DNA from: Lingula anatina
Taxonomy: Eukaryota > Animalia > Brachiopoda
DNA: 64,000 nt
NCBI GenBank assembly: GCA_051362555.1
Contig: CM120640.1
Coordinates: forward strand, 6,138,001-6,202,000
Direction: 5' to 3'
How positions within the stretch are numbered: position 1 is the stretch's first letter; every line of letters starts with the position of its first letter. The position numbers and the translations under genes were made by a program. This document shows positions 1-64,000 of the stretch, piece by piece. The notes under the pieces are model-generated. The model ran no database searches. It was not told the DNA's origin and saw only the letters and a program-made list of their open reading frames with translations.

Positions 1-260
1 TTAACACTACAGAAAAAATATTCAACTGTGCTAATGATAACCGTTGAGACAATTTACCAATTCATTAAACATGACTTACATTTATTCTGTCACTGTTTCG
101 TTTTAATAAGTTGGCTTATGAAGTTCTGTTGTTTTGAAATGGTGCAAGAAGAACGAAAATGACAAGCGTAATGCACATGTAATTGTAATATATCATTTTT
201 ACTCGTAAAGAGAAAATGAGTGGCACATTATGTCTCATACCTATATCTTGTCTTGCACAG

Positions 261-1030
261 AGGTCGCTGAGGAGTTCCAGCAAAAAGCTCTCGCCGTGCT
301 GAACCTGGAGGCCAAGCCAACCCACGAGTTCAGCCAAGATGGCGACAAGTACACCCTAAAAACTATCACCGGCACGAAGACAGAAGAGATGACATTCAAA
401 CTGGGGGAGGAGTTTGAACACACTGCCTTTGACGGGAGAACTGGCAAGGTGAGCGCCACACGGAAACTTAATAATGTCTTCCCTTCTTTAAATAAAGACT
501 AGGTGACAGAGTGACATATTCAATTATAAAGAAATATAAAGATTTATAAAGATTTATTAATTTATTTTTTCATTCATTTTGTGTGGTAGAGGCACAAGAT
601 GGAGTACAACCTGGGTGAGTTAGCAGATTGCGACAGCTTCTCAAACACATTTGCCCATTTAATTTTAGGTCTTGTTAACAATGGACGGTGATGTGTTAGT
701 TGAGAAGTGGACGATGAACGACCTTGTTTCCCTCAACAAACGTGTCGTGAGCGGAGATGAATTGACTTATGTAAGTAACATGCCACATTACCAACGTCGA
801 TTTTTCTGGTTCTGACAGTAACATGTTTAAGTAAGGGAAGAGTCGAACAGTTTGGAATAATCTTACCTTTCTCTATGTCAGAGAAACAAATTAAGAAACA
901 CAAAATACGATTTTTAAAACTGACGCTGAGAAGCATGCACGTCACACAAAATATTTAACTAACTATTGTTATTTTTCAGACTTTGACAGCCAAAGACGTC
1001 GTCTGCACAAGAAAATACAACCGCGTGTAG
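261..1030 (+). CDS. Fatty acid-binding protein (iLBP family) gene 1, exons 2-4; exon 1 presumably upstream of the window
   Basis: Exons 261-448, 669-770, 980-1030 with AG/GT sites. Translation includes FKLGEEFEHTAFDGR and TLTAKDVVCTRKYNRV* (R-x-Y ligand motif). Typical FABP exon layout. AATAAA at about 1160. Confidence 0.93.
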
Positions 1031-2799
1031 GGACCATCAGCGCCACGACTTCCTTCAAAAATAGACTTCTTCCTGGGCACAGATCAGACGCTGAGACCCA
1101 GTGACAAACTGCAGAAACTGCTTTTTTTCTTTTCATTTTTGCAATCAGCATCATCGCCGAATAAACACACTCACCTATTACAAACAGCAAAGTGTATAAT
1201 TCCTGGTCGGCCAGTAATCCATAGCTTTCCCTGGCTTTCCTTGGGTGATCAGCTCTGTGGCGTACGTGCAGGACGGGATCACACGGGCTCATGGCAGTGA
1301 CTGTGATAGTTTGCTTCTCTACTTGACAGAAACGGCTTTTTACAGCGCATTTCAGAATAATTTTACACGCGTAAAAAGTCGGTAAGGCACTGGCGGGCAA
1401 CGTTCAGTGATAACACCCCGGCTGCAACTTAAGCAAAAGAAGGTCGTTTTGATACATGCTTCGACACAAAACACGTTAGTATTGGTGATAATGCCGCATT
1501 CGGCGTTATTTCAGTGAAAATATGCGTAACGAATACAATAAAATCTTGGGGTTATCATCAACACGTGCATTGGCGTTTTTAATTTCTCATAGTTTATTTT
1601 CTTTAATGTATCCCATGCTTCTTGACAATTAAAATGCATACATATTATTTGGGCACATTTTTAAGGAAAATATAACAGCTTAGGAAATGTTTTTTTTTTT
1701 TATTTACTGGATAAAGTCATCTTGATTCAAGGCAAAATAGCATTAGCAAAACCACTCGCTCCGAATGTTATGTCGTTTCTTCAAAGAAATGCAGCATATT
1801 CAAGAAATGTTTTGTTATTTACTGGTTCTAAGTAAATCGATTCAAAGGAAGTTAATTGCGGAACCTCTTACCTTAAAAGTTAAACCAGACTGGTTTTCCG
1901 TAAAACAATTGGGGGGGGGGGGTCAATAATCGTGAAACAAAGATAAAGACAGATAAAAAAGCAAGATAAAATAATATTTCAAATGCCCACCACTACTTAA
2001 ATGAAAACACACTCAAACAAAAGAACGTACGGGAAACACGACCCAAGTTTTCTTTGATGTGATATTTCCTCCAATTATAGGCCGACAATGTGTATACCTC
2101 TTCAATGCACGTCACATTTGAACATATTGCCTCTTCATTAGGAATATACATCCGAAGGCTTAAGAGCTGCAACAAAAACTAATTTTTCACAAAGTTTAGT
2201 GGTGGTTGTTCCGATACAGTTCTTCGATTGTTGTTTATCAAAATTGCATCTTTTTTACATCTATTCTTAGTTTCATCCTAAGATCTAATAAACGTTATAT
2301 TAGATCTTAGTTTCATCTTACTTGTTTTATTTTCAATCACACTGCCTATTTGGCTTAATATACTGTATTTGTAAAGCACAGTGATATTTTATGGTAATGA
2401 TTTTTATCATTCTTATTATCATAAAAATAAATAATTTCCCATTTTGTTCCTTTACATCATTTGCTTCCTCCGTTCTTGTCTCAATCCAATGTATTATAAC
2501 GCTATCCGGCGTGCTACAGCATGTGATGACTTTCAAGCCTCCCACAGGTTGCCAGACGTGACACGCAGTTCTTAGTATAGTACGTGCGTCATTACTAATG
2601 TAATGTTATGACTGGTCAACCAACTTCCCGACCTGCAACTTCTGCAACTTGAACAAAATATATCTAAAATATAGCTCTTGCAATTTGAATTTTAATATAA
2701 ATCAATTTCAAAAATTACGATTTCATATGAAAAAAATAATACGAAAGTAAAAAAATGTTAAACATGCCACCCCGTCATGCTTATAATCTATACACAACG

Positions 2800-2800
<1 letters not shown>

Positions 2801-2878
<78 letters not shown>
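2801..2878. repeat. (TA)n microsatellite
   Basis: Uninterrupted TA run. Confidence 0.98.
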
Positions 2879-2886
<8 letters not shown>

Positions 2887-3833
2887 GATGGTAATTACCA
2901 TCTTATCGTAATGGCCGTCAGTAATATATATACTACGTACTTCACTAGATCAATTGGTAGAATTGCATGATATGGTTTGGGAGCATTTCAGCTTATTACT
3001 TTCTATCTCTCTCTTACCGATTTGGCGGAATAGAAGATCAGATAAGTATCCTTTATTAAAATGATCGGGACAAAATTGTTAATTAAAAAAGTAAAATAAT
3101 GTGCTTTTACCATGAAGAGCCAGTCTGTGAACCAGTAGTGATCAGTGTCAGGTCTTAGGCCTCAGAACTGAAAAGGATGATGATGATTATGGTGCTTGAG
3201 AAAATATTAAAATAAGGTTCTCCTCAAATGTTTAAAAGGCATTTGAAGGTTGTCATTCCACCACTACCCAGTGACCTCTACTGATATCTGATGTTCTGAT
3301 TCTGATTCCTGCGCAAAAAAAATATTTGTAAAATAGGGAAAGCTGAGGCATAAAAGAGAAATGTCATTTATTCAAGTTTGTCATGGAGGATATCCCACCA
3401 ATCCCAAGGCACACAATCGTCTCGGGGTGATGACCAGTGTCCAGCATGGGCCAATCTGTCCTCTGCCAAGACGGAGGACACTGGTTACCACAACTACTGC
3501 CCCCCTTCCCCCAGGTATCCGTATCTGAAACAGTTGGGATTTTCGTGCGTGGAGCCTGTGATATGCGTCACGAACTGTTCCACCTACAATGGAGACGAGG
3601 TAGTAGTCTGCCCAGATACCACAGCACCATAGTCATCAGAGGCAGAGATAGCTGTATCAATCTGTCACGATTACTATCTATTTCAGTCCGCCAACGTCCC
3701 GTGATTACCAGACCAACAATCACCGTGCTCTCGTGATACACGGTGGAGCATATAAACCACGTTCACCCCTAAAACGGCCACTAAACAAGTCCAGCAACTC
3801 TACCTTAAACTTTTTCTATTAAACGGTGACAGC

Positions 3834-6151
3834 ATGGAGGCAATCTGTGGAGACTGGATGCTGTGCGGCAGTGACAACCTTACTGCCTACCTGGTCGCTC
3901 TAAGTAAGAAACGATGAATGTATACCTATCTACTTTTATTTATAAGTTCATAGCATGAAGGCAATTTGATTAATCCTCTTAGCTCATGATCAAAGCTCAA
4001 GACTATATAGTTTGCCGATGATAATATTAGACGAGCATTAACTTTTTGAGAGACGAAACAATCACCACTGTGATTAGAAAAAGTACGATTGCATAAAGCG
4101 CCTGGAGTCACTCAAGTCTGCGTTGGAATGAAAAAAAAAACAGAATTTTCTAATGTAGCAAGCTAATGCCAAACATTCTAGTAGGTCCAAGGACATTGTA
4201 TCAAACATATTTTTCGTTGTTTTAAAAATCGTTGCAAATATAATACCATTGATAAATTTTAATACCGCGAGCATAAGGAGCTGCACAGGAATCCTGTTTG
4301 TTCTGACCCCGTAAAACGCTGCATTAACTTTGTTCCGTGTTCTGCGACTGTCATTTATAAGCGCTGTCGAAACAGGATGTCATAATCAAAAAAGTCAAGT
4401 TTTGTTTTTAACCACTGGCATTCTTGTTTTTTGGATATATATAGGATGTGGCGTATGTTGAATAATCTCATATACAGACACTTTGTCAAGTTCTCTTTAT
4501 TGTTTTTGTAATTTTACTCGGGCTTGTACAAATTTATTTTGATGTTAAGACTTCCCTTTTACTAACAAATAGAAATATTCTTTCTAGGAAAAAGAACATG
4601 AGTTTTTGGTTCGTTGCCAAAATTTAATTTTCTTTTCTCCTTTTTTCTTTTTCTTTCTTCCATTCCTTTTTCTTTCTTTCTTCCTTTCTTTTTTGCTTTT
4701 TTCTTGCGTTCATTCATACTATTATTCGCAATCTACGAACCAATTCCTTAAACCATTTTTTTTTTCAACAGATGTGACAGAAGAAAATATTAAGAAGGTG
4801 ACCGATGCCCAGGAAGAGGCGTTTAAGAGCGGTGACACCCCCAAGGTCCAGATCAGCAAGGACGGGGACACGATGACCATCAAGTCACACGCCTGGGGGG
4901 ATAGAGTGACCTCAGCCAAACTTGGTGAAACATTCGAGCACACAGCAATGGACGGCAGGAAGGGAAAGGTATCTACTTTTATCACTCCATGTTAATGTTA
5001 GACTACCAGCTTTCCATACGAATCGTTAAGATACAGTGAGCTTTGAAGTAAACAAATAACCGTATTTATGTAGCCAAATGTTCAAACACGCAACAAAGCT
5101 GGAATTTTGCTCAAAAGTAAATTAAAAATTAGTTCTTCTGACTGAAAAGTGCCATTTATTAAAATGACGAAACGAAATATGAAACGAAATTACAAAATGA
5201 GGCTATAATAAAGCAACAAAAAATTATGCTATCATACGATGGAGCAGAAAAAAGTTGGCAAAGGGGAGAACAAGTGATGAGTGTTCAATTTAAAATGTTA
5301 GGCAGAATTATATTAAAACATTTGTTAAACAACGATAACGCGTTTTAACCTGCCCTTGTGCAGGGTAATCATCACATAGAGGGACGGGAACTTATCTCTG
5401 TCCTCATTGTTGTACAGATCACAGGTAGATATTATGATCTGATAATAGTGATTATGGATTTCTGCATTAATCCAGACAGAGTCATTTGATTAAAGCGTAT
5501 CAGCATGCCGACCATGTGGTATGCGAATGGATCCTTTTATCTGAAACTGTCACCGAGATGGCGAGAGGGGGATAGTGAGAGGGATGGGGTTAGGGAGGGA
5601 GATAAAAAGGACAATAGAAATGATTGCCCGAAAGTTCATCGGTCTTAATATTTATCCGGCCAGAATTTATTGATCGAGAGAGAGATGGAGAGATTCAACA
5701 TATTTCATATTGCATTTTAGCTCACCTACAGCATGGAAGGCAACACTCTCCTGGAAGTGTTTGAGGGCGAGGGCCTCATCTCAATGAACAGGAGATGGAT
5801 CCAGGAAGACAAACTGGTCTACGTAAGTATGCTTCTGTTATAATGCGCGAGAAAAAGGATTCTCTTTTAAGGATGCGACTGACTACTTCATTCTTTTGCA
5901 AATTATTTGCTGTTCCTGCGTTTATACGCTAGGGGCAGTGAAGGATTTGACCATCATTTTATCCAAATACATACGGAATCTTTGATCATACTAATGTCAG
6001 CTAAACATCGTCGAAGCTGCCTCTACTTATTTTATTTTTACTGCCAATAGAGCTTGAAATTTACCGGTATCTATTTCAAATGCTCTTTCATTCATTTCAG
6101 ACGCTGACTGCCAAAGGCATCACAACAACACGCGTGTATAAGAAGCAGTAG
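3834..6151 (+). CDS. Fatty acid-binding protein gene 2, complete, 139 aa
   Basis: Exons 3834-3903, 4772-4968, 5721-5822, 6101-6151 join in frame: MEAICGDWMLCGSDNLTAYLVAL...KLGETFEHTAMDGR...TTTRVYKKQ*. TATAAA at about 3751, AATAAA at about 6508. Confidence 0.93.
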
Positions 6152-7530
6152 TCTTTAGGCCGGTGGCTCCGACTGCATTCTCCCAGTAAATACAGGCTTG
6201 CTAAAATTGCCAGTGTTGACTGCTTTGACCCTAAAAAGGCAAACAATTGACTTCTGAACAACTTCGCTTAGAGACCCGCGTGAACCTAGAGGATGTTTGG
6301 CAATCTGTATCTTTATTACTGGAGAAACTGGGCCCTCAATGGACCCTCAAAATTAGAACTTATTTGGAGCAGCTTGATATAGTTAACGTTACAAATATCT
6401 ATGTTATCGTTGTTTTCATTGCGTAACATTTCGTATGTTTGATAGTCTATGTCTTTTTCTGTCTGTCGTCAAACTAAATGTGATACATACATAGCAAGTT
6501 TAAGGAAAATAAACTACTACAAAGAACATGATGGAGTTATTCACTTAAATATGCTTTCTCTTCATGGGGAGAAATCAGAATTGAAATATTGAATTGAAAG
6601 TAATTTGTCTAAATTAAAAGGTCTGTATTTGAATTTTATATTGTATCTTCACCAAGACAGACAGGGACAGTGATATCACCTTTTTAAAAAACACAGAGAT
6701 TCGGGCTTATAAAAACTTTATTCATACATAACTATTTCCTAAGGTATATGAGTACTTAAAATCAGCATTTATTGATAAAATGAGTGCCGGAGGGGGGGGG
6801 GAGTATTTCAATGCACTCTTCTTTACGTTGGCAGTTTGATGCATGCTTTTGCTTTGAGAAAACAGCACTGAGTCACTATTACGTCAATGTTTTTGACCCA
6901 ACTGATAATGTACCTAGGTCACAATATACAGTCTAGCCAAAAAAATTATTGAATATGGAAGTAGCAATGAAAAGAGTCCGGCAAACGACTCCGCGTTTTG
7001 CCTGCAATATGTCTGACTTGCCTTTTGTGGCCTTATAATCAGAACGGCCCTTTTCCTCCCCCAGTTTCTAAATCCAGGTTGTAAATTAAACAAGTCTTAC
7101 GATTCAGGTGATCAGCTTTTTTTTTTATAAGACAGAAATTAATCTGAAAACCGAAGCAATGTCCTTCTTGAAACTGTTTGTGTGAAAAAGGTCCGGTTTG
7201 GCACTGAGACAAGATGTAAATGATACGTATGGTTGAAGCCACGGCCTTGGCGATCCCTTTATCGATAAAGCAAAATGCCACATCGGCATTTCAATCAAGG
7301 TTGCATAACGATTTCTTCGTAAAAGGAAGATCTTGTGTGTGTTGCTACCAATTAGCATCACAAATCAACCAATCAGAGGCAAGCTTCATAAAATGCAAAA
7401 ACACAACAGTTCACAAACAGTCTATTTGATATCCCAAAAATATTTTGGATAAACTTACATTTTGAAACAAGGAAGAGTGTGAAAGAAATTAAATATCAAT
7501 TTTCAGTGCAATCCCATGTCTAGAGACCAT

Positions 7531-7540
7531 ATATATATAA
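7531..7540 (+). promoter_or_regulatory. TATA box of the polyprotein gene
   Basis: ATATATATAA about 55-60 nt upstream of ATG 7594. A CCAAT box (about 7369) and a C/EBP-like TTGCATAA (7301) lie further upstream. Confidence 0.55.
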
Positions 7541-7593
7541 CGTCGCCTGTTTCAGATAGTATCTACGTCTGATACAGCAGACTACTGTACGCG

Positions 7594-10500
7594 ATGACCG
7601 GGTTTTGGTGCATCGTCGTCTTTGGGGTGATTTTTTCACAAGTAAGAGTATATTTTTGTGAAACCTAGTTTGAAAGCAGCAATTGCCAAAGCACCATTTA
7701 GATCCAAAGAAAACATACAATTAGTGAGATCGTGCGTTACAAGTTCTAAAACGTATCATATTAGCGTTTTGACATACTTTCTGAAATATGCTTTGAAATA
7801 TTTTTACTAAATTTGCATAGAAAGGCACTTATTGATGAATGCTTAATCACACTAAACATTAACTGTTTTCTAGGGAGCATTTGGAGATGGGGTATCTGTG
7901 GAAAGGAAGTAAGTAAGGTTTAATATTTTCTACAGACAAGCTTTGAAAAAGATGATTATGAAATTATATAATCAGAGATACCATTTGTTTATACACCTTA
8001 AACTGCGTTTTTCACGGTTATTTAAAGACATTGTTGACCTCATCTTTTTATCTAGTAAACGACAGGTCAGTGTGACAAGCGAAGGTGTAAGTGTATCTCA
8101 CTCTGGCAGCTCTGGGCCGTATGATTACAGTGTCGGGGGACATGTCAACTTTAAACCCAAAAGCGTTGGTGTGCACGGTTCACTCACACGTAATTTCGAC
8201 AATGGTGGATACGTCGGTGCTAGCGGGTACAGAAATGTAGGACAGGGTGAAAGCAGTGGCGTTGGCGTCCACGGAGGGTACACCTCCCCGTCTGGTTTCA
8301 GAGTGGGTGGGGAGTTGAGACGAGACTCTAATCCTTACGGCAGTTCCACCTCAGGGAGTGCAGAATTTGGGTACGAAAGTAAAGGAGGTACCAGAGTGTC
8401 CGCTTACGGACAGAGAGACTTTCAAACTGGACACACCTCCGCTGGGCTTCGTGTCCGTATACCGTTTGGGTAAGACAGCAGTTCCATGATAATATTTGTC
8501 GCTAAAATAATGTACCAGTCGTGTGTGTGTATGGGTGTGTGTGTGTGTGTGTGTTTTTTTTACTGTGTTACGACAAGTACATTTTTAGCCGATTGCATTT
8601 GAAAAAGTAGAAAAAGCTTGAGTAGGCGATTATCAAACACTATTAGTATATATATATATTTGTTATTTGCTTGAAATAACTGTTTACAGTGCTGTAGGAT
8701 GTAAGTTATCATTATGTTCTTTTTTTGATTTATCAGGCGGAAGAAACGGGACCTGGCAGCTGAAGAAGAGGATCTGGAAGTTTTGAACAGGAGGTAAATA
8801 TGACAAATCAAAAGTTCATGGCAAACGAACATTTTGTTGGAAGAGTAATTACCACAGAAATGTGAAAGTGTAGCGCTCAATCTCAAAATTATAGTCAAAT
8901 CCTGGTCCAAAATCAGCGACTTATCTTCCAGGAAGCGCCAGACATCAGTAGACGCCCGCGCCCGTGTCAATGGAAGACGTGACTACGGTGTTGACGTGGA
9001 CGTGAACAGAAGGCATGGTAACCACCAGTACAGCGTAGGCGGCTCGTATCAACGTAGTGGTCCGTACAGAGGAACTGAGGTACGAGGAGGCTACAGCTAC
9101 ACCAACAGACGTGGCGTTCGTTTTGGCGTCGGAGGTTATCACCGCAGGGATAACTTTGGTGGCAGAGACACAGGAGTCAGGGCAGGAGTGAGCATTCCAT
9201 TTGGGTGAGTCTCTGTCATCTTACTCCTTCATTACTGTATCTTAATCATCCCACATGTAGGCCTAGACTCCGATATAATAGTACGGTATTTTGAGGCGAA
9301 TCATGAAGTAGATGTTAGTCTCTCAACGCACGTACCTGTTCCATTATTTAACATAATCCATGTAAGAATTATGGTATGCGAGGTGAGTTCACATATGACA
9401 TCGCTTAGCTTGGTGTTTCCATATGTAGGTTGAGGGAGCATTTCTAGGACCCCATTTCCAGAGATTAGATCGATCTACTTTAGATCGACCTAACTCCCTG
9501 GGGGTTCACGCTAAATAGCTGTCAGCCGTGCGGACACGAAAGTTAATTACCCCCTTACAACTTGTAGTAGGCGGGACGGACATTTAAGCCGGATTATCTG
9601 ACAGTAATCTAGTGAGACTCCCCGCGGGGATAGATCGATCTAAATGCTCTGGGAATAAAGCCTAGGAGTATAGCTGTCATATATATATGGCTGTGTGTCA
9701 GTGTGCGTGTATCAAACTGTGACGATATAAGCATTTTATACAGTGCATTTGACAAGAAAGAAAATCATTAAAAAACATTGATAAAAGTGTTTTTAAACTA
9801 GAACCTTGTTTGAAGTACAGTTTACTGTTATGGTTTGATGTCAGTTATAAATTTATTCTTTTCGGTTTAAACAGACGGAAGAGGCGAGATTTGGAAGCTG
9901 ATGAAGAGGATCTGAATGTCTTGGAAAGAAGGTAGTCTAAATATAAGGTTTGATGTTAAGAAGCCCATGTCCAAATAGGAATTTGTTAAAGCTGCGACCA
10001 TTCATTTATTAAAAATTATATTTCATAGTAGAAACAAGCGTTAATATGATTTTGTTGAATGACCTCCATGTAGTTTTTAAACGAAATAACCCTTATTAAA
10101 CAAAGAAAATTTGTTTCAAACAATTGACTTATGATAAACATAACATTGAAAAACTGCAGTAAACAGGAGCGTTTTTCGGCTTTCTTCATGGTTATTCAAA
10201 GGCACGGTTGACTTTATACATTATTATTTTTTTATCTAGTAAACGACAGAGCAGTGTAAGTGTTACTCACTCTGGCAGCTCTGGGCCGTATGATTACAGT
10301 GTCGGCGGACATGTCAACTTTAAACCCAAAAGCGTTGGTGTGCACGGTTCACTCACACGTAATTTCGACAATGGTGGCTACGTCGGTGCTAGCGGGTACA
10401 GAAATGTAGGACCGGGTGAGAGCAGCGGCGTTGGCGTCCACGGAGGGTACACCTCCCCGTCTGGTTTCAGAGTGGGTGGGGAGTTGAGACGAGACTCTAA

Positions 10501-10683
10501 TCCTTACGGAAGTTCCACCTCAGGGAGTGCAGAATTTGGATACGAAAGTAAAGGAGGTACCAGAGTGTCCGCTTACGGACAGAGGGACTTTCAAACTGGA
10601 CACACCTCCGCCGGGCTTCGTGTCCGTATACCGTTTGGGTAAGACAGCAGTTCCAAGATTTAGTTATCACGACAATTGTGAAC

Positions 10684-10719
<36 letters not shown>

Positions 10720-13699
10720 GTGTGTTTCACTGTGTTACGACAAGAACATTTTGAGCCGATTGCATTTTAAAAAGTAGAAAAAGCTGAAGTAGCCAATTAT
10801 CGAACATTATTAATTTTTTTAATTTGAACGATAAACTTGCTGGAAATAACTGTGTTTACAGTGCTGTAAGATGTAAGTTATCATTATTCTTTATTTTATT
10901 TATCAGGCGGAAGAAACGGGACCTGGCAGCTGAAGAAGATGACCTGGACGTTTTGGACAGGAGGTAAATATGACAAATCAAAAGTTCATGGCAAACGAAC
11001 ATTTTTTTGAAAGAGTAATTACCACAGACATGTAAAAGTGTAGCGCTCAATCTCAAAATTATAGTCAAATCCTGGTCCAAAAGCAGCGTCTTATCTTCCA
11101 GGAAGCGTCAGACATTAGTAGACGCCCGCGCCCATGTCAATGGAAGACGTGACTACGGTGTTGACGTGGACGTGAACAAAAGGTCTGGTAACCACCAGTA
11201 CAACGTAGGCGGCTCGTATCAGCGTAGTGGTGCGTACAGAGGAACTGAAGTACGAGGAGGCTACAGCTACACCAACAGTCGTGGCGTTCGTTTTGGCGTC
11301 GGAGGTTATCACCGCAGGGATAACTTTGGTGGCAGAGACACAGGAGTCAGGGCAGGAGTGAGCATTCCATTTGGGTGAGTCTCTGTCATCAAACTTCCAT
11401 TACTGTATCTTAATCATCCCACATGTAGGCCTAGACTCCGATATAGTACATGAAGGACGGTATTTTGAGGCGAATCATGAAGTAGAAGTTAGTATCTCAA
11501 GGCACCTGTTTCATTATTTCACATAATATGAATTATGGTATGCAAAGTGAGTTCACATGAGCTTCGTGTTTCCAAATGCAGGTTGAGAGAGCATTTCTAG
11601 GAGTATAGCTGTCACTATGGCTGTGTGTCAGTGTGCGTGTATCAAACTGTGACGATATAAGCATTTTATACAGTGCATTTGACAAGAAAGAAAATCTTTT
11701 TAAAACATTGATAAAAGTGTTTTTAAACTAGAACCTTGTTTGAAGTACAGTTTACTGTTATGATTTGATGTCAGTTATAAGTATATTCTTTTCGGTTTAA
11801 ACAGACGGAAGAAGCGAGATTTGGAAGCTGATGAAGAGGATCTGAATGTCTTGGAAAGAAGGTAGACGTAATATGAAGTTTGATGATAAGAAGCCCATGT
11901 CCAAATAGGAATTTGTTAAAGCTGCAACCATTCATTTATTAAAAATTATATTTTATAGAAGAAACAAACGTTAATATGATTTTGTTGAATGACCTCCATG
12001 TAGTTTTTAAACGAAATCACCCTTATTAAACAAAAAAAAATTTGTTTCAAACAATTGGCTTATGATAAACATAATTTTGAAAAACTGCAGTAAACAGGAG
12101 CGTTTTTCGGCGTTTTTCATGGTTATCCAAAGGCACGGTTGACCTTATACATTATCATCTTTTTATCTAGTAAACGACAGACCAGTGTGACAAGCGAAGG
12201 TGTAAGTGTATCTCACTCTGGCAGCTCTGGGCCGTATGATTACAGCGTCGGCGGACATGTCAACTTTGAACCCAAAAGCGTTGGTGTGCACGGTTCACTC
12301 ACACGCAATCTCGACAATGGTGGCTACGTCGGTGCTAGCGGGTACAGAAATGTAGGACAGGGTGAAAGCAGTGGCGTTGGCGTCCACGGAGGGTACACCT
12401 CCCCGTCTGGTTTCAGAGTGGGTGGGGAGTTGAGACGAGACTCTAATCCTTACGGAAGTTCCACCTCAGGGAGTGCAGAATTTGGATACGAAAGTAAAGG
12501 AGGTACCAGAGTGTCCGCTTACGGACAGAGGGACTTTCAAACTGGACACACCTCCGCCGGGCTTCGTGTCCGTATACCGTTTGGGTAAGACAGCAGTTCC
12601 AAGATTTTACTTGTCGCTATAATTGTGTACCCGAGTGTCTGTGTGTGTGTGTTTCACAGTGTTACGACAAGAAAATTTTGAGCCGATTGCATTTGAAAAA
12701 GTATAAAAAATGCTCTAGTAGCCAATTATTATGTAGGCCCTATGATTATATTTTTTAAAAAATTTGAACGAATTTTTGCTTGAACTTACAGCTGTGATTA
12801 CAGTGTTGTAAAATGTAAGTTATCAATATATTAATTTTTTGGATTTATCAGGCGGAAGAAACGGGATCTGGCAGCTGAAGAAGAGGATCTGGAAGTTTTG
12901 GACAGGAGGTAAATATGCAAAATCCAAATTTCATTGCCAACAGACATTTTTTTTGAAGTTGTCATTGTATATTTGTAATTATTCATTCCTCTCTTTGTTT
13001 TTGTTCAGTGACCTAGTTATTAAAACGATAAAGCTCCGGAGACACAAAAACAATTTTGTTTCAAATAAATAAACCATATTCAGAAGAAATTATAAACAAC
13101 GAGTTAACAGCCACCATTTTTTAAATATGTTTTAACGAAATATAAAGATCACGAGTCAAACCACTTCCATGTAGCACTCTTGATCTCAATCACAAAACTA
13201 TTGTCAAATCCTGGTCCAAAACCAACCTCATCTTCCAGGAAGCGTCAGACATCAGTAGACGCCCGCGTCCGTGGCACTGGAAGACGTGACTACGGTGTTG
13301 ACGTGGACGTGAACAGAAGGTCTGGTAACCACCGGTACAGCGTAGGCGGCTCGTATCAACGTAGTGGTCCGTACAGAGGAACTGAGGTACGAGGAGGCTA
13401 CAGCTACACCAACAGACGTGGCGTTCGTTTTGGCGTCGGAGGTTATCACCGCAGGGATAACTTTGGTGGCAGAGACACAGGAGTCAGGGCAGGAGTGAGC
13501 ATTCCATTTGGGTGAGTCTCTGTCATCAATTTGTATGTAACATTATCGTATGAAACTGCCTAATAATATAAACGTAGAGCAAAGTTAATTGGAAATCGAA
13601 ACAGATCTTGTTTATTTTTTCAAATTTGATTTAAGAGATCGATTACTTTATGTTCCATACATATCTTATTGATATGATTTTCATTTCAGAAAACGGTAA
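7594..13699 (+). CDS. Secreted Gly/Arg-rich polyprotein precursor (807 aa) with six convertase-released, probably amidated peptides; attacin-like antimicrobial candidate
   Basis: Exons 7594-7641, 7874-7908, 8056-8469, 8737-8793, 8932-9204, 9875-9931, 10240-10638, 10907-10963, 11102-11374, 11805-11861, 12171-12584, 12852-12908, 13239-13511, 13690-13699. All have AG/GT sites and total 2424 nt in one frame. Signal peptide MTGFWCIVVFGVIFSQGAFG; ends IPF-GKR*. AATAAA at about 14104. Gene model is strong; function is inferred. Confidence 0.88.
8040..13530 (+). repeat. Three tandem units of about 2 kb (peptide A exon, spacer exon, peptide B exon, spacer exon; last unit lacks the final spacer)
   Basis: Near-identical exons and alignable introns starting at about 8050, 10230 and 12160. 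Confidence 0.95.
9447..9662. mobile_element. MITE of the GATCGATC-containing family, in intron 5 of the polyprotein gene
   Basis: Imperfect TIRs (GGACCCCATTTCCAGAG / CTCTGGGAATAAAGCC). The paralogous intron at about 11593 has the empty site TTTCTAGGAGTA. Related copies at about 19050-19272, 32490-32730, 33923-34157 and a remnant at about 56850-56970. Confidence 0.9.
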
Positions 13700-14703
13700 T
13701 GTACTGATTTGGATAAACGACATTGCTGAGAACAAAAAGTGAACTCTGACAGAGCATTCCTGTTTCGTTAATTCAGGGACATATCTGAATCGAAATATCA
13801 AATCCCATTGGACATTTATTCCTTTTCCTTCATTGTTATCAATCTTCCCTATTTAAAACACGGTGTGATGTATCACTTAAATTGTTTGAATGCACATATA
13901 ACTGGTCATTAGCCTTCTTCACGGAGAAAATATGACACTATTATTTCATTATTTCGATAAGTTTGGATCTCAAATTTTTTGCTAGAATGATAAAAGAAAT
14001 ATGTTTGAAACCCGTAAAGAACAGCTGAATCAGGGTAAAAATAACACTGTTTAGTCACTTACTCTGTAATTTGTTACTCTTGTTGTCCGTTGTTTAACTA
14101 AAAAATAAATAAAAATGTGCATCAGAGAAAGAGAAATGTATATTATTTCATTATTTTGAAATTTGGGCTTTCTTACATACTCACTGTCACAAATCTTATG
14201 ACATGCAGTTTACAGCAATAATGATGAATGTTTAAACCATATTTAATACTACTAAGATAAAACAAAGAAATATGAATAATACTGGTAGATATAATGAATA
14301 TCATTTTAAAATGATCTGTATAATATATTTTAAGGCAAATTTTAAATAATTGGCAGTTTAAAGTGAAACGACAGTAAGACATTCTTCTTGAAATGATGGC
14401 AGCAATGAAATATTTGACTGGCAAGACATTGCTTGTGGAGTTTTAAAAATTCATGTGTTTTACTGGTCCTGTTAATGAGGAATACCTAGGACCAAATAAA
14501 TTTTAGACCCCAACTTAATCGTAGGCTTAAGACAAAGTTATACTTGATTTGTTTGTTTGTTATTTTCCAGTAACTTGTAACAGTTTTGTGCGCTCTGAAG
14601 CTATCGAGCAGTTCAATTTCCAGGTGGAGCCACAACTGATATTATCGGTTGATTAATCTTAAAACCACACTTAAAACAATCAACACTAGTCTATAGTCTA
14701 TAA

Positions 14704-14947
14704 AGGGCCATTCAGAACAGAAGATCCGAGTATCGACTGATCTAAGAATCAAATATGGTGGACCCTACATGAAGATAGACCGCTCAATCTTGTAATGGTC
14801 TCTCCGCCCCTCACACGTCTCCCCACGCGTCCGGAGCCGAGATTTAATTACTGTGCCCCTTCAGGGACGGTCTTCCTTTCATGTAGGGTCCGCCTTATTT
14901 GATCCTTGGACTAGTCGATACTCGGATCTTCTATTCTGAAAGGTCCC
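14704..14947. mobile_element. Palindromic (fold-back) MITE
   Basis: About 80-nt arms: GGGCCATTCAGAACAGAAGATCCGAGTATCGACT... and ...AGTCGATACTCGGATCTTCTATTCTGAAAGGTCCC. Confidence 0.85.
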
Positions 14948-15694
14948 TAAGGCACAGCAGGCTGCCATCCTGTGAAAAGCAGTTATGAAAATTTCTGTTT
15001 GATCGGAATATTAGAAAATCCATCACATATGGAAGACAAGACGAATGACGGTCATGTACAAACTTCATAAACCCAGACAGCCTTGCGTGTTGTTTCAGCT
15101 GATTATGCATTATCAAGAAAGAAACTATGTGACTTTTTAAATTTTTTATTAGATTAGCATTATAGGCCTACTGATGTCGCTAAACTTATACAGAAAAACA
15201 GATCTGCTTTTCTTTCTTCCCAAGGAATATTTTTAATATTTGCTAATATTCGAAAATTTCGAAACTGTTGATCCTGTAAAACCTAGGAGCACAGTTCATA
15301 AATGCTGTAACCCAACAGCACAAACTTCTAGGCCTACTTTTCCGTTCTAACACAATCGGAAGCTGTTATGGTCTAATATGTTTTAATACACCGATTCTAC
15401 ACATTAAAATGAACAGTTGTCTAAGCACAATTCACAAAAGAATATATTAGACTATATGCAGATATGTTAACATTCGACGTTGCGCATATTTTATAAACCG
15501 TGATATGCTGGCACCGTGATGTACGATGTACCAACATCAGAGTTATTGAAATACATCATGAATAAGGAAATAAATTCTATTGACGCCAGCATTTCGGTAT
15601 TGTAGTCTTGTTTAAAGACAACTGTTCAATTGAAATACTCAGCTTTTCACCGAGAAATATATCATACAGTCACTAGACGTCTACGAGAACAGCT

Positions 15695-18047
15695 ATGCCG
15701 CTTTGCCGAGTAGAAACCAATGTATCGGGAGATCAGATACCGGCTGACTTCCATGTTAAGCTTACCCAAATACTCTCAAAGGTGCTGGATAAACGAGAAA
15801 AAGTAAGTATTAACAAAACAATTGATAAACTCAGGTTTCATTCTGATGCCTTAAAGCATACATCCCTCGTGAAAAAATATACTTGAGGTTGACAACAGAA
15901 TGTAGGCTTATTTTTGTAAGTATTAATAACGTGCGAATATCATCCCAAAGGGCTGTTATTTTTAAAACTTTCGTTACCAAAATAGGCTAGGTTACTAAAT
16001 ACACAAATATTCCACATCCTATAGTAAGGCATGAATTTAAAAAAAAATTCCAGTGATTTATACTAAAAACCAGATTTATTACTTTTACTTTACCAGAGAA
16101 TTAGAAAAAGTAGAATTCGTGAATATTTTCCGTGAATATTTTTCACTTTTTTGCTTTCTTCATATTGAGAATGAGAGATAATATCCATGGACTTTAAGCC
16201 AATGGCATCGCCTAAATAAGTGAAGGAGATATCTCGGATCTCGTGTGTAAAGTAAACAACTGGGTACCCTATATTTCAGGGTATAGGCTGATATGGCATT
16301 TAATATAACCAGGTTTTATATACTTAGGTTTTAAAGATTGAACGCACAGAAACGGTAGTTTTGGTCTTATCCGTCAACCAAATGATAAAATTTGTCGTAT
16401 GAACTGAAATAGGCTATTTTAGAATATTGAAAAGCAATTATTTACACTAATGTCAATCACATGTACTTTCTCAACTATAAACATTACATGTCCTGCAAGT
16501 TTCAACCTTGAAAATATGGACTGCTGCTCGTATAATATACGTAAAATATACTGACCTAAATTTCCAACGCAACACATACAATTTTGAAATATTTGGTGTA
16601 CATAATATGGGAAATTGGTTTTGAGTCATAATACATCAACTACATCTTAAAAACTCAGAAAGTTGTTTTGATTTTATCGTTTGGGCAGCTCGTTTTGCTT
16701 GATGGGGAGATAATATAACATCTCCCCAACTATATAAATGCCATAATATAAAATTAATAAAGTATGTTAATAAGTGTAACCAAATTAATTAAGAAAATTA
16801 TAAGTAATAACAACAGCTTTAGGAGCAAAAAGTTGGCATAAATAAAATTAAAAGGTCATAAGATGTGAGAGAAGCTCACATCCCCGCCAACCGAGATTGA
16901 CTCCATGCATCGCAGAATCCAGGCTGTGTGTGACGCCAGAGGAAGCCATACTAGGTACTGACTTCGGTGATCCAGAATTGCGCCTTCAGCTGATGCAATG
17001 AACATAAAACCAGGAAAAATCTGTTCTTCATTCCTGACTCTGAAACTGTGTTTTTGATTTGAATCTTTGTTATGTATTGTTAAATTAAACGTAAGATAAT
17101 GATGTGTTGCAATTAACCCAAGCGTTGCGTTGGAAGTTTTGGTCAGTATAACCTCATTAAAGAATAGCTAATGTATAAATGTGCTAAAGCCAGTAAAAGT
17201 TAGCGTTTCGTCAAAGCCGAAAAACGTCTAAAAATCCGATTTGAATTGCGTTCCTTCGTATAAAAAGTCCTAAAAAAACGACAACCACTTTTATTAGTTA
17301 ATGGTCCAATCGAGAATAAGTACATTAGTGACAACATTGCTGTTGCGGCAAAATATAACCTCACTTCTTTTTTTATCATTCCTTTAATTCTTAGTTCTAT
17401 TTTTTAAAATGAACTTTTTTTTAAAATGTGGCCTAACGCAACAATTTACAAGGCGTGTGAGAATAATCCCTTTCCTCTAGTAAGATAAAACGTCCCCTAA
17501 ATCCCATGTATATTTTCAAAGTGTTAAAATATGACAACTAATACAATTAGTCATGTCCAATGGTCCACTCGAGAATAAAAACATGAGAGACGGCTTTGAT
17601 GTTCTGGCAAAATATAGCCTCACTGATTTGTATAGCATTCTTTTTTTCTTTTTTCTACTAAAATTCTTATTGTAGGATATTATAATCATAATGCGGCCCA
17701 ACGCGACAATGTACAAGGACTGTAAAAATGTCCCCATTGCTATAATCAGCATTAAGGCGGCGGGAAGGTTTAATCAAGCTAACAATTCCAAGTACAACAC
17801 AGCAATTGCCAACATTGTGCTCTCTAAGCTCGGAGTTGAGGCTGACAAGTAAGTGCACTGCACCGAGAATCGGTGATCTAATTTACTCAAACGAAACGAG
17901 AGATAAAAATTTTAAGATTATTATCACTGCTAATTCTACTATCAATTTGGGTTATCTTAATTCACTTTCCAAGTAAGACTTCTCATACAAAGCACTTGTT
18001 ATATGGATACGTGCCTCATGTGTCTTCGTTTAGCAATGTCAGCAAAA

Positions 18048-18078
<31 letters not shown>

Positions 18079-18328
18079 AAGTAAATAATAAAAAAGAAAA
18101 AATGATTAAAGAAAAATAAAGAAAAAATTAAAACTTTAACTTAAGCGAAACATTAATTTTCAGCAATTTGGAGATGATTTTTTTTCAAATCATAAATAAT
18201 TATATGCAACGTTAACATCTTTATCTGCATTGGAATATGCTTTTTCTTTCAGTTTGAGAATTTTCTATGAAGACATGTCCTTGGATTTCATTGGCAATGG
18301 GAACAGGTTGCTGTCTGCGAGTATCTAA
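15695..18328 (+). CDS. MIF/D-dopachrome tautomerase family protein, copy 1 (118 aa)
   Basis: Exons 15695-15802, 17676-17848, 18253-18328 (108/173/76 nt). Starts MPLCRVETNV with the catalytic Pro1 position and Lys32; C-terminus RIFYEDMSLDFIG. Three-exon layout like vertebrate MIF. Confidence 0.9.
16549..17148 (+). mobile_element. Internally deleted Tc1/mariner element in intron 1 of MIF copy 1
   Basis: TA target duplication, TIRs TACTGACCTAAATTTCCAACGCAAC / GTTGCGTTGGAAGTTTTGGTCAGTA, and transposase C-terminus IDSMHRRIQAVCDARGSHTRY* at about 16896-16961. Confidence 0.88.
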
Positions 18329-18901
18329 GCAGAGTTTTTGTCCTCTCTATATTACTGGATAGTGACTCCCTCTGCAATATACACTGCAACACTCCAATAA
18401 AATTTAATCGATAAAACAGAGAAAATAAAACGTTTACAATGTAAATCATTAAAGAGATTTAATCTAAATTTTCATTACGTGTTCAACTATGAAGAATTCA
18501 TTTCATTTCCATATTTAAATAATGTTATATTTCAAAAGGATTAAAGGACATTATCCATTGAGGTCTAGCCGTCGATGGAAAATCGTATCGATAAATCGAT
18601 TGTCAAACTCTTACAGTAATTGCATAGGTTTGTCTTTTCGAGAGATGAATACTCATACTCATCATACTGAATTGTTGCAATAAAACTATTCTTATACTGA
18701 ATTGATGAAATAAAACTGAAATAAATCATAATAATCATACTAAATTGATGAAATGAAACAATCCTCAAACTTATACTAAATTACTGAAGTAAAATTATCC
18801 TCATACTCATACTGAATTGCTGAAATAAAACTATCCTCATACTGACACTGAACTGTTGCAATAAAAGCTATCCTCTCAGAACATTCCTAATAATCCTACA
18901 G

Positions 18902-19039
18902 GGCCCCGTAACTCGAAAGCATCGCGTATTGCGAATAGCGATATCACATAGGGGCTACAATGGGGCGAGTATGGGCGAGTTATGGCATCGAGACGCTTGC
19001 GCTCGATCGCAATGCGCGATGCTTTCGAGTTAATGGCCC
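18902..19039. mobile_element. Short palindromic MITE, Harbinger-like (CAG target duplication)
   Basis: TIRs GGCCCCGTAACTCGAAAGCATCGCG / CGCGATGCTTTCGAGTTAATGGCCC flanked by CAG. A related end occurs at about 19745-19775. Confidence 0.7.
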
Positions 19040-19049
19040 CAGGACTCTA

Positions 19050-19272
19050 TGACTGCATTCCCAGATATTTAGATCGATCCATCCGGATCAACCTACATGT
19101 AACTCCCTGGGGGTTCACGCTAAATTGCTGTCAGCCGAGCGCGCACAGTAGTTAATTAGCCCCTTACAGCTTTTACTAGGCGGGACAGACATTTAAGCCT
19201 GCTAAGCTGACAATAATCTAGTGAGACTCCCCACATGGATAGATCGATCTAAAATCTGTGGCAATGGGGTCT
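19050..19272. mobile_element. GATCGATC-family MITE
   Basis: Clearly alignable with 9447-9662 along its whole length. Confidence 0.85.
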
Positions 19273-19779
19273 AAATCTCGAAAGCTTCGCAAATTACGAC
19301 CTCTTTTTCTGCTTTTTCATTTTTTGAAAAAATGAAACTTTTTAACTAATGCTTATTATCAATAGACAACACAGATGAATATTTACAAGAAAATGTAAAA
19401 TAATGTATCAAATGTTTTGAAATTTTTATACATTATGAAACATGACTTTAGCATTATTCACGTGGAAATTTACCGCAAGTTTTTCTATCAAAGGTAACGA
19501 GTGACTCAGTCTTTCATAAGCTTCCATGCTTTGTTATATGCTATTATCAGTAGTAACCCAAACTTGCTGCCAATGCATGAAAGACGCTATAAAATGACGA
19601 ATCATGCACGGGCAAAGGCCATTGCAACGGGATTTACTCGTCGAAAATAATAACCTTAAATCTAAAGATGATATCGCTGTTAGCGCTCGGTCGCCACTTG
19701 AGTTATGGGATAGCGACAAATCGCCATGCTTGTGCTCGGTCAAAATTCGCGATGCTTTCAAAGTTACTGAGCCCTGCAC

Positions 19780-20595
19780 GCTTGAGCTCTGCTCGAAAGC
19801 CCTGAAGGAAGAAAGATGATGAAAAATATTTTCAGAAAAACTCCAGAAAAGTTTTAATGAAAGGGTTCAGTAAAACTCCAGAAAATAAAGTTTTTTAAAA
19901 TGAAAATTAAAATGAAATGGTTCTTGTAGAGTTCTTCAGTCAAAATGTCAAAATTTTTCTTTTTGTTAGTCGCTTCATACAATTTTACGGCTTCAGTTCG
20001 CAAACTCCCGCATAGGCATTTCTCTTCTTTTATCCCCGCCCTCTGCTCATCAACTTTCTTTTCCAGCTCAGCGTTTTTCAGCGCGAGATTGGTATTCTCT
20101 TTCATTGCTTCTCGAAGTCGTTGTGATAGCGCTGTAATTTGAAAGCTCGATTCTTTATCTTCCTTTTTGTAGGAACGGTTTTCAGTTTGACGACGTATTT
20201 GAATATTGAGGTAAATGTTCGTCGCTTTGTTGACTTCTGCTTCAGCTGCAGCAAGCTCTCTCTGGGTTCTCATGTAAGTTATCTTGAGATCTGAAAAATA
20301 AAGTTTCTTTTTTTCCGCGAAATTTCAAGCAGATTTCAGTCAACGAGTACTTTCCATCCCCAGTCACATCGGTATACCCATAAACTGAAGATGTTCAGCG
20401 GGGCTGCAACCGCGTTTGCATCTTTTCTCTTTCTCTTCATTCCTTTGAAAACTTTTTTCTTCATTAGAGCATTCTGCAATTGAATTTTTTCCAGCTTCTC
20501 TCTTTAAATGCTGCAGGTCTTCTCTTTCTTCGACGACTAGGCTTTCTTGACAACAAGATCATGCAGAGCAGCACGATGGTAATGGTAGAACAGTC
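19780..20595 (-). pseudogene. Decayed paralog of the coiled-coil membrane gene at 24898-25965
   Basis: MRTQRELAAAEAEVNKAT...AELEKKVDEQRA is almost identical to the intact copy, but there are frameshifts and deletions of the first TM segment, the N-terminus and the proximal promoter. Confidence 0.88.
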
Positions 20596-20954
20596 CTTCT
20601 CTCCGCAAGAATACACATCCAACTCTAATAAGAGCTTACTTATCATGCAGATTTAAAAAAGAAAATGAGTGAATTATTTTTCTGGTCATAAAAAAGAATT
20701 TTTTTATTTTAGTAGGAAGCATCGTCTTCACTTGTAGATCCATGTAGCCAGCCGTATAGTCTGTATATTGTATATCATGTAAATAGTGAGTGTCTTTGAC
20801 CTGCCTGGGGAGTACCATTCCCGACCTTGGCCTTGACTGGTAGACGGCTGATCCTATTGTGTCAACAGAAGTGCTTCTCTGTTGCTACGGTTGCTCGACA
20901 GTAGAATATTAAAAGCCTACAGTCATTCGTTCCCCAAGTTCCAGCAGCTTCACG

Positions 20955-21909
20955 ATGCCACTGTGTAGATTAGAAACCAATCTGTCCAAGGAACAGATTC
21001 CAGAGGACTTCCCCATTAAACTGACAGAAAAGCTTGCCGAGGCAATGAACAGGCCGCAAGATGTAAGGATGATGCCACTGAGGGTGAAAATAATCTATTA
21101 AATACTGTTCAGGATCTAATCTGACTCGAGATGGGAGCGAGGGTTGTCCTTTCAAGTTTTTACGGTTGCAGATTCCTGGGGAGGAGGGGGTAGGGTGTTA
21201 TTGCTTGTACCCTGGATGCCCTAGCTTTTACTAGTAATGGGGTCAGTGCATTCTCCCGTGTTTATTTTGAATTTCTTTACATCCATTTTTTATTTGAGTG
21301 ACGATGCGAGAATTTTGCCATTTTCGGGTACCATGTCCCAGCATTTACTTTGAGGTTTTTAAACGAACAAGTGTTGCTTTGTATAACACATTTATACTAG
21401 TTCAGTAGCTCAATGGTGACATTTTTTTCCAGCAATTTTTTGTTGTAATGCAGCCTAATATGACAATTTACCACGACTTCAAGCAACTCCCTTCTGTCAT
21501 ACTAACCATCAAAGCTGCGGAAAGGTTCAACCCAGATAACAATAAAAAGTACTTTCCCGAAATTGTCAAGTTGTTTCTCTCTCAACTCAAGGTTGAGCCA
21601 GAAAAGTAAGTACATGACAAATACATGTAACAGAATAACGAAACAGACAGAAGCACATTACAAATATAAGTCGCACAAATATTAAAAACGCCAATACAAC
21701 ACACTGTTATAGACAAGAGGGTCGACACACTTCTAAATGTGAATTTATTGTAAAAGATAATTTTACTACATCCGGATATTTTTATATAAAAGAAAACGGC
21801 AGGTGCTTCAATAGGATTCGTTTCCAATTTCAGACTCGTGATCCTGTTTGAAGACGTCTCCCCAGACTTTGTGGGCACTGGGGAAGGACTGATGTCCCAA
21901 ACCATGTAA
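20955..21909 (+). CDS. MIF family protein, copy 2 (118 aa)
   Basis: Exons 20955-21062, 21433-21605, 21834-21909 in frame: MPLCRLETNLSKEQIPEDF...ILFEDVSPDFVGTGEGLMSQTM*. Confidence 0.92.
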
Positions 21910-22521
21910 CTTGTAAATACACCGGTCTTTAGTGATAAAAAGAGACACTTATTTTAACAAACATCAAAATCATATGTGGAATTTCTATAAATTTGTCTTT
22001 TGGACTACTGATGGCATCCTAGATGGTTGTTTTTTATGCTTGCAATTGAAAATGAAAATATTGATTTTGTTGGCAATGAACTGTTCAAGCAGTTGACATA
22101 AACCATACAAGCAAGTTAAAAGAAGGCACTGGGTGAAGTAAATGCAAGTGTTTCTTGTCACTTTTTGGTATTCTGGGCTTGAGATAATTACAGAATGTTG
22201 TGTCATCCCCACATTTTCCTACAGTATATCATGACATAATTTCTAAGCAGTTATTTCTGATCGGTGACCATATTTGGTATTTATCCTGTTAGTCCAGCAG
22301 GCCTGCTTTATGCTTATTTACTTCGTTTATGTATGTAAGCAGTGTTTTAATATCGACCAGCAAACATTTTTATGCTTTTCAATGCTGAGTTGTGCCTACA
22401 GACTGTAATGTTACAACAATGACTGGTAAAATTGTATGTGCATAGCGATGTCAAAATACCTGCCTGAAATATGCTTATAATTGCACTACACTATACATTT
22501 CTACATGCATGTATTTTATGA

Positions 22522-22522
<1 letters not shown>

Positions 22523-22562
<40 letters not shown>
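22523..22562. repeat. (TG)n microsatellite
   Basis: Direct observation. Similar tracts at about 8521-8552, 10686-10724 and 58125-58160. Confidence 0.95.
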
Positions 22563-22569
<7 letters not shown>

Positions 22570-23189
22570 ATTTCAGTTAAGTGTGTTTTTATGTTTTTCT
22601 CTTTTTTTTTTTTTTGCGATTTTTGGTATTGTGTACTTATTTCCAAGTCTAATTGTTTTTCATCTATCAAGATTAATTCCTATGCACAAAAACCATTTAA
22701 GTTTAAATTTTGTAAAAAGCAACATTTATTTTTACGTATACCAAATACATCTGTGCATGGAATTTAATAAATTAAAATGGACTAAAATCTGTGATGCTTA
22801 ATTTTGTAAAATATACAAGAATATAATCAATGAATAAAATCATTACCAAATTACGTTACACAAAGATTGATGTATATGTCACTATGTAATTAAGAGAATA
22901 AGAGTTCAATATATAGGAGTCCCTCCCTTCACCGTGGTTAACTGGTGTTAAATTAAGTTTTTACTATTGCCAAGAAAATAACTTTCCCGACCTCTGATAA
23001 AAAATTTAAATGTTTGGTTAAAAAAGAATTTGAATATCCGCCTTATGTGGTTTTCAATATCACTTTGCAATTGGCCACCGACTGTCATGAACCACATGAA
23101 AACGTAGTTAATATTTTTGAAAAAGTAAATACAAGGAGCTAAATGTCTGCCATTTGAATTAATTCTATTTTGTTCACATTCGACGCGTG

Positions 23190-23850
23190 TGCACGCAAAT
23201 ATTTTTATAAAACGTGATGATATGCTGACACCGTGACCGACATTAGAATTCATAAAGTAAATCACACAACAATTTTTCAGGCTATGCTCTTTGCCTTTAG
23301 CATTAAGGTAGCTGGAAGGTTTAATAAAGTCAACAATCCAAAGTACAACACAGCAATTGCTAATATATATTCTCTGAGCTCGGAGGTGAAGCAGACAGGC
23401 AAGTGCACTTTAACGAGAATCGTCTATCTAATTTACTTTAACGAAACAAGAGATTAAATTTTTAAAATTATTTTTTCTAGAATTCTACTTTTAATTTGAA
23501 TACTAATTAACTTCACCTACAAAGTACAAGGACACTTCTAGTTATATGGGTGCGTGCTTCATACGTTTCCATTCCGCTTATTAGCAAAAAGAAAATTAAA
23601 ACGTCCACGTTTGCATTTCGCTCAATATTAACTTTAAGAATTCTAGTGTAATGAATCATGGATAAAATTACACATTTGTTATTCTGTCCATGGATGAAAT
23701 AATCCTTTTCAAAAAATAATTAATTATGCAATTTTAACATTCTTATCTACGTGGGAATATCCGTTTCAGTCTGAGAATTCTTTATGAAGACGTCCATAGA
23801 TTTCATTGGCACTGGGAATGGATTGATGTCTGCGCGTATATTAGCAAAGA
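23190..23850 (+). pseudogene. MIF pseudogene, paralog of copy 1
   Basis: Upstream sequence matches 15480-15540. It is followed by the 3' part of exon 2 (SIKVAGRFNKVNNPKYNTAIAN, 1-nt deletion, GC donor) and exon 3 at 23770 with a 2-nt deletion. Exon 1 is missing. Confidence 0.85.
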
Positions 23851-24897
23851 CACTGGTCTTATTCCCATTACTTGATAGTGGCTCCCTTTGCACACACTGC
23901 CCCCACTTGCATATACTTTTATTGATAAAAATAGAGAAATTGTATCAATAAAAGTAGAACATCATAGGTTGTCAAACTCTTACTCTAACTGCACGTTTAT
24001 TTCAAAGATTTGTCATACTGAACTGTTGCAATCTACTCAGAACAATTTCTCAAACAGTTTCATTACATTGGGATACTTATTTCGTTGGGATACTTATTTC
24101 GTTTTCCATGCCTAAATACATCATACATCATGGAAATAATTAGTATTATCACATCAGTGTGGTGTTGTCAAAATGTCAATGTAAAGTAGATTAATAATGA
24201 TGATAATCACTAACTTGGATTGGGAAATACTCCTATTATTCTGGTGTCTTGCAGTCATGTGCCAAGATTTTATCTACCTCAAACTCACATTGGTCTAAAA
24301 TTGCAATCATTTTTACAGACAATGACAACGGCTTGCTATCGTATCGGCAACCGTAATAATATAACACAATTCACTTTTCAGTCTATTACGAAGAACAAAT
24401 CTTGTTTCCAACAGCACTTTGATAATGTTATCTCAATAATCATGTGTAAGTACGTACAACCGTGCCACCGCTATACTCTCTTGTCGCCGAAAAGTGATAA
24501 AAACTACCGACTTAATCACAGAAATAGCTAAACAATTTTAGCGGCTGATTGTTATTTAACAAGTTTTAACTACTTCAAACAATCGTTATAACTTTCAACA
24601 TGGCATATCCTACGTTAGGCCTACTATATTAACTATCAGATAAATATATACAAGCAAAATGTTTTATGTCCAGATCACCGAGCGTTCCACAATTTCATTA
24701 CTATGCCGATACTGGAAGTCCATCGAATATTATGAAATCAAGTTTTGTTGCTCAGAAAGTGTACAAAACGTGCATAATTTTCACGATGGTGATAAAGATG
24801 CAGTTTAATCTAAAGTCCAATATTGCTATTTAAAGTAGCTAGCACCAATCCCTACATCTTGACTTCACCATCATTATGCCTCAAACAAAAGTCAAAT

Positions 24898-25965
24898 TCA
24901 GCAGGACCCTTGGCTTCTGCCCGAAAGCGCTGAAGGCAGAAAAATGACGACAAAAATTATCAGCAAAACTCCCGAAATCAAAGTTTTCATGAAATGATTC
25001 TTTTCGAGCTCTTCATTCAACACTTCAATCGTTTTCTTCATGTTAGTCTTTTCATACTCTGTCTTGCGCAATTCATCCTCCAGTTTTCCGATTTCAATTC
25101 GCGAACCCCCGTGTAGGCGTTTCTCTTCTCTTATCTCCGCCCTCTGCTCATCAACTTTCTTTTCCAGCTCAGCGTTTTTCAGCGTGAGACCAGTATTCTC
25201 TTTCATTGCTTTGTCGAGGTCGTTTTGGTATCGCTGTAATTTGAAAGCTTGATCCTTTATCATCCTATTGTAGGAACGGTTTTCAGTTTGACGAAGTTTT
25301 TGAATATTGAGGTACATGTCCGTCGCTTTGTTGACTTCTGCCTCAGCTGCAGCAAGCTCCCTCTGGGTTCTTATGTAAGTTATCTCTAGATCTGAATAGA
25401 GTTTCTCTTTTTCCGTGATTTTTTCAAGCAGTTTCCAGTCAACGAGAACCGTCCATCCCAAATGGCAAATCACTATGAACGCAAAAAGGGCGAAAACAAA
25501 TATGAAAGGCATCGGCATACCCATAAATTGAAGATGTTCGGCGGGGGCTGAAACCGCGTTTGCATCTCTTCTTTTTCTCTTTTGCCCTTTGAAAGCTTTC
25601 TTCTTCAGTTGGGCGTTCTGCTGATGAATTTTCCCATTTTCTCTCTTTAAATATTGCAGGTCTTCTTTTTCCTTGACAAGTAGGCTGTTCTCGACAACAA
25701 GGACTTCTTGCTGATCTGCCAGACGTTTGTTTTCTTCCCACTGAATGTTGTTAGTTTGGGTCAGTTGACTGATTTGAAGTTGCAGCCTAGCTATCAAAGA
25801 CGACATGTTTTTGATCATCCAGAGCAGCGCGATGGTAATGGTAGAACAGTCCTCGAGCTGCCCCTTGATGGCTTGCTTTTCATTCGACAAGCGTTCCGTT
25901 TCTTGGCGAAGTTCTAAACCTTCCCTACGCAAGCTGCTCTGGCGTTCAAATGTTGCCTGGGCCAT
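24898..25965 (-). CDS. Intronless coiled-coil protein with an internal and a C-terminal hydrophobic segment (about 355 aa), unknown function
   Basis: 379-codon ORF. Likely start is ACAACATGG at 25965, since the TATA at about 26060-26068 is too close to ATG 26037. E/K/Q/L-rich heptad-like stretches; TM-like PFIFVFALFAFIVICHLGWTVLV and TLISGVLLIIFVVIFLP. Confidence 0.8.
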   Translation of the reverse strand: MAQATFERQSSLRREGLELRQETERLSNEKQAIKGQLEDCSTITIALLWMIKNMSSLIARLQLQISQLTQTNNIQWEENKRLADQQEVLVVENSLLVKEKEDLQYLKRENGKIHQQNAQLKKKAFKGQKRKRRDANAVSAPAEHLQFMGMPMPFIFVFALFAFIVICHLGWTVLVDWKLLEKITEKEKLYSDLEITYIRTQRELAAAEAEVNKATDMYLNIQKLRQTENRSYNRMIKDQAFKLQRYQNDLDKAMKENTGLTLKNAELEKKVDEQRAEIREEKRLHGGSRIEIGKLEDELRKTEYEKTNMKKTIEVLNEELEKNHFMKTLISGVLLIIFVVIFLPSALSGRSQGSC

Positions 25966-26059
25966 GTTGTATTCAGGTTTATCCGAAATTCGAAAAAGAA
26001 CAGGGTAGATAAACTCGTAACTGCTGTCCCTCTGCATTCAAAAAGGAAAATTGTAGGGG

Positions 26060-26107
26060 TATATATAACGGTGGAAAGTTTTTGGGGAATTCCCTTCCAA
26101 ATTTCCC
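26060..26107 (-). promoter_or_regulatory. TATA box and NF-kB/Rel site upstream of the coiled-coil gene
   Basis: TATATATA at about 26060-26067; GGGGAATTCCC at 26084-26094; a further GGGAAATTT on the minus strand at about 26099-26107. Confidence 0.6.
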
Positions 26108-26491
26108 AAATGTTACCGCGCAGTTCCGTTGATGCACTCCAACACGTAGGCCTAAAAACACACTGAAAACACTTATCATATGCATTTAAAAATGAAAATT
26201 GAAAATGATTGAAATTATAAAGTCATTTTCAGAGTTTTTTTATTTATCAGGACGCAACATTTAACAGTGCTTTAAATTTCATCTCAGTGTGTAGTCGGCC
26301 AAGTAAATTATCTTTGACCTGCTGCTAATGCTGCCGGTCATGTGTACGTACCATGCCCGACCTTGACCTTGACCGGCGAACGACTGATCGTTGTGTCACC
26401 AGTCGTGCTTGTTGCTTACATGCTACGGCTGCTCAACAGCAAAATATTGACATTATACAGACGTTCGTTCCATACTTCCAGCAGTCTCACG

Positions 26492-27441
26492 ATGCCACTG
26501 TGTAGATTAGAAACCAATCTGTCCAATGAACAGATTCCAGAGGACTTCCCCATTAAACTGACCGAGATGCTTTCAAAGTTAATGGACAAGCCGAAAAATG
26601 TAAGAATAGTCACCGAGTGATAAACAATATAAATACTGTGAACTGTGTAGGAACGCTTTATAAAGTGGACTTTATCCCACTGGGGAGGGAGGGGTGTGCG
26701 ATTCGTTTAACATGATCATGGAAAATACACATGCCAGTTCTTTCGAACTTACTACGTATGAGTATTTCTGGTACCGTACATGTTGGAGGGGGTGGAGACA
26801 TACTAGTGTATTTGTGCCCTGGCTGCTCGTGGCTATTTTTTTACTTACCCACTTTAAGGTCCTATAGTTTTTCATGTTTTGTAAAATGAAATGATGCTTT
26901 ATCTTAATAAAATATCTGTACTACCCAGTAGTGCAGTAGCTCAATGGCGACTTTTTTTCATTCCAGCGAATTCTTGTCGTAATGCAGCCTAATATGACAA
27001 TTTACCACGACTGCAAGCAACTCCCGTTTGCCATACTTAACATCAAATCGGTGGCAAGGTTCAACCCAGAAAACAATAAAAAGTACTTTCCAGAAATTGT
27101 TAAGTTTCTTCTCGCTGAACTCAAGGTTGAGCCAGAAAAGTAAGTACATGGGACACTCCAGAGTAATAATACAGACAGCAGCACAATAGAAACACAAGAC
27201 ATTTCACACAAATGTTGATAACAACACTTGTATAAATGGAAAAGGGTTAACACCCGTCTAGATGTGAATTTATTGTAAAAGATAAATTAACAACATGTAT
27301 ATCTGAATATATTTGTAAGTAGGAAAAATGGCAGGTGTTACGATAAGACTCGTTTAAAATTTCAGGCTTGAGATCCTGTTGGAAGACATCTCCCCAGACT
27401 TTGTAGGCACTGGGGAAGGACTGCTGTCTCAAACCATGTAA
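26492..27441 (+). CDS. MIF family protein, copy 3 (118 aa)
   Basis: Exons 26492-26599, 26967-27139, 27366-27441 in frame; close paralog of copy 2. Confidence 0.92.
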
Positions 27442-27564
27442 CTCGTGAAGACAACATTCTGTAGTGATAAAATGATGGACTAAACATCAAAAAAGTATGC
27501 AATTTCCATTTGGCTTTTGGGCTGTTGGCAGCATTATAAAATAAAAGTTGTTGATTTTTTTAAG

Positions 27565-27640
27565 GCTTGAAATTGCATTTGAAGATGAAAATCCTGATTT
27601 TGTTGGCAGTGGTAAAGGACTGTTGTCAGAGTTGATATAA
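27565..27640 (+). CDS. Possible alternative last exon of MIF copy 3
   Basis: T-tract plus AAG acceptor, then 76 nt in the same phase as exon 3: (K)LEIAFEDENPDFVGSGKGLLSELI*. Confidence 0.55.
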
Positions 27641-28811
27641 CCCATCAAGTTAACAGAGGGAGGCCTTGGATGAAGAAAACACAAGTTTCTTCGCTAATTG
27701 GTGTTCAGTTTTTAGTTAAGTTTTCATTAATGATAGATCACATATTTGATTAACTTGTTGACTGTGTCTGTTCTCTCAGACAGACTTGGTCACAATTGAA
27801 TTACCTGTTTAGGTAAAGAGGTAATTACATTAATCTTTATGATGACCTGTTAATCCCTCTTAAAACCTTTAAGTACAAGTGTTTCCTGTCACTAAATTTT
27901 GACAAGTGAAAAGTCACATCACTGATACTCTGGGCTATGCATTTTTCATGCAGTATAAGTTTTTAACAATACAATTCCTTAACAGCTGTATGTGATTGAT
28001 TGTCATGTAGTTCACTTTGAACTGAACTTTAGTTGTGCAATGATGCTATTTGGACCAATGTTACCACATTTGGTGTTGACATTAGAATGATGTTTGTTCT
28101 TCACCTCATTATTAAACTGTTATTCATCTAACAGATTAATCTCTTATGCACAAAAAGTTAAAATTTATTAAAAAGCAACATTTATTTTTATATATATCAT
28201 ATGCATCTGTACATGGAAGTAAATAAATTAAAATGGAATAAAATCTGTGATGCATAATTATGTAAAATGTACAAGTATACAAACAATGAATAAAATTATT
28301 AACAAATTGCATTATCTTTCAATATGATAGTTCCAAGTTGCACTCTTCTTTGTGCTATATAAAACTTTTCCACAGCTTTAACGGGTTTATATTCCCATCA
28401 AGATTATCTTGATCTGCACCACCAGCCTGAGCTGGGTAACCAAAGTAGTTATGAATGCCACCTGCACTGATATATCAATATGACAAATGATGCCCATGCT
28501 GGAATGTGTCACCAGCATGCACTGGGTCAGTAAGGTGCCCATCATCAGTAAGTCTCACTTGAATGAATGCAGTCAACCCTGGTGATCTATGTATTACACA
28601 TGTCAACAGTTTGATGATATATCATCTAGAACTATCCTGGGGGCCACCAGTTTTGGTGTTCTGTGACCACTGGGGCCTCCGTGTCCTCCACCTCAGGCCT
28701 TAGCATGTGCCACCTTAATCAATGGCAATTGTAACTTCTCTGTCCAGTTTAATGAAATAAGTTACAAAATGTACTGTTGATATAGCTAATGACATCTGAC
28801 AAGGATGGTTT

Positions 28812-31800
28812 TTATTGGAGAATGGATATGAGGGCATCAAAAAACTTGCTTTTGTCCTCCGTTTTCATCTGCATAACTGAAAAATAAAGAATGGTCATCT
28901 TATAACAAACATCAATTACTAATGAATGATTTAAGTTGTGTGAAAAAAGTACAATTTAAAAAAAAAGCAGGTTCTTTCAATAATATGATGTATACTTTAC
29001 CTGGTTCATCGAAACTGTCTTGAAGAGTTCTTGCATTTGTTCCAACTGCTGCCTGTTCAAATGCCTTGCCAAAGAAACTATAAAAAACAACGATAAATAC
29101 ATTATTTGCATTCAAAGTTACTGAAGATGACATTACACCTCAAAATCACAAACAAACATTACTCGAGTTCACTTGTTCTTCACGATAGTATTACAAAACA
29201 TATCAGTTTGCTCATTGTAAAATAGAGGAACTGCACAACTCACTTTTTCCCCACATCCTTGCTGCTGAAGGGTGGTATCCCCACAATAAGCATAGTCCCG
29301 CTTGCTACATCTAATGGAGCACCCAAGATAAGAGGCAGAGTCTTAGCTTTTCTACTTTTACTCTGAAAAGAGATTGCAAATGAGAATTCAGACCAACATG
29401 ATAAATACATACTATAATTTTTATAGATGACCGATGACCATTTGTAAAAACTGTTGTTATTAATGCAATTACATTTTTATTCAAAAGATTTATTGGTATT
29501 CAAGTTATTAAAGCAAAGCTCTATTGTTAAACATGAAAATGGGAAGGGTAGAAGAGTTACCACTGCACAGTAGGCCTCCAGTGTGAACATGGCCAAAGTT
29601 TGGAGACAGATTGGCTTGGAGAAAAACTTGGCATCAGGGGTACCCTGAGGAAAAATAATTGAGCAATTTTGAGTAACTGTATACCTCATCAAAACATGTC
29701 ATATATTAAGGCATAGATCAGGGTCATTAAATTGCTATTCTGCTTTTACACTTAATATTTTAAGAAACAAGAAAATAAGTTGACATTTTTTTTTTACATT
29801 GGGACCATATTGTTTAAATTACAGGAAGCTTGCAAACATAATTTAAAATTCAAAATAGTTTTTATAGCATAAAATTATTGGTAGAGCTTTTCACATTTTA
29901 CTACCAAAGATATGCTTAACTTCAATATATCAACTACACAGACCCTTAACTGAATTCTTATTACCTCCTGAATAAAAGCATAAAGAAATGGTCCAGCTGA
30001 AATAACTTGATTCATATCCAGGAAAGACTGCACTTGTTTGACTATTGCTGTGATCTGCTTCTTGGCTAGATTCAGTCCTTTTTCCATGTACTGAACATTG
30101 GACCTAACATGAGAAAATAACCTTGTAGATATGGTAGATTTCCACACACTGGCAGAAGGCTTATGAATATGCATATAAAATTAATTGTGTAAAGAATAAA
30201 AAGAAAAATTAATTCTTGACAATGATAGTCATGACAAGGACAAAGCATCTAGCCTAAGTAATTTCAATCCACTAATTCATAAGTTTACTCAAATCAGAAA
30301 CCTAGGTAAATATGAAATACAAGTAAAGGTAAACTTGAGGCATCATTTAAACCAAACAAATTTGCCTTAGCAAAAGATGTATAAAAAGATATTTTCTCTA
30401 TTCCACAGTCCACTTGATGCCTACCTGTTCAGAGCATCTAAAGCATCAAGGAATGTATCTGAGGCACTCTTGTCTTTGTCCTGAAAAGTAACATTATTTA
30501 CAGATTACTACAATGATAACTATGTGTTTTCTTAATTCTGGCTCTTTTATTATGAATAAATGAAACTTTTAAATAATGAGAAATTTCTAAGCAAATAATA
30601 AGAGGCCATTAGAGTGTGTACTTCTGGCCCCCGTTTCACAAAGAATCTTAAATCCGTAGCCGACTAGCTTGAGCTGGGTGGCCTAGCTAGGTCGACTTAG
30701 CTGAAGTCGACTAGGAGTGTTTCACAAAGAATCTAACGTCTTAGCTTGGCGTGCTTACCGTAGTCAACGCGCACGAGAAACTCTTCAAGAAAAGGAGGTG
30801 TAAAATTGCAAAAGTTTCACAAGACATGACGTTTCATGGCCTCTTTCGGCCGAGAACAATCGTTTATCAACAATAAAAGTCAGCCAAAACACAAACAAAG
30901 TTTGTTTTTGAACTTTACTGATTAGTTTAACTTCAATACAACTTCAAAGTAACAGTTAAACATTAGCTTGTCGTGGAACACTACTGAGGGACGTCTAGCG
31001 GTCAAAAACATAAACAAACACGCGATTGGCTGGGTAAAGTGGAATTTTATTTTTTATTTTAATATTCCATAAATGTCAGTGCTATTCAAGGATATTATAA
31101 AACAATATCTTGAAGGAGGTATGTTCTTTCCAAATTTTTGTTGTTTATGCTCTCATTTACCGAGTTTTAGTTGAGCTTGCCGACTTAAGTCTCCTCCCGA
31201 GGAGGCTTGACATCGTCGACTTACAGCTAAGAAAAAAACGACGTAAGCGACCTTTTAGTTTCTTTGTGAAACGGGACTTAGTGACGTAATGACTTAATTA
31301 CGTTGGTAACCAAGCCCTAAGTCAGGGAAACCGACTTAAGTTTTTTTGTGAAACGGGGGCCTGGGCTTGAGGCATGCTGATATAAGCCTCACCAATTTGA
31401 TGATTAAAATTGTACAACCCGTTACATTTTTTTTGTTAGCTTGTATATCTGCCTGCATCACCATATAAAATACTTTTTCCCCCTTTTCTTTTTTTAAACT
31501 TACAATGGCCTCTAGTAAGGCAGTGGCAGCATAGACAACATCTGTGGCAGAATACTTGCTCTTGTAGCCATACTGAGCTTGAAATGCTGGCTGGAAAATT
31601 TCTCTAGCTTCAATGCTAAAAAACACAAAAGCTGTATCAGTCACAAAGACAACTAATACTTAAATTTAGTAAGCATTTCACATAAAATAATCAAAAACTA
31701 ATTTTTTTCCAACTTGCTATGTATTCAGAAGTCTCAAGAGTATCAGACTTGTATCATAATAACCAAAGATGCATCACTAAGTCTAAAATGAGTAGCAACC

Positions 31801-34800
31801 TAAACAGCCCTTTTGTTGATACAATGGCAATGCAACTTTCCCCTTAATGTAAATACTTGCATTATATTAAGTTTTCTTACCCATATTTTTCAATTTTTTG
31901 TTCAATGATTGACTTGAGATCTTCCTTAAGATGAACATCCATAGCTGTGTATTTCTGCCTGCACTGGACAAGGGGTAAACTAAAAAAACAGGCATTATTA
32001 AGGATATCATTACAACACATTATGTGACATGAACACAACTTCGATTAACTTTCATGTCTAGTGCAACCTTAGAATTATTCCTCCCCAAGATCTTCCTTCC
32101 AAAAAAGAAATGAAGAAAAAAGTCATCATTTGCTCACCCTACGTCCGCCAAGAACTCATGCAGCCTTTTCTTTCCTTTCATTGTCCAAACCTTAAACCTG
32201 CATGCTGTCAGGGCCGAGTGACAGAAACTCTCAAACAGTGACCAATGCCTGTATAGTGTCAGCTGTAACTCGGGCTCAAAGGCTATCTTCAGGCAGTCCA
32301 CTGATATTGTATTTTCTTCATCTTCAGCTCTGAGACAAATACAATTGTGAAAACAACATTAAAGTTTCTTTCAATGGAAAAATAGAGAAGAACAAAAAAT
32401 GATACAACTTCTAAATGCAAACAAAACAATTAAGCCAATAATAAATGAATACACAGTATCAAGTTTTGTGTTAGTGCCACCATGATATCTTAGACTGGGT
32501 TACCATACCTAGATCGATCTATCTCCGAGGGGTTTCTCACTAAATTGCTTTCAGCTTAAGCAGCTTAGATGTCTGGTCCGCTTACTAAAGCAGCTAAATG
32601 ATAATTACCCCCTAGTGGCTTCAGTAGGCTTGAAAGACATCTAACCTGCTTAAGCTGATTGCAATTTGGCGAGAATCCCTTCGGAGATGGATTGATCCCC
32701 AGTTAGTACTATACGGTCTGGGAATGGTCCCTTAGTGCTTACCTGTGGTTGTGTCTGGAGACATGCATCTGTAAATCTGATACCATTTCAATGTACTTTT
32801 CTCTGTCTATCTTCCCATGGGCATACTGGTCTGTCACCCCCACACACGCCAGCCTACAATGTCCAATGTTTACAGCAATTCTAGGTTTCAGTTAGTAAAA
32901 ACATTGTGATTGTTTTAAATAGATGTTCTGTTAAACATACTACAGCAATTTTTGTTCCTGTTTCACTTTTTCTTTCTTTTTTTTTTAACATAGGTGTATT
33001 GAAATTTTATTTTCCTAAAACTTACCACACTAAGTCATTTGTATCTTTTGACATTTTCCACGCAAGCTCAAACATTGTTTTTGAAACCTGGAATGGAATG
33101 TATGCGATCAATCACTCAACCTCTCTATATCTATTTCTCTAATTGCTTTTAAAATATTTTGTGGCTGTCACTTGTGGTATGCATTTATGCCATATTACAG
33201 AATTCCTTAATTGCAACATATTAAAAATGTTTTAAAACTTTAAACTTTCTTGTTCTTGCTCAAACTCAAGGTGGACATAATAATAGGGACATATTGCCTT
33301 GTTATATTCCTTTATTATATAAGCTGCAACACAGAGGGTTCAATTTTTTTTAATAACAACTTAAATGGAACACTATAAATGGGAAAAAAATGTCCACTCA
33401 CGGATGTTCCATATTTTGAAAACTGCGTATACTCAAAAAGTATTTGTTTTCTGAAATATAAAAAAAGAGACATTTTCAGCTCTAGATTCAATTACAAATT
33501 CAAACAGTTATCTTTCTATGTGCAGCCAGTAGTCCTATGTCTGCAGAAGGATAATGTGTGAGATAAAATATGATACAGATTAAATTTAATAACAAATAAT
33601 AATAACTGTCAGTGCATGTTGGGACAACAATCTGGAAAAAAAAAGACAAAACTTGTGAAAAAAATCTTTATAAATACTGACTTTTTCTCCTCCCAAAGCC
33701 TCCGTTCTCGCCTTTTCTCCAGTGCAGCCTCATCAAACCTACGCCTTTTTCCAGAAGGTTCTGATGTGTCGCTCTCATTGCCTGAATCTTCATCACCAGA
33801 CTAGAGGGAAAAAAATGATATCCTTGCACTTGCATTGTTCCAGTTAATAAACAGAAAGATTTTAAAAATTTATACCATGAAAATATTTGATACCAATTAT
33901 CTTACAATGATGAAAGGAACTAAGACCCAATTCCCATACCTAGATCGATCTGACAGAATTCTCACTGTATTGCATTCAGATTAAGCGTCTCAGATGTCTG
34001 GCACGCCTACTGAAGCTGCTGAACAATAGTTAATTACCCCCTTACAGCTTCAGTAGGCATACCATACAGAGCTGCTTAAGCTGAATTTTATTTAGCAAGA
34101 AACCCTTTGGAGATGCATCTATCATGTTAGATTGATCTAGGTATGGGAACAGGGTCTCACAGTTGAGTACTTTACCCCTATAATTTTATATTCCCCATAC
34201 ACAAATACCCAAGCTGATAACCTACCTCATCCTCTCTGAACACTTCATCAAAGTCTGGGATATCATGAAGATCATCATCTGCTTGGTTCATAAGAAGTTT
34301 TACTTGCACTTGATTAAAAACATTAGTCACATCAATGGGACGGTGGCTAAAATAATAATATGGGACAGTGTACACAAACTTCACAAAGAGAAGCTCAAAT
34401 CATAATATATTTTAAAGAAGGGTGGATTAATATACTTAACATATATGAAAATTTAAAAAAAAAATTTTGAGATACCAAATTTTGGACAAAAATGTGTAGC
34501 ATCACATATGCTTTAGAGATACTCCTAATCTTAAATTAAACAACTAGTAAAACTCTCTCTATGCACATTTCTATATCTCTTACACAGTAAGATGTACTGT
34601 AGTGTAAGCAATGTCCATACCTGTCACTAATGTAAAAAACAGTTCCATTTTCTGGCTGCAGAGTTTCCACAACATCTATATTACCACCACAGCCTATCAT
34701 AACCACATGCTTAATCTGTAAGAAAACATCAGGCTTAACCTAATCAAATTAAAATGTTATGGCAGCACTCACAAACAAAATATTTGGTGAGTTATGAAAA

Positions 34801-35739
34801 GGGTGTTAAGGCTATCATAAGTTGGAAAGCTTTTTTGGCACAAAATACTAGATTTTTGCAAAAATTGATATATACTAGGTATGTTGCACTCACCCCTTCA
34901 GAATTTTCAACATATGCATTTTCCAATTCCTGTTTTCCTGAGACTGGGACTATAGTATACAGCACATGATCACATTGGAATAAATACTGTAAACAAAACA
35001 TCAGATTGAATCTATTTTTCATACCAATTTGTAAATATTACAGAACAAATACTAGTACATGCTTAAACCTTAAAGTAATACAATTCAAGATGAAGTTGAT
35101 GGTATTTATTTCACTTATCTAAAAATTCCTCGATTCTAGAAAATATAAAGAGTGCAATATGCATATCTTTCTGGCAAAGTAATTCATGACTCACCTGAAG
35201 TATCTTACACGCACATAAGGCATCAACATCAAAGGAAACCAGCACCAAAACTCTCTGAAACGATAATGTTAATGGGAGATCAGAATATTGTTCATATGTT
35301 CATGTTCATCATAGGCCAGGCAAAAAATATAAGTTCTTTCTTAAGCAAAGCAAAAATGCAATAAATATATAACAAACATGTAAAAAGTTAAACTCAGAAC
35401 CATGATACTGACACTCAACACTGTCTAAACACTACATACTACTTGACTTCAGACAAACTCTGCAGTTGTCTGAGTTGGTTATCTGTAACTAACCATATAA
35501 GTCTAATAAAACCCAACCTGGGGCATATAGCTGAGTCTGACATTGTCCACTTCTAGCACATACGTTATACACTAGAGTGAATTATTGCATACAGTGACAG
35601 CGCTGTAGCTTTTACGTTTTACGAAATCTGAACGTTAAATTGATGTTGATTTTAATGACTATATTTCAGAGTCAATAAGCCATACCTGATGTTGAATCTT
35701 TTCATAAAATTCTTTCCTTAAATCTTTTACAAAAACCAT
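28812..35739 (-). CDS. CDC45: Cell division control protein 45 homolog (multi-exon)
   Basis: Starts [18 protein letters not shown], then [68 protein letters not shown]; ends [15 protein letters not shown]. These match the known CDC45 sequence. Not every exon boundary was traced. Confidence 0.96.
30627..31360. mobile_element. Non-autonomous Harbinger-like element in a CDC45 intron
   Basis: Perfect TIR GCCCCCGTTTCAC / GTGAAACGGGGGC with CTG on both flanks. Confidence 0.85.
32490..32730. mobile_element. GATCGATC-family MITE in a CDC45 intron
   Basis: CCATACCTAGATCGATC...TGGGAATGGTCCC, with internal palindromes. Confidence 0.75.
33923..34157. mobile_element. GATCGATC-family MITE in a CDC45 intron
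   Basis: TIRs AGACCCAATTCCCATACCTAGATC / GATCTAGGTATGGGAACAGGGTCT. Confidence 0.8.
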
Positions 35740-36104
35740 AACGAAGTTGTGAAATTTAAACGATGAGATCTCTGTTTCGAGTGCTTTGATTCTGGCGCGA
35801 TATACTAGGAACGTACTGAATAATTCAAAATCTCTGATTTGTCGATAAAGAATGAATTGCTCACATTCTTATTATTCTTTTGATATCTTGTGAGTAAATG
35901 AATCTTGAAATGAATATATACGTTTACTGGAATATATATTTTACATTTAATCGTTAAAACAACTGTAATAAAATGTGATACTGTCATGAGACGGAAAATC
36001 ACCTAAATATGCTATCTGGTGCGGAATAGTCTCGTAAAAATTCAAAACTTCCGGCCGGTGACAAGGCAGATGTTATACGAAGATTATCAAACCCATTATA
36101 CGCA
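35740..36104. promoter_or_regulatory. Bidirectional promoter between CDC45 and UFD1
   Basis: Only 365 nt between the divergent ATGs. E2F-like TCTGGCGCGA at 35791-35800 and ETS-like ACTTCCGG at about 36047. Confidence 0.75.
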
Positions 36105-39100
36105 ATGGTAAGCTGTTTGAAGGACGTTATATTGATCCTGTTATTGGGATGAAACAAATATAATTATTATTCACTAATTTTCTATTCAATTTTACGAGAA
36201 AATGGTGTTTTCTTTTCAGTTACTGCTGTCAGTGATAGTGAAAGTTAAAAGAACAATGTACCCGTACACGCTCTGGTGTCACTTAGATCGTTTAATGAAT
36301 CTAAAAACCACAAAATGACTTTTGATTGTCTTAACAAGTTGCAAATAAATGAAATTGAAATAATATGTGATTACAGATAGCAGGATATCTAAAGTTTATT
36401 TTTATGCACTGCTTTATCAAACTTAAAATATTATATTTTTGACTTTAATACTAAGTTGTCATATTTGTGTCTTTTTAGTTTGGGTTTGGACGCATGTTTC
36501 CGGAACTGCCCGGGAATTTTAAAACAACATACAGGTGTTTCTCAGTGGTAATGATTTCTGGTAACTACAGGGAAGATGTAGAAAGGGGAGGAAAAAGTAA
36601 GCTGAGTAGATACAAATACTTATTTTCCAAACTCTCATAAGTAATGAACAGTGTTTGTGAAACTCAATTCATTTATAAATACCAAAATATGTAAACTTTT
36701 AAATTTACTTGGTTACCACAGGCTTGCATTGTTAAAAGTACATGATCAAGTTAACTTTAGGTCAAATTTATAAGAAAATTATGCTTTAATATGCTTCTGT
36801 TTTATTTTAGTTATAATGCCACCTTCAGCTTTGGATACTCTCAGTAAGTTTTTTTTTTAAATATCTGTGTGTATTTTTAGCATGTTTTTAAGCATGTGAT
36901 ACTTGATCAAAATATCAACATTGCACTCTAACTTCATGGTTTATAGACAGGGCTCGACATTAGCGCCTGTCCGCCTGTCCGGGACAGGTAAAAATTCAGT
37001 TTGGACAGGTGAAGTTGCAGGGTTGGCTGTCCGACGGACAGGTCATGTTTTATGAGAAATTTGGATCAAAAATCTTTAAAAAATCATTTTTTGTTGCATA
37101 CTAACGTCTTTTTGCCTCTTCCTAGACAACATTGAAAAGAGTGACCTACTTTTGGCACAAAACACATGCAGTCGCAAAACGAAGTCTGAGCAAACTTACC
37201 GCCAAATTATGAAAGTGAACACCCTCCAGAACTTCATCAGACAAAATTTATTCACATATCAGGTTCACTACTGAACATTTATTTAGTTAAAATCTACGTG
37301 CTCTAGTAATAATGACACTTCCAAAAACAGAAACTACACAAGTACTGTGCTGGAGCCAGATTGGACTGGATGAACTGGCTATATCTAGTTCGTTGTCAAG
37401 GCAACATACTGCCTGTCAATCAAACACGTGGTATGCTATCTACTCACTATAGAAAGTGAAATCTTTGGGACTGAAGATCTTGTTGAAATGTTGTTTATTT
37501 GCCAAAATATAACCTGAAATTTTGTATGATGCTTTCTTTAATGACTCTAGCATCACCTCTGTTATTTACAGTTTAAAATTTAGTGCTGGAATATGATAAA
37601 TTAACATTGCTCTCATATACCAGTGCTATATTGATGTAAGGAAGAAATAAGTAATAACAAATATGAGAATTTAAATAGAAAGAAGGGGAACCTTTTTATG
37701 CTGATTTTATTTAATTCATATATTTTTTAAAAATCAAACATGTGATAACCCCTTAAGAAGTTAAATTGTTGACATAAATATAAGTAAAGTATTATAAAAT
37801 GAATATTCTTTAATTTTCATTGAACTTTATTCAAATATTGTAAAATTTGAATATATTTATAAAATTATTTTAACAGTACCACCTCTCCACTTCCCGCTCA
37901 GGTTTTTTTTTTTTTTTTTTTTTAGCTTTGGTTAAACTTCATGTGAATCTGTGATCAAATTGCAGACTTACACTTAGTAGACCCTGTACCCCAAATCCTA
38001 GGAGAAGCCCTGATGTTAAATATCAGACTTATATGCAAGATTAAATCTTCAGGAGTTCACAAGTATGAAAAAACAACCTTTTATCTGAACATAAATTCAC
38101 TTTAAGGTGCATTTTAGGGGCTCATATGATTGAATGTTTTGGTAATATATACATTAATTTAAATGTATGACTACACGTATTAATTGACAAAGTTCAAAGG
38201 TATGAAAAGAAAAAAATATTGGTTTTGTGGACAGGTTGGATTGAAAATCGGACAGGTCAAATAAATGAGCACCTGTCCGAAGGACAGGTGCTCACAAAAG
38301 TTAGTGTCTAGCCCTGATAGAAAAGAAAAGATATGTTTAATGAATGATAAGTCACGTGTATTGGTTATATTGGTGTATCTGGTGCCATAATAATATGTTC
38401 TTATCATAATATAGTCTGGTTAACAGTCAGATATATCATATATATCATTTTTATATAGTAGAGGTCTACACTGTTTGTATTTATTAGGATCCTGTGTATT
38501 GTATCTTTCCATGTCGATGCTATCAATGTTGCCTGTATTCAAACTATTTGTGTTTTTTTTTCACATGTATATCTGGCATTGATATAAAAATTACAGAAAT
38601 CATCAAGAAAATATTTTTCATCTGTATAATCTTATGTCATTTATGCATTCCACTAAACCTATATACTATTAATACTAGTATTTGATGAGTATAATATTAT
38701 CATTGTTGCGAAAGTGATGCTGCTTGCAAATTTTCATGAATCTGTACTGTGTAGCCAAATGACTTATTTGTCTGATGTTGTCAAATTTTAACATAAATCA
38801 CAAGATAAAAAGTTGTAAAAGTTTCTGTATACTTTTATACAGCGCGTTTGAACATCCAGTACCCTATGCTGTTCAAACTTGTCAACAAAAAGACTAACAG
38901 AGAAACTCACTGTGGGGTTTTGGAGTTTGTAGCAGATGAAGGAAGAATATATCTGCCTGGATGGGTAAGTATGAATGCCATTTGTTGTGTGTTGGTACAG
39001 TGATTTTTTTTTTCTGTTTACATACATAAATATTTTACATCATTAACTGTCAATATATAATTTATGTTTATTTTTGTAGATTTATATATATTTTTAGCAG

Positions 39101-42100
39101 TCTTCCAATTTCAGTAGCCTTATCTTATTTTATATGTAAGACTGCAGATGTTATATATATATATATACGGTAATGTGCCATGAATTTCGAACAGTAAAAA
39201 ATAATTAAATTTGGGAAAAGATCGTTCTGGCCGAAATTCATGAAAAGGAGGTGCTCAGAACTCCTGAAAGTTCGAATTTCATGGAATTCTGTCAATTTTG
39301 ACCGGAAGTTGTCTGTTCGTCGCTAGGCCTTCTGTTATCTTCTCCCGACGATCTATTTAGTGTTACCATAATGTATGATGTGTGAGTGTCGGTAATTGCG
39401 ACCAAAGGTATACACGTACTTTCACCCGATCACTGTGTATGGCCCATAGATAGAGCGGTACTCTTGTCTAGGGCCGCAAAACAGCATCGTTATCAGTAGT
39501 GTCGTTTTTCAAAAGCGATTATGGCAGCCAGAAACTAGTGTCGTTTTTCAAAAACGATCCTGGCGCTCAGAACGGGAGTGGACGGAGGGAGAGACGGCCG
39601 ACGATTAGCGTCTGCCACGGCCAGATAACCTTTACTATGGAAGCTTAGTGTTACCGTTGCTCCTTTCCGTGCACTGAAATGAAGACGACAGCCGATCAGT
39701 GTCTATGGCGCACGTGCAGGTAGCCTTCATCTGCGATAAGTGTCTTCCGCGACCAGGTTCGTTGCCTTTACCGTTAAAGTCGGGCGGAGCTTTACGCGCG
39801 AATGCGTCCTCATCTCGCCCTTCGCGGGTCGGTGTCTCCGACGCATACGTAACCTTCCCTGCAGAAGCCGGCCTCGGCACTACGGCTTCTCCTCCGTGCG
39901 GGGAGGCCATTACGACCGCAGATCGGTATGTGCGGCGCACAGGTAGCCTTCGCCACGGCAGCCGAACTGGGTATTACGGTCTCTCTCCGTCGTGCGCTGC
40001 GACCAAGGTGACCGCTGATTGTTGTCTGCGATCAAATATACTAGGTTTGGGGGGGGGGGGGGTGCAGGGCCGTTTTTTTTTTTCGCTCAGGCAACCCAAT
40101 CTTAACCAGCAGCAGCAACTGATTTCCTGGCGCATAGTTGCGTCAATGTACGCATTTGAAAAGCATGTACGTTTTGTCATCTTCAAACAAACGCGAGAGA
40201 TAGGTAATCTAGAGTAAACCGAAAAGGCAGTTTTTATATTCGTTCAAGGGACTGGAAGATCGTCAATGGGAGATAGTGAGCGATCTGAGCGCGACAATAA
40301 GCCAATTTCCACACTAGTTCAAGGGACTTCGTTACTATATTCGTCAGCAAGAGATCGTCAGCGATCCGAGCAAGCATAGAAGCTTGGACTTTTTGTCCAT
40401 GCTAGAAGGCAATTTTCATGTAGTCAGCAGGATATGGTTTGCTGGTTTGCGACAGGGACGTAACCAGGCATACGCACGGATACACTGTGCGTATATAATT
40501 TTTTGGCCAACCAGTGTACTCTAGTGTACTTTTCAAGGAATATTATCGAAAATCCCCTTCGATTATAAGTTAATGTCACCTGAATGTACAAATTCTCTGT
40601 ATAATTTATATATGCACCATTGTTATGACACCCTTCTCGTTAGCTTTCACAGAACTGAGGTAAACAATACTAGTTACCATCTGAAGTCCGATCTTAATCG
40701 TCCATCTAGCTGGAACTTGCTTTACCTCTTAATTAGAGGGTAAAGTGCCCTTCAGCTCACAGGTAGCTTTTGTCTTGAGTGTATCGAACGCGATATTTAT
40801 CTCAGATAAAAATTATCTGTGTGTTATTTCAAAGAGCTGCTCCAGCAGACCTGGGGGCACTAGATAAATCTGATCATCGGGATAAACAAGGAGCCAGAGA
40901 AACAAAGGAAGATTGATTTTTCCTGCAAAGTTTCAAAGAATTTTGACACGGACTTGATCCAGCTTAACCCTCCAAACTAACGGGGTGGCATGGGCAATTT
41001 TTACAAAATTTACAAACAATTATACTTAGATATATTACAATTTTATCCTTTAATATAATTTTGGGAGGCATGCACCCGCATGTAAGCTGGGTGATGTCAG
41101 TAAGCCCCTAGTTAAATAAATATACCCTTATGAGCAAGGCTTTTCCCAGCGAACCGTCCAGTCGTCATTTGGACGGCCGCTGACATCACAAGACGGCCTA
41201 TATTTTCAAAGACGGCTAGGCGGCTTGCGACTTTTTTTTAAATGACGTCTTGGCTTGTCGGGACAGCCGTGGACGTTGTAAGAAATTTTCTTAGAGTAAT
41301 TTGACGTACCTAGCTTTTATGATGCGTCACAGATGAATGGTACTACTTTGTAGTGTACGCTGATATACAGTCACGACGAAACTACTTCCTAAAGCTTACA
41401 AAACACAATAAAATGATTCTATGAACCTTAAGATACACATTCCACGCCGTATGCAGCAGTGACAAGAGTGACCTTCATGCGGTACAAAACACTAAGCAAA
41501 CTACAGGCCAATTTGTGAAAGGGGACACCTTCCGGACTTTCATACGCACGGCAACTGACAAAGCTGATTGACAAAAAGGGAAATTTCAAATTTTCAGCGA
41601 GAGATCGTTCGCAATCCGAGAGAGACCAGGAGGCATTTTTCATATTTGTTAAAGAGACTTCGTAAGCCAAAGGGCGAGACGAGAACGCAATTTTCGTATC
41701 ATCAGCGTCGCAATCCGAGTGAAACGAGAAAGCTCATGCTCGTTCAGTGCCTTTCGTTTGCGGCAGATCGTCAGCCGGAGATCGTTCTCGATTGTTTTTA
41801 ACCCTCTATCCCTCCCCATTGGAATTTATAATTTTTAAAAATATTTTTCATTTCATTTGTACATTTCAAGGGACCTCATTAGTGGAAGATCGTCAGCGGG
41901 AGATCGTGAACGATCTGAGCGAGACAAGAAAGCAATAATGGTAATCTTTATTGCAGCTCTTAATATTGCTCTTTTGTTCTGTTACTGAAGTCTCTACTGT
42001 TAACAATGCTATTGTGCGCCTCAGCAAAACTACCGATCGCTATCTCACACCGAATACTGCGGTAAAGAAACAACAGCCCGACAGTACAACTCTCAATAGA

Positions 42101-42417
42101 TTCTCCTGTTATCTGAATGAATGGATATGACGATGTTGTTTAGCGTCCTAAACTAACTGTACTGATCGTTATCTTGCACCTTGGGCCGCACACGTAGTAC
42201 TCAGGTAAAGGTACGCTAGGGCAACATTGCCGACTGTTAGATCTTTACAAGCGCGAGAATAGCCCGGTGGCCGATTTTAAGGTGTACGAAATTCACAAAA
42301 TCAAGATCGCGCAAAATTGCTGACTGGCCGAAATTCATGGTCCAGAAAAAACTCCAGACGGCCCATTTTAAGATCATTCGAAATTCAAGAGCCGTTCGAA
42401 ATTCATGGCACTTTACC

Positions 42418-42458
<41 letters not shown>

Positions 42459-45400
42459 TTTGTATATAGTACCATCCTATAGTTTTCTGTTTTGAGTCAA
42501 CCTGGTCAGTTATTCTTCTTTTAATAGATGATGAAGAATCTATGTTTAGAAGAAGGTGGCTTGATCCATCTGGAGAATGTGTCCCTCCCTGTGGCAACAT
42601 TTGCCAAGTTCCAGCCACAGTCAGTGGAGTTTCTTGACATCACAAATCCTAAAGCTGTGTATCCTTATCACTTGGAAAAAAAAAACTATATGGCTCACAG
42701 AAATATGACTTATAGAAAATTCAATGTTATTAGTTTATTCAGAATATATTAACACTGTTATCTGAGCTGTTGACAAAGTATGCAGTGGTCTTAGTAAACA
42801 TTTTGCATGTAGCATTGATAACCTTAGCAGTACCCTCAGACTAGAGAATGCACTTAGGAACTTTGCCTGTTTAACAACAGGAGATGTTGTGGCAATTTCT
42901 TACAACGAAAAAGTGAGTATTATCTGTGCCGTGAATGATACAGTAATGAGATATTTCCTACTATCGGCAGATTTCTGACTTTTTTTGGAGATAAAAACAT
43001 TACTTGTTAGATTGATATATGCAGCTCCTGGACTTCATGCCATATTTTCAGACTTTTTTTTACTAAGTTCTATCCTTGATGTCATATAATAATCAATTAT
43101 TCAGATAGTTAAGATAAAACTTTGAAGAGATACAAAATAAAAGTATTTTCCTAGACTGAGGCTGTCCAACAAGAACACTTCTATTGTTTGAATTATACTT
43201 CATTTACATCATATTCCAGGTATATGAACTTTGTGTTTTGGAAACAAAGCCTGGAAAAGCAACATCCATCATTGAATGTGATATGAATGTAAGAACACAA
43301 TATTTGTATAATAAACATAAGGTTGTTTTAAATAATTTTATATTACTGAGCTGGGGAAGACAATAGTATTGTATAATGCTATCAGTTGACTTAGAACATG
43401 TTTTTGATTACTAGCTATAGGGAAATTAGTATTTCATCAGAATTTTTTTTAATTCAGATTTTTAACTTATCATGACTCATTCCTATCAGTTCCTTTGAAA
43501 TCATACTTTCATGCTATCATTGGACTTAGCACACATTTTTTATTTCTAGGATAATTGGTGCTTTATCAGAATTAGGAAAATATGAAATCTTTTTTACTAA
43601 TAAATACTCATTCCAATCATTCATAACCACATTCAAGAGCACATGTATTTTCATTTGGACACCTGCAGGTTGAATTTGCACCACCTATTGGATATCAGGA
43701 ACCCACAGTGCCTCACAGTAGAGAAGAACATGAACAGGAGGAGGTAAGTGGATGGTAATCATCAGAGCTACATGTATAACCTAAAGTACATTATGGCTCA
43801 GCATAAAATCAAGCTAGATTCCATAGTGTTTGGAGGACAGCAGGGTCAGAAATAATGGCAGACAAATGAGTGCAGTACAGCAACAAGTAAAGGCTGTCTA
43901 TTTTTTCTATGGATATTTTTCTAGTTGTTTTCTCTTAATTTCTGTAGAATAAAAGTATTTTTCACAAAATATGTTACTTTAGTATTGCTTTCTGACACAG
44001 CGACCCCAGCACAAAGACTTAAACCCTTGTTTCTCTTTCCCTCCACCTTGTGCAGATTTTTGCAAGTTTTTCTAAGCTCCTATGATGTCACACAGTTTGG
44101 ACAGACTCATTTCATTAATTTTCGTTGACATCTTTTGTATCTTAAAGTTAATGGCAGGGATAACAAAATATAAAGTGATGCAAGTTAATGTATATTTAAT
44201 GTGCATGTTGTATCTGTTATTTGCAGTAAGACATGCGCAGTTTTTTAAAGTTTGTTTTGGTCCCTGCAGTGAAATCCACATTTCAGTGGTATACCCTGCT
44301 GGTTGGTTGACTGAATTTAATAGTGAAAAAAATATTGTTATTGATTTCATTGTGAAACAAATCATTTTCATCAATTTCACTCTCTTTTTTAAGGACACGC
44401 CCATGGATACAGCAGATTATGTTGACCAAAATTTGTTCAGAGTAAGTTGTGTGTATTTGTAGCAAAACAGTGAATTTTGTAAAATAATTTTTGGAACCAG
44501 GTTGCCATCTAGTCTCGTTGAATTATGATTTTAGTATTGATAGTATTGTGTCTGTACTGTTGCCACATCTGCATTATAATTGTCTGTGTTACCATATATG
44601 TTAGGATTAACAAATGGATTTATATAACTGCACCAAGGGATATATCTTTTAGGGATATAATTATTGTGTTTATCTTTTTAAACTTGTTGAACATGGAAAG
44701 TTCTTCTGAAAGATGTAGGCATATTTAAAAATTTTTTAACACACACCAAAGTGGTTTCTCAGAACAGTTATTTCTATTTCTAGGCATTCAGTGGCCAGGG
44801 AGAAAGACTTGATGGAAAAAAGAAAGGAACAGAGAGTTCACCATCAAAACTAGAACCCCATGAAATAAAAAGGTAACTAAGCTAAGATTGGATGGCTATG
44901 GTTCATGAAATCTCTCAGCAAGGAAGGTTGCGCAACCAGTTTTTAAAAAGGCTGTTTTTTTTTTTAGATCATAAGCTCCCAGAAAAATTTTGATCAATGA
45001 TAACATGAGGGAAACTTGGATATGTTTCAAGATGTGGTTGTTTTGCTTACAATTTTTACTGCAAGGGATGTAAGGATAATTTTGTTTTGTCTTCAATTTT
45101 GGTCATTTTATTTCCTAGGGGAATTCCAAATTATGATTACCAAAAGGGAAAAATAACATTTATCCGCAGAAGTCGACCCAAAGCAAATGGAACGGTGGAG
45201 GTGAGTACAGTATGCTAAATAGAGAATAATAGAACTTTTGAATCACTTAAAAATGTTGTAAAGTGAAATGGAAGACTGGGCAGCCAACAACCAGACAAAA
45301 CATGTATTTGATAATGCAAGATTTCTTTAAAATGATACATCAAATGAATGAAACTTTTCAGTTAAATTGATTTTATTTAATTTTTTAATGAGTTTGTGTA

Positions 45401-45550
45401 CTTGATTTGTCCCATGCGCAAGTTTCACATACTAATATATAACATATAATAAATGTGTGATTAATGTTGTTTTATACATTTCAGAAGGAAAATCTTTTTG
45501 AAGCATTCTCCGGAGAAGGACAGGCATTGAGAAAAAATAGGAAGAGATAA
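36105..45550 (+). CDS. UFD1: Ubiquitin recognition factor in ER-associated degradation 1
   Basis: Exons 36105-36107, 36479-36596, 36811-36843, 38843-38964, 42528-42658, 42840-42912, 43220-43288, 43669-43743, 44394-44441, 44784-44872, 45119-45200, 45485-45550. Motifs [55 protein letters not shown]. Confidence 0.97.
36948..38316. mobile_element. Non-autonomous TIR element (CAGGG ends, hAT-like) in UFD1 intron 3
   Basis: CAGGGCTCGACA / TGTCTAGCCCTG termini, subterminal GGACAGGT repeats, flanking direct repeat ATAGA. Confidence 0.8.
39168..42418. mobile_element. 3.25-kb non-autonomous TIR element inserted in a (TA)n tract in UFD1 intron 4
   Basis: TIR CGGTAATGTGCCATGAATTTCGAAC / GTTCGAAATTCATGGCACTTTACCG; TA runs on both sides; no transposase ORF recognised. 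Confidence 0.85.
42659..42839 (+). other. U12-type (minor spliceosome) GT-AG intron in UFD1
   Basis: Donor GTATCCTT, branch-like ACCTTAGC about 12-20 nt before the AG, no long pyrimidine tract; splicing restores KAVLEN. Confidence 0.85.
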
Positions 45551-47437
45551 TCTTTTGCTTTATCTTATAGTTATCTTCAAACAAAAGACAATTGACTTCA
45601 GAGATGGAACTATATATATATACATATTGCCAATATTTTATTTATATACTTGTTCTTTTGAGACTGGCATACTGAACTTTGTTTATCAGAATAAACAGTG
45701 CAATGGTGAATAGTTTTTTGTTCATGAAGAGTCTCAGACACCACACCTCTATATCTACTCTACCATCTCTTTTAAATATACACAGCTAGATATTTGAACC
45801 CATCGCAGTTTCAAAGCTCTTCACATATTTCTTTTTTTTATTTGGACATGAAATCTTGGGAATTTTCACAATGAGTGGTGGAACTTAAATGACTCTTGTG
45901 CAACATTTGAGAAGTAAATTGGTGGCCTGTGGTCCTCCCGAGTTCCACAGGTTTGTTTTTATCACCATAGCCACCTGCCCTTTCCATACTGGCATGCTGA
46001 TATCGGAAATGAGTTTCCAATGGCCTTTTATCTTCTCAGTTTGACAAAAAATTAAATAAATCAGATTGGCCAATATAAAAAAGGCCATTCAGAGTGGTAA
46101 TGCAGACACTTGAATAATACCGCCCCCCCCCCAAAAAAAAAAACAAAAATAAATAAATTATAAAAATAAATTAATAGTAATAATAATTAATTAAATAAAA
46201 TTTAAAGGCCTTGGGGACCACCAATAATATGCCATTTCTATTCTAGGAGAGGACGGACATTTGCAAAAATGGTTGATAGTTTGCAAGTCTTTAATGAAAA
46301 AAATGTTTTTTATTTATTTTATTTTTATTATTATTATTATTTTGCATGTGAGTGATGATGATTGGAGAAAGGTCTTTGACATTTTCTGACTATTGTTCAA
46401 TTCACATTTTTCAACAGAAAGAGTATTAGGTGTATAGAAGAAAATAGTCCCCAATATAATATTTTTTTATTTTATAGAAACGAGCCCATACACCTCTCAT
46501 AAATTTCACTTAATACTACTTGTGGTAGTACCCCAGCCAAAAGTAAGTTGTCGTTGGACATCACAATTTTCATAATGGCGATGCTGCATTCAATTTAAAA
46601 AGCATGCTTAATGTGCAATACTGGCATTAAGCGTTTTAAACATCGTTTTATGTATCCTGAATGACGGCCTTTTCCAGACCTCTAGACAGTTGATATTTAC
46701 GTTTTTTAAGTTTTTGTCAGCCCCCCACTTAAAATATAAAGGGAAAATCCAGACCGATCCTTAATTTCTGCTGCTTTGCCCGTTAAAATTCATGTTTTTT
46801 ACAAGAATTCCCGTTTACCGAGAGTCGCCACTTATTCATCAACACAATATACTAGTAACAGATCGGCAGGGTAAAGTGTTCGAAGCGCGACCAGAATCTA
46901 TCTCACGCGGTGTCTCTTGCTCCAACGGTTCTCTTCCTTTGAGAAAATAGTATATGAAAAACGCCTTCCACCCAGTGTCTAATGTCTTCTAAATTTCCCT
47001 TCTAAATTTCTAATTTTTTTGTTTGTAGTGCGTTTCAGGTCCTCCATCCTTCGTATTGAAATAACCTTTTAGTCTGTAGATATTTTCGAATTTCATCTGA
47101 TTCTGTGTACTGTATGGTAGTTTTTATGATTAGAAAATGTACAGATAGTAACAGTATACCTCTGTAATCATTTAGTCTATCAAAAACGTTTGACATACTA
47201 GTACATTTCAGAAGTTATAAAAAAACACCGTAAGATCACTTACATTTTCAGTTGTTTTCTCGCAATTAAACTCTGCTATGGTTTCAATTTCTTCATAAAA
47301 ATACAATTCTCATGTTTGTTGTTCAGTGTGCTTGATCACAAGATTGCAAGTGACACAAGACCGTTACCGTCATCAGTTATTATGTTTTCATTTGTTATAT
47401 TAATAATTTGTTATGTTTATGTTAAGATCCACTCTTA

Positions 47438-49071
47438 CAGGGTTACTATATTACTTAATATGGAATATTATTTTTTGGCGAGTAAATTTTTTACAAAATA
47501 TTTATTTTTTCTCTTACTCTTTAAAATCCAAAACTGAGGTGTCACTCCATGTGTAGCCAGGTGTGGAACCTAATTACTACACAACTCTCGAAACAATTAA
47601 TGCACGCAGTTGCATGTTCTGTAGTCAATTTCTGCCCTTGGATAAAAACGCATGGGTTTGGTCAATCTTTGGAGTGTATTTAGAGAAGCAACAAAGGGAT
47701 CGCCCTGAAACTTGACAGGTACCTTAGAGAAGATATGGTTCGACAGCTATGCAACGCAGCTTACTGTGGGATTCTTGCTCTCGGAGGAAAGGGCCAGAAA
47801 CGGACAGCCATTGCCAAACAATTCAACATTTTTCAGGAACCGTTAGTAAAGTCCTCCAAAAAAATGCTACATCAGGGGCACCTACTCCAATACTTCCACC
47901 AGGTTGTCTGCGTATCACACCAAGAAGACAGGATCGCCTTCTCCTTTGAGTGCTCCGTGCTGGTCGTACAAAGACAACCAGTGTCCTCAGAAAAGAGTGG
48001 CAGAATGTCTTTCAAACGCCCGTTTCAAGGTCCCTCGTGAACAAGAGATAATTGCAAACCGGTTATTTTGCACGAAGACCAGTACGGAAACCACTGTTAA
48101 CAGCAGGTCATACACAGCGACGTCTGCAATGGGCTGGGGACCACGTGCGTTTGCAGTCAAAACACTGGAATCACGTCGTTTTCAGTGATGAGGCCAGATA
48201 TGGGATTTTTGGTGTTGACGGTCGATTCCTTGTCCGCCGACGTGTACGAGAGGCATAAAACGATTGTGTACTGCCTAGGGTGCAAGCAGGGGGTCGTAAC
48301 GTCTCTGTTTGGGGAGCCTTCCATGCCGGTGCCCAGAACCACTTGGTTTTTCTAGGAGGCAACCTCAACCAGGATTCCTACAGAGACATTCTACAGCAAA
48401 CAATGAATCGATTTGTAAGAGTCATCTTCAGGAACAACTTTGTGTGCCAAGACGACTGCGAAACGCCACATCGAGCTAGCAGAATCACTGTTTTTCTTCA
48501 AAACCAATGGGTTCAGCAACTGCCCTGGCCTGCAAACTCCCCAGAAATGAACCCAATTGAAAATCTGTGGGCGGAAGTAACTTACAGAATTAAAAGCTAT
48601 GGTCATCGTCCGGTAAATAATGATGACCCTCGACAGGCAAATATCACTGCCTGGAATGATATCCCCATCCGAACTCTAAAAAACTTGTCACAGTATATGC
48701 CATGCAGGACGAGGGCGCTGCAAGCGGTTGCTGGAGGTCATACCCGCTATTGATGGCTTTTCATGATTTACTGTAATGATTTCTTTGACTGTGTAACATA
48801 TCACTGTCCGGAGGCTATCATTTTCTTTAATATCTTAGCTTAAAGTTAATACTGACATCAAACTGTTGATATGGTTTTCGGGGGTGTTCTTTTCTTTTGA
48901 ATGACATCTTATGTCAGATTTGATATTATTGACCAAAATATCTCACAACAGACGACTTGATATTTTTATCACTCTATGAAATACTTTTTTGATGAATCAA
49001 GTCAATAAATATTTAATCAGCACTCAAAAATAACAATGATAAAAAATATTCCATATTAAGTAGTAACCCTG
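47438..49071 (+). mobile_element. Full-length but inactive Tc1 (DD34E) transposon
   Basis: TA duplication, TIR CAGGGTTACT...TAATATGGAATATT. Transposase motifs WNHVVFSDE, QDD, WPANSPEMNPIENLW and GGHTRY*, broken by frameshifts and a stop at 48256-48258. Confidence 0.93.
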
Positions 49072-49185
49072 TAGGATTCGTCACACCATGATCTCGAGAC
49101 GCCTTGACGTATAATCAGAGGCCACTGAAAACTCATCCCAGCTACTCATCCCTCTTATACCACCCAGTGCCAAAGTATGTATGCC

Positions 49186-49188
<3 letters not shown>

Positions 49189-49240
<52 letters not shown>
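49189..49240. repeat. (AAT)n microsatellite
   Basis: Direct observation. Confidence 0.95.
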
Positions 49241-49719
49241 CTATTTTTATATCAAATGACAGATTCCACTAAAATCTAAAGTTACAAATTTGTTACTAAA
49301 AGTCTTAACATGAAAGTCATGAATGTAACAGTTTATAATTAAAATAAAGTAAATTTATAAGGATGGAACATTAAAAAACTTAATTGTATGATAATTACTA
49401 AAAACGGATAAAAAAATTAAAAGTTTCTAAAATGAATTTATTTGCATTTCTTATATCAGTGGGTAAACTGGTGATTAATGAAACAGTAAATTATGAATTT
49501 GTTGAGCAAAGTTTTATTTCTAAATATCTTTGAATAATATAAATGAATATAGGAATAATCTTGCGTGAAGGGGGAGTTAAATACGCAGTCGTGCTTGAAG
49601 AACCGTTTCCATACTGAGAAGTGTTTTAAAAATTATACTTCCTAACCCCCCCCCCCATTTGTTTTTTTTTTAACTCTAAATAATTAATTTAATGTCCCCT
49701 CTGAAAATAATTTTTTAGC

Positions 49720-49911
49720 GCGGTTTCATTTCGCCAGAGAGGTCAGAGGTCAGTTCAGTTACCTGCTGCTACTTCATTAGGGGATTCCCCAATGAGGAAT
49801 GTTGCTCGGTTTCGGTATCGATCACGCGCCTGTGATGTAGCAGGTGTGCGATAAGATATTCTTCGAATTATGTGTACGTCATAGTTTCATTTTTCATCTC
49901 AGCTAACAGAG
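49720..49911 (+). promoter_or_regulatory. Putative promoter and non-coding first exon of the DEAH helicase gene
   Basis: ISRE-like GGTTTCATTTC 49722-49732, DR1 AGGTCAgAGGTCA 49740-49752, NF-kB site GGGGATTCCCC 49780-49790, strong donor AG/GTAAGG at 49911/49912. The link to the helicase is inferred. Confidence 0.5.
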
Positions 49912-50928
49912 GTAAGGTTGCAAGGTATGGTAACAAAGAGAACAAAAGACAACTTTTGTCATTATTTCAGAGTTATTCAAGTGGCGGATGATATCTGGGG
50001 TGTGAAAATATCGGGATAGGCAGTAGTATCGGTCTTTAACAAGTTTACTTTTCGGGGTTTTTTTTTTACTGTTGTTACTTTGTGCTGCTAGAGTGGCGAC
50101 GCCACAACAGAAGATCTAAATGCCAGCGAAATGTTACTGCTAGTTAGAGTATAACTGGTAAAAAGTGCCAGTTGTGATATTATGAAATTTTGGAACCTAC
50201 ATGTACATGCTCAGACCTTCATATTTGCCAGAATTTATAATTTACCTACAGGGCGTTTTCGCTTTTATAAAAATAAGCTTCTGCGTCTCTCGTTCTCTCT
50301 CTGGAGAGAGAGAGAAAGAAAATATAGTATAGAGTACATCAAGCACAACAAAATAAGTTAAAAAATACAATTTGTCTTTCCTTAGAGCAAAACGACTTCA
50401 GTGGGGTGCAAGGAAACTGAGGAAACACACCCTGGATTCCTCCTAATCAATTAAAAACTTAATATGTGGCAGTGGTTAAACATGTAGTTATTTCTCAATA
50501 TTATTTGTGTACTGGCCCCTCACTAGCACGGAAATTCATGCGTTAGCCCCTCATACTTCAGAAATTGCCAGACTGCATTTTTTAAAAAGGAAAGGAAAAA
50601 TATTTGGGGGTATGTCCCCCTCTTTTTTCAAGCAATACTGTGACAAGCATGTGCAGTAGGTATAATTACACACAAACTAAAAAATGACTGGGTGGTGTGA
50701 GGGGTGAGGGCCAGGGGGATATACTGATAAAGCAGGGGTGGATCCAGAGATATGTTCTGACAGTCTTCCAAATTATCGTTGTTGCTCCATCCTCCATTTT
50801 TGACCGTCTTCCGACATAAAAAATTATATACCCGTCAATGTAAACTTGAAAATCTGACCGTCTTCAGGAAGACCCAGAAGACGGCCTAAATCCGCCCCTG
50901 TAAATTGGGAGGGGTGTCAATATTGTGA

Positions 50929-52351
50929 ATATGGGCATTTTTACAGTCCTGGGCACTTTTCAGATTTTCCCACATATTGCTAATTAACAAATTACATACA
51001 TATGATCAAAGAATTCTTTTATCACTATGTTAGAGAATGGTGTAAGTGAAGATAAACTCTGAAAATAAAAACCAAATATCACCACTGAGTCCAAAGTTAT
51101 GGTAAAGCAAAGCCCAAAAAATGACCAAAATTTTTTCCCGTTTTAGTCATATGAAATAAAAAGCAATCTGAAATAAATTAAAACAGTGTTTGACATTGCA
51201 TATTTTTGGATTATAAAACACTCAGTAGTATGGTGGAAGCAAAAAAGTTTAAATATTAACAGGAGAGAGGTGTATCCTAGAAAAAAAAGTCTTTAAATGG
51301 CATGCTGGTATTTCCGTTAAACGAAATGTCCATTCCGAAACAAAAATAAATGACTTTCAGAAAATATATCATAAAACATACAGTATAATTAAGCATCCTA
51401 ATCATTGTTTGGATGTAAAATCTGCGCGATGATTCTGGAGCTTGACATGGAGTGCAAAATAACCCTACCGTGTTTTTCCGTTAAATTTGTCCATTCCGAA
51501 ACATTGGGTTTCTCTTACATAAAAAGAACATGTTGACACCTAGCCTGTAACAATAAATATTTCTCTAAAGCCCAGGACATGTGATATTTATTTTTATATA
51601 AGAAAACCCCAGTGCACAGAAACCCATTTAACTGTGGCCTTTTTTGAGATGCTTGTTAAAAATTGTCCATTCCGAAACAAAGTACCTTTACATTACCAAT
51701 GTTATAAATAGAGAGAATTCTGTCTTTAATGCTCTATTTACTTGACATGAGCAAATTACTGTTAGAGCATCATACATGTGACATAAAAATAATAGAAAAT
51801 CAATGGCAATTGAAAATCAATTCTTCAATGGCATCTTTTTAAATTTCTATATATATCCTCAACAAAAAAATTCATTTTTGCGAGTCAGCATCTTTTCTTT
51901 GGATCTACTAGAACTTCCATTGCATATTTCCCCAAAGTTCATGTATTTCAAAGTTAAATTAACAATTAATTGAAGAGAATATATCAGTATAAATAGAAAT
52001 ATAGGCAATTAGGATGCTTTGTATCGGAAAGGACATTTTTTAACACATTGTCTAAAACATTTGTTTACTCTTTGGTCTGCTCATCTATTTATTATTCATG
52101 AGGAAGAGGATGATGGGAAGCATATCAAATTTATGTAGAATATAATTTTGAATAATATAGCTTACCTTTCTTTAAATATTGCTTACTTATAATGTACATA
52201 AAAGTACTCGAAAATAGTTATGAGGCTACACGTGTTAAAGTTGCAAGAGTCAGTTCACTGGCACGGTTTACAGAGGCGCTTGCAGGCAGACACAGGTTAT
52301 AATTAACTTCCTGTGATTATTTATAACGTATACATACATGATCATGATACA

Positions 52352-52409
<58 letters not shown>

Positions 52410-53719
52410 AGCAATTTCGTAAATGTTAAATAAATGTCAATTCCGAAACACAGGACATGCCAAAAAGTACATATTTAAAAATGTAATTACTTAATTTAAA
52501 CCTGACCTTGTCAAATAATATTTTATACAGCTATGAGCTGTAACAAAAGGAAGTAGAATAGGGTATAATGGAGTGCAGAAGACTCTATTTTATGTCATGA
52601 TCAAATACTTATGGAGTAACATTTCAAAAAAGAATAAAAAACTATCCAATATGACCAATTAATGTAATAAAAACAGTTCAGTTTTAATCTAGTTTACTCA
52701 TATTTTGTCCAATGATTGCTTCACCTGTACCTTGTAAACCAACATACTATGAGATCTTAAGGCAATTTCATAAATGTTAAATAAATGTCCATTCCGAAAC
52801 AAGGGCATGTCTAAAAGGACATATTTTTAAACATGTCTTTACTGTTGGTAAATCTGACATTGTCAAATAATATTTTATACAGCTATGAACTGTAACAAAA
52901 GAAACTGGAATAAGGTATAATGGCATAAAGAATACCTGGAATATATCTCAGAATCAATATTTAATAAAATTAAATTCCAGTAATGAATTACTAGTACAGA
53001 ATAGACAAAACAAGCACAAAATGTAATAAAAAGACTTCAATTTTAGTTCAGCTTCCACCTATTTTCCCCAGTTATTCATAGACTTTACCTAAAACTTATA
53101 AACTCAAATACTACAATATATTTAAACAATATCATAAATGTTTAAAAAAATGTCCTTTCCGAAACAGGGATGTTTCGGAAAGGACATTTATTTTAACATG
53201 ACACTGCAATTAGTACACATGTCTGTGCAAAATAATATTTTACACAATCATGAAGCATAACATAAAGAACTTATGCAAGGTAAAGTGAAGTACAGAAGTT
53301 CTCAGAATATCTCAGAATCAAAAACTTCATGTAGTCACATTTAATACTGAAACAGGAAAATTACAAAAATATCATTGATTCGTCAAATTTTGGATATTTT
53401 CATCCATTTTTTTTTTGCAAATACATAAAAGAGCAATACTCTCTGAGTAAAACTAAATGGTTTTTTGGAGCTCAATACCTTCTATTACCATAAAAGTCAC
53501 ACACTTCAAGGTTTAGCTTATGAAAATAAAAAAAATGATTTTCAAAATTCAAATAATCATATCTTTATACATACACAAGGTTTTATCTCGGGATTGTCAT
53601 TTCTTATACCCTTCAGGTCTATACTTTCAAGAAAAGTACAAATTTCAACACAATAATGACTTCTATTTTTGACCCTTGGTGGGAAAAAAAGGAGCCCAGG
53701 ATTGTAAAAATGCCCATAT
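50929..53719. mobile_element. 2.8-kb non-autonomous TIR element with internal tandem repeats
   Basis: TIR ATATGGGCATTTTTACAGTCCTGGGC / GCCCAGGATTGTAAAAATGCCCATAT. Repeated TGTCCATTCCGAAACA motif; units of about 350-370 nt at about 52410, 52760 and 53125. Confidence 0.8.
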
Positions 53720-53810
53720 ATAGAACCTTCAAAAGGTGTGCCTGAGCCAGCTGCCCAATAAATGTATACATACATAAAGAAAATACCCTAAGTCTCATAA
53801 TGGCAAGAGA

Positions 53811-53966
53811 CAGTGTTTGCCTCTTAGGAAAATTAGTTGCTGGACCAAAAGTCCAGCCATCTTGAAAAGTAGCTGGACTGAATGTCTGCTGGGTGGGAAA
53901 ACTTCTCAGCCTGTTCTGAAAATTGTCAGCCCCGGGCAGACGGTCCAGCCTTAATTTCTAACACTG
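53811..53966. mobile_element. hAT MITE
   Basis: CAGTGTT / AACACTG termini with the 8-bp duplication GCAAGAGA. Confidence 0.85.
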
Positions 53967-54524
53967 GCAAGAGATATTTTTCTTTCAAGTCTGGACCAAA
54001 ATGATCAGGAATGTGAAATGACCTGGCTCACCAGACTGCTGCTATCCCATACATGCATGCATAGTCCATGCTTTGGTTGACTATACTATCTTAACTTAGT
54101 CAAAGGGTCAGTTTCACAAATTTAATTAAGTTTAAATTGGACTTGGCAAAACATGCTAAAAATTTGAGTCAAGTAAGTTGCTTTTCACAAAATAAACCTC
54201 ATTTTTAACAGAACCTCCAGAGCAAATTGTGATTCTCATTTAGAAATTATTTCAATTTCCAGTGGCAGTCTGTGATGATAACCACTGGCTCCAAGTCATA
54301 TACCATTAAAACCAACTGAAGCCAGGTCAGTAATTTTTTGTATGTTGTCACAGTTTTGGTTTTGGTTTTTGGAGAGTGTACATTCTTAGTCTCTGGTGTC
54401 ACAGACTGATGTGGTATGTGACAGAAGTCTATTTGGGTTTGTTAGCCATATTGTTGTTTGTTAACAATCATCTGTAAAATTCTTGCAGGCCATCACAAAG
54501 GTTTCTTTACAGAGTTGACTATCT

Positions 54525-55545
54525 GGGGCCGTAGCGATAGTCCGAAGGTTCAATAGTCCGAAGGTTCATTGGTCCGAAGGTTCAATGGTCCGAATGTGCA
54601 TTGAAGGTTCATTGGTCCGAAGGTTCGATAGTCCGAAGGTGCATTAATTGGTCCGAAGGTTCATTAGTCCGAAGGTTCGATAGTCCGAAGGTTCGATAGT
54701 CTGAATGTAGGCCCGCTGTATAAGTGTATAGTGAATTACATGTACAGGGGCGGATCCAAGATTATTTGAAGGGGGGTCCGCGGAGGCAAAGCCCCCACCC
54801 CCTTGGCGTAGGATCTGGGGCCCGCTAAAGGGCCCCGAAAATTGTTGGTGTCTCAAAATGACCACCTATTTATCTAGAGACACATCTGTGAATATCTGTA
54901 AAAAATCTATCAGTCGCCCTGGTAGAGGGTTTAAAAGTTAGGTCTGCACGGGCAAAAATAACGTCAATACTAGCATATTACATTAGTTACAAAAAAAAAA
55001 AAAAAAAAAAAAGATCTTGATGTTTTTCATGGGATTGGAAGTTGACGATATTTAACTGCAAAGGTTTATTTTGTAAAATCAAATGGAAATTTTCTCACGA
55101 GTCACGAGTGTATCTACTTTTTGCATAGTATGTTTTTCTTTGTTTAAATGAATTTGTTACAAAGACAGCATTTTTGATGTTGTTCATCAGATTAGAAGTT
55201 TAACTGTTTTAGAATATTTCAACATGTTCAAACTGCCTTCTCACTTGTATTTTACGTTTAAAAAATAAATAAATAAATAAATAAATAGGCCCACCGGGTT
55301 GATATGGCGTTGCCACATTTCTATTTCAGATTATAAACGTTTCAGCACCTTCAGTATTGCTGGGGAAGAGGGGGTGGAATTAAATATGTATTACTATTTG
55401 TGGATATTTGAGCATATTACTGTATTCTGATACAATTTTTATGTTTAAAGCCCTAGTAAGGGAAAAGTTTGTTTTCGTAAATGCTCGTAATTTTTGTTTA
55501 TATGCCAAGTTGACACTCCAGTTAATTCATCCTCATCCCTATGAG

Positions 55546-55576
<31 letters not shown>

Positions 55577-57101
55577 GGGAGGGTAGGGGAGTGGGCTGTG
55601 CGAACAACAACATAGTTTGTTTGGAAATGCAATTATTCTATAACTTTTACATAATTAAAGTAATGTGTAGGTTAGAAGAATTTGAATTCTAATCATAGTA
55701 TCTTAAGACATCGTAAGAAACTCAAACTAATTGTAAAAATTCTCTTGGATAGTTTGGATTGATGGACTGGTAAAGTCAGTCCAGGAAAATTGCCGTTTAC
55801 CCGTGTGAAATTTGTTTTCTAAGGGAGTTTGCGCCTTTTCAGAGCTAACCATACCTATACGGTAATAAATATCAGGTTGTAATTAAATCATTAATTAAGT
55901 GGGTCAGTACTAGCAGTCAGACTATTACTCGAAAGCCCCATACATGTACCTCGAGTTGATATCGGCATTTTAGCCAGGCCCATTACTATGTCAGATATAT
56001 GGATCTAGTGGTACCTGGTTCTAAAGATCTAAAGGTTTATAGGAATCTGTTGGTGGATCTGTCGGCACGTAAATTTAACGAGACGTAAATCTATTGAGAC
56101 GTTTACGGGACGAATATTTTATTAGGACGTTTATCTATATGGCAGACCCCAAAATCGCACGTCTCACTTGCGAGATCTACGAGATGCCAGTCTAGGTGAA
56201 GAAACGGTAACGGTTAATTGTATCCCCCATGACGCGGAACTGGCGGAGGCCGTACGAGATGGGTCGGGATTAAGCCCATGTCTACCGCCACGCTCACGCT
56301 GGTGGTACGGTTATTGGTCGCTGGAGGGTGGAGTTGTCTGTTAACTGCCTTTCTTGAACCGACCTATTCATCCAGTCTTGAAAAGTTGATTATCACTGAT
56401 TTTTTACGAAACTGTTGACTTTATATTCATGAGTACAGGGTGGACGTGAATCGCAATTGGTCTCTAGAAAAACGGGACTCTCCCGCAATCCAAAAAAATT
56501 CGTAATTGAAACACCCGTTTTTTTCTTTTGAAAATAATCAGTGTGCGCTTAAAGGTAGCCTTGATGGAGCGTAAAACCACTTTTATCAGTTTCTTATACA
56601 ATTTAAAAATAATAGCACAGGCCATTCGATTAAATGTCATTATAGGCGTCCTCTCATTTTATGCGTTCCAATCTTTATTCAATATTTCATGTGAAACGTA
56701 TGGTGTTCATGAGTTGGAAAGGGTAGCCATTGCATATCCCCAAACTTCCCCACATTGTAAAGAGTAGTTCACGGAAACAATACGACCTATATGGATAATT
56801 TTCACGTGCGTTTCGGACGCACTCAAAACGAAATGATAAAGATTCTAGAAGCTGAGTTCACACGAAAGTTAATCACCCCCTAGCAGCTCCAGGATTGCTA
56901 ATCTGATTGCATACAGTGAGAATCCTGGTGGAGTTGGATCAATCTACGTAGAATGATAGTTTCGTTGGGAACGCACCCTTAGATTCCGTTTGTAATTATA
57001 ATTCTTAAAATCGAAGAACATCTTAAAATGTTTCGGACTATCGAACCTTCGGACCAATGAACCTTCGGACCAATGAACCTTCGGACTATCGAGACGCCAC
57101 C
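54525..57101. mobile_element. 2.6-kb TIR element with minisatellite-like ends and nested fragments
   Basis: 8-bp duplication GACTATCT (54517-54524, 57102-57109). Tandem 16-17-nt GTCCGAAGGTTC units at the left end, and inverted at the right end. Confidence 0.85.
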
Positions 57102-57149
57102 GACTATCTGATTGTAGTAGTTTAAGCTCAGAAAATTAATGACTTATGT

Positions 57150-57470
57150 CAGGCCTACCCAACTACCAGACTCTGCATGGAATGATCCCGAATTCACTGG
57201 TAGATTGGACCACGTACACTACCAGTTTTGAAGGTGTGTGTCAGTACGCATTCCACAATATCATACCCCAGAACAAATTTTGAGTGGTGATGCAATACTT
57301 TCCGACCCCCCTGAGAATCATCACTATCACATTGCATACTGGGCAAGAGCAGTGTGGTGTCTGATACTCCAAAGCAGTACTGATACACACCTTGAAAACG
57401 GGTAGTGTGGTCTGATCAACCGGTGAATTCAGGATCATTCAGTGCTGTGTCTGGTAATTGGGTAGGCCTG
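57150..57470. mobile_element. Fold-back MITE with 5-bp target duplication
   Basis: Arms of about 100 nt (CAGGCCTACCCAACTACCAGAC / GTCTGGTAATTGGGTAGGCCTG), flanked by TATGT. Confidence 0.85.
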
Positions 57471-57912
57471 TATGTACTGTAAAATGGCTTTGATGATGAT
57501 TTATGGTGACCATAATGGCCAGTGCTGATTGAGGGATACCCTTTACCAGGGCCACAGATTGACTTTTCACAGGATATTCACAGATATGTCTTTAGATAAA
57601 TAGGTAGTCATTTTACTATCTCTGGATTTTCCCATTTTTCTCTATATAATATGCCACCCTGGTGGAGGGTAATCGAGCAACAGGCTATGAGAAGAGGCAA
57701 GTCATTGTCAACAGGCCTAATTTTCTTGAACTCCAGGTGTGCAAAAAAGATGAAACAATTATAAATTGAATAATAAGTTTTTTTTTGATGAAAGATATCG
57801 ATTTCTAGTCACCTTAATCTTACATGTGTTATATTTGTAAAAAGTTGTGGAACACATTGGTACAACTGATTACAAATGAGTACTCACTTTTATCTTTTTT
57901 TTTTTTTTTCAG

Positions 57913-58059
57913 ATGCCAGTTTGTTAGTTTACATGACTGCTGTGCCTATTGTGTTAACTTGTTTAGTTTGGAGTAATTGAACACCAGGTGTGTAAACTTG
58001 CCTATAAATTGAAGTTTTGATCTCAAAGAATCATTAAATTGCAGTACAGTACTTTTAAT
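57913..58059 (+). other. Possible 5' UTR exon of the helicase gene
   Basis: Long T-tract plus CAG acceptor, and a GTAAGT donor at about 58060. Confidence 0.4.
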
Positions 58060-58122
58060 GTAAGTGTCCATACAATATGTGAATAATTAAAAAGTTACAA
58101 GGAAAGAGCAAGGAAGAAACCC

Positions 58123-58162
<40 letters not shown>

Positions 58163-59117
58163 TGCAAAGGTAAAAATTAGATTCTGGTAATCATTTGCTT
58201 GTTCTGTACTCTATTATTTTCTTTGGTCACAGAATTTTGATGTGTTCAAATGTATCTAAATTTATGATATATTAATTGCTATATTATCTTTCCAATATAT
58301 GCTTAACTTAGAGTGTTGATACATGTATATGAGAACAGTTACTAAGAAGTAAAATGAAAATGTTATTGACATTTTTATATAACATGTAAGCATTCTGATA
58401 GTATATGTTATGATAGCTACATGTAGTTTTTTTACTGTCATCTGCTAGATATTTAAGGGAACATTGTTTATTTATATATATACACTACGTTTGATACTGT
58501 TTACAGGTATTGTGTTAGTGTGATATTTATTCATAATGATTTCTACACAGTAAAAAACATTTGAGTTAAATTTCCTTGTTTATCAACTTTATGTAATAAA
58601 CACAGGCGCATAGCCAGTGATTTCAAGGGGGGGGGGGTCTTTTACTGAAAAAGTGGACCTTTTACCATGAAACTTTCATACATAGATAAAATTTTACCTA
58701 GAAGTGGGGTTCTTACAAACCCCCCCAAACCTCCCTGGCTACAGGCCTGAAACGTGTCGTAAAATAAAAGAATGCTTATGATTGTTTGCCAATGCAATAC
58801 AGCTAGGACTTATCAGTTGCTTCTTGAAATGACCCACAGTTTTTGCTTAAAAAACCTCTGATAAAGGTCAAGTTCTTTCTTTTGCTGATTTGACAAAAAA
58901 CAGTTGCAGAAAACCAGTCTAAGATTATTAACAGTTTATGATTATGGTAGTGGTAAGTTGCATGCCAGGAATGTCTGTCTAATGCATTCTTGGTCATCAT
59001 TTTTGCCAAGTGAAATAATGTAGAAATATCCTTGACATTTTTACTTATTTGTGATTATATGTTTATCATAAAATTTATAATATAATGCTTACGTAAACCT
59101 TTTGTCATTTCAGAACT

Positions 59118-62100
59118 ATGTCATCTGACAGAAGTGATTTTAAGTCCATAAAGTCACCTAACACAGATCAAGTGCCATCGCTTGCTGGAACATATGGTGG
59201 GGAAAAAACTTTAGACAAAGGTAAAAGACTGCTTAAACCTAGTTATAGACAAAATGACCCACAGCAACTTGTCCCACCTTCAACCTCAAATGTGGTTTAT
59301 CCACCCAGAACCAGAAAGAAAAACAAAAAGCATGAAGATAATTCCAAAACCACCTTGCAGACAGATGCCAGGATTTCCCCTAAAGCATGCAAACCCATTC
59401 CTGCTGAAGTTTTGGTGAAATTGAAAGAGAAAATTTTGCTTAACGATGAAGAGAGAGTGAAGCCACATTTTCAGCACATTATGTCTCAGACCATAGACTT
59501 TGAAGCCAAACTAGTCTCAGAGATGGCAAGTGACTCATCAACACAGGTTCTTCTTGTCTTTCCTAGCAAGAATCTAGCCAAACGGGCTCTCAGCTCTTTG
59601 CAAAAGTTAATTCATGTTAAGGATTCTACCATTGAAAGTGTAAAATTCAAGCAGTGCGATGAAGATACAGATGAGACAAAGGCTCTACTCCAGAAACAAG
59701 AGATTGAAGTCCAGGAGAAAGGGGACAAACTTCTTGATGAACACTCAAAAAAGATTTCTGAGGTGGCCAATCTTTTGAAGAAAACCCACGTTCAGCGACA
59801 TGTGCCCTTGGCTGAGTATGAGCGCATAACTTCAGAGAAGGCAGCACTTCAAGACAAACTTTCAGAGTTGAACAACCAGAAGAAGGAGTTTGAAGACTTC
59901 TTGAAAAGGACCAAGAATCATTTCAGGGAAATCCAACCATCAAAACATTTTCATGAGGATATATTTGAAATAAGGAAAGCATTTGGTCGAGAGTGCCACA
60001 GGTTCACTTCAGCCCTGCCAATGTATGCCAGACGAGGGGACATCTTGAATACAGTGATGAACAACCAGGTATCTGTGATACTTGGAGAAACAGGTTCTGG
60101 TAAAAGCACCCAGCTGGTGCAATACTTACACCAAGTTGGACTAGGGAAAAAGGGAATCATAGCATGCACCCAACCAAGAAAAGTGGCAGCCATTAGCCTT
60201 GCCAGACACGTCTCCTCAGAAATGGGATGTGCAGTTGGGGATGAAGTTGGGTATCAAGTGGGGATGCAGAAGAAGAGAGGTCCAAATACATCCATTGTTT
60301 ACATGACAGATCATGTCCTTCTGAATGAATGTCTCAAGGATAACCTTCTGAATTGCTACTCTGTCATTATCATCGATGAAGCTCATGAACGCAGTATACA
60401 TACAGACCTACTGATTGGTATGGTGAAGTCCTGCTTGAAGCAACGCCCAGAACTTAAGGTTATAATAACTTCTGCAACAATTGACCCTGATGTTTTTGTC
60501 TGTTATTTTGGTGGATGTCCAGTTCTGCAAGTCTCTGGACGCACATTTCCAGTTGAAGTTGTTTGGAAAGATACTCCAAGGCAACCTAATTCAGACTATG
60601 TGCGCGAGACTGTTGTGAAAGCCATTGAAGTACACCAAACAGAGCCTGAGGGTGACATACTGGCCTTCTTGACATCACCAACAGAAACAGAAAAGGCTTT
60701 TGTTATATTAGAGGCACAGTTACCATTCCCTGATGAGGTTATTTGCTTACAGCTCCATGGCAGACTACAAAGTGATGAACAAAACAAAGTTTTTGAGCAA
60801 ACTCCCGTAGGAAAACGAAAGATAGTTTTTGCTACCAACAGTGCAGAAACTTCTATCACCATCCCAGGTATTAAGTATGTCATTGATTCAGGGCTTGTCA
60901 AAGAAGTGAGATATGATCCAAAGAAAAACAGATCCTCGCTGGATGTTATGACTGTGAACCAAAGCTCAGCAGAGCAAAGAAAGGGGCGAGCTGGAAGAAT
61001 ATCTTCAGGCAAATGTTTCAGATTGTACACCAAAGAAGAGTATGAATCATCGGAAAGAATATCTACACCAGAGATCCTAAGAGTTCATGTCAGTGGGGCT
61101 CTTCTAAAACTTCTTGAGATTGGCATTCCTAATCCATTAGAATTTGATTATGTTCAGCCACCCCCACTGGAGGCCCTTGAGTATGGTATGAGGTCCCTGC
61201 GTGAGCTAGGAGCAGTTGATGACCAGGGCATCACAGAAGTAGGAAAGCAGATGGCCAAACTTCCATTGGAACCCCATCTATCACGCCTGGTGCTCTTAGG
61301 AATAGAAGAAGGTATAGGCTTTGAAGCTCTTGTTTTAGCTGCAGTCACATCCACCTCGAGCAATATCTTTTTTCGCAAAGGTACAGAAGATGAGAAGGAA
61401 ATGGCAGACAAACTGAAGACCACTTTTTGTCATCAAGGTGGAGACAGTGTGACTTTTGTTAATGTTTACAGAGAATGGAATAAAATACCAGACAAGCAGA
61501 AAAGCAGGTGGTGTGTAGGAAACTTCATCAATGCAAAGGCCATGCGCTGCAGTCGAGATGCAGTACAAGAGATGATTAAAATTGTGAAATCAGAAATCGG
61601 TTTAAAAGTGCCATATGCATTTCACTCAGAAGAAGAAATGGTTCAGAAATTACCTCCAATACTTTTCAAAACATATGGAGCAAGACACCTCTGTCTGTAT
61701 CTAGGGCACAGTAAAGCAGGGTACTTGGTTGCAAGGCTAGGCCAGGCTGTCCAAATCCATCCTTCCTCTGCCTTGAAATATCTGGGATCCTCTCCAAAGT
61801 GGCTAGTGTACCAGTCTCTGCTTTCTACATCGCAAGATTTTGCAATGAACTTGACACCTGTTGAGGAGGGACTAGTTGTTGAGGCTACAGAGTCTGGTCT
61901 GTTAAACATTGACCTCGAGCAACTCGAAGCACAGACCCTTTCTGCTGTTTCACTTTTCTATGGAAGAGAACTTATGCAAAAGTTGATTGGTCCAAAATTT
62001 TCCACACTGTGTGGCTTGCAGAAGAAGATATCTGCTGAAATAGGTGGAGGAATGGTGATTATTGATCCAATTCGAGTTACAGGGGAGGTGAAGGTGTACT

Positions 62101-64000
62101 GTCAAACTAGTGGTCATGACACAGCTGTTGAAGTGATTGCCAGGCATCTGGAATGTGAAAAAGAAAAACTGAGAGAAGAAACATGTGAACTACCACTGCA
62201 CCATTCACCAGGGTCTGTCCATGCTATTCTTGGTTGTGGAGGACAGACAAGATGGATCTTGATGCCAGAGCAGTACACGACTGTTGTGATAGTCACCAAG
62301 GGAGAAGAAAAGCCCTCAACTCATGATATAATAGAGAAATTCTCCATGTTTGGAGAAATTGTTTCCCACTGTGAGTTCAAGAAAAACAACAGTGCTAAAT
62401 GGGGAAAAATCACCTTCAGAAATCCAGAGTCAGCTAGTCAAGCTGTAAACAAGACATCTGGACTATCAATATCTGCACACCCAGGAACCAGTGTAGGTAT
62501 TGATTCAAAGATGCAAGAATATAAAATGCGTCTACAATGGTGCCGAAGACCAACAAGAGGTTTTGGTTTTGTTAACTTTAAAGACGTTGATGACGACATT
62601 CTTGCCAGTTCCAGCACCCAAATTCTTAGTGTAGGTACCAGTTTTGCAAGATTGAGGCCAGGAAAAGATAAACCAAATGAGATCTTTATTTCTAATTTAG
62701 ATAAGAATGTTGATGAAACTCAGCTTCTGTCAGCCTTGAAAGATGCCTTTCCAGCTGCTGTGATTATTGACAGGGTTTCCATTCCCCGTGAAAAACCATT
62801 TCCTACAACACAGGAGCAGATGAATGCATTCAGACATCAACTTTCTACACAGATTGAGGCTCTTGTGGACAAACAACATTTCCAATTAAAACTCCTTCAA
62901 CCAAAGGACAAAGACTATTTTTTCATGGGTTACTTAACATTCAAAAGCTCAACTGATGGTCAGGCAGTGCACAATGCACTACGAAGAAATCTTTTGATTG
63001 GAGAGAGACCTGTTTCAATGGAAGCCTTGTTGTTTACCTCCATTTTGGTACAAAAAGAAGTATACCAAGTCTTTAAGGATGATATCAAGGAAGCAACAGC
63101 AGACCTTATAAAAGGTTCTGAAAAACTTAACATCAAAGAAAGAGAGAGGCAGGATGGTAACTTTGCCATTGACATTGGTGCAGACAATGTTGCAGACCTA
63201 CGTGAAGCAAAGATGGTGATCCATGAAATAACACAGGGCGAAATCCTCGACTGCAGCATTTCAGAATTAATGAGAAGAAATCTACTATCCTTCACATCAA
63301 AAGATATTCTTAAGAGAATCATGTCTTCTTCAGGAACATATATCCTGGCAGACAGAAGAATGTCTTCTTTAGCTATTTATGGTAGTAAAAGAGCAAAATC
63401 CGTGGCCAAAATTGAAATAAACAAATACTTGGATGATATGGTTTCCCAGAAAGTGTGTGACATACCCCTTTCCAGCAGTGACAGACCACCAGGTGTCATG
63501 AAAGCTTTGATGCAGACCTATGGCCTTGACCTTCAGAGGCTGACCCAGGAAACAGGTGCTACCCATCTGAAACTTGATCTGCGTCACCATACTCTTTGCT
63601 TTCAAGGCACTGATGATGCATTCGCCAAACTAGAGCAAGCTGTGCAAGCATGCATTGATGGGTTACCTTATAAACCCACTGTAAAGGAAAACTCAATTGA
63701 CTGTGTGGTTTGTTTTTGCCCCATTGATGACAGTGTTTTCAGGATAGAATGTTGTGGTCACCCATACTGTCAAGAATGTATCACAAATCAGATATGTGTA
63801 GCCATTGAGGAGAAAAACTTTCCTATAACATGTGCCCAGGAAGGGTGTGAAGAGCTAATAGAGTGGAGAACCCTCAACAAACTAACAACAGAACCAATGA
63901 AGAGAGCATTGGTGGCCTCATCAACTTCGGCCTTTGTTTCCAAAGCTCCTGAAGCTTATACCTACTGTGGCACCCCTGACTGTCCTATGGTGTACCAGAT
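59118..64000 (+). CDS. DEAH-box RNA helicase fused to probable RRM/KH and RING-IBR (RBR E3 ligase) domains, DEAH11/12-like; 3' truncated by the window
   Basis: Acceptor at 59113, ATG at 59118. The same frame holds at GETGSGKSTQ (60084), DEAHE (60375) and the RING CVVCFCPIDDSVFRIECCGHPYCQEC...FPITCAQEGC (63702 onward); TSAT, QRKGRAGR and the IBR start YCGTPDC are also present. Absent from the ORF track, consistent with no stop inside the window. Confidence 0.92.
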   Translation, partial: MSSDRSDFKSIKSPNTDQVPSLAGTYGGEKTLDKGKRLLKPSYRQNDPQQLVPPSTSNVVYPPRTRKKNKKHEDNSKTTLQTDARISPKACKPIPAEVLVKLKEKILLNDEERVKPHFQHIMSQTIDFEAKLVSEMASDSSTQVLLVFPSKNLAKRALSSLQKLIHVKDSTIESVKFKQCDEDTDETKALLQKQEIEVQEKGDKLLDEHSKKISEVANLLKKTHVQRHVPLAEYERITSEKAALQDKLSELNNQKKEFEDFLKRTKNHFREIQPSKHFHEDIFEIRKAFGRECHRFTSALPMYARRGDILNTVMNNQVSVILGETGSGKSTQLVQYLHQVGLGKKGIIACTQPRKVAAISLARHVSSEMGCAVGDEVGYQVGMQKKRGPNTSIVYMTDHVLLNECLKDNLLNCYSVIIIDEAHERSIHTDLLIGMVKSCLKQRPELKVIITSATIDPDVFVCYFGGCPVLQVSGRTFPVEVVWKDTPRQPNSDYVRETVVKAIEVHQTEPEGDILAFLTSPTETEKAFVILEAQLPFPDEVICLQLHGRLQSDEQNKVFEQTPVGKRKIVFATNSAETSITIPGIKYVIDSGLVKEVRYDPKKNRSSLDVMTVNQSSAEQRKGRAGRISSGKCFRLYTKEEYESSERISTPEILRVHVSGALLKLLEIGIPNPLEFDYVQPPPLEALEYGMRSLRELGAVDDQGITEVGKQMAKLPLEPHLSRLVLLGIEEGIGFEALVLAAVTSTSSNIFFRKGTEDEKEMADKLKTTFCHQGGDSVTFVNVYREWNKIPDKQKSRWCVGNFINAKAMRCSRDAVQEMIKIVKSEIGLKVPYAFHSEEEMVQKLPPILFKTYGARHLCLYLGHSKAGYLVARLGQAVQIHPSSALKYLGSSPKWLVYQSLLSTSQDFAMNLTPVEEGLVVEATESGLLNIDLEQLEAQTLSAVSLFYGRELMQKLIGPKFSTLCGLQKKISAEIGGGMVIIDPIRVTGEVKVYCQTSGHDTAVEVIARHLECEKEKLREETCELPLHHSPGSVHAILGCGGQTRWILMPEQYTTVVIVTKGEEKPSTHDIIEKFSMFGEIVSHCEFKKNNSAKWGKITFRNPESASQAVNKTSGLSISAHPGTSVGIDSKMQEYKMRLQWCRRPTRGFGFVNFKDVDDDILASSSTQILSVGTSFARLRPGKDKPNEIFISNLDKNVDETQLLSALKDAFPAAVIIDRVSIPREKPFPTTQEQMNAFRHQLSTQIEALVDKQHFQLKLLQPKDKDYFFMGYLTFKSSTDGQAVHNALRRNLLIGERPVSMEALLFTSILVQKEVYQVFKDDIKEATADLIKGSEKLNIKERERQDGNFAIDIGADNVADLREAKMVIHEITQGEILDCSISELMRRNLLSFTSKDILKRIMSSSGTYILADRRMSSLAIYGSKRAKSVAKIEINKYLDDMVSQKVCDIPLSSSDRPPGVMKALMQTYGLDLQRLTQETGATHLKLDLRHHTLCFQGTDDAFAKLEQAVQACIDGLPYKPTVKENSIDCVVCFCPIDDSVFRIECCGHPYCQECITNQICVAIEEKNFPITCAQEGCEELIEWRTLNKLTTEPMKRALVASSTSAFVSKAPEAYTYCGTPDCPMVYQ

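Follow-up and report, generated by a model that had tools for sequence, protein, structure and literature searches.

The nearest known design to the gene described here is the multipeptide hymenoptaecin precursor of the ant Camponotus floridanus, where, according to PMC3415428, a signal peptide and pro-piece precede tandem Gly-rich domains (six near-identical and one hymenoptaecin-like), each with an EAEP spacer and a basic (RR) site, all in a single exon; having one such gene was proposed to amplify the response. Attacins are Gly-rich, lack cysteines, carry an RXXR furin site and have charges of -3 to +10 (PMC7924397, within section 3.1); insect precursors are described as releasing one mature chain of ~190 aa. 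An attacin model also matched porin barrels, and that attacin disrupts P. aeruginosa's outer membrane (PMC10690985).

The gene of the brachiopod Lingula anatina shares with the hymenoptaecin precursor the signal and pro-piece and the tandem Gly-rich domains with spacers and basic sites, a likeness of description only. It differs from the ant gene in that two domain types, A and B, alternate, every domain and every spacer is a phase-2 exon of its own, the spacers are acidic 13-mers between full furin sites and each unit carries a Gly amidation signal. Absence of Cys, richness in Gly, a similar charge range and predicted RXXR release are common to the attacin, gloverin and diptericin group; in place of the single attacin chain, six chains of 88-135 aa are predicted. 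Apidaecins are short Pro-rich peptides, whereas the Lingula units are long Gly-rich chains predicted to form beta-sheets. The honeybee apidaecin precursor has repeated units on separate exons, which allows splice or copy variation, a feature also in common (PMC3415428).

The gene lies on the + strand of the window (the whole 64,000-nt stretch of contig CM120640.1 that was analysed; all coordinates are positions in it). The splice model has 14 exons and an open frame of 807 aa plus stop, the length that the sequence-only reading had given for a hidden polyprotein. All 13 introns have GT-AG borders; intron 1 is in phase 0 and the remaining 12 are in phase 2, and the length of each of exons 3-13 is divisible by three. 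ORFs ending in IPFG had been taken for exons rather than genes, with their apparent stops lying within splice donors; the exon model bears out both points, and its junction classes occur in RNA.

A TATA-like box (7530..7540), recognized from its sequence and presumably functional, precedes the 5′ ends of the reads by 35-45 bases. The 5′ UTR (7575..7593) starts at a read pile-up at 7575-7577 (runs X4, X7 and X9) that marks the approximate transcript start, and the first ATG after it is at 7594. Exon 1 (7594..7641; joint 7641>7874) encodes 16 residues from the start of the predicted signal peptide, its hydrophobic core among them (hydropathy up to 3.3), and exon 2 (7874..7908; joint 7908>8056) the end of the signal peptide, a short acidic pro-piece and the start of the first furin site. 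Peptide A1 (8063-8467; 135 aa, net +3) is encoded within exon 3 (8056..8469). Exon 4 (8737..8793; junction class found in RNA) is a spacer of type 1, composed of a furin site, an acidic 13-mer and the start of the next site; it is followed by exon 5 (8932..9204) with peptide B1 (8939-9202; 88 aa, net +9), by a spacer of type 2 in exon 6 (9875..9931), with 75% DNA identity to type 1, and by exon 7 (10240..10638) with peptide A2 (10247-10636; 130 aa, net +4), whose N-terminus is five residues shorter. Then come a type 1 spacer (exon 8, 10907..10963), peptide B2 (11109-11372; 88 aa, net +7) in exon 9 (11102..11374), a type 2 spacer (exon 10, 11805..11861; RNA joint to 12171), peptide A3 (12178-12582; 135 aa, net +1) in exon 11 (12171..12584; joint to 12852), a type 1 spacer (exon 12, 12852..12908; RNA joint to 13239) and peptide B3 (13246-13509; 88 aa, net +10) in exon 13 (13239..13511; joint to 13690). 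The coding part of exon 14 (13690..13699; joint 13510>13689 in four runs) completes a Gly and adds only Lys-Arg and the stop, so the last peptide too carries the amidation signal. The 3′ UTR (13700..14130) has AATAAA at 14104 and a likely main 3′ end near 14127, beyond which RNA depth is lower and runs on to 14300. A MITE-like insertion (9448..9660, no strand assigned), present in intron 5 only, lies outside the product.

All six peptides start with Gln, end in IPF-Gly and lack Cys, as had been claimed, and the charges once counted by hand (B1 about +9, A1 about +3, spacers -6 to -7) agree with recomputed values, each of the five acidic spacers having a net charge of -6 or -7. A is barely cationic, an observation that counts against an antibacterial role. 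The 807-aa chain has 11 R-x-K/R-R sites, all at peptide/spacer borders and none within A1 or B1. Four internal RR pairs in B1 (at 13, 24, 57 and 69, with a Gly before the first of them) could be cut by convertases other than furin. The earlier count of six peptides stands for this allele with furin-only cutting; it does not extend to the module orders of other animals or to use of the RR pairs of B1. Gly makes up ~20% of the peptides, with pI of 9.4 (A1) and 11.0 (B1); of the description 'Gly/Arg-rich' the first half fits throughout, and a strong Arg content is confined to B (18% of B1 versus 7% of A1).

Established knowledge of the secretory pathway suggests that the signal peptide is likely cut after about residue 20, that furin would cut at the 11 sites and that a carboxypeptidase would trim the ends. 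Amidation by PAM would yield Phe-amide and the N-terminal Gln would become pyroglutamate, two caps expected to protect against exopeptidases; the acidic spacers may balance the cationic peptides within the secretory pathway.

Spliced RNA, which the sequence-only reading had proposed as a check on the 14 exons, was analysed in six of the nine listed runs (6-30% of the reads of each). All seven junction classes were found in the reads, and 6 of 13 introns (1, 2, 10, 11, 12 and 13) were joined at their own coordinates, among the joints listed. The other seven repeat junction classes that the reads show at a different copy or in joints between copies; the reads stem from other animals, are mostly 90-99% alike to this locus and so map to the nearest copy. 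Stranded runs X4 and X5 indicate + strand transcription, and intron depth is about zero, one repeat excepted. The gene is thus real and spliced, with a six-module precursor chain predicted from its exons; the notion of a spliced secreted polyprotein is supported by sequence motifs and RNA, secretion and cleavage being predicted. Expression differs greatly between samples, as expected for a tissue-specific or inducible effector: X1 has no exon depth, and reads per million amount to 0.5 in X2, 39 in X5, 1,519 in X4 and 4,656 in X9. Within 2 kb upstream, no kB-like sites were found, versus 0.2-0.5 expected, which counts against an antibacterial role.

Reads from other animals contain B-B and A-A module orders, and the A:B ratio in these animals is not 1:1. 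The B copies differ by 11 non-synonymous versus 2 synonymous changes and the A copies by 3 versus 10 (Fisher p 0.005, with the three copies per module not independent of one another). The pN/pS ratio of B, ~1.3-1.6 where defined, would also fit relaxed selection; A is, judging from its codons, under purifying selection along its whole length. The variation of module order between animals and the amino-acid-level divergence of B but not A are new.

The only relative found is an uncharacterized protein of Lingula anatina, XP_013386378.1 (NCBI LOC106155895), truncated to 186 aa and identical to A3 at 118 of 120 positions. It begins within A and ends within B, comprising one A, spacer 1 and a first part of B, without the signal peptide and five of the six complete units; it represents either this gene itself or a copy very close to it. 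The precursor design is not visible in it because the model is so truncated, and, with a Lingula anatina fragment as sole relative, the gene is a brachiopod orphan. The strong match to a characterised family that the sequence-only reading had named as a refutation did not appear in Pfam, NCBIfam, Foldseek or solved structures: the peptides have no family match in Pfam or NCBIfam and no sequence match to any solved structure, and Foldseek gave no match at E <= 0.001. Attacin_C, Attacin_N and Gloverin matched none of the six peptides at E <= 10 in Pfam; HMMER filters drop most matches above ~0.1, so a remote kinship with the attacin group may still exist. Neither the 1.84-billion profile search nor word searches returned a hymenoptaecin homologue. 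The design of the precursor, in contrast, has precedent in ant hymenoptaecin precursors.

Eleven non-Lingula profile matches were rejected as kin, being bacterial-type repeat proteins alike only in a short motif. YadA_anchor (PF03895) matched all three B copies over its last 23-31 profile positions (E 0.047-0.39); a horizontally acquired bacterial outer-membrane protein was rejected, as these matches score 11-14 bits versus a cut-off of 22.7 and there is no NCBIfam match. An antiparallel meander, alternating hydrophobics and a C-terminal Phe are common to bacterial outer-membrane barrels, the YadA anchor and the predicted peptides, but the latter come from an intron-rich animal gene, and their shortness or polarity is too great for them to form a complete barrel by themselves.

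In the ESM Atlas, the named clusters that lie closest are attacin (PF03769, Attacin_C) and gloverin (PF10793), yet without an HMM match. For A1, Attacin_C ranked 1 (0.93, 175 features) and gloverin 2; for B1, gloverin ranked 4 and attacin 5, after three unnamed viral proteins. Scores were 0.93-0.94, but with recognition values of 1605 and 1772 neither query reaches the level of 2300, and these matches are therefore weak. AlphaFold2 predicted beta-meanders with pLDDT 89 (A1) and 83 (B1) from single sequences without alignment, pLDDT 70 being reached by just one of five A1 models and two of five B1 models. The predicted strands, ~10 in A and ~6 in B, are amphipathic; hydrophobic alternation lies above 2000 of 2000 shuffles (z 4.3 for A1, 5.0 for B1), and a two-residue periodicity runs through both peptides. 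The top structural matches of both models are membrane beta-barrels: FhaC (Z 13.2, rmsd 3.7 over 130) and OmpU (Z 12.3) for A1, Mdm10 (Z 9.3) and BtuB (Z 9.2) for B1. The VIA matches of A1 form a plateau at 4-21% identity that includes sheets from outside membranes, lipovitellin being one. In B, a hydrophobic face is missing from three inner strands (mean hydropathy -1.1 to 0.1), which as modelled would be unlike a membrane-spanning barrel. A predicted amphipathic antiparallel sheet resembling porin barrels is shared with the attacin group, our models being single-sequence ones.

We regard an attacin/hymenoptaecin-like antibacterial polyprotein as the best reading and give it slightly better than an even chance. 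The original attacin-like idea gains from the predicted amphipathic beta-meanders, the porin-barrel fold matches and the top Atlas clusters, and lacks sequence homology. Among its least certain steps, the cationic B peptide would bind LPS, A and B would fold on the bacterial envelope as sheets or oligomeric barrels, and these would permeabilise the envelope or disturb outer-membrane-protein assembly. Symmetrical phase-2 exon cassettes would allow dose and A:B ratio to shift by duplication, deletion or skipping. That A and B are outer-membrane-protein mimics, serving as BAM decoys or parts of defective barrels, seems to us quite unlikely. Each peptide would then be a piece of porin whose last strand resembles a beta-signal, 10 + 6 strands would make up a 16-strand porin, and the exon cassettes would tune the module mix. 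Hydrophobic residues at -9, -7, -5 and -3 together with terminal Phe occur in 6/6 peptides; the pattern polar-x-G-x-x-hydrophobic-x-aromatic occurs in 3/3 B copies and, by a post hoc test, in 0.3% of shuffles, and the invariance of B's last 31 residues also agrees with this idea. Pro at -2, a C-terminus predicted to carry an amide where a carboxylate would be needed, the post hoc nature of the motif test and the A:B ratio in other animals speak against such mimicry.

The main rival to the antibacterial reading is a structural role, which we hold to be unlikely: furin would free beta-sheet units rich in Gly, Tyr and Val from a structural or adhesive matrix precursor, and the units would assemble by themselves or attach to chitin, be it in setae, periostracum, pedicle cuticle, burrow mucus or egg coat, with the spacers blocking early assembly. 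Very high expression restricted to some samples and amphipathic strands rich in Gly, Ser, Val and Tyr are consistent with this role. The VRGGYSY stretch of B presumably resembles the R&R motif, and an R&R chitin-binding domain is among the B1 fold matches, although only at background Z (Z 7.0, rank 40 of 50) and with no chitin-binding Pfam match; paired pyroglutamate and amide signals on each unit are typical of bioactive peptides. The shell of Lingula combines apatite with chitin and contains matrix proteins rich in Gly (PMC13425148), yet XP_013386378.1 is absent from the 54 Lingula shell proteins in S1 of that paper, the Gly-rich shell proteins are collagens per a 2015 supplement, and signature strings are absent from two Lingula shell-proteome supplements, whose search databases may lack the full gene.

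A neuroendocrine or pheromone precursor, for which we see very little likelihood, would be cut by PC1/PC2-type convertases at the internal RR pairs as well, giving short receptor-acting peptides (B would yield an amidated 11-mer from its N-terminus and, from its C-terminus, an 18-mer ending in IPF-amide); all units share an IPF-Gly end, but unless these pairs are used they are 88-135 aa long. Precursors of this kind are marked by a signal peptide, basic sites, Gly amidation signals, N-terminal Gln and acidic spacers, all present here, to which may be added the RR pairs of B1 and the last 31 residues of B, identical in all three copies. A published screen of brachiopods asked in its de novo step for amidation sites spaced by 2-25 residues and would therefore have missed the present layout (PMC8557429). 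This explanation is opposed by the single internal RR of A and its apparent purifying selection throughout, by beta periodicity over the whole of both peptides, by the loss of one RR in B2, by the absence of IPF-amide strings from the available texts and supplements of two lophotrochozoan neuropeptide surveys and, in our own judgement, by a read share that peaks at 0.47% of one run, very high for a neuropeptide. We give a similarly slim chance to a membrane-active secretion directed at eukaryotes (anti-fouling, anti-predator, anti-parasite or a lysin of gamete coats), processed in the same way; the toxin-like precursor layout with acidic spacers, the predicted barrel-fragment fold, the faster amino-acid change in B and the restricted expression agree with it, but no solved structure is matched by sequence, the families closest in feature space are antibacterial ones of insects and the sheet of B is poorly hydrophobic.

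Whatever its function, a gene that reaches so large a share of a run's reads is represented in the searched protein databases only by the 186-aa fragment, which lacks the signal peptide, and surveys that rely on proteins would therefore miss it. If the product is antibacterial, the attacin-type design of a Gly-rich beta-sheet effector, which the cited papers describe from insects, would extend to a lophotrochozoan, through deep homology or convergence, and the peptides would be new Cys-free agents aimed at the Gram-negative envelope. Should the outer-membrane-protein mimicry prove true, the gene would be a non-insect weapon of attacin type and offer a tractable model of attacin action. Its two-module exon cassettes, varying in order by animal, would be a clean case of exon shuffling setting effector dose and diversity.

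Joining the exons by coordinate across 13 introns, all with GT-AG borders, yielded an open frame of 807 residues in 14 exons (7594-13699). Intron 1 is in phase 0 and the remaining 12 are in phase 2; the length of every exon from 3 to 13 is divisible by three. The frame starts with a signal peptide and a short acidic pro-piece, followed by the modules A1, spacer 1, B1, spacer 2, A2, spacer 1, B2, spacer 2, A3, spacer 1 and B3; the final exon contributes Lys-Arg-stop. Here A1-A3 (135, 130 and 135 aa) and B1-B3 (88 aa each) are predicted peptides and the spacers are acidic. Each of the 11 R-x-K/R-R sites lies at a module border, and all six peptides have an N-terminal Gln, an IPF-Gly end and no Cys. 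The six module copies were the only tblastn matches inside the window. The sequence-only reading had taken apparently separate frames for exons of one precursor; the open 807-residue frame and the joints seen in RNA confirm this, and its peptide lengths and charges agree with the recomputed values.

Exon joining was checked with RNA from species-labelled samples; six of the nine runs were mapped, using 6-30% of the reads of each. In whole-locus mapping, runs X4, X7 and X9 had depth on exons with introns uncovered, and X1 had zero exon depth. Joints were found at 7641>7874, 7908>8056, 12583>12851, 12906>13237 and 13510>13689, with one more (11859>12169) added by mapping on one repeat unit. Thus 6 of the 13 introns have joints at their own coordinates and all seven junction classes were seen, the B-to-spacer-2 junction by cross-copy joints only; this support comes from short reads and covers the junctions one by one. 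The + strand is transcribed (stranded runs X4 and X5). The 5′ read ends cluster at 7575-7577, downstream of a TATA-like box, and the 3′ read ends near 14127, past an AATAAA at 14104. Expression on the repeat unit was 0.5 reads per million in X2, 39 in X5, 1,519 in X4 and 4,656 in X9.

Over 7300-14300, reads of X4, X5, X7 and X9 diverge from the window by up to 10% or more, most strongly in X7 and X9, and the divergence extends to the signal peptide and the 3′ UTR. Divergent alleles, a paralog or a cryptic species under one label could be behind it. In X5, loose read ends flank 13258-13263 within a B exon (6 and 10 reads) and may mark an insertion there in that animal.

The order of modules varies among samples. 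In X9, 2,303 B-to-spacer-1 joints were counted vs 2,827 B-to-end joints, and the depth ratio is roughly 2 A : 3 B : 1 UTR; these values fit a form with two A and three B modules. The B-to-spacer-1 class is also present in X7, and among the joints listed for X4 there is none. X4 has A-A neighbours instead, with 366 A-to-spacer-2 and 74 spacer-1-to-A joints, although these ratios are rough. Since every cassette has phase 2-2, the variant orders could stem from modules gained or lost in the genome, from exon skipping or from a paralog.

Identity among copies is 93-98% for exons and 79-96% for introns over aligned parts, which argues that the array was recently expanded in tandem or homogenised. 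The three A copies differ by 10 synonymous and 3 non-synonymous substitutions, and the B copies by 2 and 11 (Fisher p 0.005); for A, pN/pS ranges from 0.04 to 0.24, and for B, where defined, it is about 1.3-1.6, all from small counts in copies that are not independent. The 11 variable positions of B all lie within residues 3-57. The faster amino-acid change in B may reflect diversifying or relaxed selection, which these counts do not distinguish. A and B do not match significantly in BLASTP (E about 0.05); common ancestry is likely from the shared motifs and exon phase.

A MITE-like element with an inverted repeat (9465/9643) occupies 9448-9660 in intron 5. It is absent from the paralogous intron 9 (430 vs 670 bases in intron 5), so its gain or loss postdates the duplication. 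Two further copies, at 19046-19265 and 32510-32587, have identities of 81% and 78%, and transcripts of the family are plentiful in each of the four whole-locus runs, X1 included.

Just upstream of the precursor gene lie exons of a fatty-acid-binding-protein-like gene (+ strand; about 4773-4969, 5732-5823 and 6102-6152; Pfam Lipocalin E 0.066, below cut-off). The − strand carries a CDC45 exon (31339-31659, Pfam E 4e-7) and a 379-codon coiled-coil frame with two hydrophobic stretches (24898-26037) that has no Pfam family above cut-off; a shorter related copy is found 5 kb off on the same strand (19854-20324). Broken frames at 47684-48753 (+) are, going by their motifs, presumably Tc1/mariner transposase-like. 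An uninterrupted + strand frame of at least 1,634 codons (59097-64000), continuing past the window edge, encodes a DEAH11-like RNA helicase with RRM, KH and RING-like parts.

For the precursor, three word searches and a search by profile through 1.84 billion representatives found a single relative, the uncharacterized L. anatina NCBI model LOC106155895. This 186-aa singleton spans the larger part of one A, then spacer 1 and half of B, and is identical to A3 at 118 of 120 positions. Among longer proteins, the A1 word search confirmed none of 830 candidates and the B1 search one of 162, the NCBI model; the six-peptide alignment search at near lengths returned the same model as its one match among 623. 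It was also one of 12 profile matches. The other 11, bacterial-type repeat proteins with summed matches on a short motif, were dropped; SprB was the best Pfam family in seven of them, and three have a type IX secretion CHU_C domain.

No family was assigned from Pfam, NCBIfam or PDB sequences. In PDB, A1 and B1 had no sequence match and the profile had one, at E 0.93. The sole recurrent weak Pfam signal was YadA_anchor, which matched towards the C-terminus of each of the three B copies at E 0.047-0.39, short of the cut-off. A metagenome scan confirmed none of 121 pattern matches. Lingula g6587, a Gly-rich sequence formerly classed as achatin, is a separate protein. A literature search with most subscription journals outside its coverage found no description of the gene, nothing under LOC106155895 and nothing combining attacin-like with lophotrochozoa. 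Within the protein, family and structure databases that these searches covered, the gene is an orphan.

Single-sequence AlphaFold2 predicted a ten-strand antiparallel meander for A1 (best pLDDT 89, others 63, 45, 38 and 37) and a six-strand one for B1 (83, 80, 49, 42 and 37). Independently of the models, the two-residue hydrophobic alternation of A1 and B1 exceeded that of 2000/2000 shuffles. Foldseek gave no match for either at E ≤ 0.001. VIA-align placed membrane barrels on top for A1 (FhaC, Z 13.2; OmpU, 12.3; PapC, 12.2) and for B1 (Mdm10, 9.3; BtuB, 9.2; TamA, 9.0), on a low-identity plateau that also takes in lipovitellin and an insect pigment protein; such matches indicate a curved sheet, neither homology nor function. 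The inner strands of B have no hydrophobic face, so B may be closer to a cationic surface-binding sheet than to a membrane-spanning one. For A1, the ESM Atlas put the Attacin_C cluster at the top and the gloverin cluster next; for B1, gloverin came fourth and Attacin_C fifth. Both queries had recognition values short of the level needed for reliable scores. Complex prediction for A1+B1 alone scored 0.31 against a mark of 0.34.

The top Atlas neighbours of B1 (8939-9202) are hypothetical giant-virus proteins of 70-72 aa (0.94), and its best match in the viral fold library BFVD is an unnamed Faunusvirus protein of 99 aa (E 0.004, TM 0.65); giant viruses appear to encode small beta-meander proteins of this kind.

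Furin, carboxypeptidase, PAM and glutaminyl cyclase have established roles in the secretory pathway; the beta-signal, R&R and promoter patterns used here are general consensus patterns. Acting on this precursor, the four enzymes would release six peptides with both ends capped, a predicted scheme in which we have high confidence. End modifications of this kind were confirmed by mass spectrometry on neuropeptides of a nemertean (PMC8557429), not on the precursor described here.

An antibacterial role of the putative peptides is, in our judgement, slightly favoured. An attacin-like effector fits the composition and predicted fold, the release by furin, the Atlas neighbours, the extreme range of expression and the faster change of B; counting against it are the absence of homology and of kB-like sites in the 2 kb upstream, and the activity is putative. 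The attacin-like part of the sequence-only reading is partly supported: composition, furin motifs and predicted fold agree with it, and the profile test was negative. A structural or chitin-binding protein is an unlikely alternative, weakened by the absence of the gene from a 54-protein Lingula shell list and, in string searches, from two supplements (PMC4595640 and PMC13425148, the source of the list). Two readings are less likely still, and about equally improbable: that B is cut further, at its four RR pairs, to yield short signalling peptides, and that the product is a toxin or lysin directed at eukaryotes. String searches in the supplements of two lophotrochozoan neuropeptide surveys, PMC8557429 and PMC6425005 (one file in part), gave no IPF-amide strings.

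We prefer the attacin-like effector, placed outside the attacin and hymenoptaecin families because the profile test was negative and both the type of spacer and the exon structure are different. In layout the gene resembles the ant multipeptide hymenoptaecin precursor (PMC3415428); in composition and predicted fold its peptides resemble attacins (PMC7924397, PMC10690985). The multipeptide design is known from ants; in comparison with that precursor and with attacins, the Lingula gene comes from another phylum, alternates two kinds of module, gives each module and each spacer its own exon, carries an amidation signal in all units and shows a module order that differs among animals.

Follow-up and report, generated by a model that had tools for sequence, protein, structure and literature searches.

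Glycine-rich antibacterial peptides that form beta-sheets are presented as insect inventions in two reviews (PMC8164593, PMC4874388), and a neopteran origin has been proposed for those of the attacin type, whose precursors usually yield one peptide (PMC4874388). Attacins are reported to be free of cysteine, to contain 14-22% Gly and to carry a net charge of -3 to +10; for a soldier-fly attacin, the same source gives a likeness to outer-membrane proteins (OMPs) together with a model of a trimeric barrel pore, and the protein disrupts Pseudomonas outer-membrane bilayers (PMC10690985). Multipeptide precursors are also on record. The beetle coleoptericin precursor is one (PMC4874388), and the hymenoptaecin precursor of the ant Camponotus floridanus, 781 aa long, is described as a signal, a pro-piece and 6-7 Gln-initial Gly-rich domains of ~97-100 aa between basic sites (PMC3415428). 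Here we describe a real and apparently undescribed gene that is related in kind to precursors of the attacin and hymenoptaecin type and that lies in a 64,000-nucleotide stretch of the genome of the brachiopod Lingula anatina (hereafter the window).

The initial annotation of the window had drawn attention to two coding stretches, A and B, as amphipathic beta-hairpin repeats with an ending like the beta-signal of OMPs. These stretches are exons 3 and 5 of a single 14-exon gene (Table 1). Joining the exons at GT-AG sites gives an open frame of 807 aa on the plus strand (7594-13699), which reads, in order, leader, pro-piece, A1, linker 1, B1, linker 2, A2, linker 1, B2, linker 2, A3, linker 1, B3 and Gly-Lys-Arg-stop, that is, three A-linker-B units with six peptides (three A and three B). 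Peptides and linkers occupy one exon apiece, all joints are phase 2, and between A and B of the first unit lie two introns and, between these, a 57-nt linker exon. The signal peptide was called by eye from the hydrophobic N-terminus. Two single-exon, bacterial-style ORFs (7943-8473 and 8996-9208) were rejected as artefacts of reading into introns. The intron between B1 and linker 2 carries an insertion of ~215 nt (9450-9665) that the matching intron of unit 2 lacks; with its imperfect inverted arms (47 nt, 74%; 13 nt, 100%), a short direct repeat seen by eye at its ends, and coverage by partly fitting RNA reads in 4/4 runs, it resembles a MITE that many transcripts contain. A crude and weak scan of 6200-7600 found no NF-kB-like motifs.

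Table 1 Features of the peptide-precursor gene (positions in the window)
Feature	Position	Strand	Evidence
TATA-like box (7530) and transcript start (~7575-7577)	7530-7577	+	motif scan; read-end pile-up at 7575-7577 in X4, X7, X8
Exon 1, coding part: start codon, hydrophobic core of predicted signal peptide	7594-7641	+	gene model; GT-AG joint 7641-7874 in 3/4 runs
Exon 2: predicted signal peptide end, short acidic pro-piece ahead of first R-x-K-R site	7874-7908	+	gene model; joint 7908-8056
Exon 3: peptide A1, predicted mature 8063-8467, 135 aa, Gln...Ile-Pro-Phe, 21% Gly, net +3, no Cys	8056-8469	+	gene model; reads; AF2 10 strands, pLDDT 89 in best model
Exon 4: linker 1; completes amidation-signal Gly, R-K-K-R site, acidic spacer, start of next basic site	8737-8793	+	gene model; joints 8468-8736, 8791-8930
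Exon 5: peptide B1, predicted mature 8939-9202, 88 aa, 19% Gly, net +9, no Cys; beta-signal-consensus tail	8932-9204	+	gene model; reads; AF2 6 strands, pLDDT 83 in best model
Exon 6: linker 2, 75% identical to linker 1	9875-9931	+	gene model; joint 9203-9874
Exon 7: peptide A2, 130 aa	10240-10638	+	gene model; junction type backed by linker 2-to-A joints
Exon 8: linker 1 copy	10907-10963	+	gene model
Exon 9: peptide B2, 88 aa	11102-11374	+	gene model
Exon 10: linker 2 copy	11805-11861	+	gene model
Exon 11: peptide A3, 135 aa	12171-12584	+	gene model; reads
Exon 12: linker 1 copy	12852-12908	+	gene model; joints 12583-12851, 12906-13237
Exon 13: peptide B3, 88 aa	13239-13511	+	gene model; reads
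Exon 14, coding part: completes Gly-Lys-Arg-stop, plain amidation signal	13690-13699	+	gene model; GT-AG joint 13510-13689 (2,673 reads in X9, 4 in X5)

Evidence for transcription came from raw RNA runs labelled as the same species, eight of nine being used (X1-X5 and X7-X9, with X6 left out). Splice joints were seen for every intron type, the stranded run X4 indicated transcription from the plus strand, and exon depth reached ~2,100 in X4 and 3,000-5,500 in X8 with introns at ~0; coverage of the 3' UTR extended to ~14,500 in X9 and X5. The units are too alike for reads to separate the copies, and exons 7-10 (unit 2) rest on the gene model. Expression was high in X4, X7, X8 and X9, low in X5 (depth ~50, a ~40-fold difference from X4 of the same study) and zero or nearly zero in X1-X3, all from one study: X1 gave 0 reads on exons, and in X9 the count was 45,869 of 11.5 million records, almost all of them falling on this gene. 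Control of the near-zero signal in study P1 is poor, because the MIF exons that served as expression control had coverage in just one of four runs.

The reads also revealed variation in the order of the units. Joints from B to linker 1 were supported by 1,714 reads in X8, with B depth ~1.8 times A depth, and joints from A to linker 2 by 354 reads in X4; these unit-order variants among individuals are alleles, paralogues or products of exon skipping, and they argue against a fixed 1:1 pair of A and B. Reads of study P3 (X7, X8 and X9) showed a common shortened form of linker 1 (8737-8793) and altered signal-peptide codons and were 90-99% alike, indicating that the animals concerned have a form of their own, be it an allele, a paralogue or a population variant. 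Among the genomic copies, amino-acid changes outnumber silent ones in B (11 vs 2) and not in A (5 vs ~11; Fisher p 0.008), these being small counts tallied by hand from pairwise output, and the changes in B are concentrated in its first half, with none in the last 31 residues. Variable unit order and the amino-acid changes in the first half of B would fit an immune effector.

The surrounding sequence is animal DNA, in which spliced genes of the fatty-acid-binding-protein (FABP)-like and MIF types flank the peptide gene. Just upstream (230-6150) are exons of two tandem FABP-like genes (Lipocalin family, E 1e-4 and 0.03), and downstream (15695-17850, 21448-21610 and 26318-26617) are tandem MIF-family genes, the first with a spliced joint at 15802-17676 in X9. 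The MIF genes lend the neighbourhood an immune flavour, a functional link to the peptide gene being putative at most. Opposite the MIF genes, on the minus strand, lie an intronless 379-aa frame (24901-26037) without a Pfam match, which by eye resembles a coiled coil and contains two hydrophobic segments, and an interrupted copy of it (19854-20820). Further along are a frameshifted remnant of a Tc1/mariner-like transposase (47684-48750; DDE_3, E 3e-10) and one uninterrupted frame, 1,634 aa or longer (59097-64000), for a DEAH11-like RNA helicase with RRM and KH domains, which is free of introns across 4.9 kb and runs off the window in a Cys-rich region.

All six peptides start with Gln directly after Lys-Arg, with an R-x-K/R-R basic site ahead of each, and all six end in Ile-Pro-Phe followed by Gly and basic residues. 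In the secretory pathway, such sites predict furin-type cleavage, trimming, amidation of the Phe and an N-terminal pyroglutamate, and from the sequence we predict cleavage of the furin type, trimming, amidation at Phe-Gly and Gln cyclisation for A and B. It had been proposed that processing leaves Phe as the last residue; since Phe is followed by Gly and basic residues in 6/6 copies, the predicted end is instead a Phe-amide and not a free Phe. Peptide A is 130-135 aa long with a net charge of +1 to +4, peptide B 88 aa with +7 to +10, and both contain 19-21% Gly and 0 Cys; the linker spacers, on exons of their own, are acidic and 13 aa long. The two peptides share their first (Q-x-S-V) and last (V-x-I-P-F) strands, I-P-F-G terminates both, and the last 31 residues of B are invariant across its three copies.

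In these respects the locus resembles the insect systems. A and B lie inside the attacin ranges (0 Cys, 19-21% Gly, +1 to +10), and the pre-pro-peptide plan with basic cleavage sites is present, in the form of a hydrophobic N-terminus and R-x-K/R-R sites, its splicing confirmed and its cleavage predicted. The likeness to attacin, diptericin and gloverin (PF03769, PF10793), as PMC10690985, PMC8164593 and PMC4874388 describe them, takes in the lack of Cys, 14-22% Gly, pre-pro processing and a predicted antiparallel amphipathic sheet like porin walls. To the ant hymenoptaecin precursor, as portrayed in PMC3415428, the likeness lies in Gln-initial Gly-rich tandem peptides between basic sites (6/6 here), in length (781 vs 807 aa) and in variable repeat number and sequence. 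However, the ant precursor is an insect product with one repeated domain, a single exon and an EAEP spacer (PMC3415428), whereas the Lingula gene has two alternating peptide types, separate exons, acidic spacers of 13 aa and an amidation signal that follows each peptide, and lacks both the EAEP spacer and the single-exon repeat region. Given the different spacer and exon plan, the two peptide types and the amidation, and with no Pfam match, we file the gene in neither the attacin nor the hymenoptaecin family.

Only one true sequence relative was found, XP_013386378 (LOC106155895), an uncharacterised Lingula anatina protein that is 98% identical to A over 121 residues and includes linker 1 and part of B. 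It is a 186-aa partial model with neither signal peptide, repeats nor functional name; the gene is thus mis-modelled and unnamed in RefSeq. The word-indexed search for relatives gave 1 of 75 candidates in its "A near" form, 1 of 162 in its "B longer" form and 0 of 770 in its "A longer" form. HMMER over 1.84 billion sequences returned six matches, the Lingula protein and five long proteins; the three of these five that were inspected proved to be tandem-repeat proteins, of the VCBS type or another, and were discarded as additive artefacts. Neither the word-indexed searches nor HMMER over the 1.84 billion sequences matched A or B to an insect protein, and hymenoptaecin similarity was absent from their matches. 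Searched with the six peptides and the precursor, Pfam gave no attacin/diptericin (PF03769) or gloverin (PF10793) match at E up to 10, a range in which the HMMER filters remove most matches above E 0.1; matches to YadA_anchor (E 0.05-0.4), SprB and Reo_sigmaC fell below the cut-off. These searches found no sequence relative in bacteria, OMPs included, and a sequence search of the PDB found nothing below E 0.9 (one match at E 0.93). A pattern scan of 185,579 genomes gave 8 matches; the single one that passed runs antisense to a mutL-like gene and was rejected as chance. As there is no Pfam or HMMER match, common descent with attacins is not shown and convergence is as likely. In the ESM Atlas, the nearest named clusters to A and B are Attacin_C and gloverin, at 0.93-0.94 and with 158-175 of 256 features shared, the recognition values of 1605 and 1772 being below the mark of 2300. 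Scores as high as or higher than those of these clusters (0.92-0.94) are reached by unnamed giant-virus and phage proteins of 70-100 aa, which possibly belong to a wider class of small Gly-rich beta-meander proteins. With recognition below the mark and viral clusters equally close, this neighbourhood is weak evidence.

The amphipathic beta-hairpin character ascribed to the peptides is supported. Every A and B segment quoted in the initial annotation is present where it was placed, the beta-periodicity of the hydrophobic alternation was matched by only 8 (A) and 3 (B) of 10,000 shuffles, and adjacent hydrophobic pairs number 1 in A (expected 7.8) and 0 in B (expected 5.2). The units of about 30 aa hold as a structural period of one beta-hairpin (AF2 strands start at A49, A79 and A111) and are weak as sequence repeats: among 21 unit pairs, the best were matched by 18, 33 and 34 of 2,000 shuffles, uncorrected, and many were at chance. 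AF2, run on single sequences with no alignment, folded A as a 10-strand sheet (pLDDT 89, 63, 45, 38 and 37 in five models) and B as a 6-strand sheet (83, 80, 49, 42 and 37), pLDDT exceeding 70 in 1/5 and 2/5 models, respectively. Along its entire length the A model superimposes on portions of outer-membrane barrels (Z 13.2 for FhaC, 12.3 for OmpU, and 10.4 for BtuB with an rmsd of 1.6 over 130 residues), and the B model has similar matches with Z up to 9.3. The predicted sheets resemble parts of porin walls, and the A model is an open sheet and not a closed barrel, since its rmsd is lowest to wide barrels and reaches 5.7-6.7 to 12-strand barrels (BrkA, KdgM and NanC). Outer-membrane barrels also dominate the Foldseek list, in which no match reached E up to 0.001.

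The likeness to OMPs proposed for these peptides is correct but already known for attacins. With bacterial barrels (porins, TonB-dependent receptors and the YadA anchor), A and B share the hairpin period, the alternation and a fold match over the whole model; they differ in being open partial sheets, cationic, encoded by an intron-containing animal gene and less than half as rich in large hydrophobic residues. The ILFWM content of 7.4% (A) and 4.5% (B) lies well below the 15-24% of six E. coli OMPs, an argument against a stable transmembrane barrel. Prediction of an A-plus-B complex scored 0.30 and 0.31 against a mark of 0.34, with controls not folded, and is taken as evidence neither for nor against pairing. 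The B model also matches the R&R chitin-binding domain (Z 7.0, rmsd 2.6 over 71 residues), and the fold matches further include lipovitellin and an insect pigment-binding sheet; because lipovitellin and the chitin-binding domain match too, the shared sheet fold shows no function.

The proposed beta-signal-like ending is a partial match, fair in B and poor in A. The consensus polar-x-G-x-x-hydrophobic-x-hydrophobic/aromatic (10.1101/2021.10.29.466387) is fitted in full by B (R-A-G-V-S-I-P-F), whereas A lacks the Gly at -6. The motif with a final aromatic occurs in B, not in A, and in 2/18 real E. coli OMPs; the stricter form G-x-x-aromatic-x-aromatic, given in PMC13067283, occurs in neither peptide and in 6/18 real OMPs. 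On a tail profile built from 18 E. coli K-12 OMPs of our own choice, with leave-one-out scores for these and only a light penalty for unseen Pro, B scored 11.1, above 14/18 OMPs, and A scored 3.0, above 6/18 and below two internal 10-mers of A itself. Both tails have Pro at -2, and none of the 18 OMPs has Pro in its last 8 residues; both have Ile at -3, where 14/18 have an aromatic residue.

Because architecture, chemistry and fold all parallel those of the insect Gly-rich antibacterial peptides, we lean, on this analogy and at slightly better than an even call, towards secreted attacin-like peptides that would disrupt Gram-negative outer membranes as amphipathic sheets. The precursor would leave the cell and yield, on cleavage, six Gly-rich peptides that contain no Cys and are capped by pyroglutamate and Phe-amide, with the acidic spacers masking charge until processing and the tandem units multiplying the peptide dose per transcript. 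The cationic peptides, probably unfolded in water, would bind LPS and fold there, A as an open 10-strand and B as a 6-strand amphipathic sheet, whose Val/Tyr/Phe face may go on or into the outer membrane. Edge-to-edge pairing through the shared first and last strands could then produce paired sheets or loose barrels that permeabilise it. A structural or mucus protein, which would self-assemble as beta-sheets of extended form or attach to the chitin of setae, pedicle cuticle, periostracum, burrow mucus or egg coat, its caps merely protecting the ends, would account equally well for expression that is very high in some samples and absent from others, a tissue product fitting as well as an induced one, and for Gly/Tyr/Val-rich sheets of low hydrophobicity. 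We nevertheless consider it unlikely: the chitin-binding match of B is within background for such searches, and small capped peptides released from acidic spacers are the pattern of bioactive peptides. In addition, work on the Lingula shell proteome assigns Gly-rich shell proteins to collagens, and the string IPFG/SIPF is absent from the text of its supplement, outside which sequences may lie (PMC4595640). The lipovitellin and pigment-binding matches would suit another secreted role, as a lipid or pigment carrier, an antifouling or deterrent peptide or a signal, with the amphipathic sheet directed at a non-bacterial target. Pyroglutamate and amide caps and basic sites are typical also of neuropeptides and deterrent peptides, but amidated neuropeptides are far shorter than 88-135 residues; no family match was found, both the cationic charge of B and its attacin/gloverin neighbours in the embedding suggest a bacterial target, and such a role seems to us improbable.

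A more specific antibacterial alternative is that the peptides, B above all, offer an OMP-like last strand to strand 1 of BamA, as darobactin and L-pyocins do, and block OMP assembly or get inserted as false substrates; we judge this improbable. In its favour, B fits the consensus, which would occur by chance at ~0.3% for its composition, scores high on the E. coli profile, and keeps its last 31 residues unchanged, with I-P-F-G ending both peptides. The predicted amide does not exclude binding, because an L-pyocin, coming from the cell's exterior, binds BamA strand 1 with an internal His taking the place of the aromatic residue and so needs no terminal aromatic carboxylate (PMC13463100). The idea is also kept alive by the report that attacin shuts off OMP synthesis without entering the cell (PMC8164593, PMC4874388), which stress on the BAM complex could explain. 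Weighing against it are the missing Gly of A, whose tail is not its best OMP-like strand, the Pro and the non-aromatic Ile in both tails, the failure of the stricter form in both peptides, AF2 last strands that stop before the final I-P-F residues, and the fact that any amphipathic Gly-rich strand with a final Phe resembles the motif. The likeness to darobactin and L-type pyocins is an amphipathic strand at the C-terminus that bears an aromatic residue, with B fitting the loose consensus; those agents come from bacteria, rely on a rigid macrocycle or a lectin docking domain and are known from solved BamA complexes (PMC13067283, PMC13463100), whereas A and B have no docking domain, carry Pro at -2 and a predicted amide, and are known here from sequence and models. 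A combined form, in which B docks its last strand on BamA, jamming it or being threaded in as a false substrate, and A/B modules pair via shared edge strands into barrels of variable size, is likewise a long shot. If true, it would make the gene an animal-encoded counterpart of darobactin and L-pyocins, would extend attacin-like immunity to Lophotrochozoa, and would offer, in BamA docking, a mechanism for the shut-off of OMP synthesis by attacin from outside.

A literature search gave no title on brachiopod attacin-like peptides or on a link between attacin and BamA, and a survey of the Lingula immune genome might mention the gene. The gene yields two short, synthesisable peptides and is expressed very highly in some samples. 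As B is a fair match to the beta-signal and A a poor one, the pair constitutes a natural test of BAM-directed as against LPS/membrane-only action of attacin-like peptides, a question that dates from the report that attacin blocks OMP synthesis. More broadly, a brachiopod precursor that matches the insect peptides in chemistry and in multipeptide plan and has no detectable sequence kinship to them would mean either a much older origin of such peptides or convergence on an OMP-like sheet.
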